The notes beneath the pieces were generated by a model that did no database searches, was not told where the DNA came from, and was given only the letters and a program-made list of their open reading frames with translations. A program made the translations under genes and the position numbers. From the NCBI GenBank assembly GCA_963725075.1, contig CAVRXA010000004.1, positions 3,578 through 67,577 of the forward strand: a stretch of DNA of 64,000 nt, written 5' to 3'. The DNA comes from an uncultured Acidobacteriota bacterium. Its GTDB lineage: Bacteria; Actinomycetota; Acidimicrobiia; Spongiisociales; ZC4RG35. Shown here one piece after another: positions 1 through 64,000 of the stretch. Each line of letters starts with the position of its first letter. Positions within the stretch are counted from its first letter, which is position 1.

Positions 1-1183
1 CCCCATGTGCTTGTCGTCTTCGTCGAGCAAGTTCGCCATGACCTTCAAAGTCCACTCCATCAAGGATCGGCTGTTCAGCCCGGTGTGGGCCAGAGTCCGC
101 ATCACCGGGGGGTGACCGATCAGCTTCACGAAGATGCGGGCCATCTTGTAGTAGAGCCCGTACTCATCCTCGAGTTGTTGTGGATATCGGCGTAACAGCC
201 CGAAATCTGCAGTCCCCAATGCCCGGCCGACGTGCTCGGCGGCGATGCGGCCGGTCTCGTAGGCGTAGGAGATGCCCTCCCCGTTCCAGGGGTTGATCGC
301 CCCGGCGGCGTCGCCGATCGTGATCCAGTTGGCCCCAACCAGCGGTCCCTTGGAGAAGGACATGGCCAGCTTGCCGCCGACCGGGTTCGTCAGCTTCGAC
401 TCCTCCGACAGCTCCCAATACTTCGGGCGCGGTGGCCACGTAATCGGCCATCATGTGAGTGGTGTTGACGTGCTTCCAGCGGGTGAAGGTGGAGAGCAGG
501 CCGACCCCCACATTGACCGTGCCGTCGCCCAGGGGGAACACCCAGCCGTAGCCGGGCATGGTGGCTCCAGTCGAGTCCCTCAGATCGAGCTGGCTCTCCA
601 GGAAGGGGTCCTTCGAGCGCGGCGAGGAGTAGTAGCCGCGGGCGGCCATGCCCATCGGGTAATCCCTGCGCCGCTCGTTTCCCAGCTCACGCCCGAATCG
701 ATTCATGGAGCCATCGGCGATGACACTGATCATCGGGGTGACGACCTCCTGGCCCCCGTTGTGGTCCAGGGTGACCCCGGTGAGAAAACCGTCCTCGATC
801 ACCGGTGTCGCCGTCGTCTTCTCCATGATCCTCACCCCCTGCTTCTCGGCGAGGGTGGCCACCTGGGAATCGAGGTCACTGCGTCGCATCACACCTCCCC
901 AACTCGGGAAGCGCGAGTGCTCCGGCCATTCGAGCTCGACGTACTCGTCCCCGGCATAGGAGCGAAGACCGGTGATGCGATGGAACTCGGGCACGTCGAA
1001 CTCGAATCCCATTTCCTGGAGTTGGAGGATCGCCCTGGGAGTCAAACCATCGCCGCAGGTCTTGTCCCGGGGATATTCCTTCTTCTCGACCAGCGTCACA
1101 TCGTGACCGTCCCGGGCCAGCCAGTAGGCGGCCGCCGAGCCGGCGGGGCCGCCACCGACGACGAGAACGGAAGGCGAAGACAT
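1..1183 (-). CDS. Geranylgeranyl reductase family flavoprotein (MenJ-like menaquinone reductase candidate); 3' end runs off the window; +1 frameshift at ~421
   Basis: GGGPAG FAD motif, KTCGDG, GYGWVFP. After removing one base at ~421 the frame continues EYWEL...IGDAAG.INPWNGEGISYAYETG, typical of the family. Confidence 0.85.
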
Positions 1184-1252
1184 CGTCGGAGAGGTTAGGG
1201 GTCGGGCCATGCAGCCGGGATTCTCAATACGCCGCGCAGGTTTATCGTGAGC

Positions 1253-1270
1253 TTGTGAATGAAATCCCAA
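1253..1270. promoter_or_regulatory. Rex operator overlapping the rex start codon (autoregulation)
   Basis: TTGTGAA-tgaa-ATCCCAA versus the Rex consensus TTGTGAA-N4-TTCACAA (12/14). Confidence 0.65.
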
Positions 1271-1872
1271 AGGCCACGGTCGTGCGTCTTCCCCGCTACC
1301 TCCGACTGCTCGAAGACCTGGCTTCGTCGAAGGACGTGGTCAGCTCCGAGGAACTGGCGTCGGCGGCAGGCGCCAACGCGGCCAACGTACGGAGGGATCT
1401 CTCCCATCTCGACTTTCATGGCGTCAGAGGCATCGGATACTCCGTCCCCGAGCTCAAAGCGCGCATTCGTCAGGAGCTCGGGATCGCCGAGCGGCAACGC
1501 GTGGCGATCCTCGGAGCCGGGAACCTGGGCCGGGCCCTGGCCAACTACGGCGGGCTCGGTCGCCGAGGCTTCGATGTCGTGGCCCTGTACGACACCGACG
1601 TCCGCAAGATCGGTTCGAAGGTGGGCAGCATCACCATCCAGGACCTGGACCTTCTCGACGGCGATTGCACCTCGAAGAGCTTCGAAATCGCCATCCTCGC
1701 CGTGCCCGCGGTGGCCGCACAACAGGTGGCCGATCGGTTGGTCGAGCACGGAATCCGGTCCATCCTCAATTTCGCACCGGTCCGGGTGAATGTGCCGGAC
1801 AAGGTCTCGGTGCGTCAGGTCGACCTGTCGATGGAGCTACAGGTCCTCAGCTATTACGGCAGCCGGCTCTAG
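1255..1872 (+). CDS. rex: Redox-sensing transcriptional repressor Rex
   Basis: IPKATVVRLPRY N-terminus, VSSEELA, VRRDLS, GVRGIGY, Rossmann GAGNLG, ILNFAP. Confidence 0.95.
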   Translation: MNEIPKATVVRLPRYLRLLEDLASSKDVVSSEELASAAGANAANVRRDLSHLDFHGVRGIGYSVPELKARIRQELGIAERQRVAILGAGNLGRALANYGGLGRRGFDVVALYDTDVRKIGSKVGSITIQDLDLLDGDCTSKSFEIAILAVPAVAAQQVADRLVEHGIRSILNFAPVRVNVPDKVSVRQVDLSMELQVLSYYGSRL

Positions 1873-2235
1873 GCAGAGGACTTTCTCCTGAACCTCCTCG
1901 TACTGGTGCAGCGCCACCAGGAAGGCGAGGAAGAGCACCAGCGACACCAGCAGGTAGGTGATCGGGATGATCCTGATCTCGAACGCGTTCAGCCCTTCGA
2001 TGTCGGCCGGCTTGGGGCCACGTGGGGCGTAGACCACGAAAAGCATCGAGGTGATCGTCAACCAGCCGAACACCGCGGCGCCGGTCACCAGGAACCCCAG
2101 CCGCTTGCCGAGGTTGGTGTAGTTGAACAGATAGATCGAGCCGTAGAACAGCGCCACGGCGGCGATGGTGAGGATGATCCCGGTGACGAAGAGGTTGGCC
2201 GAGAACAGCGACCGGAAGAACTCACGGAAGAACAA
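1837..2235 (-). CDS. Small membrane protein (3 predicted TM helices), last gene of the bc-type operon
   Basis: TTG start at 2235 with GGAGG RBS overlapping the cyt c 3' end; three hydrophobic segments. The true stop may be TAG at 1869-1871 if one A is extra at ~1884. Confidence 0.7.
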   Translation of the reverse strand: MFFREFFRSLFSANLFVTGIILTIAAVALFYGSIYLFNYTNLGKRLGFLVTGAAVFGWLTITSMLFVVYAPRGPKPADIEGLNAFEIRIIPITYLLVSLVLFLAFLVALHQYEEVQEKVLCLEPAAVIAEDL

Positions 2236-4144
2236 CGGTGGCCTCCTTCCCGTCCATGTTCCCACCACGCAGATAGCGGGCGAGCAACTCGATGTCCTCC
2301 AGGCTCAGGCTGGCGCCAAAAGCCGGCATTCGACCTGTGCCGAACCCGTTGAGGCCGTAGGGCGTCTCGGCCTCGGAGCCCCTTATCAGGAATTGGACCA
2401 GTAGGTCCTGCGCCGGGTCCACGTTCGCGTCACCGAACTGCACAGTCGGCCGACCGTCCCACAATGCCGGCCCAAATCCTCCCGAGCCCGCCTCCTGCGT
2501 GTAGGGGACACCTGCGCTGTAACCGGCGGTGTGACATCGGGCGCAGTTGGAATTGAACAGCCCGACTGCCCGCTCTGCTTCCTCGGGCGAGGACGCCATC
2601 GCCTCTGCCACCCCGGCGAAATCGATCGAATACAGCTGGGCTTGCTGGGACTCCTCGAGGTAGGCCAGGCCGCCCAAGGCGGTCTCAGTGAGATCCGCCT
2701 GGTTCTGCTCCGTCACCGAGAGGGTGGTCGCCATCGACTCCAGGTTGCCTACCAACCTGTCGGCCGTGGCGGCGTCAGGCTCCCCGCCGACCGAGGCCGG
2801 GTTGGTCGGATCGAGTGTGACCTGGGTGACCCCGGCCGGCGTGGTGGCGGTGATGGCGGCCTCGATTTGACCGTTGATGTCGGCCTCGGCGCCGCTCGAC
2901 AACCCGTCACCGTCGGGGTCGGAGCCCTCCTCGACCGCCGTGGTCGCCTCGGCCGCCAGGTCGGCGGCCCCTTCCACTGGCTCCTCGGCAGCTGCCGCCT
3001 CGTCCAGCGCCGCCACGAGCGCGTTGGCGCCATCGAGATCCTCGATCGGGCCCGGGACCTCGATGCCGGCTGTCTCCGCTGCAGCGCGGGTCTCTTCGAG
3101 GGCGGTCAACGAAGCCGGGCTGAGCCCGACAGCTGAGTCGACTGTCCCTTCCTCCATGGCCAACTCGATGGCCTCGATGTTCGTCGTGACAACCGGGTCG
3201 GTCTGACTTGCGAGCTCCAAGGCGGCGAGGGCATCGTCGGCCAGCTCGGCGTCGGCCACCTCGGGGTCGAGGGCGATCGGCTCCATGATCTGGAATCCGG
3301 CTACTGCCTCGGCTGAGATCTCACTGAGCTCCGTCTCGGCTGCATCGGAGATGCCGTCGGCGTCGGTGTCGATGCCGGTGCCTGCTCCGTCCAACACCTC
3401 TCTCGCCCGTGTGGCCATTGGAATCACCAGTGCGGCATCTGCGGGTGCCGACTCGATCTGAGCCACCACCTGACTCTGCTCGACAATGGCGGCCTCGACC
3501 GTTGCGTCGGCGGTGGCGAGCCTGTCTAGCGCAGTGTTGATCCCGGGCTCCACGTCGGCAAGGTTCTCGTCCTGCGTCACCTGAATGGTTGCCAGGTAAT
3601 TGACCACGTCTTCCACTTGCTGGTCGTTGAGCGGTCCACCGCCGGGGATGCCCCATGCCGGCATGGGAGTGTTGCCGCGGCCGTACGTGACCCAGAAGTT
3701 GACCTCGTCCTCGGCGTATCTGAAGAAGACGTCGTTGAGCGACGGAGCCGCCCACTCGACTGCGATTCCCGAGCGCTTCTCGACGTAAGGGGCGACGCCA
3801 CCCGACCCCTCCGGGCCATGACAGTTGAAACAGCCGAACTCCTCGACGAGGTGCTCGCCCCGGTCGATCGAGCCCTCGGCGAACTCCACGACGAAGCCCT
3901 CCTGTCGCTGCTGTTCGGTGAGGAAGTAGAGCGGGAGCGAAATGGCGAGGAACGCAGAGAAGGCAATCGCCGCCTTCTGCCCGCCCTCGAGCCGGCGGGT
4001 CTCGATCTTCTCGTCGTCGATACCAGGCCGAAGATTGGGAGCGACCTCCTCGCCACCCCGGTTGCGAATCGCCGAGACGAAGAGCATGCCCAGCCAGGCG
4101 ATCCCTGCGACCAGGGCGATGACCGTGATGATGTTGGCGGTCAT
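2222..4144 (-). CDS. Membrane-anchored diheme c-type cytochrome with long acidic inter-heme insert
   Basis: Two CxxCH motifs (CFNCH, CARCH), each followed by an MP(A)WG/MPAFG axial-Met motif; two N-terminal hydrophobic helices. Confidence 0.9.
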   Translation of the reverse strand: MTANIITVIALVAGIAWLGMLFVSAIRNRGGEEVAPNLRPGIDDEKIETRRLEGGQKAAIAFSAFLAISLPLYFLTEQQRQEGFVVEFAEGSIDRGEHLVEEFGCFNCHGPEGSGGVAPYVEKRSGIAVEWAAPSLNDVFFRYAEDEVNFWVTYGRGNTPMPAWGIPGGGPLNDQQVEDVVNYLATIQVTQDENLADVEPGINTALDRLATADATVEAAIVEQSQVVAQIESAPADAALVIPMATRAREVLDGAGTGIDTDADGISDAAETELSEISAEAVAGFQIMEPIALDPEVADAELADDALAALELASQTDPVVTTNIEAIELAMEEGTVDSAVGLSPASLTALEETRAAAETAGIEVPGPIEDLDGANALVAALDEAAAAEEPVEGAADLAAEATTAVEEGSDPDGDGLSSGAEADINGQIEAAITATTPAGVTQVTLDPTNPASVGGEPDAATADRLVGNLESMATTLSVTEQNQADLTETALGGLAYLEESQQAQLYSIDFAGVAEAMASSPEEAERAVGLFNSNCARCHTAGYSAGVPYTQEAGSGGFGPALWDGRPTVQFGDANVDPAQDLLVQFLIRGSEAETPYGLNGFGTGRMPAFGASLSLEDIELLARYLRGGNMDGKEATVVLP

Positions 4145-5019
4145 GCCCCGGCCACGGCGCTGATGCAGCTAGGTCCTTGCGGGTACTGGACGAGCAACAC
4201 CGGCGCCCGGGGCGTCTGGATGATCGTGCCGGTGCGAATGATGAGGTTGCCGCCCTGGTTCTCCACCACGAACCGGTCCAGGTTGCGCGGGGCGGGACCG
4301 CCGAAATATTGGCCGATGGCGTTGTACCTCGACCCGTGACACGGACATTCGAATCCCTGCGATGGGGCGCACCACGGCACCCGACACCCGAGGTGGACAC
4401 ATCGCATGTAGAGGGCCATCAGACCGTCGGTCTCCACGCCCTGGCCCTCGAACTGGTCGGAAAGCTCCTCGGGAGCAGGGACCAGGTAGGCCCGGGCCTC
4501 GGGAATGAACAGAGGGAGCACGGCGCCATCGGGGGTGAATACCTGAGTGCGCAGGTCGGAGATGGGGCCGGCGTCGATATCGGCGCCGAAGCCACCCGTC
4601 AGCTTGGGCCAGAAGAAGGCGAGGTAGTAGAGACCTTGGGCGGCGAGAAACGTCCCGAAGGTCGCAGCGATTGCCCGGTTGAAGAACTGACGCCGGCTGA
4701 CCCCGCCTTCCTCCGGAGACACCTCGACGATGCGCTGGGTCTCCAGGATCTCGACGACCGCATCCTCCTCGACCTCAACCGGTTCGGGCTCGACCTCGGG
4801 GGCCTCTTCCTCTACAGGCTCAGCTGCCTCCTCGACACGGGGCGGGATCAGAACGGCGGTCGACGACCGGTCGGCGGCCCGGGTCTCCGACGAGACCCCG
4901 GCCAGCGGATCGGCTTTCTCGACGGATTGGGAGCGGCGGTAGGCGACGGCAAATGCCCCGGCCGCCCCGAGGATCGCCACCACGGCGACCGCAATGAGGG
5001 CGGCGTTGGTCAGGGTCAT
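4141..5019 (-). CDS. petC: Rieske [2Fe-2S] subunit of the Rieske/cytochrome b complex
   Basis: CVHLGC and CPCHGS boxes; Tat-like SRRQFF before the TM helix. Confidence 0.92.
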   Translation of the reverse strand: MTLTNAALIAVAVVAILGAAGAFAVAYRRSQSVEKADPLAGVSSETRAADRSSTAVLIPPRVEEAAEPVEEEAPEVEPEPVEVEEDAVVEILETQRIVEVSPEEGGVSRRQFFNRAIAATFGTFLAAQGLYYLAFFWPKLTGGFGADIDAGPISDLRTQVFTPDGAVLPLFIPEARAYLVPAPEELSDQFEGQGVETDGLMALYMRCVHLGCRVPWCAPSQGFECPCHGSRYNAIGQYFGGPAPRNLDRFVVENQGGNLIIRTGTIIQTPRAPVLLVQYPQGPSCISAVAGA

Positions 5020-6074
5020 TCGAATTGCACCCAGTCCTTCAGGTCGTCGAAGTAGACACCGTCCTTCCAGGGATAGGAGAAGTTGAAGCCGAGGCCCCGG
5101 AAGAGGACGCCAAAGATCGTGAGTGTGGCGGCCCCCGCCAGGAACACCGAGTAGAGGGCGATGGCGAACTTGCGGTCACTGGGCCGCGTGGAGGGGTTCT
5201 TGTCGACGTAGGGGATCAACCAGAAGCCAATGAACCCGGTGATGGTCGGAATGGTCACCCCCGCAATCTGGGGATCGAAGTAGGAGAGCAGCTCCTGGAG
5301 GCCGAGGAAGTACCACGGCGCCTTCGACGGGTTGGGAGTGGCGTTGAAGTTGGCCGGGTCGAGCAGCGGGGAGTGAATGACCACAGACATGATCACTACG
5401 AGACCGGTGATCGCCAGCAGGGCACCGAACTCCATGAGCATCAGGTGGGGCCACGTGTTGACCTTGTCCGTTGGCTCGGCCTTGACCGTCTGGATGGCCC
5501 TGGCCTTGACCACGGTGAGCAGACGCTGCGTCCGCACGCCCTCGGGCGTGCCCTTCGGTGGCACCGTGGGACGGGTGCTCACCACAGCGGCCACCTTGCC
5601 GTTCCCGGCGCCGTTCCCGGACCCCGCGCCGTCGGTGGCGCCATCGCCCTCAGGGGCTGGTCGATCCTCCACTGCTGTCGCCACTGCGGCGGCGGCTGGT
5701 TCGACTGCTTCTACCTCCTCCTCCGATGGCGGCGCTTCGGTGGGTGGGGCGGGAGGCACATCAGCCTCGGTGTCGGCCACGATCACCGGCTCGGTCTCGG
5801 CTGCCGGCTCGACCGGCGCCTCTTCGGCCGGGGCGGGCTCATCATCGACCGACTCGACAGCCTCCTCGATCTCGGCGGAACGCTCTGCGGACTCCTCCAT
5901 CTCAGCAGCGACACTCTCCTCGGACTGGGCCGCTGGCGCGGGCTCGGCCGACGGCGGTGGGATGGGCGGAGCCTCACCCTTCATCTCGGCCAGCACCTGT
6001 TCGACGGGAAGGCCCAATGCCTTGGCCTTGGCCTCCGCCGACCTCCTGAGGAGACTCTCTGGAATTTCTGTCAT
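5016..6074 (-). CDS. petD: Cytochrome b subunit IV (PetD-like C-terminal half) with acidic N-terminal extension
   Basis: KVNTWPHL, NPSKAPWYFLGLQELL (PEWY-equivalent Qo motif), IPYVD; ATG at 6074 with GGAG RBS. Confidence 0.88.
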   Translation of the reverse strand: MTEIPESLLRRSAEAKAKALGLPVEQVLAEMKGEAPPIPPPSAEPAPAAQSEESVAAEMEESAERSAEIEEAVESVDDEPAPAEEAPVEPAAETEPVIVADTEADVPPAPPTEAPPSEEEVEAVEPAAAAVATAVEDRPAPEGDGATDGAGSGNGAGNGKVAAVVSTRPTVPPKGTPEGVRTQRLLTVVKARAIQTVKAEPTDKVNTWPHLMLMEFGALLAITGLVVIMSVVIHSPLLDPANFNATPNPSKAPWYFLGLQELLSYFDPQIAGVTIPTITGFIGFWLIPYVDKNPSTRPSDRKFAIALYSVFLAGAATLTIFGVLFRGLGFNFSYPWKDGVYFDDLKDWVQFE

Positions 6075-6084
6075 GACGACTCCT

Positions 6085-6861
6085 TTAGAGGGGCCCGGAG
6101 ATGCCGCCGTCCTTGCGCACTCGCCAGAAATGCACGGCAAGGAAGATCACGAGGATGAACGGGAACGCCAGGACATGCAGGACGTAGAAGCGGAGAAGGG
6201 TGGCGCCGGACACCTCGACACCGGCCAGTAGGGCGAATTTCACCTCATTGCCCACCACGGGAACGAAGCCGGCCATGTTGGTGCCCACCGTGACCGCCCA
6301 CAGCGCCAGTTGGTCCCAAGGGAGGAGGTAGCCGGAGAAGGAGAGCAGCAGGGTGAGGAAGAGGAGCACCACGCCGACGACCCAGTTGAACTCGCGCGGC
6401 GGCTTGTAGGCGCCGTGATAGAAGACCCGGCTCATGTGGAGGAACACCGAGAGGACCATGAGATGGGCCCCCCACCGATGCATGTTCCGCACCAGCGAGC
6501 CGAACGCCACATTGGTCGACAGAGCCTCGATGTCGGCATAGGCGGTCTCGGCCGAGGGCGTGTAATAGAACATGAGGAAGATCCCGGTGATGGTGAGGAG
6601 GATGAAGAGAAAGAAGCTGAGACCCCCCAGGCAGAGCGTGTAGGACAGCTTGACGCCGTGCCGCTTCACCTTCACCGGATGGAGGTGATAGAGCACGTTG
6701 TTCATCACCACGTATGACCGGTTCCTCGGGCTGTCCGAGTAGCCCTTCTTGAAGGGCGAGCCAGGGCGGAGGATCGACTCGGCCACCTGGGAGCCCCAGA
6801 GCTTGTCGCTCACCTCCTTGATCTTTTCTCCGATGCCGGTCTTACCGTTGCCGTTGGCCAA
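6085..6861 (-). CDS. petB: Cytochrome b6-like N-terminal cytochrome b
   Basis: Heme His pairs MHRW...FLH and LH-x14-H; LCLGG (heme ci Cys); GYLLPWDQ. Confidence 0.93.
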
Positions 6862-6869
6862 GCCGCCTC

Positions 6870-7319
6870 CTACCAGCGCATCCCGTAGGCATATCCATTT
6901 TTGAAGTCACGCTGCCCGGTGTCGAAATCCCAGGGGCGGCGGTCGAGACCCAGCTCCGCGGCCTGCTCGGCGAGCGACCCCTCGAACTTGCCCAGTGTGA
7001 TCACATTCGTTGGGCAGCGGTCGACACAGAGGGCGCATCGCGTGCATTCGTCCTCGTCGACCACGAAGAACCCGAGGTTCTGCGGGTCCTCACCGGGGTG
7101 GTCGACGTTGACACCCTCGGTGATGGCGTCCAACGAGAGATAGTGGATGCATTTCCAGGGGCAGATGTCGACACAGCCCTCGCAGAGGATGCACTCCGAC
7201 TGGTCGATGTGGAGGAACTGCTTCGGCCGCAGCTTGTCGGTGAAGTAGTCGCCCTCGACGACAGCGAGCTGATAATCGTCGCGGTACGGGGGAGTCTCGT
7301 CGACGACACCCTTGGGCAT
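6870..7319 (-). CDS. 2x[4Fe-4S] dicluster ferredoxin-like protein
   Basis: [12 protein letters not shown] and [12 protein letters not shown]. Confidence 0.92.
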
Positions 7320-7924
7320 CAGCCCTCACCCCTGACCAGCGGCCGCCCGTAGGGGGAGCGGGCCGGCGCCTTGTCGGCCGATGGAGGCGGACCCTTTGTC
7401 ATCTTCTGCAGCTGCAAGGCAAACACGGCCGCCACCCCAAGCATCACCAGGTGATACCCCATCGAGATCGAGTCCTTGATGGCAGCCCAACTGAGCTGTA
7501 CGTCGTTGCCCAACACCAGGACCGGCGGGATGGTGACGGCCACCCGTTGTGAGGACCAGTCGAGATCGGTCTGGGCGAAGTTGAGCCATTCCGAGGGAAC
7601 CATCCCGAAGATGATGACGAGCTCGATCCAGGTCACGAAGGAAGCGAAGAGGGCGCGGGCCCAGGTCATTCTCTGGTTCAGCACCCAGACGAACAGTGCC
7701 CCGACCACGAGCATCTGGGAGGCGCCGAACACCACCAGATAGCCGACACCTTTCAGCAAGTGGTTGCTCGGTATCCAATCGAAGATGCCCGCGTCCTGCT
7801 CGGGCGGGAGGCTCGTGTAGTGGATCCAGATCACCGCCACCACGAGACCGACGAAGCCCAGACCGAGCAGTCCCCATCCGATGGTCTTGCGTCTGCTGTC
7901 GCTCAGTTCTGCGAGGCGATACAT
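7319..7924 (-). CDS. Hypothetical membrane protein (4 TM), first gene of the bc-type operon
   Basis: Four hydrophobic helices; stop overlaps the ferredoxin start; high-GC coding pattern. Confidence 0.75.
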   Translation of the reverse strand: MYRLAELSDSRRKTIGWGLLGLGFVGLVVAVIWIHYTSLPPEQDAGIFDWIPSNHLLKGVGYLVVFGASQMLVVGALFVWVLNQRMTWARALFASFVTWIELVIIFGMVPSEWLNFAQTDLDWSSQRVAVTIPPVLVLGNDVQLSWAAIKDSISMGYHLVMLGVAAVFALQLQKMTKGPPPSADKAPARSPYGRPLVRGEG

Positions 7925-7943
7925 CTCTCGTCTTCGGGCACGG

Positions 7944-7961
7944 TTGTATACCTGTTCACGT
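7944..7961. promoter_or_regulatory. Putative Rex operator upstream of the bc-type operon
   Basis: TTGTATA-cctg-TTCACGT versus TTGTGAA-N4-TTCACAA (10/14), 20 nt upstream of the ATG at 7924. Confidence 0.45.
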
Positions 7962-7996
7962 CGTTTCTACCACAACCCGGGGCTCGTAAGAGAACC

Positions 7997-8051
7997 AGCG
8001 AACCCAGGGTTCTGGACTTCGGTGAGCGGTGCCTGCAACCCTGGGTTCGCT
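7997..8051. repeat. Perfect 15-bp inverted repeat with 25-nt spacer in the divergent promoter region
   Basis: AGCGAACCCAGGGTT (7997-8011) / AACCCTGGGTTCGCT (8037-8051). Confidence 0.85.
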
Positions 8052-8055
8052 AGTT

Positions 8056-9543
8056 ATGCTCCCGCCGTCCCGTTCCGCGACGAGGGAACCCTTGGCCGCA
8101 ACCCAAACTGCAGACATCAGGGCCCTCCTCGGGGCCGGAGATGAGGACCGCGTCGCCGTCGCCCACTTCCTGGTAGGGGCCCTCTTCCTGGTGCTGGCCG
8201 GTGTCTTCCAACTCCTCGCCCTCTTCTCGTTGCGGTTCGCCGGGCTCTCCCCGATCAGCTACGGCCGGGCCGAGTCGTTGGCCAACATCACCGTCATGCT
8301 CGGCTTTCTCGTGCTGACGCTTGCCGGTGGCGTCTATTACGTCCTGCCCCGGCTCACAGGCGCGCGACTCTGGCGAAAGGAGCTGGCCTACCTCGGGCTG
8401 CTCGGCGTCTCGGGTCTCGTGGTGCTCGACCTTCTGGCCGTGGTCTTCGGTCTCGGTGAGGGTCGACAGCCGTTTGGCCTGCCCTGGTGGCTCCACCTCC
8501 CGATGCTGGCGGTGCTCACCATTCCGTTCGCCGTCACGATGATGACCATCCGGCGCCGGGAGGAGAAGCGGAGTTTCGTCACCCTTTGGTTCGTCATGGG
8601 CGGCGTGGCCTGGCTGCCATTGCTGTACTTCGTCTACACGGCGGGCAGCCTGCCCTTCGTGGACTCGTTGGGTGCGGCGTACTCCGACGTCTTCTTCTCG
8701 GCCGGATTCGTCACCCTCTGGGTGTTCACCGTGGGCAGTGGGCTCTTCTACTACACCCTGGTCAAAGGGCTCGACATCCCCCTCGCCTCCCGCCAGCTGG
8801 CTTCAGTCGGCTTCTGGTCACTCGGCTTCGCCGCCGCATGGTGGGGGTCGGCGCAGCTCGTCTTTGGCCCCGGGCCGGGTTGGATCGACGGGGTGTCGGC
8901 TGCCCTGGGCCTGGCCTTCCCCATCGGCGCCCTCGCCAATGCCGCCAATGCCTCGCTGACCCTCCAGGGGCATTGGGAGGAGTTGAGGGACAAGCCGGGT
9001 GTTGTCTCGGGCGTCGTCGGTCTCTATCTGGGGGTGGCCGTGGCCATCCTGGCCAGTTTCGCCGCCTTCCCCTCCGTCGGATCGGTGACCGCACTCACCG
9101 CCTACTGGGAAGCGATCGAATACGTGGCTCTGTACGGCGTCGGCGTGCTGCTCGCCGCCAGCGTCGTCTTCGAGGCATTGCCCAGGTTGGCTGGCCGCGA
9201 GCCGGCCACATTGGATCGTCCGCGGTCCTTCAATCGGTGGACCGTCGTCGGGGTGGGCGGTGTCGGGGTGAGCATGATCGCGGCCGGGTTGGTCAGCGGT
9301 TACTCGTGGGTCGCGGGGTCGAACAGCGCCGCCTACGTCAACGCGGGGGAGGGCTGGGCCGCCGGGGCGGGGGCAGCCGACGTCCTGATGCTCGTCGCCG
9401 TTGGCTTCGGCATCGTGGCCTTCCTCGGACAACTTGCGTACGCCGCCACCGTGATCGGGACGGTCACGAGCGGCAAGGCCGTCCCCCAGGAGGTTCTGGT
9501 CTACGGCCCCGACCCTGATAGCGACGAGGACGCCGATGAGTGA
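8056..9543 (+). CDS. cbb3-type oxidase subunit I (CcoN)-like polytopic membrane protein lacking the canonical His ligands
   Basis: ~12 TM helices with CcoN-like landmarks ISYGR, YYVLPRLTG, LWF, FYYTLVK, GFWS..W.G, VFEALPRL; precedes a CcoO-like gene. Confidence 0.75.
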   Translation: MLPPSRSATREPLAATQTADIRALLGAGDEDRVAVAHFLVGALFLVLAGVFQLLALFSLRFAGLSPISYGRAESLANITVMLGFLVLTLAGGVYYVLPRLTGARLWRKELAYLGLLGVSGLVVLDLLAVVFGLGEGRQPFGLPWWLHLPMLAVLTIPFAVTMMTIRRREEKRSFVTLWFVMGGVAWLPLLYFVYTAGSLPFVDSLGAAYSDVFFSAGFVTLWVFTVGSGLFYYTLVKGLDIPLASRQLASVGFWSLGFAAAWWGSAQLVFGPGPGWIDGVSAALGLAFPIGALANAANASLTLQGHWEELRDKPGVVSGVVGLYLGVAVAILASFAAFPSVGSVTALTAYWEAIEYVALYGVGVLLAASVVFEALPRLAGREPATLDRPRSFNRWTVVGVGGVGVSMIAAGLVSGYSWVAGSNSAAYVNAGEGWAAGAGAADVLMLVAVGFGIVAFLGQLAYAATVIGTVTSGKAVPQEVLVYGPDPDSDEDADE

Positions 9544-10363
9544 GCTGAGTGCTGCCGCCGCTGCCGCGCTCGGCATCCCCGAAGCCATCGTGCAGCGCTC
9601 AGCCGCGGCCCGGGCTGAAGAAACCGGCATGACCGTGGACGAGGTGTTGGCCGCCTGGGCCGGTGGAGGAGACATCCCGCCACCGGCGGCACCTGCTCCC
9701 GTCGAGCCAGATGCGGCAGAGGAGCCGACCGCGCCTGCCGATGAGCCGGCGCCGGCGCCTGCGTCTTCGGCACCGACCCCTGTCATCGAGGTTCCTTCCG
9801 CCCCCGTCGTCGGAGCGACGGCTGCTCCTGGCAAGCCACCGGTCCTGGTCGGAGAGGCCGACAACCCGATCGCCGTCTTGGTCGGTGCCGTGGGTCTGTT
9901 CGTCGCCCTGTTTCTGGTTGGTGTCGTCGGCCCCGCGTTGCCTACCGAGAACCCCGGGGCGCGGACCAGTGACCTGCCCTACACCGAGACGGCCCTGCAC
10001 GGGCAGGAGATCTACCAGTCGGTCGGTTGTGCGTCCTGTCATACCCAGATGGTGCGTCCCGTGGTGGCGGATGTCGGTCTCGGGGCTGTGTCTCTGAACG
10101 ACACCAATCAGGTGTTGGGGACACGCCGTTTCGGCCCCGACCTGTCCAATGTCGGGGCGCGAGTCTCCGCCAGCCAGATCGAGGCGATCATCCTCGGGCT
10201 CGACGACCATCCCTCCCTTTCCCTTTCATCAGAAGATCTCGATGCCCTGGTGGCGTATCTGGTCGAGTCGGCCACGCTCGAGGAAGCCCCACCTGGTGAG
10301 CCGACCGAAGAGGAGCCCGCCCCAGAAGGTGACGTGCCCACCGAGGAGACCGCCGCGTCATGA
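9536..10363 (+). CDS. ccoO: cbb3-type subunit II (CcoO)-like monoheme cytochrome c
   Basis: GCASCHTQMVRP and GTRRFGPDL resemble the CcoO motifs GCxxCHSQxIRP and GSKRTGPDL; one TM helix. Confidence 0.8.
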   Translation: MSELSAAAAAALGIPEAIVQRSAAARAEETGMTVDEVLAAWAGGGDIPPPAAPAPVEPDAAEEPTAPADEPAPAPASSAPTPVIEVPSAPVVGATAAPGKPPVLVGEADNPIAVLVGAVGLFVALFLVGVVGPALPTENPGARTSDLPYTETALHGQEIYQSVGCASCHTQMVRPVVADVGLGAVSLNDTNQVLGTRRFGPDLSNVGARVSASQIEAIILGLDDHPSLSLSSEDLDALVAYLVESATLEEAPPGEPTEEEPAPEGDVPTEETAAS

Positions 10364-11409
10364 GCGATCTGAGCGCCGCCGCAGCCGCCCTCGGCATCCC
10401 GGAAGCCATCGTCCAGCGCTCGGCTGCCGCCCGTGCCGCCGAGACAGGGATGACGGTCGACGAGGTGCTGGCAGCCTGGGCCGGGGGCGGGTCCGTGGCC
10501 GGGTCGCCGGCAGCACCCTCGGAGGAGGCGCCGGCCGCTTCGGCCGAGGCACCGGCAGCAACCGAGGAAGAAGCTCCCCCCTCCCCGCCTGCGGCGGTAC
10601 TCCCCCCTTCGGGGGGAGAAATGGCCGAGCCTGTGGCCGCGGTGCCCTCCGGCCCGGTGACCCGATCTCCTGTCCCAGCCGAGGTGACCGCCGCCGAGGC
10701 TGCCGGGCTGCCCGAGGTGATCACCGTCCCCACGGCGGGCATCAGGGAGCGGACCAATCTCGCCATCCCACGCTGGTTGGCCGCGGTGATGCTGATCATC
10801 CCCGCCTTCGCCCTCTTCGCTCTGGGCGGTTCCGCCACCGGTGAGTGCGGTGAGAACACCGAGCTAGCCACCAACGTCATAACCGGCCAGGTGGTCAACT
10901 GTGACGGGACCGAGTTCACCGGCTCGGGTGCCGGTGGCGGGGGCGGCGACTTCATCGCCATGGGAGAGGACGTCTATCTCAACGTGGCCAGCTGCGACGG
11001 ATGTCATGGCGCCCAGGGCCAAGGCGGGGTCGGTCCGGGCTTCTCGGGGGTAGTCACCACTTTCGGTTCCTGCACCGATCACATCGAGTGGGTCACGCTC
11101 GGTTCGGTCGGATTCCAGGGCGAAGGCCGGTCGACATACGGCGACACCGACAAACCGATCGCTGGAGGTATGCCGGCATTCGGCACGACTCTCACCGAGG
11201 AGCAACTGGCCTCGGCGGTCGCCTTCGAGCGGGTCCGCTTCGGTGGCGCCGATCCGACAGAGACTCTCACCGACTGCGGCCTCGCCCCGGCGGAGGGCGA
11301 GGAGGGAGAGGCTCCCGGCGAGACCACACCCGACGGCGAGCCGCCGGCGGAGGGGGAAACGACGACCACGGTGAGCGGCGCAGCGGCCGCGCTCGCACCG
11401 GCCTCATAG
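10360..11409 (+). CDS. Membrane-anchored monoheme cytochrome c (CcoP-position subunit)
   Basis: CDGCHGAQGQGGVGP, GGMPAFG axial Met, one TM helix; ATGA overlap with the upstream gene. Confidence 0.88.
   Translation: MSDLSAAAAALGIPEAIVQRSAAARAAETGMTVDEVLAAWAGGGSVAGSPAAPSEEAPAASAEAPAATEEEAPPSPPAAVLPPSGGEMAEPVAAVPSGPVTRSPVPAEVTAAEAAGLPEVITVPTAGIRERTNLAIPRWLAAVMLIIPAFALFALGGSATGECGENTELATNVITGQVVNCDGTEFTGSGAGGGGGDFIAMGEDVYLNVASCDGCHGAQGQGGVGPGFSGVVTTFGSCTDHIEWVTLGSVGFQGEGRSTYGDTDKPIAGGMPAFGTTLTEEQLASAVAFERVRFGGADPTETLTDCGLAPAEGEEGEAPGETTPDGEPPAEGETTTTVSGAAAALAPAS
10575..10621 (+). repeat. 47-bp palindromic (REP-like) element, copy 1, in-frame within the cytochrome c gene
   Basis: 43/47 identical to 23014-23060; two hairpins CCGCC-tgc-GGCGG and CTCCCCCC-ttc-GGGGGGAG. 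Confidence 0.8.
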
Positions 11410-11430
11410 CCATACCTTCGGATTTTTTTC

Positions 11431-11685
11431 CTAGTTCGTCAGTCTTCGCAGCGACCTTCGCAAGGGCCGGGTCTCGATGTTCCCCTCGGCGAGCACAATG
11501 TCGCCAGGCCCGAGTAGAACAGGTACCCGCAACCCATAATCCCTGGTCAGAGCATCGTCCGTGTCGATATCGACCTCGTGGATCGTGCCTCCGACCCTCC
11601 TCACCGCCTTCTCGACGACCGGCCGCGCCTCATCGCAAAGATGACAACCGGCCCTGATCAAGAATCTGAAGACTGAATTGTTCAA
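11431..11685 (-). CDS. Glutaredoxin-like protein (DUF836 type)
   Basis: GCHLCD CxxC motif, VDID, YGLRVPV. Confidence 0.85.
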   Translation of the reverse strand: MNNSVFRFLIRAGCHLCDEARPVVEKAVRRVGGTIHEVDIDTDDALTRDYGLRVPVLLGPGDIVLAEGNIETRPLRRSLRRLTN

Positions 11686-11716
11686 GTAACCACCGTGGGT
11701 GACCGATAATGGACAC

Positions 11717-11864
11717 GCACGGATGGAGGGTCAACCGTTCCCCTCATACCAAGGGCACGTTCGTCCAAGGTGTGAACGGATAGCCTCCCAGCCCGCCCCA
11801 CGGTACGGAACCCTCCTTCGTGCAGATGAGGCCCCCGCCACGCGTGGGGGCCTCATCACTTTTC
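11717..11864 (+). ncRNA. Putative structured ncRNA, 6S-like long hairpin with central bubble, plus terminator
   Basis: GATAAT -10 at 11705-11710. 11717-11738 pairs with 11800-11823; 14/13-nt C-rich bubble; apical stem 11753-11786; terminator hairpin follows. Confidence 0.6.
11825..11864 (+). terminator. Intrinsic terminator
   Basis: 12-bp stem GATGAGGCCCCC / GGGGGCCTCATC followed by ACTTTTC. Confidence 0.75.
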
Positions 11865-11898
11865 GGCGCACCGATCGTGGTCTGCCATCGTGTGAGCG

Positions 11899-11997
11899 TT
11901 GAGACCCGCCACCGCCGTCGTCTTCGTCATCTTGCTGCTTCTCATCGCTGCCGCCGGCATCATCCAGCTGACGTCGATCCTGTCCCAGCCAGGGTGA
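11899..11997 (+). CDS. Putative 32-aa single-TM small protein (not in the ORF track)
   Basis: TTG start; MRPATAVVFVILLLLIAAAGIIQLTSILSQPG*; overlaps the convergent gene end by 38 nt. Confidence 0.4.
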   Translation: MRPATAVVFVILLLLIAAAGIIQLTSILSQPG

Positions 11998-12793
11998 CCG
12001 CCACGCCCGCCGACAGGTTCAACTCCTCGTCGGCAGCGCCCTCCCGAATCGCTATGGCAATCAGCCCGGCCGAATCGACATGCACCAGCGCCTCCCCGGG
12101 CTCGACATCGGAATAGGTGGCAGCCCACGGGATCGTGTGGAGAGTGGCGCCGACCTTCATCGTCAACACGGATCCTGGCGAGACGCCGACCGCCGCCAGG
12201 TCGTCGGGACCGATGTTGGTCTGAACGTTCCCGAACCGATCCACCCACCACGCCTCGCCGGTGACCAGGCTTCCCTGCGTCTCCGGCAGCGGGAGCAGCA
12301 ATGGCTGCACGGCCTCGGGACCAACCTCGGGACCGAGATCCTGGATCGCCGCCTCCCCCGAGGCAAGAAGGGCAGCCGCCGGGGCGAACACATCTCGGCC
12401 GTGAAAGGTCTCGCCCGGCGAGGGAATCCTCGCCTCGGGATTGTCGATCGAGACCATCACCCGGGCCCCGCCCACCATCGCCACTGCCGGCGAAAGCACC
12501 CCGTTGTCCGGACCGACGAAGAAGCCCCAGTCTGTCTCCAGGGCCAGCGCCTTGCGCTCGGAGCCGACACCGGGGTCGACCACCACGAGGGCGACTCCTT
12601 CCGGGAGATACTGGATGGCACGGGTCAGACTGAGGGCGGCGGCCTTCACATCACCCCGCGGAGTGCCATGGCCGACATCGATGACGCGTGACTCCGGCGC
12701 CAGCTTTGCCAGCACCCCATGCACCACGCCTACGAACTCGTCGGAGTGACCAAAGTCGGACAGGAAGCTGATGGGGAGTGCGTTGTCGGTCAT
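11960..12793 (-). CDS. SAM hydrolase / SAM-dependent halogenase family (DUF62)
   Basis: LSDFG, VVDPGVG, GPDNG, TFHGRDVFAP, DRFGN. Confidence 0.92.
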   Translation of the reverse strand: MTDNALPISFLSDFGHSDEFVGVVHGVLAKLAPESRVIDVGHGTPRGDVKAAALSLTRAIQYLPEGVALVVVDPGVGSERKALALETDWGFFVGPDNGVLSPAVAMVGGARVMVSIDNPEARIPSPGETFHGRDVFAPAAALLASGEAAIQDLGPEVGPEAVQPLLLPLPETQGSLVTGEAWWVDRFGNVQTNIGPDDLAAVGVSPGSVLTMKVGATLHTIPWAATYSDVEPGEALVHVDSAGLIAIAIREGAADEELNLSAGVAVTLAGTGSTSAG

Positions 12794-12814
12794 GCGTGGT
12801 CCTATATTGCCGCG

Positions 12815-13696
12815 ATGTCCGAGACGAGCCACGACGGAGTCGCGCGGGAGGTGTCCCGTGCGAATGTGGCCATGCTCCTGGGCAGCGTCGACACGGGGAA
12901 GACGACCCTCGCTCTACAGGCGGCTCGTCTCGCCCTCGGCGCCGGCCGGACCGTTGCGATCGTCGACGCCGACGTGGGCAACTCGACCGTCGGGCCCCCG
13001 GCGTGTGTCGGGTTGAAGATCCTTCGCACTCCAGAGGACCTCGAAGACGTGGCGACACCGGACCGGCTCCACTTCGTGGGAACCATCTCCCCCGCGCGAC
13101 TCGTCCTGCAACAGGTCGTCGCCACGGCGGCGATGGTGGACGTGGCCCGCGGCATGGCCGACCTCGTGATCCTCGATACGACCGCAGTCGTTTCCGGGGT
13201 CGCCGGTGAGACTCTCAAGTACCACAAGGCGGAGCTGTGTCGACCGGACAAGGTCGTTGCCCTGCAACGTGGCGGTGAGATGGAGCCGGTGGTCGGAATG
13301 CTGCGCCGGTTCCTGGGCATGGAGGTGACCGTCACCCCCGCCGACCCCAATGTGATGCCCATCTCCCCTGACGAGCGGGCCCAGCGGAGGACCGAGTCGT
13401 TTGCCCGGGCGCTGGCTCCGCCACTCGATCGGTGGAAGGTCCGTCCCACGGTCTTCGCACCGACGCTTCCGATGGGTCTCAACCTGGGACGGCTCGACGA
13501 TGTGCTGGTCGGCGTACAGGACGAGGACGGTGGTTGTCTGGGCCTCGGGATCCTCGGCAACGAGGAAGACGGGCTCAGGGTGATGACCAACACCGGCGAA
13601 GGGATGAAGGGTCTCCGTCTCGGATCGATGCGTCTCGACCCGGTGACGCTCGAGGCCAGCGTTATCAGCCTGCGCGAGGTGATGTTCGGGATTTAG
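12815..13696 (+). CDS. Clp1/Grc3-like polynucleotide 5'-kinase family P-loop protein
   Basis: Walker A GSVDTGKTT, DADVGNSTVGPP, Walker B ILDTT, LKYHK. TATATT -10 lies 6 nt upstream of the ATG (leaderless). Confidence 0.8.
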   Translation: MSETSHDGVAREVSRANVAMLLGSVDTGKTTLALQAARLALGAGRTVAIVDADVGNSTVGPPACVGLKILRTPEDLEDVATPDRLHFVGTISPARLVLQQVVATAAMVDVARGMADLVILDTTAVVSGVAGETLKYHKAELCRPDKVVALQRGGEMEPVVGMLRRFLGMEVTVTPADPNVMPISPDERAQRRTESFARALAPPLDRWKVRPTVFAPTLPMGLNLGRLDDVLVGVQDEDGGCLGLGILGNEEDGLRVMTNTGEGMKGLRLGSMRLDPVTLEASVISLREVMFGI

Positions 13697-13697
13697 G

Positions 13698-13726
13698 CGT
13701 TCTACGTTTACGTTTTACGTTCTACG
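13698..13726. repeat. Short tandem repeat, ~4 units of CGTT(C/T)TA
   Basis: cgttcta-cgttta-cgtttta-cgttcta-cg immediately after the stop codon at 13696; AT-rich for this genome. Confidence 0.7.
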
Positions 13727-13783
13727 CCCCTCGACCCGCTCGGTGATTCAAGGCAAGTCCCGCAAGGGCCGATAACCCCAAGG

Positions 13784-14500
13784 ATGCCCGGGAAGAAGCA
13801 TTGGCTCTCGCTGCTGCTGGTCGCATTCATCTCGACCACGCTTGGCGTTGCCGCAACCGCTGATTCGGGAACGGAGAGTCAGTTCGTCTCCCTGATCAAC
13901 TCGACACGCGCCAACAACGGCCTGGGGGCGCTCGAAGTAGACGGCGGTCTCCGATCACATGCCCGGAACCACACCCAGGCGATGATCGACAAGGGCGACA
14001 TCTTTCACTCCAGTTCGGGCGAGCTCTCGGCCGCCGCCGGCAGTGGCTGGTCACGAGTCGGCGAGAACGTCGGAAGGGGGCAGGCGCCTTCGTCCCTGCA
14101 CACGGCGTTCATGAACTCGTCCGGTCACGCCGCCAACATCCTCGGCGATTACAACTACGTCGGCGTCGGGACCGGCACCTCCAGCGACGGATCCCTGTAC
14201 GTGACCGTGGTGTTCATGAAGAAGGGCGAAACCGCCCCACCGACGACCGAGGCGCCGCCGACCACCGAGGCTCCGGCAGCCCCAACGCCGCCATCCGACT
14301 CACCCGCCACCACGGCACCGCCCTCGGACGACGGGGGCGAGCCGGCAGCCCCGGCACCGACCACGACCACACCCTCGACCACAACCACCGTGGCGCCGTC
14401 GACGACGACAACGACAATGGTCGTGCCGCCGGACCGGGCGGTGGTGCCGGGTCAGTCGTGCATCGAGGCGAGCCGGTTCGCCCAACTCTGTCACGATTGA
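13784..14500 (+). CDS. Secreted CAP (SCP) domain protein with Pro/Thr-rich tail
   Basis: Signal peptide, INSTRA..GL..L, GENVG, FMNSSGHAANIL, VGVG; PTTEA/PTTTT linker. Confidence 0.88.
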   Translation: MPGKKHWLSLLLVAFISTTLGVAATADSGTESQFVSLINSTRANNGLGALEVDGGLRSHARNHTQAMIDKGDIFHSSSGELSAAAGSGWSRVGENVGRGQAPSSLHTAFMNSSGHAANILGDYNYVGVGTGTSSDGSLYVTVVFMKKGETAPPTTEAPPTTEAPAAPTPPSDSPATTAPPSDDGGEPAAPAPTTTTPSTTTTVAPSTTTTTMVVPPDRAVVPGQSCIEASRFAQLCHD

Positions 14501-14718
14501 AACAAACGCCCGAGTGACCTACCTGAGCCTCCTCCGCACTTCCCCGAACGGACGGTGCTCTGGTCTGCCTCTCGGGCGTTCGCAGCGCCGAATGTACGGG
14601 TTCTGCCTTCCGGAAGCAACGACCCCACAGTCGACGCCCTCTATCGTCAAGTAACGCTCCACATCACCAAATAGGGCGTGGACCCGACTCCGACCGGGTT
14701 TACCAACAGGAATCGCCG

Positions 14719-14740
14719 CTTTCCACAGGCTTTGTCCACA
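14719..14740 (+). promoter_or_regulatory. DnaA-box-like pair
   Basis: TTGTCCACA (14732-14740, actinobacterial consensus) and CTTTCCACA (14719-14727). Confidence 0.4.
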
Positions 14741-14759
14741 TGGGTTTGTTTACAAGTTT

Positions 14760-15179
14760 CTAACCGGAATTTTCGCGACCCGCGATGAGTGAGCGAAGCA
14801 ATGGTCGGAAGGCGACCTCGATGGCGTCATAGATCTCGCCAAGGGCAAGGTCCAGCTCGAGGTCGGTCACATGAGGCTCGGCGAGTCGCCCGCGCAGCAC
14901 CAGCCCACCCTCTAGATCGAGAGCGAAGTGAGCCCGCCACCCTTTCATGTTCCTGTGCAACGCCTGCCTGAACAGCTCACTGCCTCCCTCGGCCGCCGGC
15001 AGGACATAGGCCTCGTACTCGAGACTGCGCTGCCCGATCGTGAACCAGGTGGTGGTGGCATCGCGCACCTCTTGATGCATCCGTACCGCCCACCGGCCCT
15101 CGACCTCCTCGGCGTACTCGACGCTCGAATCAGCGTCGGCGAGCCATCCCTCGATCCGTTGCTCCAGCACCTCTCTCAT
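14760..15179 (-). CDS. YbjN / T3SS-chaperone-like domain protein
   Basis: RWAVRM, WFTIGQRSL.YEAY, LHRN....AHFALD; ATGA overlap with the asparaginase stop. Confidence 0.7.
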   Translation of the reverse strand: MREVLEQRIEGWLADADSSVEYAEEVEGRWAVRMHQEVRDATTTWFTIGQRSLEYEAYVLPAAEGGSELFRQALHRNMKGWRAHFALDLEGGLVLRGRLAEPHVTDLELDLALGEIYDAIEVAFRPLLRSLIAGRENSG

Positions 15180-16130
15180 GCCCATTGCAAATCAACCGTT
15201 GGCTCGAGCTCGCCCACGGGCCTGCCACCGCCGAGGACTGTGGGCCGGGCGAGCAGGGCGAGACGGTCGCCTGCGATTCGCGGCAGCTCTCCCAACCCGG
15301 CCAGGGTGGCGATGGCGGCGGCATCGGCGACCTCCTGGATCCCATCCCAGGACTTGACCGCAACACCCAATCGCCCGTCGAGCGCCACGCCGATGCAGCC
15401 TGCTGCCCCTCGTTTGGCAGCTGCGTTCAGTGCGCTCGCGATCGAGGCATCACCGTTGCCGGTGCCCGAGACCAGCGCCGGATAGCGATGCATTGTGTCG
15501 AAGACCTCCCTCAGCCGCGGCATCGAGGCGAGACGGGCGTAGAGAGTCGCCAAAGCCCGGGTCGTCGTGCGGTGCACCGGAGCCCCGCACCCGTCTACCC
15601 CCACCGGCGACACCGGGAAACCACTCAGATCGGCGATCAGATCGGTGATAGCCACCTGGAGGGGGTGATCCGGTGCCAGATAGCCGTCGATCGGCCAACC
15701 CTGTGCCCGGCACGCCGCGGAGCCATCCGGCGTGTTTGCCCGAACAGTCGTGCCATATCCGGCGTGGCTCGCCACTGCCTCCCATCTCCATCCGGAGCCG
15801 GGTCTCCGCTTCTGCCGACAGAGGCCAGCTCGGCGGGCATTGGAGATCGGGCTCGCCGAGCCCGATCCCGGCCAGCATCGACCCGACCAGGGCGACGTGC
15901 GCGGGATGCCCGTCGTGGGAAGCACAGGCGAGGGCGAGCTCGAGGGGGCCCAGGGCCGCGCCGTGCTCTTGGGATGCAAGAGCCTGAAACGGCTTGGCGG
16001 CCGACCGAAGGAAGAAGGGTTGGTCGATGTCGCCGGAATGAGCCACAAGGGCGCCGTTGGCGGCCACAACAGCCACCGCCCCATCGTGCATCGTCTCGAC
16101 CAGACCTGAACGTGTTCTGGCCGCGAGCAA
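15176..16130 (-). CDS. L-asparaginase II family protein, +1 frameshift at ~15715
   Basis: RSGLVE..H.G, RSAAKPFQ, ACASHDG, CSGKHAG, then (second frame) GVDGCGAPV, AKRGAAG, VKSWDG. Confidence 0.85.
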
Positions 16131-16134
16131 ACCT

Positions 16135-16665
16135 TCAGCCCGCTGGCTGTGCTTCGCCCTGCTGGCTCCGATAACGGGCGATGATCTCGTCCTGGAGGGC
16201 GTCGATCACCGCGTGCAGCTCGCGCCGCTGTGCCGACAGCTCGGCCTCCACCTCCTGCACACGGTCGATCGCCTCAGTGAGCTCATCGTCGGTCAGCTCG
16301 GGAAGCTGGGTGAGGATGCCGTCGTCCATGATCCTGTCGATGAGTCGCCTGCCTGTTGTGGCCGGGATGGGAGGCATCGGGTCGAGATGTCGCAGATTGG
16401 GCTCGCTGCCAAAGGTCATCCCCGAGGCAAGGATCTCGGGCAGTGCCTCGATCAGACTTCGCTCCTCCTGGCCGCTCCGCCGGCGAAGCTCGAAATTGAG
16501 CAGGTCCACCCTTCCGTGGAGTAGACGGCGGTAGTACGAGATCTGGGCCTCGACGTCCTCGGCGGTCTCCCGGCGTGTCCGCAGCTCATCGAGGTCGGCT
16601 TCGGAAATGTCGGACAGATAATCCGGCTCGAGGACGGTGTCGATCCTGCGGCGGTGCTCGCTCAC
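16135..16665 (-). CDS. rsiG: RsiG/AmfC-like anti-sigma factor (c-di-GMP-binding coiled coil)
   Basis: Two repeats EAQISYYRRLLHGRVD and EAELSAQRRELHAVID matching E-x3-S-x2-R-x3-(Q>H)-x3-D; GTG start with TAGCCT -10. Confidence 0.7.
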   Translation of the reverse strand: MSEHRRRIDTVLEPDYLSDISEADLDELRTRRETAEDVEAQISYYRRLLHGRVDLLNFELRRRSGQEERSLIEALPEILASGMTFGSEPNLRHLDPMPPIPATTGRRLIDRIMDDGILTQLPELTDDELTEAIDRVQEVEAELSAQRRELHAVIDALQDEIIARYRSQQGEAQPAG

Positions 16666-16675
16666 GGGAGGCAGG

Positions 16676-17764
16676 CTACCTGCATGCCCCTGCCAGCGTT
16701 GCATACGGGTTGACGGCCGACGAGCCCCGTCCACCGGGGTGGATCTCGAAGTGGAGGTGCGGTGAGCCACCCCTGGCGTTTCCACTGTCGCCGTTGAAGC
16801 CGATCGTCTGACCCTGGCTCACCGACGACCCGGAGGCGACGTTGAAATCGGAGAGGTGGGCGTAATAGAAGCCGATCCCGTTGTCGGCCAGCAGCCAGAT
16901 CGTGTTGCCGCCGAGCCCGCTGCTTCCAAGTGAGACCCGGCCCGAGGCAACCGCGTACATCGGCTCGTTCCAGGCGGCGAACATGTCTGTCCCCTTGTGG
17001 GCGCGGCCCCCTGATCTCGACGCCCCCCAGGAGTCGATGAACGAGGTGCGACCTGGCGTGAAGGGACAGATGAACGAGCCCACCTGCACCGAGCCGGCAG
17101 CTCGCTGCCGAGCCCGTGCCGCCAGCTCGGCCTGCTCGCGGTCGTACTCCGTGGCGAGCTCCTTGCAGCGGCCGGACAGCTCGGCATAGGCCGCCTGCTC
17201 GGCCTCCATTGCCGCTTCCTGATTGCTCCGGGCATCGAGTTTTTGGGCCTCCACCGCCTCCAGCTCGACACGGGTGTCGTCGAGGACGGCCTGGAATCGA
17301 TTCAGCTCGCTACGGGCGGCTACGAGCTCATCCAACGACTCCTGACCTCCGCTGGCAGCAGTGGTGAGGAATTCGGAGGTCGTCATGAACTCGTCGACGG
17401 ACGATGCGGAGAAGATGATGCCCGGGCTGGCCAGCCCACCCCGCATGTAGAGCTCCACGGCCTGCTCCTCGATCCTCGTCTGGATCTGATCCAGATCCTC
17501 GGTGTGGCTGGACACCGAGCCCGCTACGGACTCCTGTTTCCTCTCCACGCGATCGACTTCGATGACAGCGTCTTCGTACTCGTGGGCGGCGACCACGAAC
17601 GCTTCCTGGGCGGCCCTGTAATCGTCGAGCTGGGCACGAGAATCAGCGCAGGCCTCCTCGACCTGAGCCTTGGTCACCGCCTGGACGGCGAGCGGAAAGA
17701 GGACGGCGACCAGACCGGTGAGGGTGAGAAGGGTGACGACGCGGATCGGCGTCTGGGCACGCAT
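16676..17764 (-). CDS. Secreted coiled-coil M23 peptidoglycan endopeptidase
   Basis: Signal peptide, long coiled coil, HKGTD, YAHL, PHLHFEI. Confidence 0.92.
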
Positions 17765-17860
17765 CGGCGGGAAGGCTAACCCGTTACAACGCTTTGCTCT
17801 ACCCGGAATGGCCTAGCTGCAAACGCTTGCGCCGGGCATCCTCACGGCCATCGATGAAGC

Positions 17861-18859
17861 TCAAAGGACCAGCAGCAGCAGCGGGTAATAAATGGCGGCG
17901 GCCAGAACGACCCCGTCGAGGCTGACCATCGCCCCCGGTGGGCGCTCGGTGAGGACGACCCGGCCCATTCGCAGCATGGACGACAGGCCCCTGCCCGCCA
18001 ACAGCGCCACCGCGATCCCAAGACCGACAAGGAGATAGGAGACAACCGACAGGTCCCAGATCAGCGCGGCGGCCACCGCAGCCAGAACGGCCCCGAGTGC
18101 GGTCACCGAGAACGGATCGAGGAGGGGGATGGGATTGATCCGTTCGACAATCGCACTGAGACCCACGGCGGCGATCACTGACACGAGGAAGACATCGACT
18201 GCATTCGCCTCGGGCGTGTGAGCCGAGCGGGCGAGCACGAGAGAAGCAGTGCCCAACCCGCCGAGCACAGCCACCATCACGGTCGGGCTGAAGACGTCCA
18301 CCTGCCGGTATTGGGGGAAAGCCACTGCCCAACCCAGACTCACGACTGCTGCGATGACCAGGGCGAGGGCGTACCCGCCGCCACCCGCGACATGAGCGGC
18401 CATGGCGGAACCGGCAGAAGTGACGACAACGGCGAGCGAGGCGAACTCCCGGCCCCTGGCCGCGAACGCCGACCCGATATCAAGCGCCCATATGGCGACG
18501 ATGAGGACGAGGGCGGCAGCCCAAATCTCCTGGCCCTGGGTGTTGGCGAGAATCGCGACGACGGCGACCGCGGCGGGCAGGAACGCGATCAGGTCCACGG
18601 CCGAGAAAGTCGTGGCCGGCTGATCCCCACCCGAGACGGGAGGTATCAACACCACCTCGTCGTGCTCGGTCACGCTGTCGTCCATCGACGCCGACTCACC
18701 GTTGACCCAAACCCGTGACGTCTCCACACCACGCCGGAAGTCGGGCCCGAACTTCTCCGATGCAGCCTCGATCACCCCCCCTACGGTTTCGGAGGGCACA
18801 TCGAGTCGCGATGTGCCGGCCAGTTCCCGGAGGTTTGCAAAGAGGCGAAGCTTGGCCAT
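17861..18859 (-). CDS. MoaD/ThiS ubiquitin-like domain fused to a polytopic membrane domain
   Basis: N-terminal KLRLFANLRELAG...LIPPVSGG, then ~250 hydrophobic residues with no stop after the GG. Confidence 0.8.
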   Translation of the reverse strand: MAKLRLFANLRELAGTSRLDVPSETVGGVIEAASEKFGPDFRRGVETSRVWVNGESASMDDSVTEHDEVVLIPPVSGGDQPATTFSAVDLIAFLPAAVAVVAILANTQGQEIWAAALVLIVAIWALDIGSAFAARGREFASLAVVVTSAGSAMAAHVAGGGGYALALVIAAVVSLGWAVAFPQYRQVDVFSPTVMVAVLGGLGTASLVLARSAHTPEANAVDVFLVSVIAAVGLSAIVERINPIPLLDPFSVTALGAVLAAVAAALIWDLSVVSYLLVGLGIAVALLAGRGLSSMLRMGRVVLTERPPGAMVSLDGVVLAAAIYYPLLLLVL

Positions 18860-18925
18860 GGGTCGAGCCTAAAGCGTACCGACATCACCTCGCGACTCCC
18901 GGCTGCCTTCGCCTACCCTCGGGAT

Positions 18926-19345
18926 ATGGGCGACATGGTGCTGGTGGCGGTCGACGTCCCCCAGGTCGGAGACGAACGTCACAAGAACTGGGCGAAGGTG
19001 GTGGAGTCGGTGGACGACACCAGAGCATCGGGTTGGGCCTTCGATGGGCCGTTCGTCGCAACCGGTGGGATCCAGGACCTTCCGATGGGCGCCACCCTCT
19101 TGGTCTATGGCGAACGAGGCTCCCGGGCCAACCCCCAAATCACAGCCCGGGTTTACACCGTCAATCCCGATTCCACACTCACGCTGGAGGCCGAGGCGAA
19201 GGGAAGGGCCTGGGCACGAACCCTCAGAGACCCTGTGGAGCGATGCCTCGGCGCCGACGCCAGGGTGCCCGACCTCTCTTTCGTCAGCGACGAGCTGCTG
19301 GCCCTCGAGCTGAAGGGCCGGGGATGGAACGTGGAGCGACCATGA
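18926..19345 (+). CDS. Hypothetical protein
   Basis: 139-aa ORF with coding-like composition; stop overlaps the qor ATG (ATGA). Confidence 0.7.
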   Translation: MGDMVLVAVDVPQVGDERHKNWAKVVESVDDTRASGWAFDGPFVATGGIQDLPMGATLLVYGERGSRANPQITARVYTVNPDSTLTLEAEAKGRAWARTLRDPVERCLGADARVPDLSFVSDELLALELKGRGWNVERP

Positions 19346-20310
19346 AAGCAATAGTGGTCCCCGCCCTCGGAGGGCCCGAAAACCTGGTCCTGGACGATCT
19401 GGCCGAGCCGGTGGCCGGACCCGGACAGCTCCTGGTCGAAGTGGGAGCAGCAGGCGTGAACTATGTCGACATCTACCACCGGCGCGGTCTCTACGACGCC
19501 GCCCTCCCCTTCATCCCAGGCATGGAAGGGGCTGGCACGGTGTCGGCGGTCGGCGAGGGTGTCGACGGCTTCCAGACCGGTGACAGGGTGGCATGGGCGA
19601 ACGTACGGGGTTCCTACGCGGAGCGGCATGTGATCCCGGCCGATCGGGCCGTGCCGATCCCGGAGGGCATCGACTCGAAGACAGTGGCCGCCGTCCTGCT
19701 GCAGGGTCTCACCGCGCACTACCTGGCCACGGACACCTTCCCCCTCCGCAAAGGCAGCAAGTGCCTGATCCATGCCGGCGCAGGGGGCGTCGGCCACCTC
19801 CTCACCCAGATCGCCAAAATGCGCGGGGCCGAGGTGTTCACCACGGTGGGGAGCTCCGAAAAGGCCGAGCTGAGCCGGGAAGCGGGATCGAACCACGTCA
19901 TCGTGTACTCACGGACCGACTTCAAGGACCAAGTCGAGGAGATAGCCGGGCCCAATTCGCTCGACGTCGTATACGACGGAGTCGGCGCCGACACGTTCAT
20001 GGACGGCCTCGACCTGCTCCGGCCTCGCGGGATGATGGTGACGTTTGGCAACGCATCAGGCCCGGTGCCCGAGATCGCTCCGCTTCTCCTCTCGCAGAAG
20101 GGGTCGCTGTTCCTGACGCGGCCCACGATGGCGGACTATCTCCAGACCAGGGATGAGCTTCTGTCACGTTGCAACGACCTCTTCTCCTGGATCCAAACTG
20201 GAGAGATCGAAGTGCGCATCGGCCACGAGTACCCACTTGCCAACGCCGCCGATGCCCATCGGGCGCTGGAGGGACGACAGACCACCGGCAAGGTCCTGCT
20301 ACTCCCTTGA
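19342..20310 (+). CDS. qor: NADPH:quinone oxidoreductase (zeta-crystallin/Qor family)
   Basis: AAGVNYVD, PGMEGAG, HAGAGGVG, YDGVG, FGNASG, TTGKVLL. Confidence 0.92.
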   Translation: MKAIVVPALGGPENLVLDDLAEPVAGPGQLLVEVGAAGVNYVDIYHRRGLYDAALPFIPGMEGAGTVSAVGEGVDGFQTGDRVAWANVRGSYAERHVIPADRAVPIPEGIDSKTVAAVLLQGLTAHYLATDTFPLRKGSKCLIHAGAGGVGHLLTQIAKMRGAEVFTTVGSSEKAELSREAGSNHVIVYSRTDFKDQVEEIAGPNSLDVVYDGVGADTFMDGLDLLRPRGMMVTFGNASGPVPEIAPLLLSQKGSLFLTRPTMADYLQTRDELLSRCNDLFSWIQTGEIEVRIGHEYPLANAADAHRALEGRQTTGKVLLLP

Positions 20311-20957
20311 CCCGGCCCGACCCGTCGAAACCCAGGCATCGCTTGTGGTGGCTGATCTCGCTCCCCGCGATAAGACTCGGAGCCAGGATCTTTTGGAAGT
20401 TGAGGATCGACCGGGGACAAGATTTCCCCGCACCTCCGTTTGTCATCGCCGCCAACCACTACTCCTTTCTCGACCCACCTCTAGTCGGAGCGGTCTACGG
20501 GAAACGAGCCCGGTACATCGCACTCATCGATCTCTACGGGAACCACAAGTCGCTCGACTGGGCCCTCGATGCCTGGGGGGCCATCACGGTGCGGCGGGGG
20601 GCGGTTCCCTTGGGGACTGTCCGGCAATGCCTGGCCCACCTCGAATCCGGTGGAGTGATCGGTCTGTTTCCCGAGGGCATCCGGGTGGAGAGATTCGGTG
20701 ATGCCGGGTTCAAGCGCGGCGCGGCCTGGTTGGCGGCCCGCACCGGGGTGCCGCTAGTGGCCGTGGCGGTCAACGGAACCGACCAGGCCCTGGGCATCGA
20801 CAACAAGTTCCGAAAAGGGCGGGTCGAGGTGATCGTCGGCCCGACCCTGTATCCCACCGGCACCGATCGCGCCGCCGTCGACGATCTGACCCGCCGTTGG
20901 GCGGAATGGGTGGGCCAGACACTTACATCAGGGCGAGACAAGGAAGCGACGGGATAG
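20307..20957 (+). CDS. Lysophospholipid acyltransferase (PlsC family)
   Basis: ANHYSFLD (HxxxxD), FPEG, GAAWLA; TTG start overlapping the qor stop. Confidence 0.88.
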   Translation: MTRPDPSKPRHRLWWLISLPAIRLGARIFWKLRIDRGQDFPAPPFVIAANHYSFLDPPLVGAVYGKRARYIALIDLYGNHKSLDWALDAWGAITVRRGAVPLGTVRQCLAHLESGGVIGLFPEGIRVERFGDAGFKRGAAWLAARTGVPLVAVAVNGTDQALGIDNKFRKGRVEVIVGPTLYPTGTDRAAVDDLTRRWAEWVGQTLTSGRDKEATG

Positions 20958-20968
20958 GTTCCGAAGAA

Positions 20969-21985
20969 GTGTCAGATCTCGAATACCTCACCGAATCGCC
21001 CCCCAACGCCGGCGTCCCCCTGACCGCGCTCGATGGGCGTTCCATACCCCAGGACCGGGCCTATCTCCGTAACAGCTTCCCTATCCCGGAGGAGGTCGAA
21101 CACGCCGTGGAGGTTCTGCTCCCGGGCATTCCGCAGCGAAGTCTGACCCTGGAAGACCTGGCGGAACTGGAACAGGTGGAGACGGAGATGGTCCTGGAAT
21201 GCGCCGGGAATGGCAGGTCGTTGGTACGACCGGCGGTGAGCGGTTTGGAATGGGGCCTCGGCGGGGTGTCCCCGATCAGGGTCGGCGGTGTGCGGCTCAT
21301 CGATGCCCTGGGAAAAGTGCCCGGCGAGGTCGTCGAGCTCGTCATGACCGGGTCCGATCGAGGCACGGTGTGGCCGGAGGGGGACGTCAGCTATCAGTTC
21401 TCGGTTCCCATCGACCGTGTGAAAGACGGGTCTTCGCTCCTGGTCACCCGTTGGGGAGACGAGCCGCTGGGGATCGAGCACGGAGGGCCGATCCGGTTTG
21501 TGTTGCCGGGGCATTACGCGATGCGATCCGTCAAGTGGCTGGCCAGTATCGAAGGGGTGGTCGAGCCTTTCGCAGGCCATTTCGTCAAGCGCTACCGATA
21601 TCTCGGCGATGACAGGTTCGAGCAGGCGTCACCGGTGGCGGAGATCCAGGTGAGGTCGGTGATCGCGTCACCCGGTCGGGGAGAGTCGGTCCCGGCCGGG
21701 CATGTCGTGATCATGGGCTCGGCCTGGTCGGGCGTCGGGCCCATCGAGGATGTCGTGGTCTCGATGGATCGGGGCGAGACCTGGCACGCAGCAGAGATGT
21801 CAACGGGCTCGGGCCCGCTGGCGGCGGTCGCCTGGCGTCATGAAGTGGTCGTCGGCCCAGGCAGCCACACCGTGATGGCCAGGGCCACGGACTCGGCCGG
21901 GAACAGCCAACCGATGAGCCCGCCCTGGAACGAGAACGGCTACGCCAACAACCTGGTCCACACCGTGGAGTTCGAGGCCCGCTAG
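20969..21985 (+). CDS. Sulfite oxidase family molybdoenzyme (Moco plus dimerisation domain, no Tat signal)
   Basis: YLRNSF, LECAGNGR (Mo-Cys), EHGGPIR, PGHYAMRSVKWL, WNENGY.NN. Confidence 0.9.
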   Translation: MSDLEYLTESPPNAGVPLTALDGRSIPQDRAYLRNSFPIPEEVEHAVEVLLPGIPQRSLTLEDLAELEQVETEMVLECAGNGRSLVRPAVSGLEWGLGGVSPIRVGGVRLIDALGKVPGEVVELVMTGSDRGTVWPEGDVSYQFSVPIDRVKDGSSLLVTRWGDEPLGIEHGGPIRFVLPGHYAMRSVKWLASIEGVVEPFAGHFVKRYRYLGDDRFEQASPVAEIQVRSVIASPGRGESVPAGHVVIMGSAWSGVGPIEDVVVSMDRGETWHAAEMSTGSGPLAAVAWRHEVVVGPGSHTVMARATDSAGNSQPMSPPWNENGYANNLVHTVEFEAR

Positions 21986-21987
21986 CG

Positions 21988-22962
21988 CTACTGCAAGAAG
22001 CCGGCGATGGTCGTGGCCACCACGCCCGGGGTGTCGAGATGCGCCTTCCACGCCTCGGTCACTACTTCGACGGTTGCGGCCGGCATGGCCTCCTGGACCC
22101 GGTCGACCGATTCCCGAGGCACATCTCCTGCCTGGCTCCAGAGATAACTTGTCGGTGTGGTGATCTCGCCCAGCTTCGAAGGCACCTGTGAGGCGGCCGG
22201 AGTCCGGCGGAAGGAATGAATCGACTCGGATGTGTCCACGATGGTCTCGGCCAGATCCCGCGCCTGGACCTGGCTCGGTGTCGGGCACCATCCGCCGCTT
22301 TCGCAGTTCGGCGCCCAGCGACCCGCGGCGAGCGGTCCACCGGTCTCCAGGGCATAGGTGGCCGCAGTACCCACCCAGGGCAGCCGCTCCACGAATTCGT
22401 CCCACGCCCTGGGCTTGAAGAAGTCGACATCGAGCATCACCAGGCCGGCGACGAGATCGGGTTGGATCACGGCGATCTCGGCGGCGACCTCGCCCCCCAG
22501 CCCGACTCCGACTACGACGGCCGCCTGGTCGAAGCTCTGCTGGATAACGTCCGAGACCTCCTCGGCCATCGAGGCCACGGTGTGCCGGCTCCCCTCATCG
22601 GGGATCCGCTCGCTGAGCCCGAAACCGGGGAGATCGACTCGCATCACCGAGAACCGGGGGTCGAGCTCGGCCACCACCCCGTCCCATGTCACCCCTCCGG
22701 CCACGTCGACATCGTGGAGCAACACCAGGGGGACCGTCCCTTCGCCTTGCCTCACGACATTGAGAACCGTGCCGTTGGCGGTCTCGACGGTGTCATTCTC
22801 CAGATCCCCCAGCGAAACGTCTTCGATGAGTTCGATGCGATCCAGCGTGACCGTGGTCCAGATCACCACGCCGGCCGCGATCAAGAGGAGGACGAGCACT
22901 ACGAACCGAAGAAAGACCCGGCTCGTGGTTTCTTCCTTGGGCGGCGGGCGAAGACCGGTCAT
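21988..22962 (-). CDS. Membrane-anchored alpha/beta hydrolase-fold protein, nucleophile Ser apparently replaced
   Basis: N-terminal TM; LVLLH, RVDLPGFGLS; nucleophile elbow reads VGVGLGG. Confidence 0.8.
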   Translation of the reverse strand: MTGLRPPPKEETTSRVFLRFVVLVLLLIAAGVVIWTTVTLDRIELIEDVSLGDLENDTVETANGTVLNVVRQGEGTVPLVLLHDVDVAGGVTWDGVVAELDPRFSVMRVDLPGFGLSERIPDEGSRHTVASMAEEVSDVIQQSFDQAAVVVGVGLGGEVAAEIAVIQPDLVAGLVMLDVDFFKPRAWDEFVERLPWVGTAATYALETGGPLAAGRWAPNCESGGWCPTPSQVQARDLAETIVDTSESIHSFRRTPAASQVPSKLGEITTPTSYLWSQAGDVPRESVDRVQEAMPAATVEVVTEAWKAHLDTPGVVATTIAGFLQ

Positions 22963-23013
22963 GTAAGGAGTGTCTCGGCCGTCAAAGGCCGGGGTTTAGC
23001 CCAGATCGTAACT

Positions 23014-23060
23014 TCCCCCCTCCCCGGCTCCGCCGGTACTCCCCCCTGCGGGGGGAGAAA
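23014..23060 (+). repeat. 47-bp palindromic (REP-like) element, copy 2, intergenic
   Basis: 43/47 identical to 10575-10621; hairpins CCGGC-tcc-GCCGG and CTCCCCCC-tgc-GGGGGGAG. Confidence 0.8.
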
Positions 23061-23077
23061 TACCCACTCCCACGCCC

Positions 23078-24052
23078 TCAACCCATGCGTTTGGTGACCG
23101 TCTCGGTGATCCGGTCAACGGAAGGAATCGCCATGTCCTCCAACGCCTCCGCCGCGGGCAGCGGTATGTGCGGCGTGGTGATCCGGACCACCGGTCCGTC
23201 GAGGTCCCAGAACACCTCGTCGGCCACGATGGAGGCAATCTCAGCCCCCCAACCACAGAGCCGGGGGTTCTCCTCGACGGTGAACAGACGGCTGGTCTTG
23301 CTCACAGAACCGAGGATGGTCTGGGTGTCCAGCGGCACGAGTGTGCGCACATCGATCACCTCGGCCGAGATTCCCTGGTCCTCGAGTCGTTCGGCTGCCT
23401 CGAGGGCGCGGGGGACCATCAGGGCAAGCGCGGCGATCGTGCAGTCGGTGCCCTCGCGAACCACCCTGGCCGCCCCCAGCTCGTCGAGGATCTCACCCTC
23501 CGGAACGTCCTGCTTGTCGGCCATCAACGACTTGTGCTCCAGGAAAACCACCGGGTCAGGATCACGTATCGAGGCAGCCAGCAGGCCGACCACATCCAAG
23601 GGTGTGGAGGGGGCCACCACCTTGAGGCCGGGGATCATCATCACCCAGTTCTCCACGCTCTGGGAATGCTGAGCCCCGAACCGCGATCCGCCTCCGTTGG
23701 CAGTGCGAACCACGATCGGGATGGTCACCTGCCCCCCGGTCATGTAGCGCGACTTGGCGATCTCGTTGGCTAACAGGTCGAAGCACACCGCGATGAAATC
23801 GGAGAACATGATCTCGGCGATCACCGGGATCCCGGTCATCGCCGCGCCCATCGCCGCACCGAGGATCGCCTGTTCCGAGATCGGGGTGTCGCGGATCCGA
23901 TCCGGCCCGAACTCTTCGACAAGGCCAACGGTCGTCTTGAACACCCCGCCGGCGCCGGCGATGTCCTCCCCCAGCATCACCAGACTCGGGTCGCGCCGCA
24001 TCTCCTGGGCAATGCCGTAGGCAACGGCGTTCCGATATGTCAGTTCCGCCAT
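23078..24052 (-). CDS. 2-oxoacid/acetoin dehydrogenase E1 beta subunit
   Basis: LGEDI, DTPISEQ, EIMFSDF, GAQHSQS, EHK, VIDVRTLVPLD. Confidence 0.93.
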   Translation of the reverse strand: MAELTYRNAVAYGIAQEMRRDPSLVMLGEDIAGAGGVFKTTVGLVEEFGPDRIRDTPISEQAILGAAMGAAMTGIPVIAEIMFSDFIAVCFDLLANEIAKSRYMTGGQVTIPIVVRTANGGGSRFGAQHSQSVENWVMMIPGLKVVAPSTPLDVVGLLAASIRDPDPVVFLEHKSLMADKQDVPEGEILDELGAARVVREGTDCTIAALALMVPRALEAAERLEDQGISAEVIDVRTLVPLDTQTILGSVSKTSRLFTVEENPRLCGWGAEIASIVADEVFWDLDGPVVRITTPHIPLPAAEALEDMAIPSVDRITETVTKRMG

Positions 24053-25122
24053 GCCGAGCCTCCGTCAGCCCAGACGTCGGTCAGCAGGTGCTCCTCGCCT
24101 GGCGCCGCGCCGCCTTTGGCGAACTCGGTCGCCTCGTCGACCCGCCTCGCCACGTCTTGCTGGATCGTGCTCAGGTCACCTTCGGGGACGCCGAGGCGAA
24201 GCAGCCTCTCGTGGTACATCGGGATCGGATCCCGCTCCTTCCACGCCTGCACCTCTGCGGGGGGACGGTATTTGGCCGGATCGGCCCGGCTGTGCCCCTG
24301 CTCCCGGTAGGTCTGGGCCTCGACCAGAGACGGTCCCTCTCCACGTCGGGCCTTCCCGATCACCCGGGTGGCCACCTCGTAAACGGCGTCGGCGTCGTTC
24401 CCGTCGACGACGATGCCCTCTAGTCCGTACGACGCAGCCCGATCCGCAGCCGGGTTGGCCACGGCGGTGATCAAATCGATCGGCGTGTACTCCATCCAGA
24501 GGTTGTTCTCACAGACGAACACGACCGGGAGGTCCCAAATGGCGGCCAGATTCAACGCCTCGTGGAAGGCGCCGATGTTGGTGGTCCCATCCCCGAAGAA
24601 GCACACCGCCACCTGATCGGTGCCCCGCATCACGGCGGACCATGCTGCACCGTTGGCGATGGTGAGATGGGCACCGATGATGGCGTAGGAGCCCATCATC
24701 CCGTGCTCGACCGACGTCAGGTGCATCGATCCGCCCTTGCCCTTGAGGATCCCGTTCTCCCGACCGAGCAGCTCGGCGAGCACCGGACCCAGGGCGGCGC
24801 CCCGGGCCAGCGTGTGGGCGTGCCCGCGATAGGTGGCGAAAGTGAAGTCATCGGGTCTCATGACCCGTCCGAACCCGGTGGCCACCGCCTCCTGGCCCAG
24901 GGAGAGATGCGACGTCCCCTTCACCAGGTTCTGGAGAAACATGTCGTACGCCCGCTTCTCGAACTGACGCAAGAGCTGCTGCATCTCGTACATCTCGAGT
25001 CGCGCCTCGATCGGGATGCCGATCTTGTCGTTCTCCCGGTTCTCCGGTGCGGGGAGCCTTGGCTCTCTCAGCGCGTAGTCGTAGAGCCCTTCATCCCTGG
25101 TTCGTGTGCTCATGGGCGCCAA
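24040..25122 (-). CDS. 2-oxoacid/acetoin dehydrogenase E1 alpha subunit (TPP-dependent)
   Basis: HLSLGQEA, YRGH, KGKGGSMH, GDG...ENN TPP motif, GHSRAD. Confidence 0.93.
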   Translation of the reverse strand: MAPMSTRTRDEGLYDYALREPRLPAPENRENDKIGIPIEARLEMYEMQQLLRQFEKRAYDMFLQNLVKGTSHLSLGQEAVATGFGRVMRPDDFTFATYRGHAHTLARGAALGPVLAELLGRENGILKGKGGSMHLTSVEHGMMGSYAIIGAHLTIANGAAWSAVMRGTDQVAVCFFGDGTTNIGAFHEALNLAAIWDLPVVFVCENNLWMEYTPIDLITAVANPAADRAASYGLEGIVVDGNDADAVYEVATRVIGKARRGEGPSLVEAQTYREQGHSRADPAKYRPPAEVQAWKERDPIPMYHERLLRLGVPEGDLSTIQQDVARRVDEATEFAKGGAAPGEEHLLTDVWADGGSAWRN

Positions 25123-25189
25123 TCGTTTGCTCGCATCGCCACAAGGTAATGATTGGTGCGAGCACGCGGCACACCGATAGCCTGCCTCG

Positions 25190-27100
25190 ATGGTTCAAGC
25201 CCGAGCGTATGGCACCTGGGAGTCACCCATCTCGGCCGCCGACACCGTGGGTGGCGTCGTCGATTTCGGGCAGATCGCCGTCGATGGCGACCACCTCTAT
25301 TGGTTGGAAGGGCGCCCATCCGAAGGCGGCCGCCAGGTCCTGGTGGGTCGTGACGGCTCAGGGCAGATCAACGACATCACCGCGCCACCCATCTATGTGC
25401 GTACTCAGGTCCACGAGTATGGCGGCGGGGCATTCACCGTCGACAGCGGCAAAGTGGCCTATTCGGAGCTCTCCGACCAGCGGCTAAATCTCCTAGGCAA
25501 AGGGCCGATCACACCCGAGCCATCGGTGCCGGGTGCGCTGCGGTATGCCGACGGGCGGTTCCTCCCCGATGGGGGCATCGTCTGTGTCCGGGAGAGCCAC
25601 GGTTACGGCGAGGCAGTGAACGAGATCGTCAGGATCGATCCGGACACCGAGGAGGTGACGGTCCTGGTCACCGGCCGGGATTTCTACGCCGCTCCCCGGC
25701 CCTCCTCGGATGGCACGAGGCTTCTCTGGCTGGAATGGGACCACCCCAACATGCCCTGGGACGGGACCGTTCTCAAGACCGGTTCGATCACGGACCAAGG
25801 GCTCATGGAAGTCGCCGGGATCGCCGGTGGCCCGGATGAATCCATCTTCCAACCGGAGTGGGCGCCCGACGGGAGCATCGTCTTCGCCACCGATCGGAGT
25901 GGCTGGTGGAATCTGCATCGATTCGATGGTGAGGTGACGAGCCCGATCCTCGAGATGGATGCCGATTTCGGGGTGCCTCTATGGATCTTCGGCCCCACCA
26001 CCTTTGGCTTTCTCTCCGGGGGAAGGATCCTTGCCGCCTTCTGGGAGGGCGGGGTCAACCATCTCGGCGTCATTGATTCCGATGGACGACTGAATCGACT
26101 CCCCAATGACCTCACCGGTCTGGGCTTTCTCGTCACCGACGGTGAATCCCGCGCCTGGTTCATCGGTCATGGGCCGGCGACGCCCAGTTCCGTCTACGAG
26201 CTCGACGTCGAGACGGGCGACCTGAGCGTGGTCCGGGGGAACCCGGTGCCGGCCGAGCCCGGTTACCTCCCGTCCCCCCGCATCATCACATTCCCCACCG
26301 ACGACGGGGAGGTGGCCCACGGCGTCTACTACCCGCCGACCCATCCCGACTTCGAAGGGCCGGACGGAGATAGACCGCCACTGATCGTGAAAGTGCATGG
26401 GGGACCCACGTCGCATGTCTTCCCCTCGCTGCGACCAGCGTTCCTCTACTGGACGACCCGCGGCTTCGGGTTGGTGGACGTCAACTACCGCGGCTCCACC
26501 GGCTACGGGCGCAAATTCAGGAACCTCTTGCGTGACTCGTGGGGGATCGCAGATGTCCAAGATTGCCTCGCCGCAGCCAGATATCTGGCCGCCGAGGGTG
26601 AGGTCGACGGCGATCGGCTCGTCATCACCGGGGGCAGCGCCGGGGGATACACGACCTTGGCCGCCCTCGCCTTTGGAGACGCGTTCAGCGCCGGGGGGTC
26701 TTACTTCGGAGTGGCCGACATCGGGCTTCTCGCCGACCACACCCACAAGTTCGAGTCGCGCTATCTCGACGGGTTGGTCGGCACCGACCCGGATGAGATG
26801 CGGCGCAGGTCGCCGCTCTACTCGGTCGACCAGATCACGGTCCCGGTGATCCTGTTCCAGGGTCTCGAGGACAAGGTGGTGCCCCCGGAACAGGCCGAGC
26901 TCATCTCCGCGGCATTGGCCGAGAACGGTGTTCCCCACGCCCACATCACATACGAGGGTGAGGATCACGGGTTCCGCAAGGCGGAGAACATCATCCACAG
27001 CCTGGAGTGCGAGCTCGCGTTCTACGGGAAGGTGCTCGGATTCACCCCGGCCGACGATTTGCCCGAGGTGCCGATGATCGTCGGGCCGGCCGCCACATGA
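25190..27100 (+). CDS. S9 family (prolyl oligopeptidase / acylaminoacyl) peptidase
   Basis: HGGPT, NYRGSTGYG, GGSAGG nucleophile, EDKVV, EDHGF. Confidence 0.94.
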   Translation: MVQARAYGTWESPISAADTVGGVVDFGQIAVDGDHLYWLEGRPSEGGRQVLVGRDGSGQINDITAPPIYVRTQVHEYGGGAFTVDSGKVAYSELSDQRLNLLGKGPITPEPSVPGALRYADGRFLPDGGIVCVRESHGYGEAVNEIVRIDPDTEEVTVLVTGRDFYAAPRPSSDGTRLLWLEWDHPNMPWDGTVLKTGSITDQGLMEVAGIAGGPDESIFQPEWAPDGSIVFATDRSGWWNLHRFDGEVTSPILEMDADFGVPLWIFGPTTFGFLSGGRILAAFWEGGVNHLGVIDSDGRLNRLPNDLTGLGFLVTDGESRAWFIGHGPATPSSVYELDVETGDLSVVRGNPVPAEPGYLPSPRIITFPTDDGEVAHGVYYPPTHPDFEGPDGDRPPLIVKVHGGPTSHVFPSLRPAFLYWTTRGFGLVDVNYRGSTGYGRKFRNLLRDSWGIADVQDCLAAARYLAAEGEVDGDRLVITGGSAGGYTTLAALAFGDAFSAGGSYFGVADIGLLADHTHKFESRYLDGLVGTDPDEMRRRSPLYSVDQITVPVILFQGLEDKVVPPEQAELISAALAENGVPHAHITYEGEDHGFRKAENIIHSLECELAFYGKVLGFTPADDLPEVPMIVGPAAT

Positions 27101-27945
27101 CCGGACGGACCTTCCGGCATTCCTTCAAGGTGTGGGCACAGGAACAGGACTGGCCTCAGCTGCGTGAAGTGTGGATCGAAGCCGACCGGGGCGGTTTCTG
27201 GGACGTCGTCTGGCTGAACGACCATCTCTACCCGCCTCGGGGCGAGGAGACACGGCCGATCATGGATTGCTGGACCCTCTTCGGCGGCCTGGCCGCGGTC
27301 ACCACCCGAATCCGGTTCGGGACAATGCTGACGGCCAACACATTTCGACATCCGGCCTTACTGGCCAAGCAGGCGGTGACCCTGGATCACATGTCCCAGG
27401 GGAGGCTCGAACTGGGGGTCGGTGCCGGTTGGCACGAGCGTGAGCACGAGGCCTTCGGCATCGAGCTCCGACCGATCAGGGAGCGTTTCGACATGCTCGA
27501 GGAGACCTTCCAGATCCTGCACGGGCTGATGACTGAGGAGGTGTTCGACTTCGAGGGGAAGTATCGGACGATCACCTCGGCGCACTTCGAGCCGAAGCCG
27601 GTGCAGAAGCCCAGGCCGCCGTTCGTCATCGGTGGCTCGGGCCCCCGGCGGACGATCCCCCTGGCGGCTCGCTGGGCGGACCAGTGGAACTACCCGGATT
27701 TCACCTCGGAGCCGGACCTGTTCGTCGCCTCGTTGAGACGTCTCGACGAGGCTTGCGAGGAGATCGGGAGGGAGCGAGACGAGATCGAGGTCTCGGTCCA
27801 GTTCCGGTACCCGGGCGATCCTGCCGAGACGGCGGACCTCGTCGCGACCTATCGAGAGCTGGGGGCAGATCACGTGCTGGTCAGCTTCATGCCGCCGACG
27901 AGCACCGACCTCCCTCCCCGGATCGCCGAGGCACTGGGAGGCTGA
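27097..27945 (+). CDS. LLM-class (probably F420-dependent) oxidoreductase
   Basis: WLNDHLYP, FRHPALLAK, GRLELGVGAGW, PKPVQKPRPP, IGGSG. Confidence 0.9.
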   Translation: MTGRTFRHSFKVWAQEQDWPQLREVWIEADRGGFWDVVWLNDHLYPPRGEETRPIMDCWTLFGGLAAVTTRIRFGTMLTANTFRHPALLAKQAVTLDHMSQGRLELGVGAGWHEREHEAFGIELRPIRERFDMLEETFQILHGLMTEEVFDFEGKYRTITSAHFEPKPVQKPRPPFVIGGSGPRRTIPLAARWADQWNYPDFTSEPDLFVASLRRLDEACEEIGRERDEIEVSVQFRYPGDPAETADLVATYRELGADHVLVSFMPPTSTDLPPRIAEALGG

Positions 27946-27949
27946 AGAT

Positions 27950-28591
27950 TTGAGATACCTCATCCCGGTCGCCGGGGAGCGACTTCCCCGGCGCATCACA
28001 CAATTGATAATCGGCCTGGTCCTGTTTGGCGTCGGCATCGGGCTGATGCTGCAATCGGGCATGGGGGTGCCGCCGTGGGATGTCCTCCACCAGGGACTGG
28101 CCCGCCGCTTCGGGCTCACTGTCGGGGCCTGGTCGATCATCGTCTCGGTGGCCGTCCTCCTCCTCTGGCTGCCGTTGCGCCAGCCCTACGGGCTGGGCAC
28201 GTTGCTCAACGCAATCATCATCGGGGTCGTCATCGACCTGACCGGCGTTGCCATCCCGGCGGCCGAAGTGACCGGTGTGGCCTGGTCGATGATGCTCGGC
28301 GGGGTCGTCTTGATCGGGATCGCCTCCGGTCTCTACATAGGAGCCAATCTGGGGCCCGGCCCGCGCGATGGGCTGATGACCGGGATCGCACGCAAGGGAC
28401 CTTCGATAAGGCTTACCCGCGCCGTCATCGAGATAACGGTCCTCACCCTCGGCTGGATCCTCGGCGGCACCTTCGGCATCGGCACCATCGTCTTCGCTCT
28501 CGCCATCGGTCCGCTGGTCCAATACTTCTTGCCTCGCTGGGACATCTCACCCCACCCGAGCACCGACGCCTGGGAACATCTCGACCGCTGA
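27950..28591 (+). CDS. YczE/YyaS/YitT family membrane protein
   Basis: GMGVPPWDVLHQG, GLGTLLN, GPGPRDGLMTG, GIGT. Confidence 0.9.
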   Translation: MRYLIPVAGERLPRRITQLIIGLVLFGVGIGLMLQSGMGVPPWDVLHQGLARRFGLTVGAWSIIVSVAVLLLWLPLRQPYGLGTLLNAIIIGVVIDLTGVAIPAAEVTGVAWSMMLGGVVLIGIASGLYIGANLGPGPRDGLMTGIARKGPSIRLTRAVIEITVLTLGWILGGTFGIGTIVFALAIGPLVQYFLPRWDISPHPSTDAWEHLDR

Positions 28592-28665
28592 ATCACGTCG
28601 TTTTTGGGATCGAGACGTGTCACATACGGACGTGTAGGTCCCAATTTCGCATTACCCTTGCGTTC

Positions 28666-31600
28666 GTGGAGACGTCCAGGGAGGGGAGCGGCTTCGAGTC
28701 GCCCAATCACGACCCCCGGTTGAGGGTCTTTGTCTCGTCCACCCTCGGCGAGCTCAAATCAGAGCGCGAGGCCGCCAAGTCCGCCATCAAGACCCTGAGG
28801 CTGGACCCGATCGGCGTCGATCTCGGCAGCCGCAACGGGCACGACGGGCTCACGATCGCTGACGCCGACATATTCGTAGGCATCTACTGGCAGTCGTTCG
28901 GCTGGGAGTCGGACCTGGAACGGGAGTACGAGACCAGTTCCGGTCTCCCCGGCCTCATCTATGTCAAGGAGCCGGCCCCCGAACGTGAGGACGGCCTGAC
29001 CGATCTCCTCGGGCGCGCCCGCACTGAGGCACGATCGCGGATCCGGACCTTCGAGTCACCCGGCGAGCTCGCAGAGATGCTGGTCGAAGACCTGGCGGGG
29101 GTGATGTCCGAGAGATTCGCCAAGACTGAACCAGGCCACGACTCGCTCCCGGTCGGGACTCTCACGTTCATGTTCGGTGATCTGGCCGGGTCGACCACCC
29201 TCGTCGAGCAGCTCGGAGACCAGTACGCCGAGGTCCTGGCCGGATACCACCAGGTCGTGGCCGACGCCACCCTCCGGCACGATGGGACCGTGGTCGATCT
29301 CGAAGGTGAACGTCTCTTCAGCGTCTTCCAGGATGCCTTCCAGGCCGTCAGCGCAACTGTCGAGATCCAGAAGTCCCTCGGCGATCGCATCTGGCCGGAG
29401 TCGGTGTCGGTAAGCGCGCGGCTCGGGCTCCATACCGGTACCGCCCGCATCGGGTCGGGTGGGTACATCGGGCTCGACGTCCACCGGGCATCACGGGTTG
29501 CGTCCTCCGCCCATGGAGGGCAAATCGTCGTGTCCGCCCCTGTCCGGGAGCTGGTCGAGGGGCAGACCGAGAGCGCGGGATGGGAGATCAAGGACCTTGG
29601 CTCCTTCGCCCTTAAAGGCCTTTCCCGCGCCGAGAAACTGTTCCAGGTGCGCGCCCCCGGGCTCCGGGCCGACTTCCCGCCGCCCCGGGCACGATCCATC
29701 ACAAGGGTCCGGCTCCCGGTGTCGCAGAACACCCTGGTCGGGCGGGATAGGGAGCTGGCCGAGCTCGTGGAGATGGTGAAGCGACCCAACGTTCGCCTCG
29801 CCACCATCGTCGGCCCGGGTGGCATCGGGAAAACCCGTCTCGCCCTGTCGGTGGCAGAGGACAGCTCCGCCGAGTTCCCCGACGGGGTCTACTTCGTCAA
29901 CCTGGCCGCAATCACCGACCCGGACCAGGTGCTGCTCGCCATCGGTGGCGCCGCCGGGATTCCCATCGAGGGCGATGCGATCGACGCCCTATCTAGCGAG
30001 TTCCAGGACCAGCAGGTGCTTCTCGTGATCGACAACTTCGAGCACGTGGCAGAAGGAGGCTCCTCGGTCGCCGACCTCCTGGGCCGTAGCCCCGGGCTCA
30101 AGGTCCTCGCCACCAGTCGAGTCCCGCTCCGGATAATGAGCGAGTACGAATACACACTCGAGCCGCTCGGCCTGCCCCCCACCGGCTCGGACCGACCCGA
30201 CTCGGTCTCGGCCTCGGATGCGGTGCGTTTGTTCATCGACCGGGCCCTCGCCGTGATCCCGGGATTCTCGATCGACGAGAGCAACGCATCGCCGGTCGCC
30301 TCGATTGTTCGCATCGTCGACGGCCTGCCCCTGGCCATCGAGTTGGCCGCAGCCCGTCTCCGCATGCTCAGCCCGGTGGCGCTTTCCGAGAGACTCACCA
30401 GATCTCTCGACGCCCTCGGCTCCGGGGCGGCCGATGTTCCCAGCCGGCAGCGCACCCTCGACGCTGCCATCGATTGGAGCTATCAGCTGTTGACTCGCGA
30501 GGAGCAGACACTCTTCTGCAGGTTGTGCGTGTTTCAGGGGGGCTTCACGGTGGAATCCGCCCAAGAGGTGGCGGTCGAGGAGGGAGACGCCGTCGACCAG
30601 CTGATGGTGCTCGTCGAGAACAGCCTCATCCTTCCCGCCCAGGGTGGTGAGGGCCGTCTGAGGATGCTGGCCCCGATCAGGGAGTTCGGCCTCCGTCATC
30701 TCCATGAAGCGGGCGAGTACGAATGGATGAAGGACAGGCACGCTGACTACTACGTGCGGGTCGCCGATAGTTCCTTGGAAGACCTCCGCGGGAGCAAGGC
30801 AGGCGGCGGTCGTGGAGAGCTTCACGGCCGATTGGAACAACATCGACGTCGCCGCCGAATGGCTCATGAAGAAAGGGGACGACGCCTCCCTCGTGACGAT
30901 GTCCTTCGGCATGTGGGTCTACCTTTGGGTCGGGAATCATCTGAAGGACGGTGCCCGATATCTCGCGGCCGTCGGCTCACCGGAGGACCTCGACGAGACC
31001 CTCGCCGGCCGTTTCTGGTTCCTCCGGGGCGGTATTCAGTATGAGATGGGCCTGTATGAAGAGTCGAAGGTGTCGATCGACAGGGCGGTCCAGATCCTGG
31101 AGACCAACGGCGACATCGACTGTCACAACTGGACCGATTTCGTATCGGCTCTCCTGCTGCCGGTGGAAGGCGCGGATCCGGCCCAGGTGACCGAGAGGCT
31201 CGAGCTGTCGCTCGCCCGATTTCGCGGGTTCGGCGATCGGTGGGGCGAGGGGTACGCCTTGATCGCCCTGGGCATTCTGGCCGCGTCCAATGGCGACGTA
31301 GAGGCGGCCGAGAAGTATCAGTTAACAACCCGAGAACTGGGTTTCGAGCTAGGCAATGGAGCTTTGATCGGTCTGGCCGAGGCGCAGATCGGTTTCACCT
31401 ACATCTCTTCGGGCCGTCTCTCCGAGGCGCGGGATGCCCTCCGCCGATCCTTCGACGTGTTCCGGGGCATGAACTATCGGGAGGGCCTCTGTTACGCCCT
31501 CGAGGCGGCGGCCTCGCTCTCGTTCACCGAGGGGCAAACCGAGCTCGGCATGATCGCCCTGGGCGCGGCGGAGGAGGTCAGAGAGCGGATCGGGCTGCAT

Positions 31601-31756
31601 CCGTGGCCCTTGATCATGTGGCTCTTCGACGCACTCTCCGCTATGGCTGATTCCCTCGACGACCCGATGTTTCAGGCCGCCCGTCACAACGGACGCCAAC
31701 TCAATCCTTTCGACGCCGCCGCTCTCGTGCTCGACGCCGCCCCCGTCCCGGTCTGA
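28666..31756 (+). CDS. DUF4062 + class III cyclase-homology + STAND NTPase + helical repeat protein; frameshift at ~30790
   Basis: RVFVSSTL (DUF4062), TFMFGDLAGST and RLGLHTG (cyclase), GPGGIGKT and LLVIDNFE (NTPase), GLPLAIELAA. Deleting one G joins it to the 30812-31756 ORF. Confidence 0.82.
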
Positions 31757-31764
31757 TCCCCCGT

Positions 31765-32811
31765 CTACATGGTGGCGAGGGAGGCGTTGGGAAGCGACCG
31801 CCCATAGGTTGCCCGGATCTGGACCTTCCGCTCCAGGGCATCGACAACGACGCCCGCGAAATCGACCTCGTGCAGCCCGCTGGCGCTTCCTAGCCCCCCA
31901 GGGCTGAAGACATTCGCCTCCATCATCTTGGGCCCGACGATGTCGAGCCCAACGAGAAACATGCCGTCTTCGATCAGCTTGGGCCGGGCCAGGTCGACCA
32001 CATGAAGCATCTCCTCTGTGATCTTCACCTTCTGTGCCTTCCCCCCGACATGCATGTTGGAGCGGACATCGTCGCCTTCGTTGACCCTGCGGAAGGCGGC
32101 CACTTTGCCATCCACCTCGAGCGGCTTCCCGTTCATGACGAAAAGGCGAACATCACCCTTCTCCGCATCCGCGAGGAATTCCTGGACCACCACATAGCCG
32201 TCCCGGGTGATGGTCTCGATGATCTGATTCACGTTCTGGCCCTTTTTGCCGGCGATGACGAACACGCTCTGACCACCGGAGCCCTGCAGCGGCTTGAGCA
32301 CGGCTCGTCCACCGAGATCTTCGATGAAGGCTTTGATGTCCCCGACCGTGCGGGAGATGAGGGTCCGGGGTCGGATCTCCTCCGGGAAGTGCTGGAAGTA
32401 GGTCTTGTTGATCGCATCCGCCAGATGAACCGGGTCGTTGACCACCACCACTCCTGCTGCGGCGGCAAGCTGACCGAAGAGCACACCCGAGGCCTGAGCC
32501 CAGGGTCGATCGGTGGCATCTTCGGCCGGGTCGTTGCGGAGCATGAGGACATCGAGCTCGTCGACCGTGACCAACTCCGGTTCAGCGTCTTCTTTCTGCA
32601 CATCCTCGAGAAAGCTCTTCAGCGAGCGATAGGTCCTGTCCAGAGGGCCGCGCGCCCGCGCCGTCACTTCACCCGAGGAAGTGTGCGCCAGGTCGCCGAC
32701 CCCCATGAGCCAGACCTCGTGGCCCCGCTTCTGGGCAGCCAATGCCAGCCGGGTGGTGCTGTACTCCGATTTCTCGGTCATCACGTCGTTGACGACGAAC
32801 CCGACCTTCAC
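31765..32811 (-). CDS. GshB-like ATP-grasp peptide ligase
   Basis: GshB-like N-domain (STTRLALAAQKRGHEVW), LKPLQGSGG, QEFL..GDVR, RSNMHVGG, GLDIVG..MEANVFSPGG. Confidence 0.85.
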   Translation of the reverse strand: MKVGFVVNDVMTEKSEYSTTRLALAAQKRGHEVWLMGVGDLAHTSSGEVTARARGPLDRTYRSLKSFLEDVQKEDAEPELVTVDELDVLMLRNDPAEDATDRPWAQASGVLFGQLAAAAGVVVVNDPVHLADAINKTYFQHFPEEIRPRTLISRTVGDIKAFIEDLGGRAVLKPLQGSGGQSVFVIAGKKGQNVNQIIETITRDGYVVVQEFLADAEKGDVRLFVMNGKPLEVDGKVAAFRRVNEGDDVRSNMHVGGKAQKVKITEEMLHVVDLARPKLIEDGMFLVGLDIVGPKMMEANVFSPGGLGSASGLHEVDFAGVVVDALERKVQIRATYGRSLPNASLATM

Positions 32812-33963
32812 GCGGCAATACCTCCCAGCTCCATGATCCCGGCGCCCTCCTGGATCCTGGCCAGTCGATCGAGCGCGTCTCTCGACTCCAGGAATCGGGG
32901 CCTGAGCGGCGGGTCGACCAAGACACCTCTTTCCAGGAGGTCGGCGACCAGCGGCTCGTCGGCCAACGATATCTTCCCCACCAGCAGCGGATCGAGCCGG
33001 CCTCCTTCCTGGAGGTAGGTGAGGAGCCTGGTCAGCCCGCCGAGATAGAGAGCGTCCTTCGTCATGCCCCCGGACCGATGGGCGCGCATCGCCGTGGTGA
33101 AAGCCCGGTTCCGGCCCGAGCCGAGATCGATCAAGTTGTCGTATGTCTCCCTGAAGGTGGCCCGCCCGCTGACCGAGTCTGCGGCCACAACGCGGAGCGC
33201 AAACGCCCGCAAACGCTTCGGGCGGATGCCCCCACCCAGGTGCTCGGCGAGAACACCGAGGGCCTCCTGGGTCTCCTCATACCCGGAGAGGCCCAGCGAG
33301 AGCATTCGAATCGGCTGCGCGCTCCCGTTGACGAAGGTGACGACGTGTACCCCGATCTCGTGGTGAAGGAGTTGCTCCACCCGGTCACCGGCGATCGATG
33401 TGTCGACTGCCGATGAATAGGTCTCCATTCTCCACCATCACGCCCGCCACCGCTTCGCTCACATGGACCAGGGTCGACAGCTCGGGGAACCGCTGGCGAT
33501 AGTGATCGAGCTCGACATTGGCCATTCCCGCCAGCTCGTGGGCATCGACGTAGACATCGGCGGGCGGGCCCGGCGGGATCTCTTCGAGCACACGATGTGC
33601 CAGGTCCAACAGTGACTTCTCGACATGCCCGTATTGCTCGACCGCGGCGAGGAGAAACTGGTCGGTGTTCCTCGTCGCCAACAGCTCGAGACGACGCTCC
33701 AGCTCTCGGTGCATGCCCCTGATCATGTGAATCAGCACCGGGTCTGTCGCTTCCTCCGGGTTGATCGCGGCTAGCTCATCGGCGAGGCCGTCCAAATCTG
33801 GGAGATCCCGATAGGTGAATTCGGGCTCCTCGATGTCTCCCTCGAGGAACGCCCTTCGCTGCTCGGGCACATTTATCGGCGTGAGCAGTTGGAGCATGGG
33901 AAGCAGTCCGCAGATCTCGCTCAGCCGGCGGTCGATGGCAAGGTCGATCTCTCCGACGCTCAT
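32808..33963 (-). CDS. DUF1704 / QEGLA-motif metallopeptidase (MATCAP-like); frameshift at ~33408
   Basis: HEIGVH (HExxxH), TQEALG, RSGGMTKDALYL. The two ORFs join after a 1-nt deletion. Confidence 0.82.
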
Positions 33964-34748
33964 GCCAGACTCCAGGCCTTCCGAACGTCAGGGCCCGAAG
34001 CGATCAGGGCATCACCCAGCTGCGACATCCGCTCCAGGTCGAGCTCGCCGGTCCATTCATCCATGAACACCTTCTTCAGCTCGATAGCCAGGGCGCATCC
34101 CACGTCGCCGTAATTCTCGTGCACCCAACGGGCCACCTGCCGGCCCTCGAACCGCACATTCTCCCGAGCATCGAGATGGGCACCGTCCAAGGTGTTGGAC
34201 CGAAGGCTCTCGATGAGGGCATCTGCGACCGGCTTCCATTTCTCGGGCAACGATCCAGTGCCCAGGTTGACGATCGGGCTCTCCTCGACAGGGTCGGGAG
34301 GGGCATCAGGACCGAGTCGTCGATGGTTGTACGAGTGGATGTCGTAGAGGACGAACCCACCGTGCCCTTCAACCAGCCGGTCGAGGACCCGGGCCAGATC
34401 GAGGTAGAAGCGGTCGTAGGAGGCGAGGGAGGCGAATACCTCCTCCTCGGTGAGCTCCCGCTGCCACAACTCGAGGCCCCAGGCGTCTTCGGGACTCGTA
34501 TAGACCGCCTCGTCCCGCTCCCGGTTCAAGTCCACCTCGAAGCGGGAGCGATGGACCACGACATTGTTGGCGAAACGGGCCGAGATGGTTCCGGTGTGGG
34601 GGTCTTCCTCTCGGATCCGCGTTGCGTCATCGAGGGCGGTCAGGGCGGCGAGATCCGGCCGGAGATCGTGCCCGTTGTGGACCGCGGCGGCGATCAGAAC
34701 ATCGGGTTCAGACACGTTGAAAGAAGCAAATTCCATGGATCGATTCAC
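33960..34748 (-). CDS. N-formylglutamate amidohydrolase family protein
   Basis: AVHNGH, REEDPHT, SRFEVDLNR, YDIHSYNH, ENVRFEG, AIELKK. Confidence 0.88.
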   Translation of the reverse strand: MNRSMEFASFNVSEPDVLIAAAVHNGHDLRPDLAALTALDDATRIREEDPHTGTISARFANNVVVHRSRFEVDLNRERDEAVYTSPEDAWGLELWQRELTEEEVFASLASYDRFYLDLARVLDRLVEGHGGFVLYDIHSYNHRRLGPDAPPDPVEESPIVNLGTGSLPEKWKPVADALIESLRSNTLDGAHLDARENVRFEGRQVARWVHENYGDVGCALAIELKKVFMDEWTGELDLERMSQLGDALIASGPDVRKAWSLA

Positions 34749-34859
34749 ATTTACCCCACTCGGGCCACCGCCGAAACCCGGACCGGTATGTGACCGTTAG
34801 CCATCATGGGGGGACCATGTCCCCTACTGCTGATGGATATCGCGGTTGACGATGGGCGC

Positions 34860-35213
34860 ATGTCCGACCACGAGGGCGCACTCGCCTTAGTCAAAGGCAT
34901 CCACACGGTGATTTGGGCGATCGTTGAGACGGCGATGGTCTACCTGCTCGCCTCGGGTATGGCAGGCAGGTCAGATCGTCGGGCGGGAGCGGCGGCAGCG
35001 ATCGTCGGAGTGGAGACCCTCGTGTTCCTGGCCAACGGCGCCCGTTGTCCGCTCACCGGGCTGGCCGAGTCGCTGGGCGCCGAGCATGGTTCGGTGACCG
35101 ACATATATCTCCCCGGGTGGCTGGCGCGGAGCCTCCCGATGATTCATGTGCCACTGATAGCCGCCGCGATGTGGCTGCATTGGCGGAACGTGACCGGGTC
35201 GCGAAAAGTCTGA
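34860..35213 (+). CDS. Small membrane protein (DUF2784-like, CPLT motif)
   Basis: Three hydrophobic segments, NGARCPLT, DIYLP. Confidence 0.65.
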   Translation: MSDHEGALALVKGIHTVIWAIVETAMVYLLASGMAGRSDRRAGAAAAIVGVETLVFLANGARCPLTGLAESLGAEHGSVTDIYLPGWLARSLPMIHVPLIAAAMWLHWRNVTGSRKV

Positions 35214-35340
35214 AGCGCCGCGACTGGCCGGCTGCCGAGTCGTCGACCTAGGGTCCCTCTGGCTTCCCCGAGCGCAGGTCCGAGGCGTTCATTTCCCCGG
35301 TCAGAGCGGCGATTTTCGCGCTCTCGACAGGTTTCGGGCC

Positions 35341-35349
35341 TGTGGATAA
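35341..35349 (-). promoter_or_regulatory. Perfect DnaA box upstream of the nrdJ promoter
   Basis: TGTGGATAA is the reverse complement of TTATCCACA; it lies 8 nt upstream of the -35. Confidence 0.7.
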
Positions 35350-35357
35350 CGAAACAC

Positions 35358-35386
35358 TTGACCCATGACACTGTTGTAATTACAGT
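35358..35386 (+). promoter_or_regulatory. Housekeeping sigma promoter of nrdJ
   Basis: TTGACC (35358-35363), 17-nt spacer, TACAGT (35381-35386). Confidence 0.75.
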
Positions 35387-35394
35387 AGTGGTGT

Positions 35395-35444
35395 CCATAC
35401 AAGATGTCGTGGTTACTTCCCCTTCGACCACTACATCTTGTGGT
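35395..35444. promoter_or_regulatory. Tandem NrdR boxes
   Basis: ACCACTACATCTTGTGGT (35427-35444) and an inverted ACCACGACATCTTGTATGG (35395-35413), about 31 bp apart, matching the NrdR palindrome acaCwAtATaTwGtg. Confidence 0.8.
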
Positions 35445-35526
35445 TTGAGTTGAGAATCGAAACTTTGGCAATGGACACCGCCCCGTAAACTGGCCGGGGC
35501 GCACCCAGTGCGAGGAGGCACGTTTC

Positions 35527-38500
35527 ATGAGCAAAGGCCTGCGGATCACCCGTCGCTTCACCGAGGCCGGCAAGGACCCATTCGACAAACTCGAATGGTC
35601 CCGACGCGACTCGCGGATCACCAACCCGGATGGCTCGACAGTGTTCGAGATGACCGACGCGGAGATCCCGGCTGGTTGGAGTCAGGTGGCCTCGGACATC
35701 ATGGTGTCCAAGTACTTCCGCAAGGCCGGTGTCCCCCAGTTCGACGAAGACGGGAACCAGGTCTTCGACGCGAGCGGCCAGCCGTTGCTCGGACCGGAGA
35801 GGTCGGCCAAGCAGGTATTCAGCCGTCTCGCCGGCACCTGGCGGCATTGGGGCGAGAAGGAGGGCTACTTCGCGACGAGCGATGACGCCGCCGCCTTCGA
35901 GGACGAGCTCAAGTTCATGCTGGCCAACCAGATGGCCGCGCCCAACTCCCCGCAGTGGTTCAACACCGGTCTCAACTGGGCTTACGGTCTGACCGGGCCC
36001 GCCCAGGGCTTCTGGTACGTCGACAGCGTCGACGGCGAGCTCAAGGCCTCCCCCGACTCCTACAGCCGGCCCGCCCCCCACGCCTGTTTCATCCTCTCGG
36101 TGAGGGACGACCTGGTGAACCCGGGCGGGATCATGGACCTCTGGGTCCGCGAGGCTCGCATCTTCAAGTTCGGCTCGGGTGCCGGATCCAACTTCTCCCA
36201 TATCCGCGGCGAGAACGAGCGACTCTCCGGTGGCGGCAAGTCCTCCGGTGTCATGTCCTTCCTCAAGATCGGCGACCGGGCAGCCGGTGCGATCAAGAGC
36301 GGAGGCACCACGAGACGCGCAGCCAAGATGGTGATCCTCGATGTCGACCACCCCGACATCGAGAGGTTCATCGACTGGAAGAAGGTCGAAGAGGACAAGG
36401 CCAGGGTGCTGATCAACCACGGTGGCCTGCCCGCCGACTTCAACGGCGACGCCTACGCCACCGTGTCCGGTCAGAACTCGAACAACTCAGTCCGGGTCAG
36501 CAACGACTTCATCCAGACCGTCCTCGACGATGGCGACTGGGACCTGATCAACCGGACCGACGGCTCGGTCCGCAAGACGGTCAAGGCACGCGACCTGTGG
36601 GACACGATCGCCGAGGCCGCCTGGGCCTGCGCCGACCCCGGTCTCCAGTTCGACACCACAGTCAACGAGTGGCACACCTCACCGGCAGGCGGCCGGATCC
36701 GCGCTTCCAACCCTTGCTCGGAGTACATGTTCCTCGACGACACCGCATGCAACCTGGCGTCGATCAACCTGGTCAGGTTCCACGACGACGAGACCGGTGT
36801 CTTCGACCTCGAGGCGTACCAACACGCCGTCCGGCTCTGGACGATCGTCTTGGAGGTCTCGGTGGCCATGGCCCATTTCCCCTCCCCCGAGATCGCACAG
36901 GGCTCCTACGACTACCGGACCCTTGGCCTCGGCTACGCCAACCTCGGATCGCTGCTGATGCGTCAGGGCATCGCCTACGACTCCGACGAGGGCCGCGCCA
37001 TCAGCGGGGCGTTGACCGCCATCCTCACCGGGTACTCCTACGCCACCTCGGCTGAGATCGCCGGTGTGGTCGGGCCCTTCCCCCGCTATGCCGAGAACCG
37101 GGAAGCGATGCTGCGGGTGATCCGCAACCATCGCCGCGCCGCATATGGCGACAGCGACTACGAAGGGGTCAGTCACAAGGTGATGGCGATCGACCCCGAT
37201 CTGTGCCCGCCCGACTTCCTCGCCTCGGCCCGTACCTCGTGGGACCTGGCCCTGGAACTTGGAGAGCAGGACGGCTATCGCAACGCGCAATCCAGCGTGA
37301 TCGCTCCCACCGGGACCATCGGCCTCTTGATGGACTGTGATACCACCGGGGTCGAGCCCGACTTCGCCCTGGTCAAGTTCAAGAAGCTGGCCGGTGGCGG
37401 CTACTTCAAGATCGCCAATCAGTCGGTGGCGCCGTCGCTACGACACCTGGGCTACGAAGAGGACCAGATCAAGGATGTCGTCGAGTACATCGTCGGCACC
37501 AGCTCGATCGACGGGGCGCCCCACATCAACCGTGAGACGCTCATGGACAAGGGCTTCGATGACGAGGACCTCGCCAAGCTGGCGGAGGCATTGCCTGCGG
37601 TGTTCGAGCTGAAGCATGCTTTCAACGTCTTCACCTTCGGTGAGCAGACCCTGCAGCGTCTCGGCTTCGGGGTCGACGAGTACACCGGTTGGGAGTTCAA
37701 CCTGCTCAAGGCGCTCGGGTTCACCACAGCTGAGATCAGCGAGGCGAACGACCACATCTGTGGCCGGCAGACCATCGAGGGCGCACCACACATTGCCGAC
37801 GAGCATCTCGCCGTCTTCGACACCGCCAACAGGAACGGCAAGTACGGCGAGCGATTCATCCACCACTACGGCCACATCAAGATGATGGCTGCGGCCCAGC
37901 CGTTCATCTCGGGGGCGATCAGCAAGACGATCAACATGCCCCACGAGATCACCGTCGAGGACATCGAGGAGTCGTACCGGATGTCCTGGGAGTGGGGTCT
38001 GAAGGCGATGGCCCTGTACCGGGACGGGTCCAAGGCGGCCCAGCCGCTCAACTCGACCTCCGACGAGGGCGAGGACAATGAGGACGAGACGCCGGCGCTG
38101 TCCGCTGCGCTCGAAACCGAGAAGGCGATCCACTGGGGCAACCTCCCGGCCGGGATCTCACCGACCCAGGCATACCACCAGGGGATGAAGCCGCCCCGGT
38201 TCCTGCTCCCGGCCCGTCGCAACGGGTACAACCAGGAGGCGAGGATCGGCGGGCACAAGGTCTTCCTCCGCACCGGCGAGTACGACGACGGGACGCTGGG
38301 CGAGATCTTCATCGATCTGGCCAAGGAGGGGGCGACCCTGAAGGGGATCCTGTCCTGCTTCGCCATCGCCGTCTCCAAGGGTCTCCAGTACGGAGTGCCG
38401 CTCGAGGAGTTCGTCGACACCTTCACCTTCCAGACCTTCGAGCCGAGGGGCATGGTGGAGGGCCATCCCAACATCAAGATGGCCAACTCGATCGTGGACT

Positions 38501-38931
38501 ACGTGTTCCGGGCCCTCGGTGTCGAGTACCTGGAGCGGGACGAGCTGGCCCAGGTTCCACCCGACCGTGACATGCAGCTCCCCGAGCCGCCTGCTGGGAT
38601 GGCAGTCGAGGCCGGGGTCCAACTCGACCTCACCGATGCGGTAGCCGAAGACGATGTCGAGGCGGTGAAGGCGGCCGTTGCCTTCCTCGACGGACCTGCC
38701 GTTTCCTCCCCCAGGAGCGAAGCGACGTTGGGGGAGGTGGCCCAAAGGGCCGGAGGGGGTTCCAATGCGGCGACCGAGACCGTTCTCGCCGGCTCGGCAG
38801 CGATGGTCGACTCGGCCCTGAAGGAGAACATGGGCGACGCCCCGGTGTGCTCCAACTGCGGTCACATGACCATCCGCAACGGGAGTTGCTACGTGTGCCT
38901 CACCTGCGGGGACACCACCGGCTGTAGCTGA
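35527..38931 (+). CDS. nrdJ: Vitamin B12-dependent (class II) ribonucleotide reductase
   Basis: APNSPQWFNTG, HACFI, GSGAGSNFS, ASNPCSEY, TACNLAS, IAPTGTI, SGAISKTIN, C-terminal CxxC...CxxC..GCS. No intein seen. Confidence 0.97.
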   Translation: MSKGLRITRRFTEAGKDPFDKLEWSRRDSRITNPDGSTVFEMTDAEIPAGWSQVASDIMVSKYFRKAGVPQFDEDGNQVFDASGQPLLGPERSAKQVFSRLAGTWRHWGEKEGYFATSDDAAAFEDELKFMLANQMAAPNSPQWFNTGLNWAYGLTGPAQGFWYVDSVDGELKASPDSYSRPAPHACFILSVRDDLVNPGGIMDLWVREARIFKFGSGAGSNFSHIRGENERLSGGGKSSGVMSFLKIGDRAAGAIKSGGTTRRAAKMVILDVDHPDIERFIDWKKVEEDKARVLINHGGLPADFNGDAYATVSGQNSNNSVRVSNDFIQTVLDDGDWDLINRTDGSVRKTVKARDLWDTIAEAAWACADPGLQFDTTVNEWHTSPAGGRIRASNPCSEYMFLDDTACNLASINLVRFHDDETGVFDLEAYQHAVRLWTIVLEVSVAMAHFPSPEIAQGSYDYRTLGLGYANLGSLLMRQGIAYDSDEGRAISGALTAILTGYSYATSAEIAGVVGPFPRYAENREAMLRVIRNHRRAAYGDSDYEGVSHKVMAIDPDLCPPDFLASARTSWDLALELGEQDGYRNAQSSVIAPTGTIGLLMDCDTTGVEPDFALVKFKKLAGGGYFKIANQSVAPSLRHLGYEEDQIKDVVEYIVGTSSIDGAPHINRETLMDKGFDDEDLAKLAEALPAVFELKHAFNVFTFGEQTLQRLGFGVDEYTGWEFNLLKALGFTTAEISEANDHICGRQTIEGAPHIADEHLAVFDTANRNGKYGERFIHHYGHIKMMAAAQPFISGAISKTINMPHEITVEDIEESYRMSWEWGLKAMALYRDGSKAAQPLNSTSDEGEDNEDETPALSAALETEKAIHWGNLPAGISPTQAYHQGMKPPRFLLPARRNGYNQEARIGGHKVFLRTGEYDDGTLGEIFIDLAKEGATLKGILSCFAIAVSKGLQYGVPLEEFVDTFTFQTFEPRGMVEGHPNIKMANSIVDYVFRALGVEYLERDELAQVPPDRDMQLPEPPAGMAVEAGVQLDLTDAVAEDDVEAVKAAVAFLDGPAVSSPRSEATLGEVAQRAGGGSNAATETVLAGSAAMVDSALKENMGDAPVCSNCGHMTIRNGSCYVCLTCGDTTGCS

Positions 38932-38961
38932 GAGTTAGATAGCGCGCATTACGGTGCGGTC

Positions 38962-39573
38962 ATGGCAGATACGGCCCTGCCCGCACTCACGATCGTCCCG
39001 GCCAACGAGGCGAGCTGGGAGGACCTCCAGACCGTGTTCGGCACCCGTGGCGACCGGGCCAGGTGCCAGTGCTCTCGCTACAAGATGCATCCCGGGGAGT
39101 CCTGGGCTTCTGTCGGCGTCGAGGATTTGGCCTTCCGGTTTCGCTCCGACACCGACTGTGGCCACCCTGAATCGGGCACGACGAGTGGTCTCGTCGCCTA
39201 CCTCGACGGCGAGCCAGTCGGCTGGTGTGCGGTGGAGCCACGCACCGCCTACCCGCGCCTGCTTCTCAAGACCCGTGTCCCCTGGGACGGCCGAGCCGAA
39301 GACAAGAACGACGAGGGCGTGTGGGCCGTGACCTGCTTCGTCAGCCGAGCGGGTTTCCGTCGCCGTGGGATCAGCCGCGCCCTCGCGCTGGCGACAGTCG
39401 ACTACGCCCGTCAACGGGGCGCACGCGCTCTCGAGGCCTATCCGATGATCACCGCTCGTGGCGCGCTCGACGTGGAGCTCCATGTCGGTCTCCGCAGCAT
39501 GTTCGCCGACGCGGGCCTCACGGAGGTCAGCCGACCCACCGTCCGCAGAGTCGTCATGCGGATCGACTTCTAG
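38962..39573 (+). CDS. GNAT family N-acetyltransferase
   Basis: GLVAYLDGEPVGWCAV.PR, WAVTCF, GFRRRG, LEAYP. Confidence 0.88.
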   Translation: MADTALPALTIVPANEASWEDLQTVFGTRGDRARCQCSRYKMHPGESWASVGVEDLAFRFRSDTDCGHPESGTTSGLVAYLDGEPVGWCAVEPRTAYPRLLLKTRVPWDGRAEDKNDEGVWAVTCFVSRAGFRRRGISRALALATVDYARQRGARALEAYPMITARGALDVELHVGLRSMFADAGLTEVSRPTVRRVVMRIDF

Positions 39574-39575
39574 AC

Positions 39576-40332
39576 GTGGCCGTCGGCGATCACAATCCCG
39601 ATCCTCCCCTGCGCCGATCTGGACGATTCCATCTCCTTCTACGAGGCGCTCGGATTCAACCGGACATACCGTCAGCAGCGCCCCAATCCCTACGCCGTTG
39701 TCGAGTTGGGCGAGATTCGGATTCATCTCTTCGGGCTCGACGATTTCGACCCGGAAACGTCGTATGGCAGCGTCATCATCGCGGTGGCGGATCCGGACAC
39801 TCTCTATCAAGACTTCGCGTCCGGGTTGCGAGAACGCTTCGGAAAGCTCCCTTCATCGGGCATCCCTCGCATCCTCAGACCGAGAAAGAGACACGGGACT
39901 GTGCGGGGATTCAGCGTGGTCGATCCGGGTGGGAACTGGCTGCGCGTGTCGAAGCTCGGTGACGAAGAGGAGACCCAAGTCCTCAGCGCCGGTCTTGCAC
40001 GGGTGATCGAGAACGCGGCGCGACTCGGAGACGCAAAGGGCGACGACCAGGAAGCCATGAGGTTGCTCGAGAGCGGACTGAAACGATTCTCCGACGCGCC
40101 TCCGATCGAACGGGCGAGAGCTCTCCTGTATCTGGCCGAGCTCTACACCAGGGTCGGAGATGAGCCGGCTGCCCTCGAATCGTTGACCTCGGCGTTATCG
40201 ATCGAGCTGTCGGTCGAAGACAGTCGAGTCGATCAAAGCCGAGGCCGAACACGCCCGCGAAGTCCTCGGCTCGAAGTCTCGATGACGTCGACAAGAGCGA
40301 TGGGTAGCTTGCAGTTGATCAAGAAGGGGTGA
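39576..40332 (+). CDS. VOC/bleomycin-resistance family protein with helical C-terminus; probable frameshifts at ~39585 and ~40228
   Basis: ITIPILPC.DL...FYEALGF in frame with the 39706 ORF, VVDPGGNWLR. The GTG at 39576 is out of frame by 1. Confidence 0.7.
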
Positions 40333-40336
40333 AGCG

Positions 40337-40571
40337 GTGGCGTCGACAAGACTTCGTGACCCTGCGACAGGGCGATTCATCAGTGCCGAAGCCGCGGCTC
40401 GCCTGTCGGTTCCGGCAGCGCCGCCTGTCGTGACCGAACCGCGCTCCTGCCACCAAGAAGGACAAGAAGAAGCAAGAGAAACAGCAGGACAAGAAGAAGT
40501 CGAAAAACAAGAAGTCCAAGAAGAACTCGGGCAAGAAGAAGAAAAAGAAGAAGTCCAAGAAGAAGGGCTGA
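40337..40571 (+). CDS. Small Lys-rich basic protein; frameshift at ~40441
   Basis: MASTRLRDPATGRFIS..., then the +1 frame reads PATKKDKKKQEKQQDKKKSKNKKSKKNSGKKKKKKKSKKKG* (stop 40569-40571). Confidence 0.6.
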
Positions 40572-40621
40572 GCCGCCGCTCAAGCCTAGAGCGAGGGACA
40601 TCACCGCCCCAGCAGGATGAG

Positions 40622-40960
40622 CTATCCGTCCTGCGTCGACGATTCATCCCGGAGCTTGTCGGCCTGCTCGACGCCGACTCGATAGCCGGCCAGGTAGACG
40701 CCAAGCCCTCGTCGCCCGTGACGCATCATCACAGCGTGATTCCACTTGAAGAACGGTCGGGCCACCACCGCCAGCCGTCGCAGTGATTCCTTCCTGGCGA
40801 TGACTTCTTCCTCGAACGTCGCAATAGTGCCGGCGTGCTCGGGTTCGATAGTCCAGACGCGAGAACCCCTCCAGGTCACCACGCATGGCGATCTCGAGGA
40901 CTCCGGCCTGTTCGTCCTGTCGGGAGTCGGTCGCCTGAAAGGTGAGGCTGTACTCGCGAC
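40622..40960 (-). pseudogene. 5'-truncated SRPBCC/polyketide-cyclase-like gene remnant
   Basis: YSLTFQAT.SRQDEQAGVLEIAMRGDLEGFSR + WTIEP..TIATFEEEV..RKESLRRLAVVARPFFKWNHAVMM across a frameshift at ~40857; no start before the neighbouring stop at 40961. Confidence 0.55.
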
Positions 40961-41899
40961 TCAGAGCCCGTCTCTGAATCCAACCCGCCATGTCGGGTAC
41001 TCCAGCTTCCAGCCCAGTTCCCGCTTCGCCTTGGCGTTCGAAGAGCCACGGATCTTGGTCATCATCGACACGGCTGCCTCGCCCACGATGAGCCTGGCCA
41101 GCCAGGCCGGGACCCGGCGCGGGGGCCTGGCCCCGAGGACATCGGCCAGATAAGGCAACCATTCGGACACGGCCGCCGGCTCATCGTCCACGATGTTGTA
41201 GATCCCGGGGGCGCCCCTGTCCACTGCAAGGGCGGTCGCCTGGGCGGCATCGTCGATGTGGAGGAATGACCAGATGCCGGATCCGCCGCCAACGATCGGC
41301 ATCTGCCGTTTGACCACAGCCTCCACCATCATCCCGCCCTTGCCAAGGGCGTTGCCCGGGCCATAGAAGCCGCCGTAGCGCAACGCCATACCCTCGATCG
41401 CGGGAGTGCCGGTGGTGACGGCTTCCAGATGGAGGATTGCCCCGAGCGTCTCGCGCGCCTGCTTCGGAGGGTCGGTGTTGAGTGGGTCCTCTTCGGTCTT
41501 CACCGATCCTCCACTCTGCTCGTTGGGCCAACCGGCGAAGCTCTGAGCGACGAAGCGCCGGGCTCCGGCTTCGACCGCGGCCGCGAGCAGATGATCGGTC
41601 GTCTCGGTGCGGAGCCGGTTGGTCTCGGCGAAGCTGTCGGCGAAATGTCGGAGGTCGAGATCGCCCGACAACGCGGTCATCTGGTGGACGACTACCTCTG
41701 GCTCAGCGTCGAGGACCGCCCGTCGCACCGCCTCACCGTCCCTGCCGTCGAGCACGACCGGGGCGGCGCCATCAAGCCGCAGACCGTCGGTCTTGGACGG
41801 GGTCCTGGTCGTGCCAATCACCTCGTGACCGGCATCGATCAACAACGGCACCAGACGTTGCCCGATGGCTCCGGTGGCGCCGGCTACGAAGACTCTCAT
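40961..41899 (-). CDS. NAD(P)-dependent oxidoreductase (extended SDR / epimerase family)
   Basis: VAGATGAIG, VVHQMT, LRYGGFYGPG, SFLHIDDAA, YNIVDDEP. Confidence 0.92.
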   Translation of the reverse strand: MRVFVAGATGAIGQRLVPLLIDAGHEVIGTTRTPSKTDGLRLDGAAPVVLDGRDGEAVRRAVLDAEPEVVVHQMTALSGDLDLRHFADSFAETNRLRTETTDHLLAAAVEAGARRFVAQSFAGWPNEQSGGSVKTEEDPLNTDPPKQARETLGAILHLEAVTTGTPAIEGMALRYGGFYGPGNALGKGGMMVEAVVKRQMPIVGGGSGIWSFLHIDDAAQATALAVDRGAPGIYNIVDDEPAAVSEWLPYLADVLGARPPRRVPAWLARLIVGEAAVSMMTKIRGSSNAKAKRELGWKLEYPTWRVGFRDGL

Positions 41900-41926
41900 G
41901 TCGTCTCCTTTCGTCTTCCTACCCAG

Positions 41927-41953
41927 GACGAGATGGAGACGGTTTCTGTGACA
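41927..41953 (-). promoter_or_regulatory. ECF41 (SigJ)-type promoter driving the oxidoreductase
   Basis: Minus strand TGTCACA-N16-CGTC. Confidence 0.85.
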
Positions 41954-41965
41954 GCATCACCTGCC

Positions 41966-41992
41966 TGTCACAATTGAAGGGACAAACTCGTC
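41966..41992 (+). promoter_or_regulatory. ECF41 (SigJ)-type promoter driving sigJ itself
   Basis: Plus strand TGTCACA-N16-CGTC, 8 nt before the ATG at 42001. Confidence 0.85.
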
Positions 41993-42000
41993 CCAGGGAT

Positions 42001-42903
42001 ATGCCAAACCTTCCCAACCCGAGGACCAACGAAACCGACGTCTCGCTTCGCCCATTGCTCTTCTCCATCGCCTACCGGATGACCGGAAGCGTCACCGATG
42101 CAGAGGACCTGGTCCAGGAGACATATGTCCGGGTGAATGCGGCAGAGCGAGAAGGCACCCAGATCGAGTCGCGGCGGGCGTTCTCCTGTGCGGTCGTGAC
42201 CCGGCTCTCGATCGACTACCTGCGCTCCGCCCGGGTACGGCGTGAGCAGTACGTCGGCGAGTGGCTGCCCGAGCCCATCGTGACCGATCCTGTCCTCGAT
42301 CCACAGGAGCATGCCGAGCTCTCCGACAGCCTCTCCATGGCTTTCCTGGTCCTCCTCGAGAGGCTCACTCCGCCCGAGCGAGCGGTACTCCTGCTGCGCG
42401 ATGTGTTCGGATTTGGGTTCGACGAAGTCGCCGAGCTGATCGACAAGTCCGAGGCGGCTTGCAGGCAACTGGCGGTGCGGGCCCGGGAGAAGGTCCAGGA
42501 GGGCAAGCCCCGGTTCGAGACCTCGGTCGAGAAGCGGTGGGCGCTCGCCGAGAGGTTCTTCGCCGCGGTCCAAAATGGAGACACCGACGCCCTGGTCGAC
42601 ATGCTCGCCGAGGACGTTGTCCTCTATGGCGACGGTGGTGGCAAGGCGCCGGCTCGAAGAGAGCCCCTCCGTGGCTTGTTCGAAACGGCCCGATTCCTCG
42701 CGACGTTCAGCCCACGGGCCGATCGTGAGGGCTGGACGTTGACACTGGTCGATGTCAACGGGCAGCCGGGCGCACTGGTCAACAGCGGCGACGGGGCCAC
42801 CGTGGCGGTGGTGTCTCTCGATGTCGCCATGGGCAAGGTGCAGGCTGTGCGAGCGGTGGTCAACCCGGACAAGCTGGGTCATCTCACCGGGTTCGGGCAT
42901 TAA
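42001..42903 (+). CDS. sigJ: ECF41 family RNA polymerase sigma factor with SnoaL-like C-terminal extension
   Basis: LFSIAYRMTGS..DAEDLVQE, WLPEP, LERLTPPERA, DGGG, NPDKL. Confidence 0.92.
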   Translation: MPNLPNPRTNETDVSLRPLLFSIAYRMTGSVTDAEDLVQETYVRVNAAEREGTQIESRRAFSCAVVTRLSIDYLRSARVRREQYVGEWLPEPIVTDPVLDPQEHAELSDSLSMAFLVLLERLTPPERAVLLLRDVFGFGFDEVAELIDKSEAACRQLAVRAREKVQEGKPRFETSVEKRWALAERFFAAVQNGDTDALVDMLAEDVVLYGDGGGKAPARREPLRGLFETARFLATFSPRADREGWTLTLVDVNGQPGALVNSGDGATVAVVSLDVAMGKVQAVRAVVNPDKLGHLTGFGH

Positions 42904-42913
42904 CTTCAGGTGC

Positions 42914-43336
42914 ATGGACATAGTCGATCAGCATTTCGCCGCCGAGAACGCCCATGACGTCGCCGCCACCCTGGCCACCTACACCGACGACATCGTGTGG
43001 GATGACGTCACCCACCCACTGAGCCCGGTCCACGGGAAGGAGGCGGTCGGCGCGGTCTACTCGGACATCATCGCCGCCATCCCCGATGTGAATTTCGTGT
43101 CCACCCGTCGCTTTTCCTCCGAAGACGGGAGCTGGGTTGTCGACGTGTCCGATGTCACCGGTCATGTCGAGGGCGAGTGGGCCGGTATCGCCGGCGGCGG
43201 GGCCCCGGTCGAGCTCAGGATCCTCCACCTGTTCGAACTGCGTGACGGGCTCATCGCCTACGAGAACACCTGGTTCGACTCGGCCGCTGTGCTTCGGCAG
43301 GTCGAGGCTTGGAAAGCCGGCCAGAACCAGTCGTAG
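42914..43336 (+). CDS. SnoaL-like ester cyclase / NTF2 family protein
   Basis: HFAAENAHD, YTDD.VWDD, HLFELRDGLI..E..WFD. Confidence 0.85.
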   Translation: MDIVDQHFAAENAHDVAATLATYTDDIVWDDVTHPLSPVHGKEAVGAVYSDIIAAIPDVNFVSTRRFSSEDGSWVVDVSDVTGHVEGEWAGIAGGGAPVELRILHLFELRDGLIAYENTWFDSAAVLRQVEAWKAGQNQS

Positions 43337-43345
43337 AGTCGACAG

Positions 43346-44602
43346 GTGACGATCCGGCTCGGCCGAGCCCTTCTTGCACCGATCTTCCTTCTCGCCGCGT
43401 GCACGACCACGGCGGAACCCGATCGAAACACCCTTCCCGACGCCCGAACTATCGCCACGGACGTCTCGGTTGTCGAAATTGCATCCCCGGGCCGGCTCCT
43501 CATACTCGGGTCCGAGAACGAGATCACGACGAAGCGGCCTGATGGATCCGACCCGCTGACCCTGGCCGAGCCCGATCCGGACATCGAGCGCACCCAGCCG
43601 ACCTGGTCACCGGACGGATCCAAGGTGGCGTGGACCGAACGAAGGGCAGACCAGGAGACCTATCTGCTGGTAGCCGACAGCGACGGCGGCAACGTGATCG
43701 AATGGCCTTCGCCGCTTCTCGCTGTGTACATCGCCTGGGGCCCTGACGGCGAGCATCTGGCGTTGACCGGGAGCCAGGACATGGGAGACCTCCTCCTCGC
43801 CATCGCCGGGCCTGATGGAGAAATCCAGGTGATCGATCAGGGAGCACCTGTGTACTTCGATTGGGCCCCAGACGGCACGGAGCTGCTCGCCCGGGTTTCG
43901 GGGCGCTTCGAATATCTGGCCATCGACGGCTCGAGCCGGGAGACAGTCCCGGCCACCGGGGAATTCAGGCTCGGGGCCCACGTGGCCGAGTCTGTGCTTC
44001 TAGGGAACGGGCGTGACGTCGGTGAGGCCCTGGCCCTGGCAAACCGCGAGGGCGAGATCGAGCGAGAGCTGCTGCGCTATGCCGCTCCGATGGCCTTCGT
44101 CGCCGACCGGACGGGCAGCCGGGTGGCCGTGATGTCGCGGGACTCGCCCGAGAGTCAGGCGCTCTCCCGGATCGAAGAGACCGACCTGCCGATCATCGAC
44201 GCGGAGCGACTGGTTGTGGTCTCGACCTCGGACGGCGACCTCGAGGAAGTGAGCCGGGCCCGCAACATCGCCTGGTTCTGGAGCCCGGACGGCCGAGATC
44301 TCCTCTACAGCACGGTCGGGGCCGCCGATGGCTTCGAGCGTTTGCAATGGCACATTTGGGATGGTGACGAGACCAAGTCCTACCGCTCCTTCAGTCCCAC
44401 CGGGCTATTTGGCCGGGACTACCTCGCCTACTTCGACCAGTTCGCCCTCAGCATCTCGCTCTGGGCGCCGGACGGCTCCGCCTTCGCTTACGCCGGAGGG
44501 AGCAGCCTCGAGGACGCGGGGATCTGGGTGCAGAATGTCGAGGGCGGTGACCCGGTTCGCGTCTCCCCGGGCGAGGTCGCGCTGTGGTCCCCCGCTGCCT
44601 GA
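43346..44602 (+). CDS. Lipoprotein with TolB/WD40-like beta-propeller repeats
   Basis: Lipobox LAAC; repeats PTWSPDG, AWGPDG, DWAPDG, WSPDG, WAPDG. Confidence 0.8.
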   Translation: MTIRLGRALLAPIFLLAACTTTAEPDRNTLPDARTIATDVSVVEIASPGRLLILGSENEITTKRPDGSDPLTLAEPDPDIERTQPTWSPDGSKVAWTERRADQETYLLVADSDGGNVIEWPSPLLAVYIAWGPDGEHLALTGSQDMGDLLLAIAGPDGEIQVIDQGAPVYFDWAPDGTELLARVSGRFEYLAIDGSSRETVPATGEFRLGAHVAESVLLGNGRDVGEALALANREGEIERELLRYAAPMAFVADRTGSRVAVMSRDSPESQALSRIEETDLPIIDAERLVVVSTSDGDLEEVSRARNIAWFWSPDGRDLLYSTVGAADGFERLQWHIWDGDETKSYRSFSPTGLFGRDYLAYFDQFALSISLWAPDGSAFAYAGGSSLEDAGIWVQNVEGGDPVRVSPGEVALWSPAA

Positions 44603-44623
44603 TCCCGCCATAGACTCCGGCCG

Positions 44624-45007
44624 ATGCCACGACTCGATGCAATCGGCGTCATCGTCTCCGACATGGCGCGCGCCATCGATTTCTACCGCTTGGTGGGTCT
44701 CGAGTTCGAGGGCGACGACGTCCACGCCGAGGCGGCAGGACCGGGCGGTCTTCGGGTCATGCTCGACAGCGAGGCCAGCGTCATGTCGTTCTCTGACTGG
44801 CAGCGGCCAACGGGAGGTGGCCCGCGCACCGCTCTAGCCTTCCTCTGCGACAGCCCGGCCGACGTGGACCGGCTCTACGCGGACCTGGTCGCAGCCGGGG
44901 GCCGCGGTCATCTGCCTCCATTCGATGCACCGTGGGGACAGCGTTATGCCACGGTGCACGACCACGATGGCAATGCTGTCGATCTGTTCGCCCCTATGGA
45001 GCTTTGA
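44624..45007 (+). CDS. VOC / glyoxalase family protein
   Basis: IVSDMARAIDFY, PFDAPWGQRYA...DHDGNAVDL. Confidence 0.88.
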   Translation: MPRLDAIGVIVSDMARAIDFYRLVGLEFEGDDVHAEAAGPGGLRVMLDSEASVMSFSDWQRPTGGGPRTALAFLCDSPADVDRLYADLVAAGGRGHLPPFDAPWGQRYATVHDHDGNAVDLFAPMEL

Positions 45008-46491
45008 CCCTCCAACTGATCGCCCGGGCTAGGGAATGGGCCGACAGGGTTGCCATCTCCGATCAGGAGGGGACTCACACCTACGCCGATCTCCTCGGAG
45101 GGTCCGAGCGGGGTGCGGCCCGTTTCCTCGACGGCAGGACGGACCTAGACGAGGCCCGGATCGTCTTCATGGTCGAGCCGTCGTTCGACTATGTGCGGGT
45201 CCAGTGGGCGATCTGGCGGGCCGGCGGGGTCGCCGTCCCGCTCTGTCTCACCCACCCCGCACCCGAGTTGGAATACGTGCTCGACACGACGACTCCCACC
45301 ATCGCCATTGCCTCATCGCGATATGCCGATCTGCTCCGTCCCCTGGCCGAGGCGAGAGGGATCGAGTTTCTCCTGGTTGATGAGGTAGGCGCGGACCCGG
45401 TGGCCTTGCCCGACATCGGGCCACGTCGCAGGGCCATGATCCTCTTCACCAGCGGAACGACGGGCCGGCCAAAAGGTGTGGTTACCACCCACGCCAACAT
45501 CGAGGCCCAGATCAGGTCTTTGGTGGAAGCATGGGAATGGGAACTGAACGACCGAATCCTCCTCACGCTCCCGCTTCATCACATCCACGGCATCGTCAAT
45601 GTCATCGGTTGCACCCTGTGGAGCGGCGCACGCTGCGACATGCTCCCGTCTTTCGCCGCCGACCAGGTCGTGGACCGTCTCACCGCCGGTGACCTCACCC
45701 TGTACATGGCGGTCCCCACCATCTATCACCGGCTTATCACCCATCTCGATGAGGAGTCCGATGAGGCGAACTCGGCTTTCCGGGACGGAGTCGGCCAGCT
45801 CCGACTCATGGTCTCCGGCTCGGCGGCGCTGCCCGTCCCGGTCCTGGAGCGATGGCGTGAGCTGTCCGGTCACACCCTGCTCGAGCGATACGGGATGACC
45901 GAGATCGGGATGGGTCTGTCCAACCCCTACCGAGGGGAGCGGATGCCCGGCTCGGTGGGGACGCCGCTTCCCGGCGTCGAGGTTCGACTCGTCGACGAGG
46001 AAGGGGCCGCTATCACCGACGATGAGCCGGGCGAGATCCAGGTGAAGGGACCTACCGTCTTCCTCGAGTACTGGGACCGTCCCGAAGACACCGACACCGC
46101 CTTCACCTCCGATGGCTGGTTCCGAACCGGCGACACCGCGGTCGTCGAGGAGGGTCGCTACCGAATCCTGGGCCGGTCATCGGTCGACATCCTCAAGACC
46201 GGTGGCGAGAAGGTGTCCGCCCTCGAGATCGAAGATGTCCTGCTCGGCCACGAGGCGATCAGCGAGGCGGCCGTGGTCGGGGTCGACGACCCGGAGTGGG
46301 GCCAGCGGGTCGTAGCCGTGCTGGTTGTATCGGGCCCGCTGGATGGAGAAGAGTTGAAACAGTGGCTCAAGGGGCAGTTGGCCCCGCACAAAGTGCCCAA
46401 GGAGTTCCATTTCACCGATTCGCTGCCCCGAAACCCGATGGGAAAGACCATGAAGCCTGAGGTGGTCCGGATATTGGAAGAGAGGATCTGA
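45004..46491 (+). CDS. Acyl-CoA synthetase (MatB/ACSF3 malonyl-CoA synthetase-like)
   Basis: FTSGTTGRPKG, LPLHHIHG, SGSAALP, ERYGMTEIG, GWFRTGD, LKTGGEKVS, NPMGK. Confidence 0.92.
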   Translation: MTLQLIARAREWADRVAISDQEGTHTYADLLGGSERGAARFLDGRTDLDEARIVFMVEPSFDYVRVQWAIWRAGGVAVPLCLTHPAPELEYVLDTTTPTIAIASSRYADLLRPLAEARGIEFLLVDEVGADPVALPDIGPRRRAMILFTSGTTGRPKGVVTTHANIEAQIRSLVEAWEWELNDRILLTLPLHHIHGIVNVIGCTLWSGARCDMLPSFAADQVVDRLTAGDLTLYMAVPTIYHRLITHLDEESDEANSAFRDGVGQLRLMVSGSAALPVPVLERWRELSGHTLLERYGMTEIGMGLSNPYRGERMPGSVGTPLPGVEVRLVDEEGAAITDDEPGEIQVKGPTVFLEYWDRPEDTDTAFTSDGWFRTGDTAVVEEGRYRILGRSSVDILKTGGEKVSALEIEDVLLGHEAISEAAVVGVDDPEWGQRVVAVLVVSGPLDGEELKQWLKGQLAPHKVPKEFHFTDSLPRNPMGKTMKPEVVRILEERI

Positions 46492-46493
46492 GC

Positions 46494-47366
46494 TCAGGCT
46501 CGGCGGCTGGCCTCGACCACATAACCCATGTCCTGGGAGCCGTGTCCCTGTTCGATCAGGGTCTCCATCAGCTCCATGGTCCGCTCCAGCTGCCCGGTCG
46601 GGGCACCGGTTCGCCGGGCCTGTTCCAGGGCAAGGGTCAGGTCCTTCCGGGCCAGATCGATGGTGAACGTGATCGGTGCCTGGTCGGGGTGGAGGTACTG
46701 CTCCCGGCGATAGGCGATCATCGGGGCACCCGCCGCTCCCTTGGCCAGGATATCCAAGGTGGTCTCTGGGGCAACGCCCGATTTCTCCGCCAACGCCACC
46801 GCCTCGGCCACCGCCTGGTTGATGCCGTAGAGCACCGAATTGACCGCCAGTTTGAGCACGGCGGCGGATCCGGTGGGCCCGACCCGCACGGGATTGCCCA
46901 CCGCCTGGAGGATCGGCTCGACGCGTTCGTAGACCTCGTCCGAAGCACCCACCATCACCAGCAGGGACGCCGCCTCGGCGGCCGCAGTCGCTCCAGAGAC
47001 CGGGGCGTCCACCATGGTCGCTCCCCGCGCCCCGACCAATGCTCGGGTCTTCTCGAAGCTCTCCGGACCCGAAGTGCCCATGTCGATGGCAACTATGTCT
47101 GGCCCGAGACCACCGCCGAGTTCCCCGTACACCTCTTCGAGGGCATCGCCGTCGGCGAGCATGGTGATGAGGAACTCACTCCCTGCCAGTTCGGAGAGGC
47201 TCCCGGCGATTACGCCTCCGTGTTCCCCCACCCATTCCTCCGCTACTGAGGCAGTGCGATTCCACACGGTGACCTCATGCCCGGCCTTGGCGAAGTTGGC
47301 TGCTATCCGTGAGCCCATTCGACCCAGACCCACGAAACCGACCCTGGCTGAAGGTGAGGTGGACAT
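46494..47366 (-). CDS. Beta-hydroxyacid dehydrogenase (3-hydroxyisobutyrate/6PGDH family)
   Basis: VGLGRMG, VWNRT, DAPVSG, LKLAVN. Confidence 0.9.
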   Translation of the reverse strand: MSTSPSARVGFVGLGRMGSRIAANFAKAGHEVTVWNRTASVAEEWVGEHGGVIAGSLSELAGSEFLITMLADGDALEEVYGELGGGLGPDIVAIDMGTSGPESFEKTRALVGARGATMVDAPVSGATAAAEAASLLVMVGASDEVYERVEPILQAVGNPVRVGPTGSAAVLKLAVNSVLYGINQAVAEAVALAEKSGVAPETTLDILAKGAAGAPMIAYRREQYLHPDQAPITFTIDLARKDLTLALEQARRTGAPTGQLERTMELMETLIEQGHGSQDMGYVVEASRRA

Positions 47367-47411
47367 GCGACACAGTATGCACCACGATCCCCGCGTCGAA
47401 AGGCGGGTGGT

Positions 47412-48494
47412 GTGAGAGCAATCAGGTATCACGGACCGGGGGATGTCCGGCTCGAGGAGTTACCGGTCCCGGAGCCGGGACCGGGCGAGATCCAGGTGCG
47501 GGTCGCCACCGTCGGCATCTGTGGCACCGACGTTGGCGAGTTCGTTCACGGCCCTCGCTTCTTCCCCGTCGACGCGGCTCATCCCCACAGCGGGCACTCC
47601 GGCCCCACCATCCCCGGTCACGAGTTCTCGGGATGGGTCACCGGAGTGGGTGAAGGAGTCATCGGCTTCACCGAGGGTGATCTGGTGGGAGTCGGTGCCG
47701 GCGTGGCCTGCGGTGTCTGCCCGTCCTGTGTCGGCGGTCAAACCAATCTCTGCCACTCGTACTGGACCGTCGGGCTCCACTCCAATGGCGGTCTGGCAGA
47801 GACCGCGGTGATACCTGCCTCGTGCAGCTTCACCCTGTTGGGATCCGCTATCACCCCCGATCTCGCCGCCCTGACCCAGCCCATGTCGATCGGGATACAC
47901 GCCACTCGCCGCGGTCGGGTGGAAAACGGCGACCTGGTGACGGTGCTCGGGGCCGGTGGCATCGGCAGCTTCATCGTCTACGCCGCCGCAGCATCGGGCG
48001 CCACGGTGACAGCAGTCGACCTCGATCCGGTGAGGCTGGCCATCGCATCGCGTCTCGGAGCGACCTCGACCAGCGATATCTCGGCTTCGGAACCCGAGGA
48101 GAACCTGAGCGGGGAGAAGCCGAGTGTCGTTTTCGAATGCACAGGTCGTCCCGACTCGTTGCTCCGTGCACTTCGCCTGGTGGCCGATGGTGGCCGGGTG
48201 GTGGTCGTCGGTCACCAACCCGAGCCGGTGGCCGTCGACTTCAGGGAGGTCGCCCTCGACGAGCTGGAGATCATCGGCACCCAGGCCCATGTCTTCGCCG
48301 GGGACTTCCCCGCGGCCGCGGACCTCATCGCCGCCGACCCGAGCGTTTGGGCCGCGATCGCGCCAACGGTCTACCCCCTCGATCAGGTCGTCGAAGTGGG
48401 GCTGATCCCCATGGCGAAAGGGGAGGCGCCGCAAATCAAAGTTCTGTTTGACCCCAGCGCCGATGCTCCACGGCCGCTGCGAACCGAGGCATGA
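47412..48494 (+). CDS. Zn-dependent alcohol dehydrogenase (2,3-butanediol/sorbitol DH-like)
   Basis: GICGTD, GHEFSG, CGVCPSC...NLC, GAGGIG. Confidence 0.9.
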   Translation: MRAIRYHGPGDVRLEELPVPEPGPGEIQVRVATVGICGTDVGEFVHGPRFFPVDAAHPHSGHSGPTIPGHEFSGWVTGVGEGVIGFTEGDLVGVGAGVACGVCPSCVGGQTNLCHSYWTVGLHSNGGLAETAVIPASCSFTLLGSAITPDLAALTQPMSIGIHATRRGRVENGDLVTVLGAGGIGSFIVYAAAASGATVTAVDLDPVRLAIASRLGATSTSDISASEPEENLSGEKPSVVFECTGRPDSLLRALRLVADGGRVVVVGHQPEPVAVDFREVALDELEIIGTQAHVFAGDFPAAADLIAADPSVWAAIAPTVYPLDQVVEVGLIPMAKGEAPQIKVLFDPSADAPRPLRTEA

Positions 48495-48501
48495 GCACTT
48501 C

Positions 48502-49725
48502 TCAGGCTCCAACGGCCAGTGGAATCTTGCGGTGCCGGAGGACGACGATCACCGGGATCGCCAGCAAGAACAACCCGATGAGCGAGATCATCCGGTAGTC
48601 GCTGGCCTGGTAGATGACTCCCGAGGAAATGCTGGCCAACGCTCCGGAGGTCCAGGTGATCGAGTCCACTCTGCCCTGAAGGCGGCTTCGGACCTCGACT
48701 CCAACACCAATGGTCAGCATCGAGCTCCCGGCGACGAACGCCAGGTTCCAGCCGTACCCCAATACAAACAGGACCACGACCAACACAGCCGTGGACTCGT
48801 TGGGGCCATAGGCCGCGCCCAGAGCCGAGAGCCCGAGCAGGGCCATCCCCCCCAGGATCACTCGATACCCGCCCCATCGATCGGTGAACCGGCCGGTGAG
48901 AGGGGACAGGGCGAACATGCCGAGGGTGTGGGCACTCATCACCAAACCGACGATGCCCAGGTCGGAGCCGTGGTGGTGAATGTGAAGTGGGGTCGACGTC
49001 ATGATCATCACCATCACCACCTGGCCGGTGATCATGGCGATGAGGGCGACGCGAACCAGCGGGAGACGGAACGACGGTCCCAGACCCACAACAGGCGCTC
49101 CGCTTGCCTCGGGTTGGTCGAGGGCGAGAGTGGCCGGATCAGGGCGGAGAGCAACCAGGTAGAGGATGAGTGCGATCCCCATGAAGACGACGCTGACCAG
49201 GAAGCCGCCCACGAGCTCGGACCGGCCCAGGTCGATTGCGATCGCCCCGGAGGGTTGGAGAAGGGCCGGGCCTAGAACCGATCCGATCGTCGCCGCCCAC
49301 ACCACCGTGCCCAGGGCCCTGCCTCGCCGATCTTCGGGATACATCTCTGCCGCGGCGTAGCGGGCGAGATGGCCCGATGCGTTACCCAGACCGAGAAGCG
49401 CCATACCGATCAGCAGCAGGGGAAGGGAGTCGCCGGTCAGTCCGACGATTCCCAAGACGCTGCCCACCACCGCCGCCGCGTAGCCGGCCGCCAATCCGGG
49501 GCGACGGCCACGGCGGGCGACGTTTCGACTGAGCAAGCTCGTCCCCACCGCCGTGCCGAGCGTGGCGGTAGCACCGGGCACGCCGGCCAGCGTGGCCGAT
49601 CCAGTGATCTCGTCGACAGCGAGCGTGGAGATTGTCACCGCCGCAATGAACGCAACCGAGCCGAGGGCAACTCCGCTGAACAGGACCGCCGTGATCCGTG
49701 AACGAGGCGGGTTGGGACCGTGCAT
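48502..49725 (-). CDS. MFS transporter
   Basis: 12 predicted TM helices, motif A-like ARRGRRPGL, GRFTDRWG. Confidence 0.88.
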   Translation of the reverse strand: MHGPNPPRSRITAVLFSGVALGSVAFIAAVTISTLAVDEITGSATLAGVPGATATLGTAVGTSLLSRNVARRGRRPGLAAGYAAAVVGSVLGIVGLTGDSLPLLLIGMALLGLGNASGHLARYAAAEMYPEDRRGRALGTVVWAATIGSVLGPALLQPSGAIAIDLGRSELVGGFLVSVVFMGIALILYLVALRPDPATLALDQPEASGAPVVGLGPSFRLPLVRVALIAMITGQVVMVMIMTSTPLHIHHHGSDLGIVGLVMSAHTLGMFALSPLTGRFTDRWGGYRVILGGMALLGLSALGAAYGPNESTAVLVVVLFVLGYGWNLAFVAGSSMLTIGVGVEVRSRLQGRVDSITWTSGALASISSGVIYQASDYRMISLIGLFLLAIPVIVVLRHRKIPLAVGA

Positions 49726-49785
49726 CCGAGCAGTTTGGTCCCAAGCGACCCTCGCCGGAGTCGATGGGCGGTGGACGGCTACTGG

Positions 49786-50868
49786 CTATCCCGAGTACGA
49801 GTAGGCGACGTGGGTGTTGCCGTTGGGATCGAGGAGGAAGGCAGTGTCGCCACCGTTGTTCCACACCGCTGATCCCTGATTGCACCAGTACAGATCGGTG
49901 TCGAAATCAGCGCCGCAGCCGGTCTTCACCGTGACCGTCTCTCCGGGGAACAGGGTGAACGACGCCGGGAACTCATACCGGTGGCTGGCCGACTCGTCCT
50001 TGATGCCCCAACCGGTCAGGTCGACCGGGGTCGCTCCTTCGTTCCGGATCGCAATCCACTCCCCGTTGAGGTTCTCGTTGTCGTTTCCGGGGGCATCGGA
50101 CATCACCTCGACGATGCCCAGGGTGGCTTCGGCGCGTGGCCCGCAGGCAGTTGGCGACCACAGACCGAGCCCCGCCTCCTTCGCTGCGGCCTGGGCATCG
50201 TCGAACCGGTCGGTCATCGCCGTGTCGGGGGGATAGCTCCTCGAGAGGGCAGCCCCACGGCGAATCGTCTCCTCGTTGATCGACATGGCCCCGACCCACA
50301 AGTAGCGCAGAAGTCGATCGAACTGGTCGATGTCGGACACATCGCTGGTCATGCCGATTCTCGACCCCGGCGGGGCCAGGGCGGCGAGAACCCGCGTTGC
50401 CTCGTCGGCGAAGCACTCCCCAGACTCGGATGAGTTGGTCCCGATGATCCTGACCTCGAAGAGCGACCCGTCATCGGCCCGAACATCGAGGGTGTCGCCG
50501 TCCGTTATCGAAGCCACCGTCACGACCTCGGCGCCGGGCGGCATCGCCGCTGAGGGATCACCAGAGAGCCCGGCCGTCGGCGGTGCGTAGAGGGGGTCAT
50601 CCACTGGCGGAGGGATGACGGCGGCAGTGGTGGTTGGGACGGCGGCGCCGGTCGTCGTCGTGAACGCCTCGGTCGTGGTCGTCTCAGGACGGGTCGTCGT
50701 GCTCGTCGTCGTCGAAGCGGGAACTGTCGAGGACGACGATGAACTCGGCACCGCGGTCGTGCTCGAGGTGCCCAGTGTCGTTTCCGGCGAGGCAGCCGAG
50801 CAGGATGCGACGAGGACGACGGCCAGCAATGCGGTCAGACGCGCCAAAGACAGGATTCGCACAGGCAT
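49786..50868 (-). CDS. Lipoprotein thermonuclease (SNase) with C-terminal lamin-tail domain
   Basis: Lipobox LVASC, Thr-rich linker, ITDGDTL, DQFDRLLRY, AKEAGLGLW, NGEWIAIRN...DLTGW...VWNNGGD. Confidence 0.85.
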   Translation of the reverse strand: MPVRILSLARLTALLAVVLVASCSAASPETTLGTSSTTAVPSSSSSSTVPASTTTSTTTRPETTTTEAFTTTTGAAVPTTTAAVIPPPVDDPLYAPPTAGLSGDPSAAMPPGAEVVTVASITDGDTLDVRADDGSLFEVRIIGTNSSESGECFADEATRVLAALAPPGSRIGMTSDVSDIDQFDRLLRYLWVGAMSINEETIRRGAALSRSYPPDTAMTDRFDDAQAAAKEAGLGLWSPTACGPRAEATLGIVEVMSDAPGNDNENLNGEWIAIRNEGATPVDLTGWGIKDESASHRYEFPASFTLFPGETVTVKTGCGADFDTDLYWCNQGSAVWNNGGDTAFLLDPNGNTHVAYSYSG

Positions 50869-50960
50869 TGACCGTATATCGGACGGCTGACCTCAGGGAT
50901 TCAGCATCAATCACGGGACGACGGTGATGGCAGTATTCGCCCCGACGAAAGGACACGAAC

Positions 50961-51311
50961 ATGCTGTTCGCCAGCGCAGTTCCCCTTCGACCGGGCAGGA
51001 CGGACCGATACCGCGATCTCGCCACCGAGTTGAGGCCTCACCTCGAGGAATACCAGGACCTGAACCGCCGATTCGAGGTGAAGGGTCACGCCTACTGGAT
51101 CAACCATGGCCGCGAGGCCGACCTCGGGGTGAGCGTGTACGACATCTCCCCGGCCGGCCTGAGCCGGATGCGTCTTCGTGAATGGGATCCAAGCTCGGTC
51201 TACGACAGGTGGTGGCTGGAGTTCGTGGAGGATGTCAACGGTCTCGATCTGCTTCAAGGCCCGGCGCACGTGGCTCCGCCCGAGCCGGTTTTCGACTGGA
51301 GCGACCACTGA
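50961..51311 (+). CDS. Hypothetical protein
   Basis: 116-aa ORF with AAAGGA RBS upstream and coding-like composition. Confidence 0.7.
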   Translation: MLFASAVPLRPGRTDRYRDLATELRPHLEEYQDLNRRFEVKGHAYWINHGREADLGVSVYDISPAGLSRMRLREWDPSSVYDRWWLEFVEDVNGLDLLQGPAHVAPPEPVFDWSDH

Positions 51312-51339
51312 GGTTCTGGTCCCAGGCTCAGAACCTGGA

Positions 51340-51991
51340 GGACGCGAGTAGTCCCATCGGGCATGACCTTCGCACTCCAATGGGGTCGATGCAGGCTGCG
51401 GTCGAGGCGCTTCAGGATGGGGTGGCGCCCGACCCACAGGCGTACCTGCGCGGCCTGTCTCTCGACCTGGAGCATCTGCGTCATCTCGTGGACGACCTCT
51501 TTCTCCTGGCCAGGATCGAGTCCGGGCGTCTCGAGCTCTCACCGGTCGGCGTCGACATTGCAGAGCTCGCGGACGAGGCGGTGGAGGCAGTGACCCCGGT
51601 TGCGGCGATGCGACAGGTCGCTCTGACCGTCGGTGGTCCCGGGCATGTAGCGGTTCGGGGCGACCCGGCCGCTCTCGGCCGCGTGCTCAGGAACCTCCTC
51701 GCCAACGCCATCCGTCACAGCCCCGAATCAGGGGAGGTCAAAGTCTTGGTGAGCCGAAATGGATCCGATGCCATCACCACGGTCGTGGACGAGGGGCCGG
51801 GATTCCCGCGCGAGATGGGTGACAGCGCGTTCGAGCGATTCGTTCGGGCCGACGACTCACGCAATCGCGAATCCGGCGGGGCGGGGCTGGGCCTCGCCAT
51901 CGCCAAGAGCATCATCGAGGCTCACGGAGGCAACATCACGATCGAGCCCGGCCCAGGGGGGCGGGTGCGGTTCTCGGTTCCGCTCCTCTGA
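51340..51991 (+). pseudogene. Orphan sensor histidine kinase fragment (HisKA + HATPase, N-terminus missing)
   Basis: IGHDLRTP H-box, NLLANAIRHS, DEGPG, GGAGLGLAI. No plausible start, sensor domain or cognate regulator. Confidence 0.7.
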
Positions 51992-52002
51992 TCGGTTCGG
52001 CG

Positions 52003-53590
52003 TCAGTGCCCGAGGGCGCCAGGCGCGACCGGCGTGTCGGGCTCGCCGGCGCCGACGTGGGCGGTGTCACGCAGAGGCAACTCGGGGAGAAACACGACCA
52101 GGAGGAGCGCGGCGAGGGCGAACGGGACGGCGATGGCGAACGAGGTGGTTATGGCGCCGGAGAATGCATTCATCACCGCATCTCTGGTCCCTGCCGGAAG
52201 CTGTGCGATCAGATCAGGGCTCCCGGTCAGCTCCCCCATCTCCGCTCCCGCCGGGAGGAGACTGGCCAGGCGAATGGCGAGCTGGCTGGTGAGCACCGCA
52301 CCGAAGAGGGCGGTTCCGAAGGATCCCCCCAACGAACGGAAGAAAGTGGCCGACGAGGTCGCCACCCCGAGGTCGCGCGCTTCCACTGCATTCTGGACCG
52401 CGATGACCAGGACTTGCAGGACCAGGCCGATCCCCGTGCCGAAGATCAGCATGAAGATCGATGCCGTGAGTAGGGGGGTCTCAATGCTCATCGTGGAGAA
52501 CAGCCACAGGCTGATCGCCATCAGGGATGTGCCGACGATCGGGTAGATCTTGTAGCGACCGGTGCGGGTGATCAGCCGGCCCGAGACGATGGAAGAGGTC
52601 ACCACGCCACCCATCAACGGAATGAGCAACAACCCGGAGTTGGTCGGCGTCGCTCCCATCACCACCTGGAGGAAGAGGGGCAGGAAGATGATGCCGCCAA
52701 ACATGCCCAGACCGACGATGAACCCGGCGGCCGAGGTGATGGCAAAGGTGCGGTCCCGGAACAGCCGGAGGGGGAGGATCGGCTCCGCGGCGCGACGCTC
52801 CTGGAGAAGGAAGAGGCCGAGCAGCACCACCGCCACGATCGACAACCCGATGATCATCGGCGAGCCCCACGGATACTCCGAGCCTCCCCAGACCATGACC
52901 AGGAGAAGTGAGGTGACTCCACCGACGAGAAGGCCGGCTCCCAGATAGTCGACCGGATGATCGACCCGGCGGAAGGGAAGATTGAGAACGGTCGCAGTGA
53001 CGAAGAGAGCGGCCAGGCCGATGGGCAGGTTGATGTAGAACACCCACCGCCATGAGAAATTGTCGACGAAGAAACCGCCCAGCAACGGGCCGGCGATCGA
53101 TGCCAAGCGCGAAGACCGCTCCGATGTACCCCTGGTACCGCCCCCGCTCTCGGGGCGAGACGATGTCCCCCACGATCGTGAACGTCATCACGATCAAGCC
53201 GCCCGCCCCCAGCCCTTGGATGGCCCGGAAAGCGATGAGCTGGGTCATCGATTGGGACATCCCGGCCAGCACCGACCCGATCAAGAAGCTGACGATGGCG
53301 AACTGGAAGACGATCTTCCGCCCGTACATGTCCGACACCTTCCCGTACAGGGGCGCCGAGGCCGTCGAGGTGAGGAGGTAGGCCGTGACCACCCAGGAGA
53401 GGTGCTCGAGGCCACCCAGCTCTCCGGCGATGGTGGGCAGTGCCGTGGCGACAATGGTCTGGTCGAGGGCGGCGAGAAAGAGACCCAGCATCAGCCCGCT
53501 GAGGACCAGCAGGATCTGACGATGGGTCATCGGATTGGCGGTGGCGATTCCCTCGTCCAGTGACTCTTCTCGATGCGCTGCTTGGTTCAA
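52003..53590 (-). CDS. DHA2 (EmrB/QacA) 14-TM MFS efflux transporter; frameshift at ~53105
   Basis: LDQTIVATALPTI, WVVTAYLL, YGKVSDMYGRK, then ASIAGPLLGG...WRWVFYINLPIG. Confidence 0.9.
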
Positions 53591-53632
53591 GGTCGAAGTC
53601 CGTCGCCTAATTCCCGCATGGATAGACGCGCA

Positions 53633-54382
53633 TCAGCCCGAAGGCCCGAAACGCTCGGTCCTGATCGACTCCGGGTCGTGGCCGAGATCGACGAGGTCGT
53701 TGGCGACCGTCTCGACGAAGCCGGTTGGCCCGCAGATGTACGTCCAGGATTCGCTGGCAGGCGGCCAGGCCACTTCGGAAAGGATGGCAGCGTCGATGCG
53801 ACGGCCATATCCCTCCCAATCCTCGGGTCGGGCACGGGTCAACGTCAGGTCGACGTCGACACCCGCGGCATCTCCGAACCCGATCAGCTCTTCGCGATAG
53901 ATCACATCGTCGATCGTCCGGGCCGAATAGAGGAGCCGGGCCGGGGACTCGCCATCGGCCACGGCCCGGTGGCGCAGGATCGCCCGAAACGGCACGACAC
54001 CGGAGCCTCCGGCGATCATCAGCAGCGGACCCATCATGCCCTCTTCCCAGACGAAGTAGCGGCCGATCGGGCCTCTCATCTCCAATTCGTCTCCAGGCGC
54101 CAGCTCGTCGAAGAGATACGGGGAGACTTCGCCGTCTTGAAGTCGCTCCACGGTCAGCATCAGATGCTCATCCTCGGGCGCCGAGGCGATCGAGTAGCTC
54201 CGCTGCGCCTGATAGCCATCCTCGGCGGTGAGCCTGATGTCGACATGCTGGCCGGCCATGTGCCCCGTCCACATCGGGCATTCGAAGACGATGCTGCGCA
54301 CCCGCGGGGTCTCGTCGCGTTTCGAGATGACCCTGGCCGCTAGCCAGTCCATCCGAACCGGAGTCGTGGGAGCCTGGCTCAA
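53633..54382 (-). CDS. FNR-like FAD/NAD(P)-binding oxidoreductase
   Basis: GQHVDIRL, RSYSIAS, GEVSPYL, IAGGSGVVP, YICGPTGFVE, TERFG; TTG overlaps the upstream stop. Confidence 0.9.
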   Translation of the reverse strand: MSQAPTTPVRMDWLAARVISKRDETPRVRSIVFECPMWTGHMAGQHVDIRLTAEDGYQAQRSYSIASAPEDEHLMLTVERLQDGEVSPYLFDELAPGDELEMRGPIGRYFVWEEGMMGPLLMIAGGSGVVPFRAILRHRAVADGESPARLLYSARTIDDVIYREELIGFGDAAGVDVDLTLTRARPEDWEGYGRRIDAAILSEVAWPPASESWTYICGPTGFVETVANDLVDLGHDPESIRTERFGPSG

Positions 54383-54981
54383 TCGCCCCAGTACCGCTGC
54401 TCCCGCCACGGGTCCCCGTAGTCGTGGTATCCGTTTCTCTCCCAGAACCCACGCTGGTCCTGCGCCAGCAACTCGATCCCCCGCACCCATTTGGCGCTCT
54501 TCCAGAAATAGAGATGCGGCACGAGGAGCCGGGCCGGACCGCCATGCTCGGGGTGCAGTGGCTGATCGTCGTACCCGGTTGCGACCCACGCCCGACCCCC
54601 GATCACGTCGGCCAGAGGAAGGTTGGTCGTGTAACCGCCGTAGCTGGAGGCCATGATGTGCGTCGCCCCTGTGTCCACGTCCTCGAGCAGGGTGTCGACC
54701 GACACGCCCGTCCAGGTGGTGTCCAGCTTCGACCACTTCGTGACGCAGTGGATGTCGAGGGTGACGGTCTCCGACGGAAGGGCGTTGAACTCGTCCCATG
54801 TCCAGGATCTCGGCTCATCGATGAGCCCGGTGATCTCGAGGCTCCACTCGTCCAGCGGGACCCGGGGTGTGGGGCCAGCAGACAGCACGGGGAAGTCGTG
54901 GGCGACATATTGGCCGGGGGGAAGGCGGCTCGGGTCGACCTCGGGCCGTCGTCCCTTGAAGCCACGCGAGATGATCGCCAT
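54379..54981 (-). CDS. Sulfite-oxidase-like molybdopterin-dependent oxidoreductase (single domain)
   Basis: RLPPGQY, DIHCVTKWS, GYTTNLP, EHGGPARL, YFWKSAKW, GFWERNGYH. Confidence 0.92.
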   Translation of the reverse strand: MAIISRGFKGRRPEVDPSRLPPGQYVAHDFPVLSAGPTPRVPLDEWSLEITGLIDEPRSWTWDEFNALPSETVTLDIHCVTKWSKLDTTWTGVSVDTLLEDVDTGATHIMASSYGGYTTNLPLADVIGGRAWVATGYDDQPLHPEHGGPARLLVPHLYFWKSAKWVRGIELLAQDQRGFWERNGYHDYGDPWREQRYWGD

Positions 54982-55026
54982 CGAGCGGCGAGGCTAGCCC
55001 AGCATCATTTCCGTACGATTGGAGAG

Positions 55027-55683
55027 ATGACAGCGAATCACGAACAGGCGGTGGTGGAAGGCGATTGGCTGTTGGTCGAGATCGACGGTGAGCCGATCGA
55101 CATCGATGCGCCAAGGTCGGTCCGATTCGAAAGTGACCGGGTGACCGGCCAGGTCGGTGTGAACCGCTTCACAGGTTCGTTCACGATCGACGGGAATGTG
55201 CTCGAGATCGGGCCGGCTGCCTCGACCCGGATGGCGGGGCCGCCGGAGTTGATGGACCTCGAGCATCGGTTCCTCAGCCAACTCCAGGGAGAGCATGAGA
55301 TCGACTTCACCGGGACGGAGTTGACACTGGGTGAGAAAGCGATCGTGATGTCCAGGGCCCCGGCGTTCTCAGTGAAAGGGACGGTGTCCTACCGGGAGAG
55401 GATGATGCTTCCACCCGACAGCGTGGTCATGGTCGAGCTGGTCGACATCTCTGCCGCCGACGATGCCGTCGAGCCCCTTGCCACTCAGTTGATCGCCGAT
55501 GCCAACGGACCGCCTATTCCCTTCTCTCTCGACGTCGCGGAGGACATCGACGAGAGACGCAGGCTGGCGGTCAAGGGGCGCATTGTGTCCGCCGAGGGCG
55601 ATCTGCTTTGGGCCACCGACACCGCGATGGGGCTCCAAGATCGGGCGCAGGCTGTGGACCTCTGGCTGCGCCGGTCGAGTTGA
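55027..55683 (+). CDS. META (HslJ-like) domain fused to a YbaY-like domain
   Basis: GQVGVNRFTGSF...GPAASTRMAGP (META); GTVSYRERMMLPP...PIPFSL (YbaY). Confidence 0.8.
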   Translation: MTANHEQAVVEGDWLLVEIDGEPIDIDAPRSVRFESDRVTGQVGVNRFTGSFTIDGNVLEIGPAASTRMAGPPELMDLEHRFLSQLQGEHEIDFTGTELTLGEKAIVMSRAPAFSVKGTVSYRERMMLPPDSVVMVELVDISAADDAVEPLATQLIADANGPPIPFSLDVAEDIDERRRLAVKGRIVSAEGDLLWATDTAMGLQDRAQAVDLWLRRSS

Positions 55684-56090
55684 TGGAGCTCACCGACGAC
55701 ATCACCCGCACCGCAGGGATCCTCCTTCTGACCCTCGTCGCCGTGGAGTACGGAGGGCTCTTCCTTTTTTCCATCCACAACGGGCGGCGTGAGCTCACGG
55801 ATTTCCAGAAAGCGTCGTTTCGCGCGGGTCACGCCCATGCTGGAGTGCTCGTGATCCTGTCCCTGGTGGCGCTGATCTACGCCAACTCCCTCGACCTGTC
55901 CGGGTTCGCCGCCGTCATCGGGCGATCGGCGATACCTCTGGCCGCCATCCTCATGCCCGCCGGCTTCTTCTTCGGTGCGATGGGTCGAGGGCGAACCGAA
56001 CCGACTCGATTCATGTCCTTGGTGTATCTGGGGGCGTTATCGCTCGGTGTGGGTGCGGTCACGCTCGGGGTTGCTCTTCTCATCCGATGA
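55683..56090 (+). CDS. Hypothetical 4-TM membrane protein
   Basis: VEYGG, FRAGHAHAGVL, AAILMPAGFFF; start overlaps the upstream stop. Confidence 0.75.
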   Translation: MELTDDITRTAGILLLTLVAVEYGGLFLFSIHNGRRELTDFQKASFRAGHAHAGVLVILSLVALIYANSLDLSGFAAVIGRSAIPLAAILMPAGFFFGAMGRGRTEPTRFMSLVYLGALSLGVGAVTLGVALLIR

Positions 56091-56867
56091 ATCGATCCCA
56101 GGTCCTCTCCCCATCCTCCGCACCAGATGCGCTTCGAGGGCAGGCCCGAATCTGATCCCCAGCCAGACGGCAGCGACGAAGACCCCGGTCGCTACGGCCC
56201 AAGCCCAGCCCGGGCCCCCTTCCAGACCGGCCATGGTGAACACCCCGGCGGCCACCGCGGGAATCCGCCCCACCGCCGCAATCACCATGAAGCGACCAAA
56301 CCCGATACCGGACAGCCCGGCGAGGGCACACACCGCGTCATCGGGGAGGAACGGGAGAAGGAATACGAGCCAGAGGAGAAGACCACCCCGAGCCGTCATC
56401 AGACTCTCATATCGCTGGACTCGCTCTGCCCCGGCCAGTCTGATCGTAAGCGGTCTCCCCCATCGGCGTGCCACCAGGAACACGATCGCCGACCCGAGGG
56501 CCATCCCGGCGAGGCTCAGCGCCATTGCGGGCCACGGACCGAAGGCAAGTGCCCCGACCGGCGGGAATAGCGTCCCCGGTATCGGGACCACCACCACCTG
56601 AGCCGCCTGGGCGAGTAGATAACCGATCGGGCCCCAGGCGCCGAGACCGTCTACCCATGCCCTGAATGCCTCAGGGGAGGCCAGCGTCTGGAAGAGGCCG
56701 GCCCACCAACCACCGATGTCATCGCCGACCAGGAACGTCGCCCCGACCACGGTAATGCCCATCGCCAACCTGAGAACCAGCCGACGGCGGCGACGCCCGG
56801 AGGGGCGATCGGAGACGACGTCGCTGAGGGTGGGGTCGACCAGATCCACCCCCCGAGCATGACGCAT
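56037..56867 (-). CDS. TVP38/TMEM64 (VTT/DedA-like) family membrane protein
   Basis: QVVVVPIPG, GALAFG, FLVARRWGR, FLLPFLPDD, AGLSG. Start codon uncertain. Confidence 0.85.
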   Translation of the reverse strand: MRHARGVDLVDPTLSDVVSDRPSGRRRRRLVLRLAMGITVVGATFLVGDDIGGWWAGLFQTLASPEAFRAWVDGLGAWGPIGYLLAQAAQVVVVPIPGTLFPPVGALAFGPWPAMALSLAGMALGSAIVFLVARRWGRPLTIRLAGAERVQRYESLMTARGGLLLWLVFLLPFLPDDAVCALAGLSGIGFGRFMVIAAVGRIPAVAAGVFTMAGLEGGPGWAWAVATGVFVAAVWLGIRFGPALEAHLVRRMGRGPGIDSSDEKSNPERDRTHTER

Positions 56868-56883
56868 GCCCGCCCCTCCCCAC

Positions 56884-56992
56884 CATCGGGGAGTTCCCCC
56901 GAATTCCCCCGATGACCTCAGGGTGGAGACGGGTCCACCGATCGGCTGATAGCGGCGCTCATCCGCGATCCGACCGGATAGTGACCGGTCGG
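56884..56992. promoter_or_regulatory. Repeat-rich operator region upstream of the ABC/two-component operon
   Basis: CATCGGGG/CCCCGATG inverted repeat enclosing a TTCCCCCGA direct repeat, and CCGACCGG-N7-CCGGTCGG (56970-56992). Confidence 0.4.
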
Positions 56993-57058
56993 GCGATGTG
57001 GGCAGCGATTGGGTTCGGCACACTGGGGATGTCAGCAGTCACCGACGAAGGAACCGAC

Positions 57059-57985
57059 ATGCCCGTCATCGAAGTCGACAACCTGGTCAAGCGATACGAC
57101 GACGTCCCCGTGGTCGACGGTGTCAGCTTCACCGTCGAGAAGGGCGAGATCTTCGCCATCCTCGGCCCCAATGGGGCAGGGAAGACTACGACTGTGGAGT
57201 CGATCGCCGGTCTCCGACAGCCCGACGGGGGCCGGATCAGCGTCCTCGGTCTGGACCCACAGCACGACGCCGCCGAGATGCGAGAGCGTCTCGGGGTGCA
57301 GCTCCAGGAGAGCAGTCTCCCCGACCGGATCAAGGTATGGGAGGCGCTCGATCTCTACAGCAGCTTCTATCGGAGCCCCGCCCCCTGGCCCGATCTCCTC
57401 GACCAACTCGGTCTCACCGAGAAGCGGGACACGAAGTTCGCCAAGCTTTCCGGAGGGCAGAAGCAGCGGCTCTCGGTCGCCCTGGCCTTGGTCGGAAATC
57501 CCGAGATCGCCATCCTCGACGAGCTGACGACAGGTCTCGACCCTCAGGCTCGGCGTGACACCTGGGCCCTCGTGGAGCAGCTGCGTGACCGCGGCGTCAC
57601 CATCGTCCTCGTCACTCACTTCATGGAGGAGGCCGAGCGCCTCGCAGACCGGGTCGCCCTGATCGACTCGGGAAAGCTGATCGCTCTAGACACGCCGGCC
57701 GGCCTGGTGTCCAGGGCTGACGACGAGCAGCGGATCCGCTTCCGTCCTGAGCCACCGGTCGACGAATCGGAGCTCGCCGCGTTGCCAGACGTGACCGGCG
57801 TCGACAGCTTCGGTGACCACCTGGTGGTGACCGGCGTCGGCAATGTGCTGCATTCGGTGACCGCCTATCTGGCTCGCAAGCAGATCATCGCCTACGAGCT
57901 TCGGGTCGAACAGGTGACGCTCGACGATGCATTCGTCGCTCTCACCGGAAAGTCCTTGCAGAACACCGAAGACTCCGAGATCTGA
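57059..57985 (+). CDS. ABC transporter ATP-binding protein (drug/peptide exporter type)
   Basis: GPNGAGKTT, LSGGQKQR, ILDELTTGLD, VTH. Confidence 0.95.
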   Translation: MPVIEVDNLVKRYDDVPVVDGVSFTVEKGEIFAILGPNGAGKTTTVESIAGLRQPDGGRISVLGLDPQHDAAEMRERLGVQLQESSLPDRIKVWEALDLYSSFYRSPAPWPDLLDQLGLTEKRDTKFAKLSGGQKQRLSVALALVGNPEIAILDELTTGLDPQARRDTWALVEQLRDRGVTIVLVTHFMEEAERLADRVALIDSGKLIALDTPAGLVSRADDEQRIRFRPEPPVDESELAALPDVTGVDSFGDHLVVTGVGNVLHSVTAYLARKQIIAYELRVEQVTLDDAFVALTGKSLQNTEDSEI

Positions 57986-57996
57986 GGAGAGAAACC

Positions 57997-58740
57997 ATGT
58001 CCGCACTCACCAAACTGACCACCGTCGAAGGAAAGCTCTTCGCCCGAGAGCCGCTCGCCATGTTCTGGGGACTGATCTTCCCCGCGGTCCTCTTGATCGC
58101 ACTGGGCCTGTTCTTCCCTGGCTTCGACACCCCGAGCCCGGACCTGGACGGGTACCGACTGATCGATCTCTATGCCCCCATCATCCTCGGTCTGGCTCTG
58201 GCCACCCTGGCCTTCGCCACGCTGCCTGCGATCCTCGCCACGTATCGGGAGCGCGGCGTCCTTCGCCGGCTGCAGACCACACCGGTGAGCCCATGGCGTC
58301 TCGTGGCGGCACAGCTCATCATCCAGATGGTGATGGCGGTGCTGGCCGCAGCACTGGCGATTGGCGTGGGAGCGGTCGTGTTCGACATCCCGATTCCACA
58401 GAACCTGGGCGGGTTCGTCCTGGTCTACACCCTGGCGGCGGTCTCGATGCTGGCCCTCGGGCTGCTCATCGGGGCGGTCGCTCCCACCGTCGCCTCGGGC
58501 CAAGGCATCGGGATGGCGGTCTATTTCCCGATGCTGTTCTTCGCCGGGGTCTACTTCCCACGGGAGGCGATGTCGGACGGGCTGCTGGCGGTGAGCGACA
58601 TGACCCCGACCGGCGCCGGCGTCCAGGCTCTGCAGGACACCTGGTCCGGTCTGGCCCCCTCGACTTCTAGTCTCCTGGTCATGGCAGCCTTTGCGATCGG
58701 GGCCAGCGTGCTGGCGGCCTTGACCTTCCGCTGGGAATGA
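57997..58740 (+). CDS. ABC-2 type permease
   Basis: Six TM helices, YRERGVLRRL, YFPMLFFAG. Confidence 0.92.
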   Translation: MSALTKLTTVEGKLFAREPLAMFWGLIFPAVLLIALGLFFPGFDTPSPDLDGYRLIDLYAPIILGLALATLAFATLPAILATYRERGVLRRLQTTPVSPWRLVAAQLIIQMVMAVLAAALAIGVGAVVFDIPIPQNLGGFVLVYTLAAVSMLALGLLIGAVAPTVASGQGIGMAVYFPMLFFAGVYFPREAMSDGLLAVSDMTPTGAGVQALQDTWSGLAPSTSSLLVMAAFAIGASVLAALTFRWE

Positions 58741-60001
58741 GCCCCGAATCGGCCACCCGATCGCCGAGACCGATCCGACTCTCGGTGGGAAGCGTGGCTT
58801 CGAGAAGGTCGTGGAATGGGTGCCCTACGTCACCCTGGCGTCGGTCTCGTCCTCAGCGTCTCGAGCGCGACACCTGGCGATGCGGCTGTCTCGGTCGGTC
58901 TGGCCCGGCAGCCGCCGTCTGGGTGCCTCTTCATGTTCACCCTTCGCGCAAACGCCGGAGAATCGAGGCTGGATGCGGGTGTATTTCGTCGGACTGACTC
59001 GTCTTCTTCGCCGTGTTGATGCTATCTGCTTCCGGTCTACTTCGTCTTCGTCATCACCGGTTTCATCCACGCCTTCGTCCTCAAGCCGCCGGCAGTCGCG
59101 TTCGTCGGGATCGGGCCTCACCTCTCTGATCATCAACTCCCGAATCGTCACCACCGATCCCACCGCAGACGGCTGGTGGACCTACGGGATCATCGTCGTG
59201 ATCCAGACCACTCGCCAGTCGGGTTCGGGATCATCGGTGGGGAGAAGATCGCCGATCTCAGCGAGCAGCGACGACGCTCACTGCTCGAGCTGGAGGCGGC
59301 CCTGGAGGAGAACGCCGGTCTCCACGCCCAGTTGGTCGCCCAGGCCAGGGAGGCGGGCAGTCACCGACGAGAGACAGCGAATCGCCGGGGAGATCCACGA
59401 CACCATCGCCCAGGGACTGACCGGCGTCATCACCCAGCTGGAGGCGGCGAATCAGGTCAAGAGCGACCCGGCGGAGCTTCAGCGACGGTTGGACAATGCC
59501 ACCAACCTGGCCCGGCAGAGCCTGGCCGAGGCCCGTCGCTCGATGCGGGCCATCCTCCCCGCTCCCCTCGAGGGAAGACATCTTCCCGAGGCGCTGGCCG
59601 ACGAGGCGGCACGCTGGTCGTCGTTGAACCGGGTGACCACCGAGGTGACCACCACCGGCGAGACGCAGGGTCTTCACCCCGAAGTGGAGGTGACGATGCT
59701 GCGGGTCGCCCAGGAGGCGCTGGCCAACGTGGCCAAGCACGCCAATGCCTCACGGGTCGGAGTCACCCTCTCCTACATGGGCGACGTCGTGACCATCGAC
59801 GTCAGGGACAACGGCAACGGATTCGTCGCGCGGCAGCGGGCGCAACGGCTGCCGGGTCCGACGCCGGGTTCGGTCTCACCGCCATGCGGCAGCGGGTGGA
59901 GCGACTGGCCGGCACCCTGGAGATCGAGTCCGAGCCCGGGTGGAGGGACCGCGGTCTGTGCCACCCTTCCCGCTATCCCCATCGACTCATCCGATGACTG
60001 A
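58737..60001 (+). CDS. NarL-partner (HisKA_3) sensor histidine kinase, broken by several frameshifts
   Basis: ERQRIAGEIHDTIAQGLT, RVAQEALANVAKHA, DNGNGF, GFGL.AMRQR, GGT distributed over different frames. Confidence 0.8.
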
Positions 60002-60646
60002 CCCGACCGGCCGGTCCGGCTTCTCATCGTCGACGACCACCCGGTGGTCCGGGACGGTCTGCGGGGCATGTTCGAAGGTGAGGAAGGCTTCGAGGTGGTG
60101 GCCGAGGCGACAAATGGGGCGGACGCCATCTCCAAGGCCCGTGCTCATGACCCCGATGTCGTGCTGATGGACCTCCGCATGCCGGAGATGGATGGTGTCT
60201 CGGCGATCCGGGAGATGACCGAGCTCGGGATCCCTGCTCGCGTCCTCGTGTTGACCACCTTCGACACCGACAGCGACGTTCTGCCCGCCATCGAGGCCGG
60301 GGCGACCGGGTATCTCCTCAAGGACGCCCCCCGGGACGAGCTGCTCCGAGCGGTGCGTTCCGCCGCCGCAGGCGAAGCCGTCCTCTCCCCGAGCGTCGCC
60401 GCCCGTCTTCTCGATCAGGTCCGCCAGCCCGTGAAGGAGACCGTCAGCCAGCGCGAGCTCGAGGTGCTCCAGCTCGTCGCATCGGGGGCGACCAACCGGG
60501 ATGTCGCCGAGCGACTGTTCGTGAGCGAGGCGACGGTCAAGACCCACCTCCTCCACATCTACGCCAAGCTCGGTGTCAACGATCGTGCCGCCGCCGTCGG
60601 CGCCGCCTTCGAGAAGGGCCTGCTCACCCCGGGCGAAGGGCGTTAG
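59994..60646 (+). CDS. NarL/LuxR family response regulator; 1-nt deletion near 60015
   Basis: LIVDDHPVVR (frame-restored), LMDLRMP, GYLLKD, SQRELEVL, TVKTH. Confidence 0.92.
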
Positions 60647-60653
60647 GAAGTCG

Positions 60654-60701
60654 TTTTGGCGCGCCGATCCCGGTCTATAGGCCGGGATCGGCGCGCCAGA
60701 A
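60654..60701. terminator. Long hairpin between convergent genes (bidirectional terminator candidate)
   Basis: Perfect 17-bp stem TGGCGCGCCGATCCCGG (60657-60673) / CCGGGATCGGCGCGCCA (60682-60698). Confidence 0.75.
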
Positions 60702-60707
60702 TGGTTA

Positions 60708-61550
60708 TTAGCCGGCGAAGGCGGCAGCCAGCTTCTCCACTGTCGAGGCGTCGTGCTGGGCGGTGAGACCGACGATCACGAGGTCGAGACCGGCATCGAA
60801 CAATTTCTCGGCGCGTGCGGCGACGCTGGCCGGATCGGGCTCCGGGTCGACTTGCAGGTGAGAAGAAAGGGTGATCTCCGCTGGGTCCCGCCCCACGTCG
60901 GCGCAGTGCCCCCAGAGGACTTCTCTGAGCCGCCGCCACTCGTCGAGCTCTTCCTCGACGAACAGTGCGTCCCACATCGCGGCGAATCGGGCCACCAGCC
61001 GGAGTGTCCGTTTCTCACCACGGCCACCGATCACGATTGGTGGCCTCGGCTTCTGAACCGGCTTTGGCTCGTTTCGAGCACCGTGTAACGAGTAGAACCT
61101 GCCCTCGAAGTCGGTTGTCTCCTCGGTCAGAAGGCTGTGGATGACCTCGGTTCCCTCCTCGAACCGGGTCATGCGCTCGTCGACCGTCCCCAGGTCCATC
61201 CCGTAGGCATCGGCTTCGAGCGGGTACCAGCCCGCTCCCAGGCCGAGCTCGAGACGTCCCTTGGAGACGATGTCCAGCGACGAGGCCATCGAAGCCGTCA
61301 CCGCCGGATGGCGAAAGTGCATCCCGCACACCATCGTCCCCACCCGGATCCGGTGGGTCGCCTGAGCGAGGGCGGACAGCGTCACCCATGCCTCCAGACA
61401 GGGGCCGTTGGTGTCGCCCCGAAGTGGATAGAAATGATCGAAGTTCCAGGCGGACTCGAACACAGCGGTGGCGTCGGCTGCTGTCCACACCTCGAGCATC
61501 TGGTCCCACGTGGTGTGATGAGTCGGTGTCTTGATGGCGTAACGGCCCAA
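60708..61550 (-). CDS. LLM-class F420-dependent oxidoreductase
   Basis: WNFDHFYP, EAWVTLSALA, RHPAV, GRLELGLGAGW, GGRGEKRTL; TTG start with GGAGG RBS. Confidence 0.9.
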   Translation of the reverse strand: MGRYAIKTPTHHTTWDQMLEVWTAADATAVFESAWNFDHFYPLRGDTNGPCLEAWVTLSALAQATHRIRVGTMVCGMHFRHPAVTASMASSLDIVSKGRLELGLGAGWYPLEADAYGMDLGTVDERMTRFEEGTEVIHSLLTEETTDFEGRFYSLHGARNEPKPVQKPRPPIVIGGRGEKRTLRLVARFAAMWDALFVEEELDEWRRLREVLWGHCADVGRDPAEITLSSHLQVDPEPDPASVAARAEKLFDAGLDLVIVGLTAQHDASTVEKLAAAFAG

Positions 61551-61666
61551 TGTCGACCTCCTGAGAACCTGTTGCCGGGTGGCGATCGTATTGGCTACCG
61601 TCCGCCGCGACAATCGATTGGGGCACATTCGTCGACTGGCTGCCTGCCCGATGATCGATCATCCAA

Positions 61667-62911
61667 ATGAAGCAGGACCTAATCCAGGTGACCTCGACGG
61701 CACCGCCCGGCACTGCCGCTGACAGGGCGACCGGAGGGCTGGTGGCGTCGGTGCAGGACCTCAGCATCCACTTCGAGACCAAAGCCGGATGGGTTCATGC
61801 CGTCGACGGCGTCTCCTTCGACATCCGGGACGGGGAGACCCTGGGCCTCGTCGGAGAGACCGGTTGCGGGAAGAGCGTGACGGCGCGCTCGTTCTTGCGT
61901 CTGGTGGCGAGCCCGCCCGGCGTCTATGCCGGCGGGAGGATCGACTTCTGGTCGAGCGAGGCGCAGGCAGCGGGGGGAGGCCCGGTGAACCTGCTCACGA
62001 TCGCCGATGACGAGATGCTCGAGATCCGCGGCAATCGCATCGCCATGATCTTCCAGGATCCGAGCAAAGCCTTGAACCCCGCCCTCTCAATCGGGGATCA
62101 GCTCGCCGAGGTGTTCTTCCAGCACCGAAGCAGCGACCTCCTCGAACCGCTCGGACCCAACGTGCCGGCGATCGTCCGCCGCGCGGCCAAGCAGGAGTCG
62201 GGCCTGTTCGAGCGAATCCTGCTGAAGCTCCCCCCGCTGCGGTCGAAGGCCTCGACGATGAGGGCGGAGGTCGCCGACCTGGCAGCCGAGGCACTGGCCG
62301 AGACTCAGATCCCAAACCCGCGCCGGATCATGGCCAGCTACCCCCATGAGCTTTCGGGCGGGATGAAGCAGCGGGTCCTCATCGCCCAAGCGCTTGCCTG
62401 CAACCCGGACCTTCTCATTGCCGACGAGCCCACGACCGCTCTAGATGTGACCATCCAGGCGCGGATCCTGAATCTGATCGCCGAGCTGCAACAGCGGCGT
62501 GGCACATCCGTGCTCTATATCAGCCACGACCTCTCGCTGGTGCGCGAGATCAGCGATCGGGTCGCGGTGATGTACGCCGGGAGAATCGCCGAGATCGGTA
62601 CGACCGACGACCTGTTCCGACAGCCCCTCCACCCCTACACCCGGAGTCTGATGTCAGCAATTCCCTCTTCGAGGAGCCGGCGGGGCCAGCTCGCCGCAAT
62701 CGAGGGCAACGTCCCAGAGCTCATCGACCCGCAACCGTCCTGCCGATTCCACAGCCGTTGCCCGTATTCGATGGAGATCTGCCGCACTGTCGATCCCCGT
62801 TTCCTCCGCCACGACGTCGAACATGGTGTCGCCTGTCATGGCCACGACGATCCAGCCGATCTCGGCCTTCGCCCTGGCGACATGCCGTCTTTGGAACCGA
62901 TGATCCGATGA
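61667..62911 (+). CDS. Oligopeptide/dipeptide ABC transporter ATP-binding protein (OppD-like)
   Basis: [39 protein letters not shown]...C...ACH. Confidence 0.92.
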
Positions 62912-64000
62912 CGGAGGTGCGTGTCGGCGACACAGATCCCTTCCCTCGTTTCTCCAAGGGCGAGCTGCAACGAAGACGAAAGGCCATGCACGAGGTCATG
63001 GAGGCAGCCGGGGTGGCGCACCTGGTCGCCTATGGATCGGAGCGGACTGGTTCGGCGGTGCAGTGGCTCTCGGAATGGCCGGTCACCCGTGAGGCGGCCC
63101 TGGTCGTCACCCCCGGTGAACCACTCCACCTGCTGGTCCAGCACTACAACCATCTCCCGAACGCCCGCCGGATTGCGGCCGACTCCGACGTGGAATGGGG
63201 TGGCCCATCCACCATCGAACGGCTGGGGGAGATCCTCAACGCCCAGCTGACAGAAGGGCAGCGGGTCGGGGTGGTAGGTCCGCTCGGTCATCGAGATCAC
63301 CAGGACCTCGCCGGGTCGGTGGGCGATCTGGTGAGCCTCGACCGCGAGTACCAGCGTCTCCGGCTGGTCAAGTCATCCGAGGAGATCGAGCGTCTGGAAG
63401 TTGCGGCAAGACTCTCCGACCAGGCGGTGGAGGCGGTCGCCGCCGAAGCCCGGGTCGGCATGGACGAGCGCCGGCTCGCTGCGATCATGGAGTCGGCCTA
63501 CCTCGCCGAGGGTGGGACCAACCACATCCACTACTTCGCCTCCACCTCGATGGCCGATCCGGACGTCTGTGTGCCATCGCAATTCCAATCGACGCGGCGG
63601 CTGCAGGCGGGGGACATCCTCTTCTGTGAGATCAGCGCCGCGTTCTGGGGTTACGCCGGCCAGGTCCTGAGGAGCTTCACCATCGAGGCAGACCCCACCC
63701 CCCTCTATGCCGGCCTCCACATGGCGGCCGATGCCGCCTTCGACGCCATCTCGGCCGTCACGCATGCCGGCACCCACGTCCGCGAACTGGTCGAGGCGTC
63801 TTCGGTGATCGAGGAAATGGGCTTCACCATCTACGACGACCTGGTCCATGGATACGGAGGCGGCTATCTGCCCCCGGTTCTGGGAACCAAGAGCCGGCCG
63901 AACCTCCCCACACCGGACATGGTGCTCGAAGAAGGGATGGCCCTGGTCATCCAACCCAATGTGATCACCACCGACGAGAAGGCCGGCGTCCAGACCGGGC
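62908..64000 (+). CDS. M24 (pita-bread) family protein, creatinase/ectoine-hydrolase-like; runs off the window end (absent from the ORF track)
   Basis: Open frame from the ATG at 62908: FPRFSKGELQRR, RLVKSSEEI, FCEISAAFWGYAGQVLRSF, VHGYG, VIQPNV. Confidence 0.85.
   Translation, partial: MTEVRVGDTDPFPRFSKGELQRRRKAMHEVMEAAGVAHLVAYGSERTGSAVQWLSEWPVTREAALVVTPGEPLHLLVQHYNHLPNARRIAADSDVEWGGPSTIERLGEILNAQLTEGQRVGVVGPLGHRDHQDLAGSVGDLVSLDREYQRLRLVKSSEEIERLEVAARLSDQAVEAVAAEARVGMDERRLAAIMESAYLAEGGTNHIHYFASTSMADPDVCVPSQFQSTRRLQAGDILFCEISAAFWGYAGQVLRSFTIEADPTPLYAGLHMAADAAFDAISAVTHAGTHVRELVEASSVIEEMGFTIYDDLVHGYGGGYLPPVLGTKSRPNLPTPDMVLEEGMALVIQPNVITTDEKAGVQTG

Follow-up and report, generated by a model that had tools for sequence, protein, structure and literature searches.

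A predicted small RNA family of Acidimicrobiia and some Thermoleophilia with covarying helices and an invariant C-rich strand

Acidimicrobiia and Thermoleophilia are abundant actinobacteria of soils, freshwater and marine environments, and, as far as we know, regulatory RNAs have hardly been characterised in either class. In the 64,000-nt stretch of DNA analysed here (the window), which comes from a genome of the class Acidimicrobiia, the gap between a glutaredoxin-like gene and a DUF62 gene raises the question of whether such an RNA is encoded there and, if so, to what kind it belongs. A preliminary description had proposed an unannotated gene on the + strand for a small RNA resembling 6S RNA, with its own promoter and terminator. 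We find that the gene is borne out and that the 6S identity is not, and that the predicted RNA belongs to a family whose most conserved part is predicted to be mostly unpaired.

Table 1. Coordinates of the predicted RNA, its parts and the neighbouring genes in the window
Feature	Position	Strand	Sequence or description
Glutaredoxin-like gene	11431-11685	-	Pfam Glrx-like
Intergenic gap	between the glutaredoxin-like and DUF62 genes		274 bp; holds the GATAAT box, the rod and the terminator hairpin in sequence
-10-like box	11705-11710	+	GATAAT; 6 nt before the first paired base; direct reading
Predicted RNA, entire	11717-11863	+	about 147 nt, being a 108-nt rod (11717-11823) plus terminator
P1, 5′ strand	11717-11731	+	GCACGGAUGGAGGGU; pairs with ACCCUCCUUCGUGC (11810-11823) in the MFE and centroid structures
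P2, 5′ strand	11735-11738	+	CCGU; pairs with ACGG (11805-11808)
P3, 5′ strand	11744-11750	+	UCAUACC; pairs with GGUGUGA (11769-11775)
P4 hairpin	11753-11766	+	GGGC / GUCC; loop ACGUUC (11757-11762)
One-sided bulge	11776-11804	+	ACGGAUAGCCUCCCAGCCCGCCCCACGGU; 29 nt on the 3′ side, between P3 and P2; predicted single-stranded
Invariant 18-mer	11782-11799	+	AGCCUCCCAGCCCGCCCC; contains the anti-Shine-Dalgarno core CCUCC
Intrinsic terminator	11825-11863	+	14-bp hairpin (11825-11838 / 11844-11857), then AC, then UUUU at 11860-11863
DUF62 / SAM hydroxide adenosyltransferase gene	11960-12832	-	
Separate CAP gene	13784-14500		intact, without the RNA; beyond the DUF62 gene and a Clp1-like kinase gene

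On the evidence of its sequence, the locus is an unannotated, independently organised gene for a structured small RNA on the + strand (Table 1): the element is deeply conserved, its helices covary strongly, it comes with a -10-like box and a terminator, and its orientation flips between lineages. The GATAAT box, already named as the -10 element in the preliminary description, is conserved at the right distance from the stem; in the alignment it is invariant in nearly all members of the genus, two of them having GATAGT, and members of the family carry GATAGT or GATGTA. Judged from this -10-like box alone, the RNA would start about 6-7 nt past GATAAT, near 11717. A simple consensus scan called no + strand promoter at the locus, because the -35 element is poor, and called one on the - strand, TTGACC-17-CATTAT (11734-11706), which shares its AT box with GATAAT. 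Being common to both, this box may therefore work in both directions, and it could equally belong to the divergent glutaredoxin-like gene. The terminator, described earlier as a 12-bp hairpin, is a strong + strand terminator whose hairpin we measure at 14 bp. It is G+C-rich and covaries in the alignment (GAGGCCCCCGC, GGGGCCCUCGC, GAAGCCUCCCC, GAGACCUCCC), its U-tract is present on the + strand only, and it was missed by the consensus scan because that scan demands five U residues.

The + strand folds with a minimum free energy of -79.9 kcal/mol (z = -6.2, with none of 200 shuffles as good) and the - strand with z = -3.75. We considered an RNA read from the - strand and ruled it out by the U-tract, found on the + strand only, and by the many G·U pairs, which would be A·C mismatches on the - strand and therefore fix the RNA strand as +. 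A leader or riboswitch was likewise ruled out, since no + strand gene follows the terminator and the DUF62 gene is convergent in most genomes. In two genera (L046 and L048) the orientation of the RNA with respect to DUF62 is reversed, and terminators come after the RNA in many lineages. Within Acidimicrobiia the RNA and DUF62 remain adjacent through inversions of either partner (L046, L048); in Thermoleophilia-type loci DUF62 is not next to the RNA. The Clp1-like kinase gene adjoins the RNA only in the window's order and is absent from the five loci of other orders examined in which the RNA is embedded in a CAP-domain gene (see below).

How widely is this RNA found? BLASTN recovered the element from 61 of 61 sampled relatives, always in the same position, with a conserved core that is kept across the order. 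We then relied on R1, a covariance model of the RNA core whose E-values are rough, which scores the window RNA at 81 bits. Of 301 class genomes, 108 contain the RNA, at one copy per genome; among the 237 of high quality the count is 99, and the RNA is missing from the other 58%. R1 matches every sampled genome of the window's family. It finds no copy in four other families of the same order, f2, f9, f10 and f11 (names of families and orders are anonymous labels here), or in the small-genome marine lineages. An apparent second copy on contig C5 is not a true paralogue, contigs C4 and C5 being colinear at about 94% identity. Seven genomes outside Acidimicrobiia in a phylum-wide sample also match the model; at the four outside loci that were inspected, the same 18-mer comes after a hairpin, within a rod, and is followed by a good terminator, and Thermoleophilia-type loci retain the rod-plus-bulge shape. 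These predicted RNAs make up an uncatalogued family that spans Acidimicrobiia and some Thermoleophilia; Rfam 15 has no entry for it, and the motif is undescribed in the literature searched.

The rod is built from helices P1 to P4. P1 is the long outer stem of the preliminary description, and its pairing is kept in the genus variants GGAAGGAGGGU / ACUCUCCUUC. The ACCGU/ACGGU helix proposed to follow it was half right: the short CCGU/ACGG helix (P2) is real, and the register has to be shifted to the neighbouring CCGUY/RACGG, which we prefer and which covaries in the genus, CCGUU/AACGG giving way to CCGUC/GACGG in L028, L030 and L050. In other families P2 is a covarying helix of 6-9 bp with unrelated sequence (GCUCCACC/GGUGGAGC, GCUCCGCC/GGCGGAGC, UUGACAUCG/CGAUGUCAA and others). 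P3 covaries as well (CAUGCC/GGCGUG, UACAAC/GUUGUA, GAGCACC/GGUGUUC and GAGACC/GGUUUU): within the window's order it is 92.8% paired, compared with 16-46% for slid controls, and changes on both sides occur in three of its six pairs, and in the class alignment all seven of its pairs (7/7) show double changes. P4 is 82.6% paired in the window's order, with mostly one-sided changes; the sequence and length of this hairpin vary freely over the class, the CACGUUC loop being kept only in the window's order. Covariation in relatives, which the preliminary description had named as a check, is present in P2 and P3.

Class-type RNAs, those of the rest of the class, are longer, at 105-130 nt, owing to an additional helix. 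Their P1 is CCGGGGUUCCGG / CCGGAACCCCG and their P2 is CGUGGGYGUGGGCGU / ACGUCCGCNNCUGCG, followed by P3 and the variable hairpin. We infer that the inner part of P1 together with P2 in the window (GGGU-CAA-CCGU / ACGG-A-ACCC) is homologous to class P1 (GGGGUUCCGG/CCGGAACCCC), and that the window's order has lost the class P2. RNAalifold predicts the rod from 29 class-type sequences, with compensatory change in 21 of 30 pairs. When pairs are counted over the class alignment, 91.8% of cells are paired, compared with 41-47% for slid partners; double changes are found in 21 of 28 pairs, compared with 10.5 ± 2 in shuffles, and none of 500 shuffles reaches any of five measures, the shuffle control being one that ignores phylogeny and the slid-partner control one that does not. 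The helices vary freely in sequence yet stay paired, and they appear to be a scaffold that presents an invariant strand.

That strand is almost without variation. The 17-mer GCCUCCCAGCCCGCCCC (11783-11799) is identical in all fetched homologues but two, L090 and L112 (GCCUCCCAGCCCGUC...), the latter a weak second copy; both depart from it after CCCG, and the base preceding it is mostly A, with G, U or C in a few homologues. Among 40 fetched class-level matches, the core CCUCCCAGCCCG is present in 40 and the complete 17-mer in 38. A scan for exact matches in 185,579 species genomes returned mainly Acidimicrobiia, together with scattered chance matches and unrelated taxa, and two Thermoleophilia-labelled records, at least one of which is a chance match within coding sequence. 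The bulge that holds the strand measures 25-29 nt across the family (class sequence AUGGAACNAGCCUCCCAGCCCGCCCCAAGC), and its sequence alone is constant across the family, which argues that the bulge is the working part.

The bulge is also strongly one-sided: the 5′ side opposite it has only 4-5 nt in the window, and in the class-type L096 about 1 nt faces 28 nt. Partition-function folding gives the same rod in each of four lineages. In the window, the mean unpaired probability is 0.68 over the invariant strand, compared with 0.28 for the rest of the RNA; in three homologues from other lineages the invariant strand is unpaired at 0.55-0.74, and over the four lineages the values elsewhere in the RNA are 0.19-0.28. 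By this folding, the invariant strand is predicted to be mostly unpaired and hence exposed, and we found no conserved pairing partner for the bulge inside the RNA. The C-rich tract in the window, GGAUAGCCUCC, is similar to GGAUCACCUCC at the 3′ end of the organism's own 16S rRNA. As a separate observation, an alternative pairing of the bulge, of GAACGG with CCGUUC in the window or of UGGAAC with GUUCCG in the class, can be drawn in some lineages and is impossible in L035 and L040.

With this structure in hand, the resemblance to 6S RNA can be judged. The resemblance was to be provided by a symmetric 14/13-nt unpaired bubble, the 5′ strand of which, UCAUACC, is in fact paired with GGUGUGA in P3, and the pairing covaries; an open-promoter-like bubble is therefore absent. 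Within the window's order the apical stems drawn above the bubble, GGGC/GCCU and CGUUCG/UGAACG, could form, being 87.7% paired, but they lack compensatory changes and pair no better than shuffles. The element UCAUACCA, likened earlier to the E. coli 6S bubble, does occur in E. coli 6S RNA; here it is confined to the window's family, and the likeness to E. coli 6S is therefore coincidental. Rfam searches, which covered the whole window with the gathering score as threshold and 11600-12000 with E <= 10, gave no relevant family, the only match at E <= 10 being an 18.8-bit, terminator-driven match to ncS011. The 6S model RF00013 matched the control genomes and gave nothing in the window, in the genome from which the window comes or in 121 class genomes.

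The general properties point the same way. A 6S RNA would be expected to have about 160-200 nt, whereas the body in the window measures 108 nt, and those in the class alignment 105-130 nt; to have a central bubble open on both strands between long flanking helices, whereas here the 5′ strand of the bubble is paired and the loop has 4-5 nt facing 29 nt; and to be present throughout the clade in the manner of a housekeeping RNA, whereas this RNA is present in 99/237 high-quality class genomes. With no 6S match, no open bubble, a short body, an identity set by sequence and a distribution that leaves out most of the class, the RNA does not support the 6S-like identity. The class is still without a recognisable 6S RNA, and the present RNA is unlikely to fill that gap; the literature searched has no report of 6S or Ms1 from Acidimicrobiia or Thermoleophilia.

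In some lineages the same DNA also encodes a protein. In families f28, f30, f35, f39 and f44, the R1 match falls within a complete ORF whose product is a secreted CAP-domain protein made up of a signal peptide, the CAP domain (Pfam CAP, 7e-12), a Pro-rich linker and a short C-terminal segment; the RNA extends over the final ~35 codons of that domain and into the linker. In this embedded form, the 5′ strands of P1 and P2 encode ...DPGFRYVGVGVV, with the 5′ strand providing the codons of the CAP motif PGFRYVGVGV; the hairpin encodes the last β-strand, NGTLYVSEVF; the bulge encodes ME-x-ASQPAP, with the invariant strand read as A-S-Q-P-A-P; and the 3′ strands encode STSA-x-AAGTP. The embedded helices covary, also at third codon positions (GAAUGCC/GGUAUUC, GAGCGCC/GGCGUUC, GAACACC/GGUGUUU), and the closing stem CCGG/CCGG becomes CCAG/CUGG in L094.

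We aligned 11 CAP-embedded genes and compared codons wherever a pair of sequences has the same amino acid, using the same sequence pairs in every region. The fraction of identical codons is 0.48 in the upstream CAP domain, 0.80 in the seven codons directly before the RNA (HYxNLxD), 0.84 in the RNA region and 0.58 downstream, which indicates that the CAP-embedded RNA is under RNA-level selection as well. The seven codons before the RNA are AT-rich, with the rare codons NNA AAT CTC AYA GAT and a G+C fraction of 0.29-0.43, compared with 0.62-0.73 for the ORF, and this stretch could be an internal promoter. The nearest parallel is E. coli MicL, which is transcribed from a promoter inside cutC. Similar to MicL and to dual-function RNAs, the RNA overlaps a real coding sequence in five families of Acidimicrobiia and has the AT-rich stretch upstream; unlike MicL, the entire structured RNA is translated in mid-ORF, rather than lying at a 3′ end or in a UTR, and it is a free gene in other lineages.

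In each of the five CAP-embedded loci that we examined, the gene that holds the RNA is the only CAP gene within 6 kb and is convergent with DUF62, and in the window the RNA sits where those loci have the CAP gene. In the genus g96, the upstream part of the CAP gene has decayed and the RNA part is intact (L081, L083, L085). Other Acidimicrobiia families have stand-alone RNAs in which the CAP-like 5′ strand survives as nucleotides (GGGGUUCCGGU-CG-GGGUGUGGGCGU), and Thermoleophilia-type copies have a related G-rich strand, GGUGGUGGGACGUCAG, and no CAP gene nearby. We tentatively suggest that a dual-use RNA/CAP gene, its DNA still shared in five families, was later resolved into a free small RNA and a separate CAP gene. 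Such a resolution into separate RNA and protein genes would be the simplest reading of these comparisons.

What might the RNA do? We think it possible, if short of probable, that it acts in trans by pairing its C-rich, anti-Shine-Dalgarno-like strand with G-rich sites on mRNAs. Transcription would start about 6-7 nt past GATAAT and stop at the 14-bp terminator; the rod P1-P2-P3-P4 would display the C-rich bulge strand with its CCUCC; this strand would pair in trans with G-rich, Shine-Dalgarno-like stretches of mRNAs; and the pairing would alter translation or stability, as with 6C and RsaE/RoxS, the CCUCCCAGCCC tract being the part expected to influence mRNA or protein levels.

Two groups of known RNAs serve as models. 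In 6C (Rfam RF01066; B11 in mycobacteria), the part that matters for function is a C-rich unpaired sequence, described as pairing with G-rich regions of mRNAs. Both 6C and the present RNA are stand-alone actinobacterial small RNAs of about 100 nt that end in a terminator and have a conserved, C-rich, unpaired part. However, 6C has two hairpin loops with runs of at least six C, whereas here a single rod carries the bulge tract CCUCCCAGCCCGCCCC, in which the longest run of C is four. The 6C model RF01066 gave no match to the RNA at E <= 10, and in 61 genomes of the class it gave none above the cut-off and one sub-threshold match elsewhere, a search of limited sensitivity in that the C. glutamicum control also fell below the cut-off. 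The RsaE/RoxS RNAs of Firmicutes are widely conserved small RNAs that act on many mRNAs through invariant C-rich motifs, which serve as anti-Shine-Dalgarno seeds. They share with the working model a conserved C-rich motif as the proposed seed, and differ in belonging to another phylum, in their fold, where hairpin loops and a linker carry the C-rich motifs, and in having known targets in the case of RsaE; no Rfam match links the present RNA to them.

The search for targets in the organism's own genome gave little. The invariant tract CCUCCCAGCCCGCCCC, predicted to be unpaired (0.55-0.74), is complementary to GGGAGG-type sites, as an anti-Shine-Dalgarno seed would be. Exact complementary words in the genome show no excess over a reversed control, and in a seeded duplex-energy scan of this genome, with its 65% G+C, the energies do not discriminate. 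Scanning the ribosome-binding sites gave 21 weak candidates with at least 9 nt of complementarity to the invariant strand; the best clean match, which is 11 nt long and precedes a fabF-like gene, sits in the end of an acpP-like ORF and is therefore confounded. In addition, the 18-nt invariant block exceeds a typical small RNA seed and would suit a protein-binding or ribosome-binding site at least as well.

The 18 invariant bases therefore make docking of a protein or ribosome factor a serious rival to pairing with mRNAs. On this account, which we regard as unlikely yet by no means negligible, the RNA would be a decoy or scaffold whose rod only presents the C-rich docking strand, and its partner would be a conserved protein with an affinity for C-rich single-stranded RNA. 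Candidates are Rho, KH-domain proteins such as those of the KhpA/KhpB type, and factors of the ribosome or its maturation whose normal target is the 16S 3′ tail. The run of 18 successive invariant bases in two classes with no covarying partner within the RNA, the absence of enrichment among complementary genomic sites, the exposure of the strand predicted by the thermodynamic ensemble and the resemblance of GGAUAGCCUCC to the GGAUCACCUCC of the 16S tail are all consistent with docking, but no gene for a candidate protein accompanies the RNA wherever it occurs: DUF62 is next to it only in Acidimicrobiia and the Clp1-like gene only in the window's order. A partner of a different sort would be RNA polymerase, to which the RNA might bind as a short functional analogue of 6S, Ms1 or CoRP. 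Here the emptiness of RF00013 in the genome itself and in 121 class genomes makes the niche look vacant, the RNA is single-copy and rod-shaped with a large internal loop, and the RNAs associated with actinobacterial RNA polymerases are diverse and sometimes short (PMC11077062): scr0792 has about 85 nt and CoRP has 516 nt, and one such RNA has been proposed per species (PMC11077062). The vacant niche and this diversity are why we retain the idea, which we nevertheless judge improbable. Like 6S, Ms1 and CoRP, the RNA is a single-copy rod with an internal loop and its own predicted transcription unit; unlike them, it has 108 nt rather than 160-500 nt, is defined by an invariant sequence rather than by shape, and has a one-sided loop. 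Ms1 in particular has about 300 nt, lies beside a HAD-IB hydrolase gene and binds the RNA polymerase core (PMC9130861), whereas the neighbours of the 108-nt rod are glutaredoxin-like, DUF62 and Clp1-like genes. Moreover, the loop, with 1-5 nt on its 5′ side, offers no template-like strand and no A/U-containing -10 mimic, the strand of the formerly proposed bubble is paired, no Rfam family matches, and 58% of high-quality class genomes lack the RNA, including four families of the window's order.

Two further alternatives start from the coding sequence instead. In one, the structure would be a cis-acting element of the CAP mRNA that serves its stability, translation or processing, and the window copy would be a relic left after loss of coding; the position of the RNA within complete secreted CAP ORFs in f28, f30, f35, f39 and f44, the CAP motif encoded by its 5′ strand and the visible decay of the upstream CAP part in g96 fit such a history. 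A relic, however, would hardly preserve 17 of 17 bases, nor would its helices covary, in an order whose flanking proteins are only 40-60% identical. Stand-alone copies also have terminators, and those of the window's genus, L098 and L111 have a -10-like box too; Thermoleophilia-type copies have no CAP gene nearby; and the window has a separate intact CAP gene (Table 1) that does not contain the RNA. We consider this account very improbable. A small protein, encoded by a 67-codon ORF (11699-11902, +) or a 46-codon ORF (11731-11871, -), is scarcely credible: both ORFs exist, and the + frame reads the invariant strand as A-S-Q-P-A-P as in the CAP-embedded relatives, but close relatives differ by indels of 1, 2 and 5 nt that disrupt both frames before and after the invariant strand, the start codon is not conserved, and substitutions track base-pairing rather than codon periodicity. 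We rejected the small-ORF reading on account of the frame-breaking indels.

The present analysis corrects the reading of this locus as a 6S RNA gene and gives Acidimicrobiia and Thermoleophilia a well-defined, strongly covarying predicted small RNA. Its invariant 18-base strand provides a handle for pull-downs and mutagenesis. The CAP-overlapping versions bring measurable selection at synonymous sites, and offer a natural system in which to follow how one sequence can serve an RNA gene and a protein gene together and later be split between them. If the dual-use reading is true, a deeply conserved regulatory RNA would have been born from, or overprinted on, protein-coding sequence.

The contig that carries the window (C4, 73,281 bp) is colinear with a second contig of the same genome bin (C5, 70,989 bp) over essentially its entire length, at about 92–95% identity, so the bin (G000) is probably a mixture of two related strains. 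Any apparent second copy of a window feature in this genome, including the RNA match on C5, is probably an artefact of that mixture. Another genome, of family f26, holds a weaker second match (L112, G092:C22), in which the invariant strand has diverged (GCCUCCCAGCCCGUCC) and which has its own CACAAT box and rod; this locus may represent either a genuine paralogue or a duplicate in decay.

Exact matching of the 18-nt invariant strand against the genome collection also returned about ten identical occurrences in Pseudomonas. Each lies inside some 60 nt of conserved sequence with stop codons at both ends, between which this sequence reads ASQPAPLTAACASGCKSAP. It looks like a conserved intergenic element of Pseudomonas whose context is unrelated to that of the actinobacterial RNA.

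Location of the matches and neighbouring features discussed in the text
Feature	Location	Strand
Second RNA match in G000	C5:14747-14926	
Pseudomonas spp. records with the 18-mer	L148, L152, L157, L169, L180, L181, L210, L227, L230, L238	
DUF62 and Clp1-like kinase genes	window 11960-13696	
acpP-like ORF end and fabF-like ribosome-binding site	C2, ~67128-67160	-
Sigma-70-like promoter, TTGACC-17-CATTAT	window 11706-11734	-

On a further contig, C2, a fabF-like gene has its ribosome-binding site in the end of an acpP-like ORF (…GKLGG and stop). The last codons of this ORF contain GCUGGGAGGCU, an 11-nt perfect complement of the RNA's invariant strand; the site is a possible, though confounded, target.

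In L082, L086 and L087, where the RNA lies within the ORF for a secreted CAP-domain protein, a second conserved hairpin, CGGCGCC-NNN-GGCGCCG, closely follows its 3′ strand. The hairpin encodes S-A-P-x-A-P-A, the loop codon being the sole variable part, and may mark the 3′ boundary of an RNA released from the CAP mRNA, or protect such an RNA.

In the window, the DUF62 gene and the Clp1-like P-loop kinase gene point away from each other, with an overlap between their longest ORFs. The two are neighbours only in the taxonomic order to which the window belongs; no Clp1-like gene was found next to DUF62 in any of the five loci examined from other orders. On the other side of the RNA, the AT box of the minus-strand promoter is the same as the RNA's GATAAT box. 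The glutaredoxin-like gene has a TTG start, and transcription from this promoter would be predicted to begin about 14 nt ahead of it. Shared by both strands, the AT box would form a predicted compact bidirectional promoter, with the minus-strand −35 element lying within P1, the outer stem of the RNA.

What the first reader, a model, noticed from the sequence alone, without database searches (positions are those of the whole stretch)
31765..34748. Formylglutamate amidohydrolase + MATCAP-like peptidase + GshB-like ligase: a candidate peptide write/erase system
The three genes overlap by 4 nt each, so they form one operon. The ATP-grasp resembles glutathione synthetase, but the substrate loop reads EANVFSPGG instead of EINVTSPT, no GshA is adjacent, and Actinobacteria generally use mycothiol. 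DUF1704 has the HExxxH site of the family that includes the tubulin detyrosinase MATCAP. A ligase, a carboxypeptidase and a deacylase together suggest reversible amino-acid tagging of a protein or turnover of an unknown small peptide (inference).
Basis: partly seen in the sequence, partly recalled or inferred. Interest (0 to 1): 0.62.

Follow-up and report, generated by a model that had tools for sequence, protein, structure and literature searches.

The report
Conserved ligase, peptidase, amidase operon
Three tightly packed genes in a soil Acidimicrobiia genome (a glutathione-synthetase-like ligase, a bacterial relative of the tubulin-trimming enzyme MATCAP, and a formylglutamate-amidohydrolase-like enzyme) belong to a widespread, uncharacterised bacterial cassette that probably builds and trims a small acidic peptide rather than making glutathione.

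Summary
The trio is real. It lies on the minus strand at 31765-34748 in the order FGase-like, MATCAP-like, GshB-like, with ATGA and GTGA start/stop overlaps.

Similar contig-specific single-base insertions break three other conserved genes in this window. Among relatives, only long-read MAGs show such breaks. I therefore read it as an assembly error (about 85%).

The cassette keeps its order in 57 of 59 related loci, in Actinomycetota, Planctomycetota and Rhizobiaceae megaplasmids. FGase-MATCAP and FGase-ligase fusions exist. No fourth gene recurs.

The ligase keeps all GshB catalytic residues but falls below the GshB equivalog cut-offs and belongs to the PRK12458 subfamily. No gshA was found in the genome. 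Sinorhizobium meliloti carries the same trio on pSymB, yet its chromosomal gshB mutant lacks glutathione.

In Photobacterium, an adjacent "GshB"/QEGLA gene pair is induced 27- to 38-fold at low salt.

Best reading (about 0.5): a cytoplasmic build-and-trim cycle on a small acidic, glutamate-containing peptide. Protein-tail tagging remains possible.

This scan has noted the same trio in at least 15 other genomes. The substrate is still unknown.

The parts
33960..34748 (-). FGase-family (N-formylglutamate-amidohydrolase-like) metal amidohydrolase, 262 aa as listed. The true start is probably the ATG at 34736 (258 aa).
   Evidence: Pfam PF05013, 80.8 bits. HutG equivalog TIGR02017 scores only 21 bits against a cut-off of 278.75. 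AF2 model pLDDT 94.3; Foldseek top hits are the FGase structures 2Q7S and 2ODF (TM 0.72-0.77), followed by M14-type carboxypeptidases and phage poly-gamma-glutamate hydrolase. Invariant H24, H27, E47-E48-D49, R69, E71, D73, N75, R76, D136, H138, R144, E223, K225 and K226 in 36 orthologues.
33385..33963 (-). N-terminal half of the MATCAP/DUF1704-family metallocarboxypeptidase gene. This frame ends at a stop created by the frameshift.
   Evidence: Pfam PF08014 positions 9-163, 43.2 bits. Collinear with residues 1-185 of intact 384-aa orthologues.
33405..33409 (-). Frameshift site: one extra base (G in 'GGCAGTCGAC' against 'GGCATCGAC' in contig C5). Probably an assembly error.
   Evidence: Alignment of C4 against C5 and G003. 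C4-specific 1-nt insertions also break conserved ORFs at window 1881, 30798 and 53107. Frameshifted copies among relatives occur only in long-read 'MFD' MAGs.
32808..33428 (-). C-terminal, catalytic half of the MATCAP-family peptidase, with HExxxH (HHEIGVH) and the downstream QE (QEALG here, QEGLA in most relatives).
   Evidence: Pfam PF08014 positions 166-361, 178.7 bits. The intact orthologue L040 hits human KIAA0895L (7Z5G/7Z5H) at E=2e-5, aligning HExxxH, the QE/EE Glu and KDxxYL. Invariant H201, E202, H206, Q232, E233, E240, R250, R257, R293, R296, K302, D303 and Y306.
31765..32811 (-). GshB-like ATP-grasp ligase of the PRK12458 subfamily, 348 aa.
   Evidence: NCBIfam NF009110 scores 440.4 bits against a cut-off of 408. 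GshB equivalogs score 206.8 (cut-off 272) and 191.5 (cut-off 299). 1GSA at E=5e-36. Counterparts of E. coli R86, K125, K160, G164/G167, R210, R225, R233, N235, D273, E281 and N283 are kept; SPGG replaces SPTC.
34749..34805 (.). Short intergenic region between the operon and a divergent 135-aa ORF of unknown function; presumed promoter region.
   Evidence: ORF map. No sigma-70-like site and no terminator were found by the simple scans. No Rfam element was found upstream of the trio in six related loci.

Best explanation
A self-contained cytoplasmic three-enzyme cassette that makes and unmakes a short acidic, glutamate-containing peptide or amide (a small molecule), not glutathione.

Proposed mechanism:
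1. The GshB-like ATP-grasp ligase activates a free carboxylate of the acceptor as an acyl phosphate and adds an amino acid to it.
2. The MATCAP-type zinc carboxypeptidase removes C-terminal residue(s) again.
3. The FGase-like enzyme, which has an M14-carboxypeptidase-related fold, cleaves the last N-acyl-glutamate-type bond.

Together these steps would set the level of the product, possibly in response to ionic or osmotic conditions.

Shown here: gene order, translational coupling, conservation, gene fusions, intact catalytic residues, and non-membership of the canonical GshB and HutG equivalogs.

Inferred: the reaction directions, the acidic nature of the substrate, that it is a small molecule, and the physiological role.

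The split of the peptidase gene in this assembly is most likely a sequencing artefact, so the cassette is probably functional in this organism.
For: Operon and coupling.

Conservation: same order in 57 of 59 loci across Acidimicrobiia, Propionibacteriales, Micrococcales and Planctomycetota, and in PGAP-annotated Rhizobiaceae and Phyllobacteriaceae plasmids, including S. meliloti pSymB. MATCAP lies directly upstream of the ligase in 8 of 9 further Actinomycetota genomes.

Fusions: FGase-MATCAP (L101, 783 aa) and FGase-ligase (P0123, 624 aa).

Self-contained: no recurrent fourth gene.

Catalytic residues are intact in all three proteins.

Acidic substrate: many invariant Arg/Lys residues in both hydrolases. 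The reference substrates of all three parent families contain Glu: N-formyl-Glu, gamma-Glu-Cys, and tubulin EEY or polyGlu tails (PMC10499314).

Not glutathione: below the GshB equivalog cut-offs. No gshA was found in the genome. The YbdK-type GCS2 does not co-vary with the trio. S. meliloti 2011 carries the trio ligase on pSymB (50.6% identical; its canonical gshB is only 31%), yet a single SMc00419 gshB mutant lacks GSH by HPLC.

Physiological hint: adjacent 'GshB' (38.4-fold) and 'QEGLA motif protein' (27.5-fold) genes are among the top genes induced at 1% against 3% NaCl in Photobacterium damselae (PMC10308900).

Fold: the nearest solved folds to the MATCAP orthologue by Foldseek are M32 oligopeptide carboxypeptidases.
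Against: No substrate or product is known, and no biochemical or genetic study of the cassette was found.

Co-expression of a ligase with enzymes that undo its product looks futile without regulation, and no regulator is conserved nearby.

The N-terminal (acceptor-binding) domain of the ligase is poorly conserved across the family, so the acceptor may differ between lineages.

Eukaryotic MATCAP/TMCP enzymes act on protein tails, not small molecules.

I could not verify that the Photobacterium 'GshB' is of the PRK12458 type; I infer this from its adjacency to the QEGLA gene.

The S. meliloti result could also mean that the pSymB gene is simply not expressed in culture.

An association with ion channels reported in earlier notes of this scan was not seen in this clade.

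Foldseek similarity to M32 enzymes is weak (E about 1e-3, TM 0.4-0.48), and 7Z5G was not returned.
Confidence: 0.5

Rival explanations
1. Protein C-terminal tail 'write/erase' system. The ligase adds residue(s) to the acidic C-terminus of a housekeeping protein, as RimK does on ribosomal protein S6 or TTL/TTLL on tubulin. The MATCAP homologue removes them. The FGase-like enzyme acts as a second trimming enzyme.
For: Characterised MATCAP/TMCP enzymes are protein-tail carboxypeptidases and deglutamylases. The RimK/RimB and RloABC precedents pair an ATP-grasp ligase with a peptidase in one operon, and RloABC has a hypo-osmotic phenotype. The absence of a neighbouring precursor or transporter gene fits a target encoded elsewhere.
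Against: The ligase carries a GshB-type N-domain, known for a dipeptide acceptor, and is not RimK family (78.7 bits against a cut-off of 143.4). FGase-family enzymes with known function act on small N-acyl amino acids. No candidate target was identified. The accessory, patchy distribution (16 of 24 in the genus, 10 of 300 in the phylum) is unusual for a modifier of a core protein.
Confidence: 0.2
2. Catabolic or salvage route for an imported or stored peptide-like compound, for example an N-acylated or gamma-linked glutamyl osmolyte. The two hydrolases would degrade it, and the ligase would act on one of the products rather than oppose the hydrolases.
For: There are two hydrolases and only one ligase. 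The FGase-like fold is related to poly-gamma-glutamate hydrolase and to M14 enzymes. Induction at low salt in Photobacterium would fit removal of an osmolyte. S. meliloti pSymB is rich in catabolic loci, and an ABC transporter lies downstream there.
Against: No transporter or further catabolic enzyme is conserved with the trio. The FGase-ligase fusion suggests the two act on the same molecule.
Confidence: 0.15
3. Genuine glutathione (or close analogue) synthetase, with two enzymes of glutathione turnover.
For: All GshB catalytic and loop residues are kept, including the counterpart of R233. Databases name it glutathione synthase. No MshC and no canonical GshB were found in this genome or in five trio-bearing genomes. 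A YbdK-type ligase could supply gamma-Glu-Cys.
Against: The ligase is below both GshB equivalog cut-offs. No bona fide gshA was found (the genome is 88.7% complete). The YbdK gene is present in 40 of 41 relatives whether or not they have the trio. The S. meliloti gshB mutant lacks GSH despite carrying the pSymB paralogue. A housekeeping thiol pathway would not be absent from a third of the genus.
Confidence: 0.05
4. In this organism the cassette is decaying: the peptidase gene is a true pseudogene.
For: A frameshift is present in the deposited sequence. The twin contig C5 carries its own, different frameshift in the same gene. The site is not a homopolymer.
Against: C4-specific 1-nt insertions break three other conserved ORFs within 64 kb, and a CysRS-like gene elsewhere is also split. 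Frameshifts in this gene among relatives occur only in long-read 'MFD' MAGs, at varied sites, and one of those has five in two genes. All short-read MAGs are intact. Both halves keep every invariant residue.
Confidence: 0.12

Closest known systems
Bacterial glutathione synthetase GshB (E. coli, PDB 1GSA)
   Same: Same two-domain architecture (GSH-S_N plus ATP-grasp), E=5e-36. Counterparts of the catalytic and loop residues R86, K125, K160, G164/G167, R210, R225, R233, N235, D273, E281 and N283 are kept.
   Different: About 31% identity. Below the equivalog cut-offs. SPGG instead of SPTC after the Mg-binding ExN. No gshA partner. Always linked to two hydrolases. Does not replace gshB in S. meliloti.
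Eukaryotic tubulin tail cycle: TTL/TTLL ATP-grasp ligases against MATCAP/TMCP1-2 (KIAA0895L/KIAA0895) and CCP (M14) carboxypeptidases
   Same: An ATP-grasp ligase is paired with a MATCAP-family HExxxH carboxypeptidase and with an M14-related hydrolase fold. The chemistry acts on acidic, Glu-rich C-termini.
   Different: The ligase is GshB-like, not TTL family. The components are bacterial and cytoplasmic, with no tubulin. The target is unknown and may be a small molecule. The genes are physically linked in one operon, sometimes fused.
RimK/RimB and RloABC modules of Pseudomonas (alpha-L-glutamate ligase with a co-transcribed retropepsin-like peptidase)
   Same: Operonic pairing of an ATP-grasp amino-acid ligase with a peptidase that cleaves its Glu-rich product, with a link to osmotic stress (PMC11957051).
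   Different: Different ligase clade (RimK family score 78.7 against a cut-off of 143.4). Different peptidase classes (gluzincin and FGase rather than aspartic). No transglutaminase-like membrane partner.
HutG N-formylglutamate amidohydrolase (histidine utilisation)
   Same: Same Pfam family and fold (2Q7S, TM about 0.75) and conserved metal and catalytic motifs.
   Different: 21 bits against the HutG equivalog cut-off of 278.75. No hut genes nearby. Its constant partners are the ligase and the MATCAP homologue.

Membership tests
Canonical glutathione synthetase GshB (NCBIfam NF003573 / TIGR01380 equivalogs) | Score at or above the curated equivalog cut-off | tested here: not met
   206.8 against a cut-off of 272, and 191.5 against 299.05. 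E. coli GshB is distant from all 116 nearest 50%-cluster representatives in the tree.
Canonical glutathione synthetase GshB | ATP-grasp catalytic residues and flexible loop (E. coli K125, K160, R210, R225, R233, D273, E281, N283) | tested here: met
   All are conserved in the window protein and in at least 88% of family representatives.
Canonical glutathione synthetase GshB | A glutamate-cysteine ligase (GshA) in the same genome | tested here: not met
   PF04262 and PF03074: no hit (the PF03074 control rang nowhere). The only GCS2 hit is a YbdK-type PRK13515 ligase, present in 40 of 41 relatives irrespective of the trio. The genome is 88.7% complete.
Canonical glutathione synthetase GshB | Makes glutathione in vivo | not testable with these tools
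   Indirect evidence only: an S. meliloti 2011 gshB (SMc00419) mutant lacks GSH although pSymB carries a 50.6%-identical trio ligase.
PRK12458 'glutathione synthetase' subfamily (NCBIfam NF009110) | Score at or above the curated cut-off, full-length match | tested here: met
   440.4 bits against a cut-off of 408, covering residues 1-348 of 349 model positions.
MATCAP / DUF1704 (Pfam PF08014) | Pfam score above the gathering cut-off, with HExxxH and a downstream Glu | tested here: met
   178.7 and 43.2 bits for the two halves (cut-off 27). HHEIGVH and QE are conserved. The orthologue hits human KIAA0895L 7Z5G at E=2e-5. Foldseek did not return 7Z5G in its top 50; M32 carboxypeptidases ranked first.
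MATCAP / DUF1704 | One intact open reading frame | tested here: not met
   Split by a 1-nt insertion near 33407.
QEGLA motif protein (NCBIfam TIGR02421 hypothetical equivalog) | Score at or above the cut-off of 338.65, and the QEGLA motif | tested here: not met
   193.6 plus 62.2 bits for the two halves. The motif reads QEALG in this genus. The stand-alone paralogue on contig C15 has QEGLA but also scores below the cut-off (310.7).
HutG N-formylglutamate deformylase (TIGR02017 equivalog) | Score at or above the cut-off, and a hut operon context | tested here: not met
   21 bits against a cut-off of 278.75. The neighbours are a STAND NTPase/TPR gene and class II RNR, not hut genes.
FGase family (Pfam PF05013) | Pfam score above cut-off, and the FGase fold | tested here: met
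   80.8 bits against a cut-off of 28.9. AF2 model pLDDT 94.3; 2Q7S and 2ODF are the top hits with TM 0.72-0.77.
RimK family alpha-L-glutamate ligase (TIGR00768) | Score at or above the cut-off of 143.4 | tested here: not met
   78.7 bits.
Known anti-phage defence systems (PADLOC) | Any component model matched | tested here: not met
   No credible hit for the three proteins.

The most novel reading that the evidence does not exclude
The ligase and the MATCAP homologue form a bacterial C-terminal 'tail code'. They add and remove residues on the acidic C-terminal tail of a cellular protein in response to ionic conditions. This would make them a prokaryotic counterpart, and a possible evolutionary source, of the tubulin tyrosination/glutamylation cycle.
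Probability: 0.15. Interest if true: 0.85.

Novelty: new variant of a known kind. Interest (0 to 1): 0.5.

Why it matters
The cassette is annotated in many genomes under three misleading names: glutathione synthase, flavohaemoglobin expression-modulating QEGLA motif protein, and N-formylglutamate amidohydrolase. I found no experimental study of it in the searched literature.

It pairs an ATP-dependent amino-acid ligase with two carboxypeptidase-like enzymes, one from the family of the human tubulin detyrosinase. Working out its product would do one of two things. It would reveal either an unknown bacterial peptide metabolite, possibly tied to salt or osmotic adaptation, or a bacterial protein-tail modification cycle.

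The trio is present on pSymB of Sinorhizobium meliloti 1021/2011, so the question is directly testable in a standard laboratory organism.

It also shows that 'glutathione synthase' calls of the PRK12458 type should not be used to infer glutathione metabolism in Actinomycetota or Planctomycetota.

Tried and rejected
- A conserved fourth gene or transporter: 25 of 42 diverse loci have no same-strand neighbour within 200 nt. Pfam tallies of 37 same-strand neighbours and of the 138 nearest neighbours show nothing recurrent, and no channels. The channel or Mg/K-transporter link in earlier notes of this scan was therefore not reproduced in this clade.
- A riboswitch upstream of the trio: no Rfam hit in six loci.
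- Promoter or terminator in the window: nothing useful.
- Defence-system membership: none.
- Co-variation with a gamma-Glu-Cys ligase: rejected.
- Mycothiol pathway: no MshC above cut-off. The only hit is a CysRS-like gene that is itself split.
- A canonical GshB in five other trio-bearing genomes: none, so this was uninformative.
- Literature: the terms DUF1704, QEGLA, MATCAP plus bacterial, PA3697, and my guessed S. meliloti tags SMb21584-86 gave no functional study. The Iyer et al. 2009 amidoligase survey is not held.
- Foldseek of the MATCAP orthologue did not retrieve 7Z5G, although HMMER does.
- Residue-level inference of the acceptor substrate: the N-domain is too variable, and no ligand-contact list was available.
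Full report
**What is in the sequence.** On the minus strand of 31765-34748 lie four ORFs that make up three genes.
- 33960-34748: FGase family (Pfam PF05013, 80.8 bits).
- 33385-33963 and 32808-33428: the N-terminal and C-terminal halves of one MATCAP/DUF1704 gene (PF08014 positions 9-163 and 166-361; 43.2 and 178.7 bits).
- 31765-32811: a GshB-like ATP-grasp ligase (GSH-S_N plus GSH-S_ATP).

The gene junctions are ATGA and GTGA overlaps. The FGase start is more likely the ATG at 34736, which gives MEFASF as in orthologues. The operon is flanked by a convergent gene and a divergent ORF. The convergent gene encodes a STAND NTPase with cyclase and TPR domains. The divergent ORF is a 135-aa protein of unknown function, followed by class II ribonucleotide reductase.

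**The frameshift.** The window is part of contig C4 of a 2.89-Mb, 26-contig MAG (88.7% complete, 4.9% contaminated).

Contig C5 is a collinear twin at about 94% identity, probably a second strain binned together with the first. Across the trio, C4 and C5 differ by exactly two indels. One is an extra G in C4 near 33407, which splits MATCAP here. The other is an extra T in C5 at the equivalent of 33173, which splits the C5 copy elsewhere. Using relative G003 as a third sequence, the extra base at 33407 is specific to C4.

C4-specific single-base insertions also break three other conserved ORFs in this window:
- at 1881, a 347-aa ORF in both C5 and G003;
- at 30798, where the STAND and TPR parts form one gene of about 1030-1100 aa in relatives;
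- at 53107, a 542-aa ORF.

A CysRS-like gene on another contig is also split.

Among 80 related loci, frameshifted FGase or MATCAP genes occur only in 'MFD...' MAGs with long contigs. One of these has five shifts. Every short-read MAG is intact. Both halves here keep all invariant residues. I conclude that this is an assembly artefact (about 85%).

**Conservation.** The ligase is present in 16 of 24 sampled genomes of the genus, patchily in the order, and in only 10 of 300 evenly drawn Actinomycetota genomes. It is therefore an accessory gene.

In trio-lacking congeners, the slot between the STAND/TPR gene and NrdJ holds unrelated genes (PspC, LiaF-like, alpha/beta hydrolase).

Where the ligase occurs, the trio occurs. 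The order FGase, MATCAP, ligase is found in 57 of 59 loci with enough flank. These span Acidimicrobiia, Enemella, Tessaracoccus, Ornithinibacter and several Planctomycetota. In 8 of 9 further Actinomycetota genomes, the sole MATCAP gene lies within about 60 nt upstream of the ligase.

The same trio, with the same overlaps, is annotated by PGAP on Rhizobiaceae and Phyllobacteriaceae plasmids. [quoted passage not shown] It is also intact on pSymB of S. meliloti 1021 and 2011.

Gene fusions exist: FGase-MATCAP (L101) and FGase-ligase (P0123).

No fourth gene is conserved. Most loci are stand-alone, and Pfam tallies of neighbouring genes show nothing recurrent, no channels and no transporters. No riboswitch was found. 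No component matches a known defence system.

**The three enzymes.**
- *Ligase.* It is a member of NCBIfam PRK12458 (440 bits against a cut-off of 408) but falls below both GshB equivalog cut-offs. It aligns with E. coli GshB (1GSA, E=5e-36). It keeps counterparts of R86, K125, K160, the G164-G167 loop, R210, R225, R233, N235, D273, E281 and N283. The family-wide difference is SPGG in place of SPTC. SPGG is the common ATP-grasp/RimK-type motif (own knowledge) and says little about the substrate. The N-terminal, acceptor-binding domain is poorly conserved across the family.
- *Peptidase.* An intact orthologue hits human KIAA0895L (7Z5G/7Z5H) at E=2e-5, aligning HExxxH, the following Glu and KDxxYL. 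Thirty-seven homologues share invariant HExxxH, QE, E240 and six basic residues. An AF2 model (pLDDT 94.4) finds M32 carboxypeptidases as the nearest solved folds, but weakly, and 7Z5G was not returned. A second, stand-alone MATCAP paralogue with a canonical QEGLA motif lies on contig C15.
- *FGase-like enzyme.* It is far below the HutG equivalog cut-off. It has the FGase fold (2Q7S/2ODF, TM about 0.75). More distant structural relatives are M14 carboxypeptidases, including bacterial CCP-like enzymes, and phage poly-gamma-glutamate hydrolase. Its metal and catalytic motifs and many basic residues are invariant.

None of the three proteins shows an N-terminal signal-like sequence (by inspection).

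**Is it glutathione synthesis?** No E. coli-type or eukaryote-type gshA was found. The one GCS2 gene is a YbdK-type carboxylate-amine ligase, and it is present in 40 of 41 relatives regardless of the trio.

In plasmid and chromid records the hits fall into two groups: trio ligases at 44-52% identity and canonical gshB at about 30-31%. S. meliloti has both. A single mutation of chromosomal gshB (SMc00419) in S. meliloti 2011 abolishes GSH by HPLC (PMC7063052). The pSymB paralogue therefore does not supply glutathione in culture, although lack of expression is not excluded.

**Physiological hints from the literature.** In Photobacterium damselae RNA-seq, the adjacent genes A0J47_RS17020 ('GshB') and RS17025 ('QEGLA motif protein') rise 38.4-fold and 27.5-fold at 1% against 3% NaCl (PMC10308900).

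The analogous ATP-grasp/peptidase modules RimK/RimB and RloABC act on Glu-rich peptides, and RloABC gives a hypo-osmotic phenotype (PMC11957051).

TMCP/MATCAP enzymes remove C-terminal Tyr, Glu or Ala next to acidic residues and act as deglutamylases (PMC10499314).

**Interpretation.** The best-supported model (about 0.5) is a self-contained cytoplasmic cycle. In it the ligase extends a carboxylate-bearing, glutamate-containing small molecule by an amino acid. The MATCAP homologue removes C-terminal residue(s). The FGase-like enzyme cleaves the remaining N-acyl-Glu-type bond.

Rivals are protein-tail tagging (0.2), a catabolic or salvage route (0.15), true glutathione synthesis (0.05) and, on a separate axis, genuine pseudogenisation here (0.12).

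**Relation to earlier work of this scan.** The same trio was noted in at least 15 other genomes. I confirm independently the conservation (three phyla tested here), the fusions, and that extra-base artefacts occur. I add the S. meliloti and Photobacterium links. I did not reproduce the ion-channel association in this clade.

Noticed in passing
whole window (contig C4) against contig C5 of the same MAG: C4 (73.3 kb) and C5 (71.0 kb) are collinear over their whole length at about 94% identity, so two related strains or species appear to be binned together. A relative MAG (MFD05747.bin.2.102) has a similar twin pair.
   Followed up: partly
window 1881, 30798, 53107: Contig-specific single-base insertions split ORFs that are intact in C5 and in relative G003 (347 aa, about 1030 aa and 542 aa). 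This points to residual indel errors in the assembly. Other 'split' or 'fused' genes in this window should be read with that in mind.
   Followed up: yes
window 28075-31756 (+): The 989-aa DUF4062/adenylate-cyclase/STAND-NTPase ORF and the 314-aa TPR ORF are one gene of about 1060-1100 aa in relatives. It has weak similarity to Pycsar-type cyclases in PADLOC.
   Followed up: partly
L127 (relative G012) 7891-12600, against window 35527-38931: The class II ribonucleotide reductase of a congener carries an intein of about 430 aa (Intein_splicing plus LAGLIDADG) at residue 597/598. The window's NrdJ lacks it.
   Followed up: partly
genome contig C15:122366-123469 (-), locus L001: A third, intact, stand-alone MATCAP-family gene with canonical HExxxH and QEGLA motifs and no ligase or FGase neighbour. 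A RimK-like ATP-grasp gene lies 110 kb away on the same contig.
   Followed up: partly
loci L104, L107, L110-L112, L116, L117, L120-L123: Planctomycete and rhizobial trio peptidases are 630-710 aa. They carry an N-terminal domain of about 270 aa with no Pfam match, which the Acidimicrobiia proteins lack.
   Followed up: no
genome contig C17:91367-92525: The only MshC/CysRS-like gene is split into two frames at 92218/92223, another probable assembly frameshift.
   Followed up: no
window 34806-35213 (+): A divergent 135-aa ORF with no Pfam or NCBIfam hit. It is conserved next to or near the trio in only some congeners, so it is probably not part of the cassette.
   Followed up: partly
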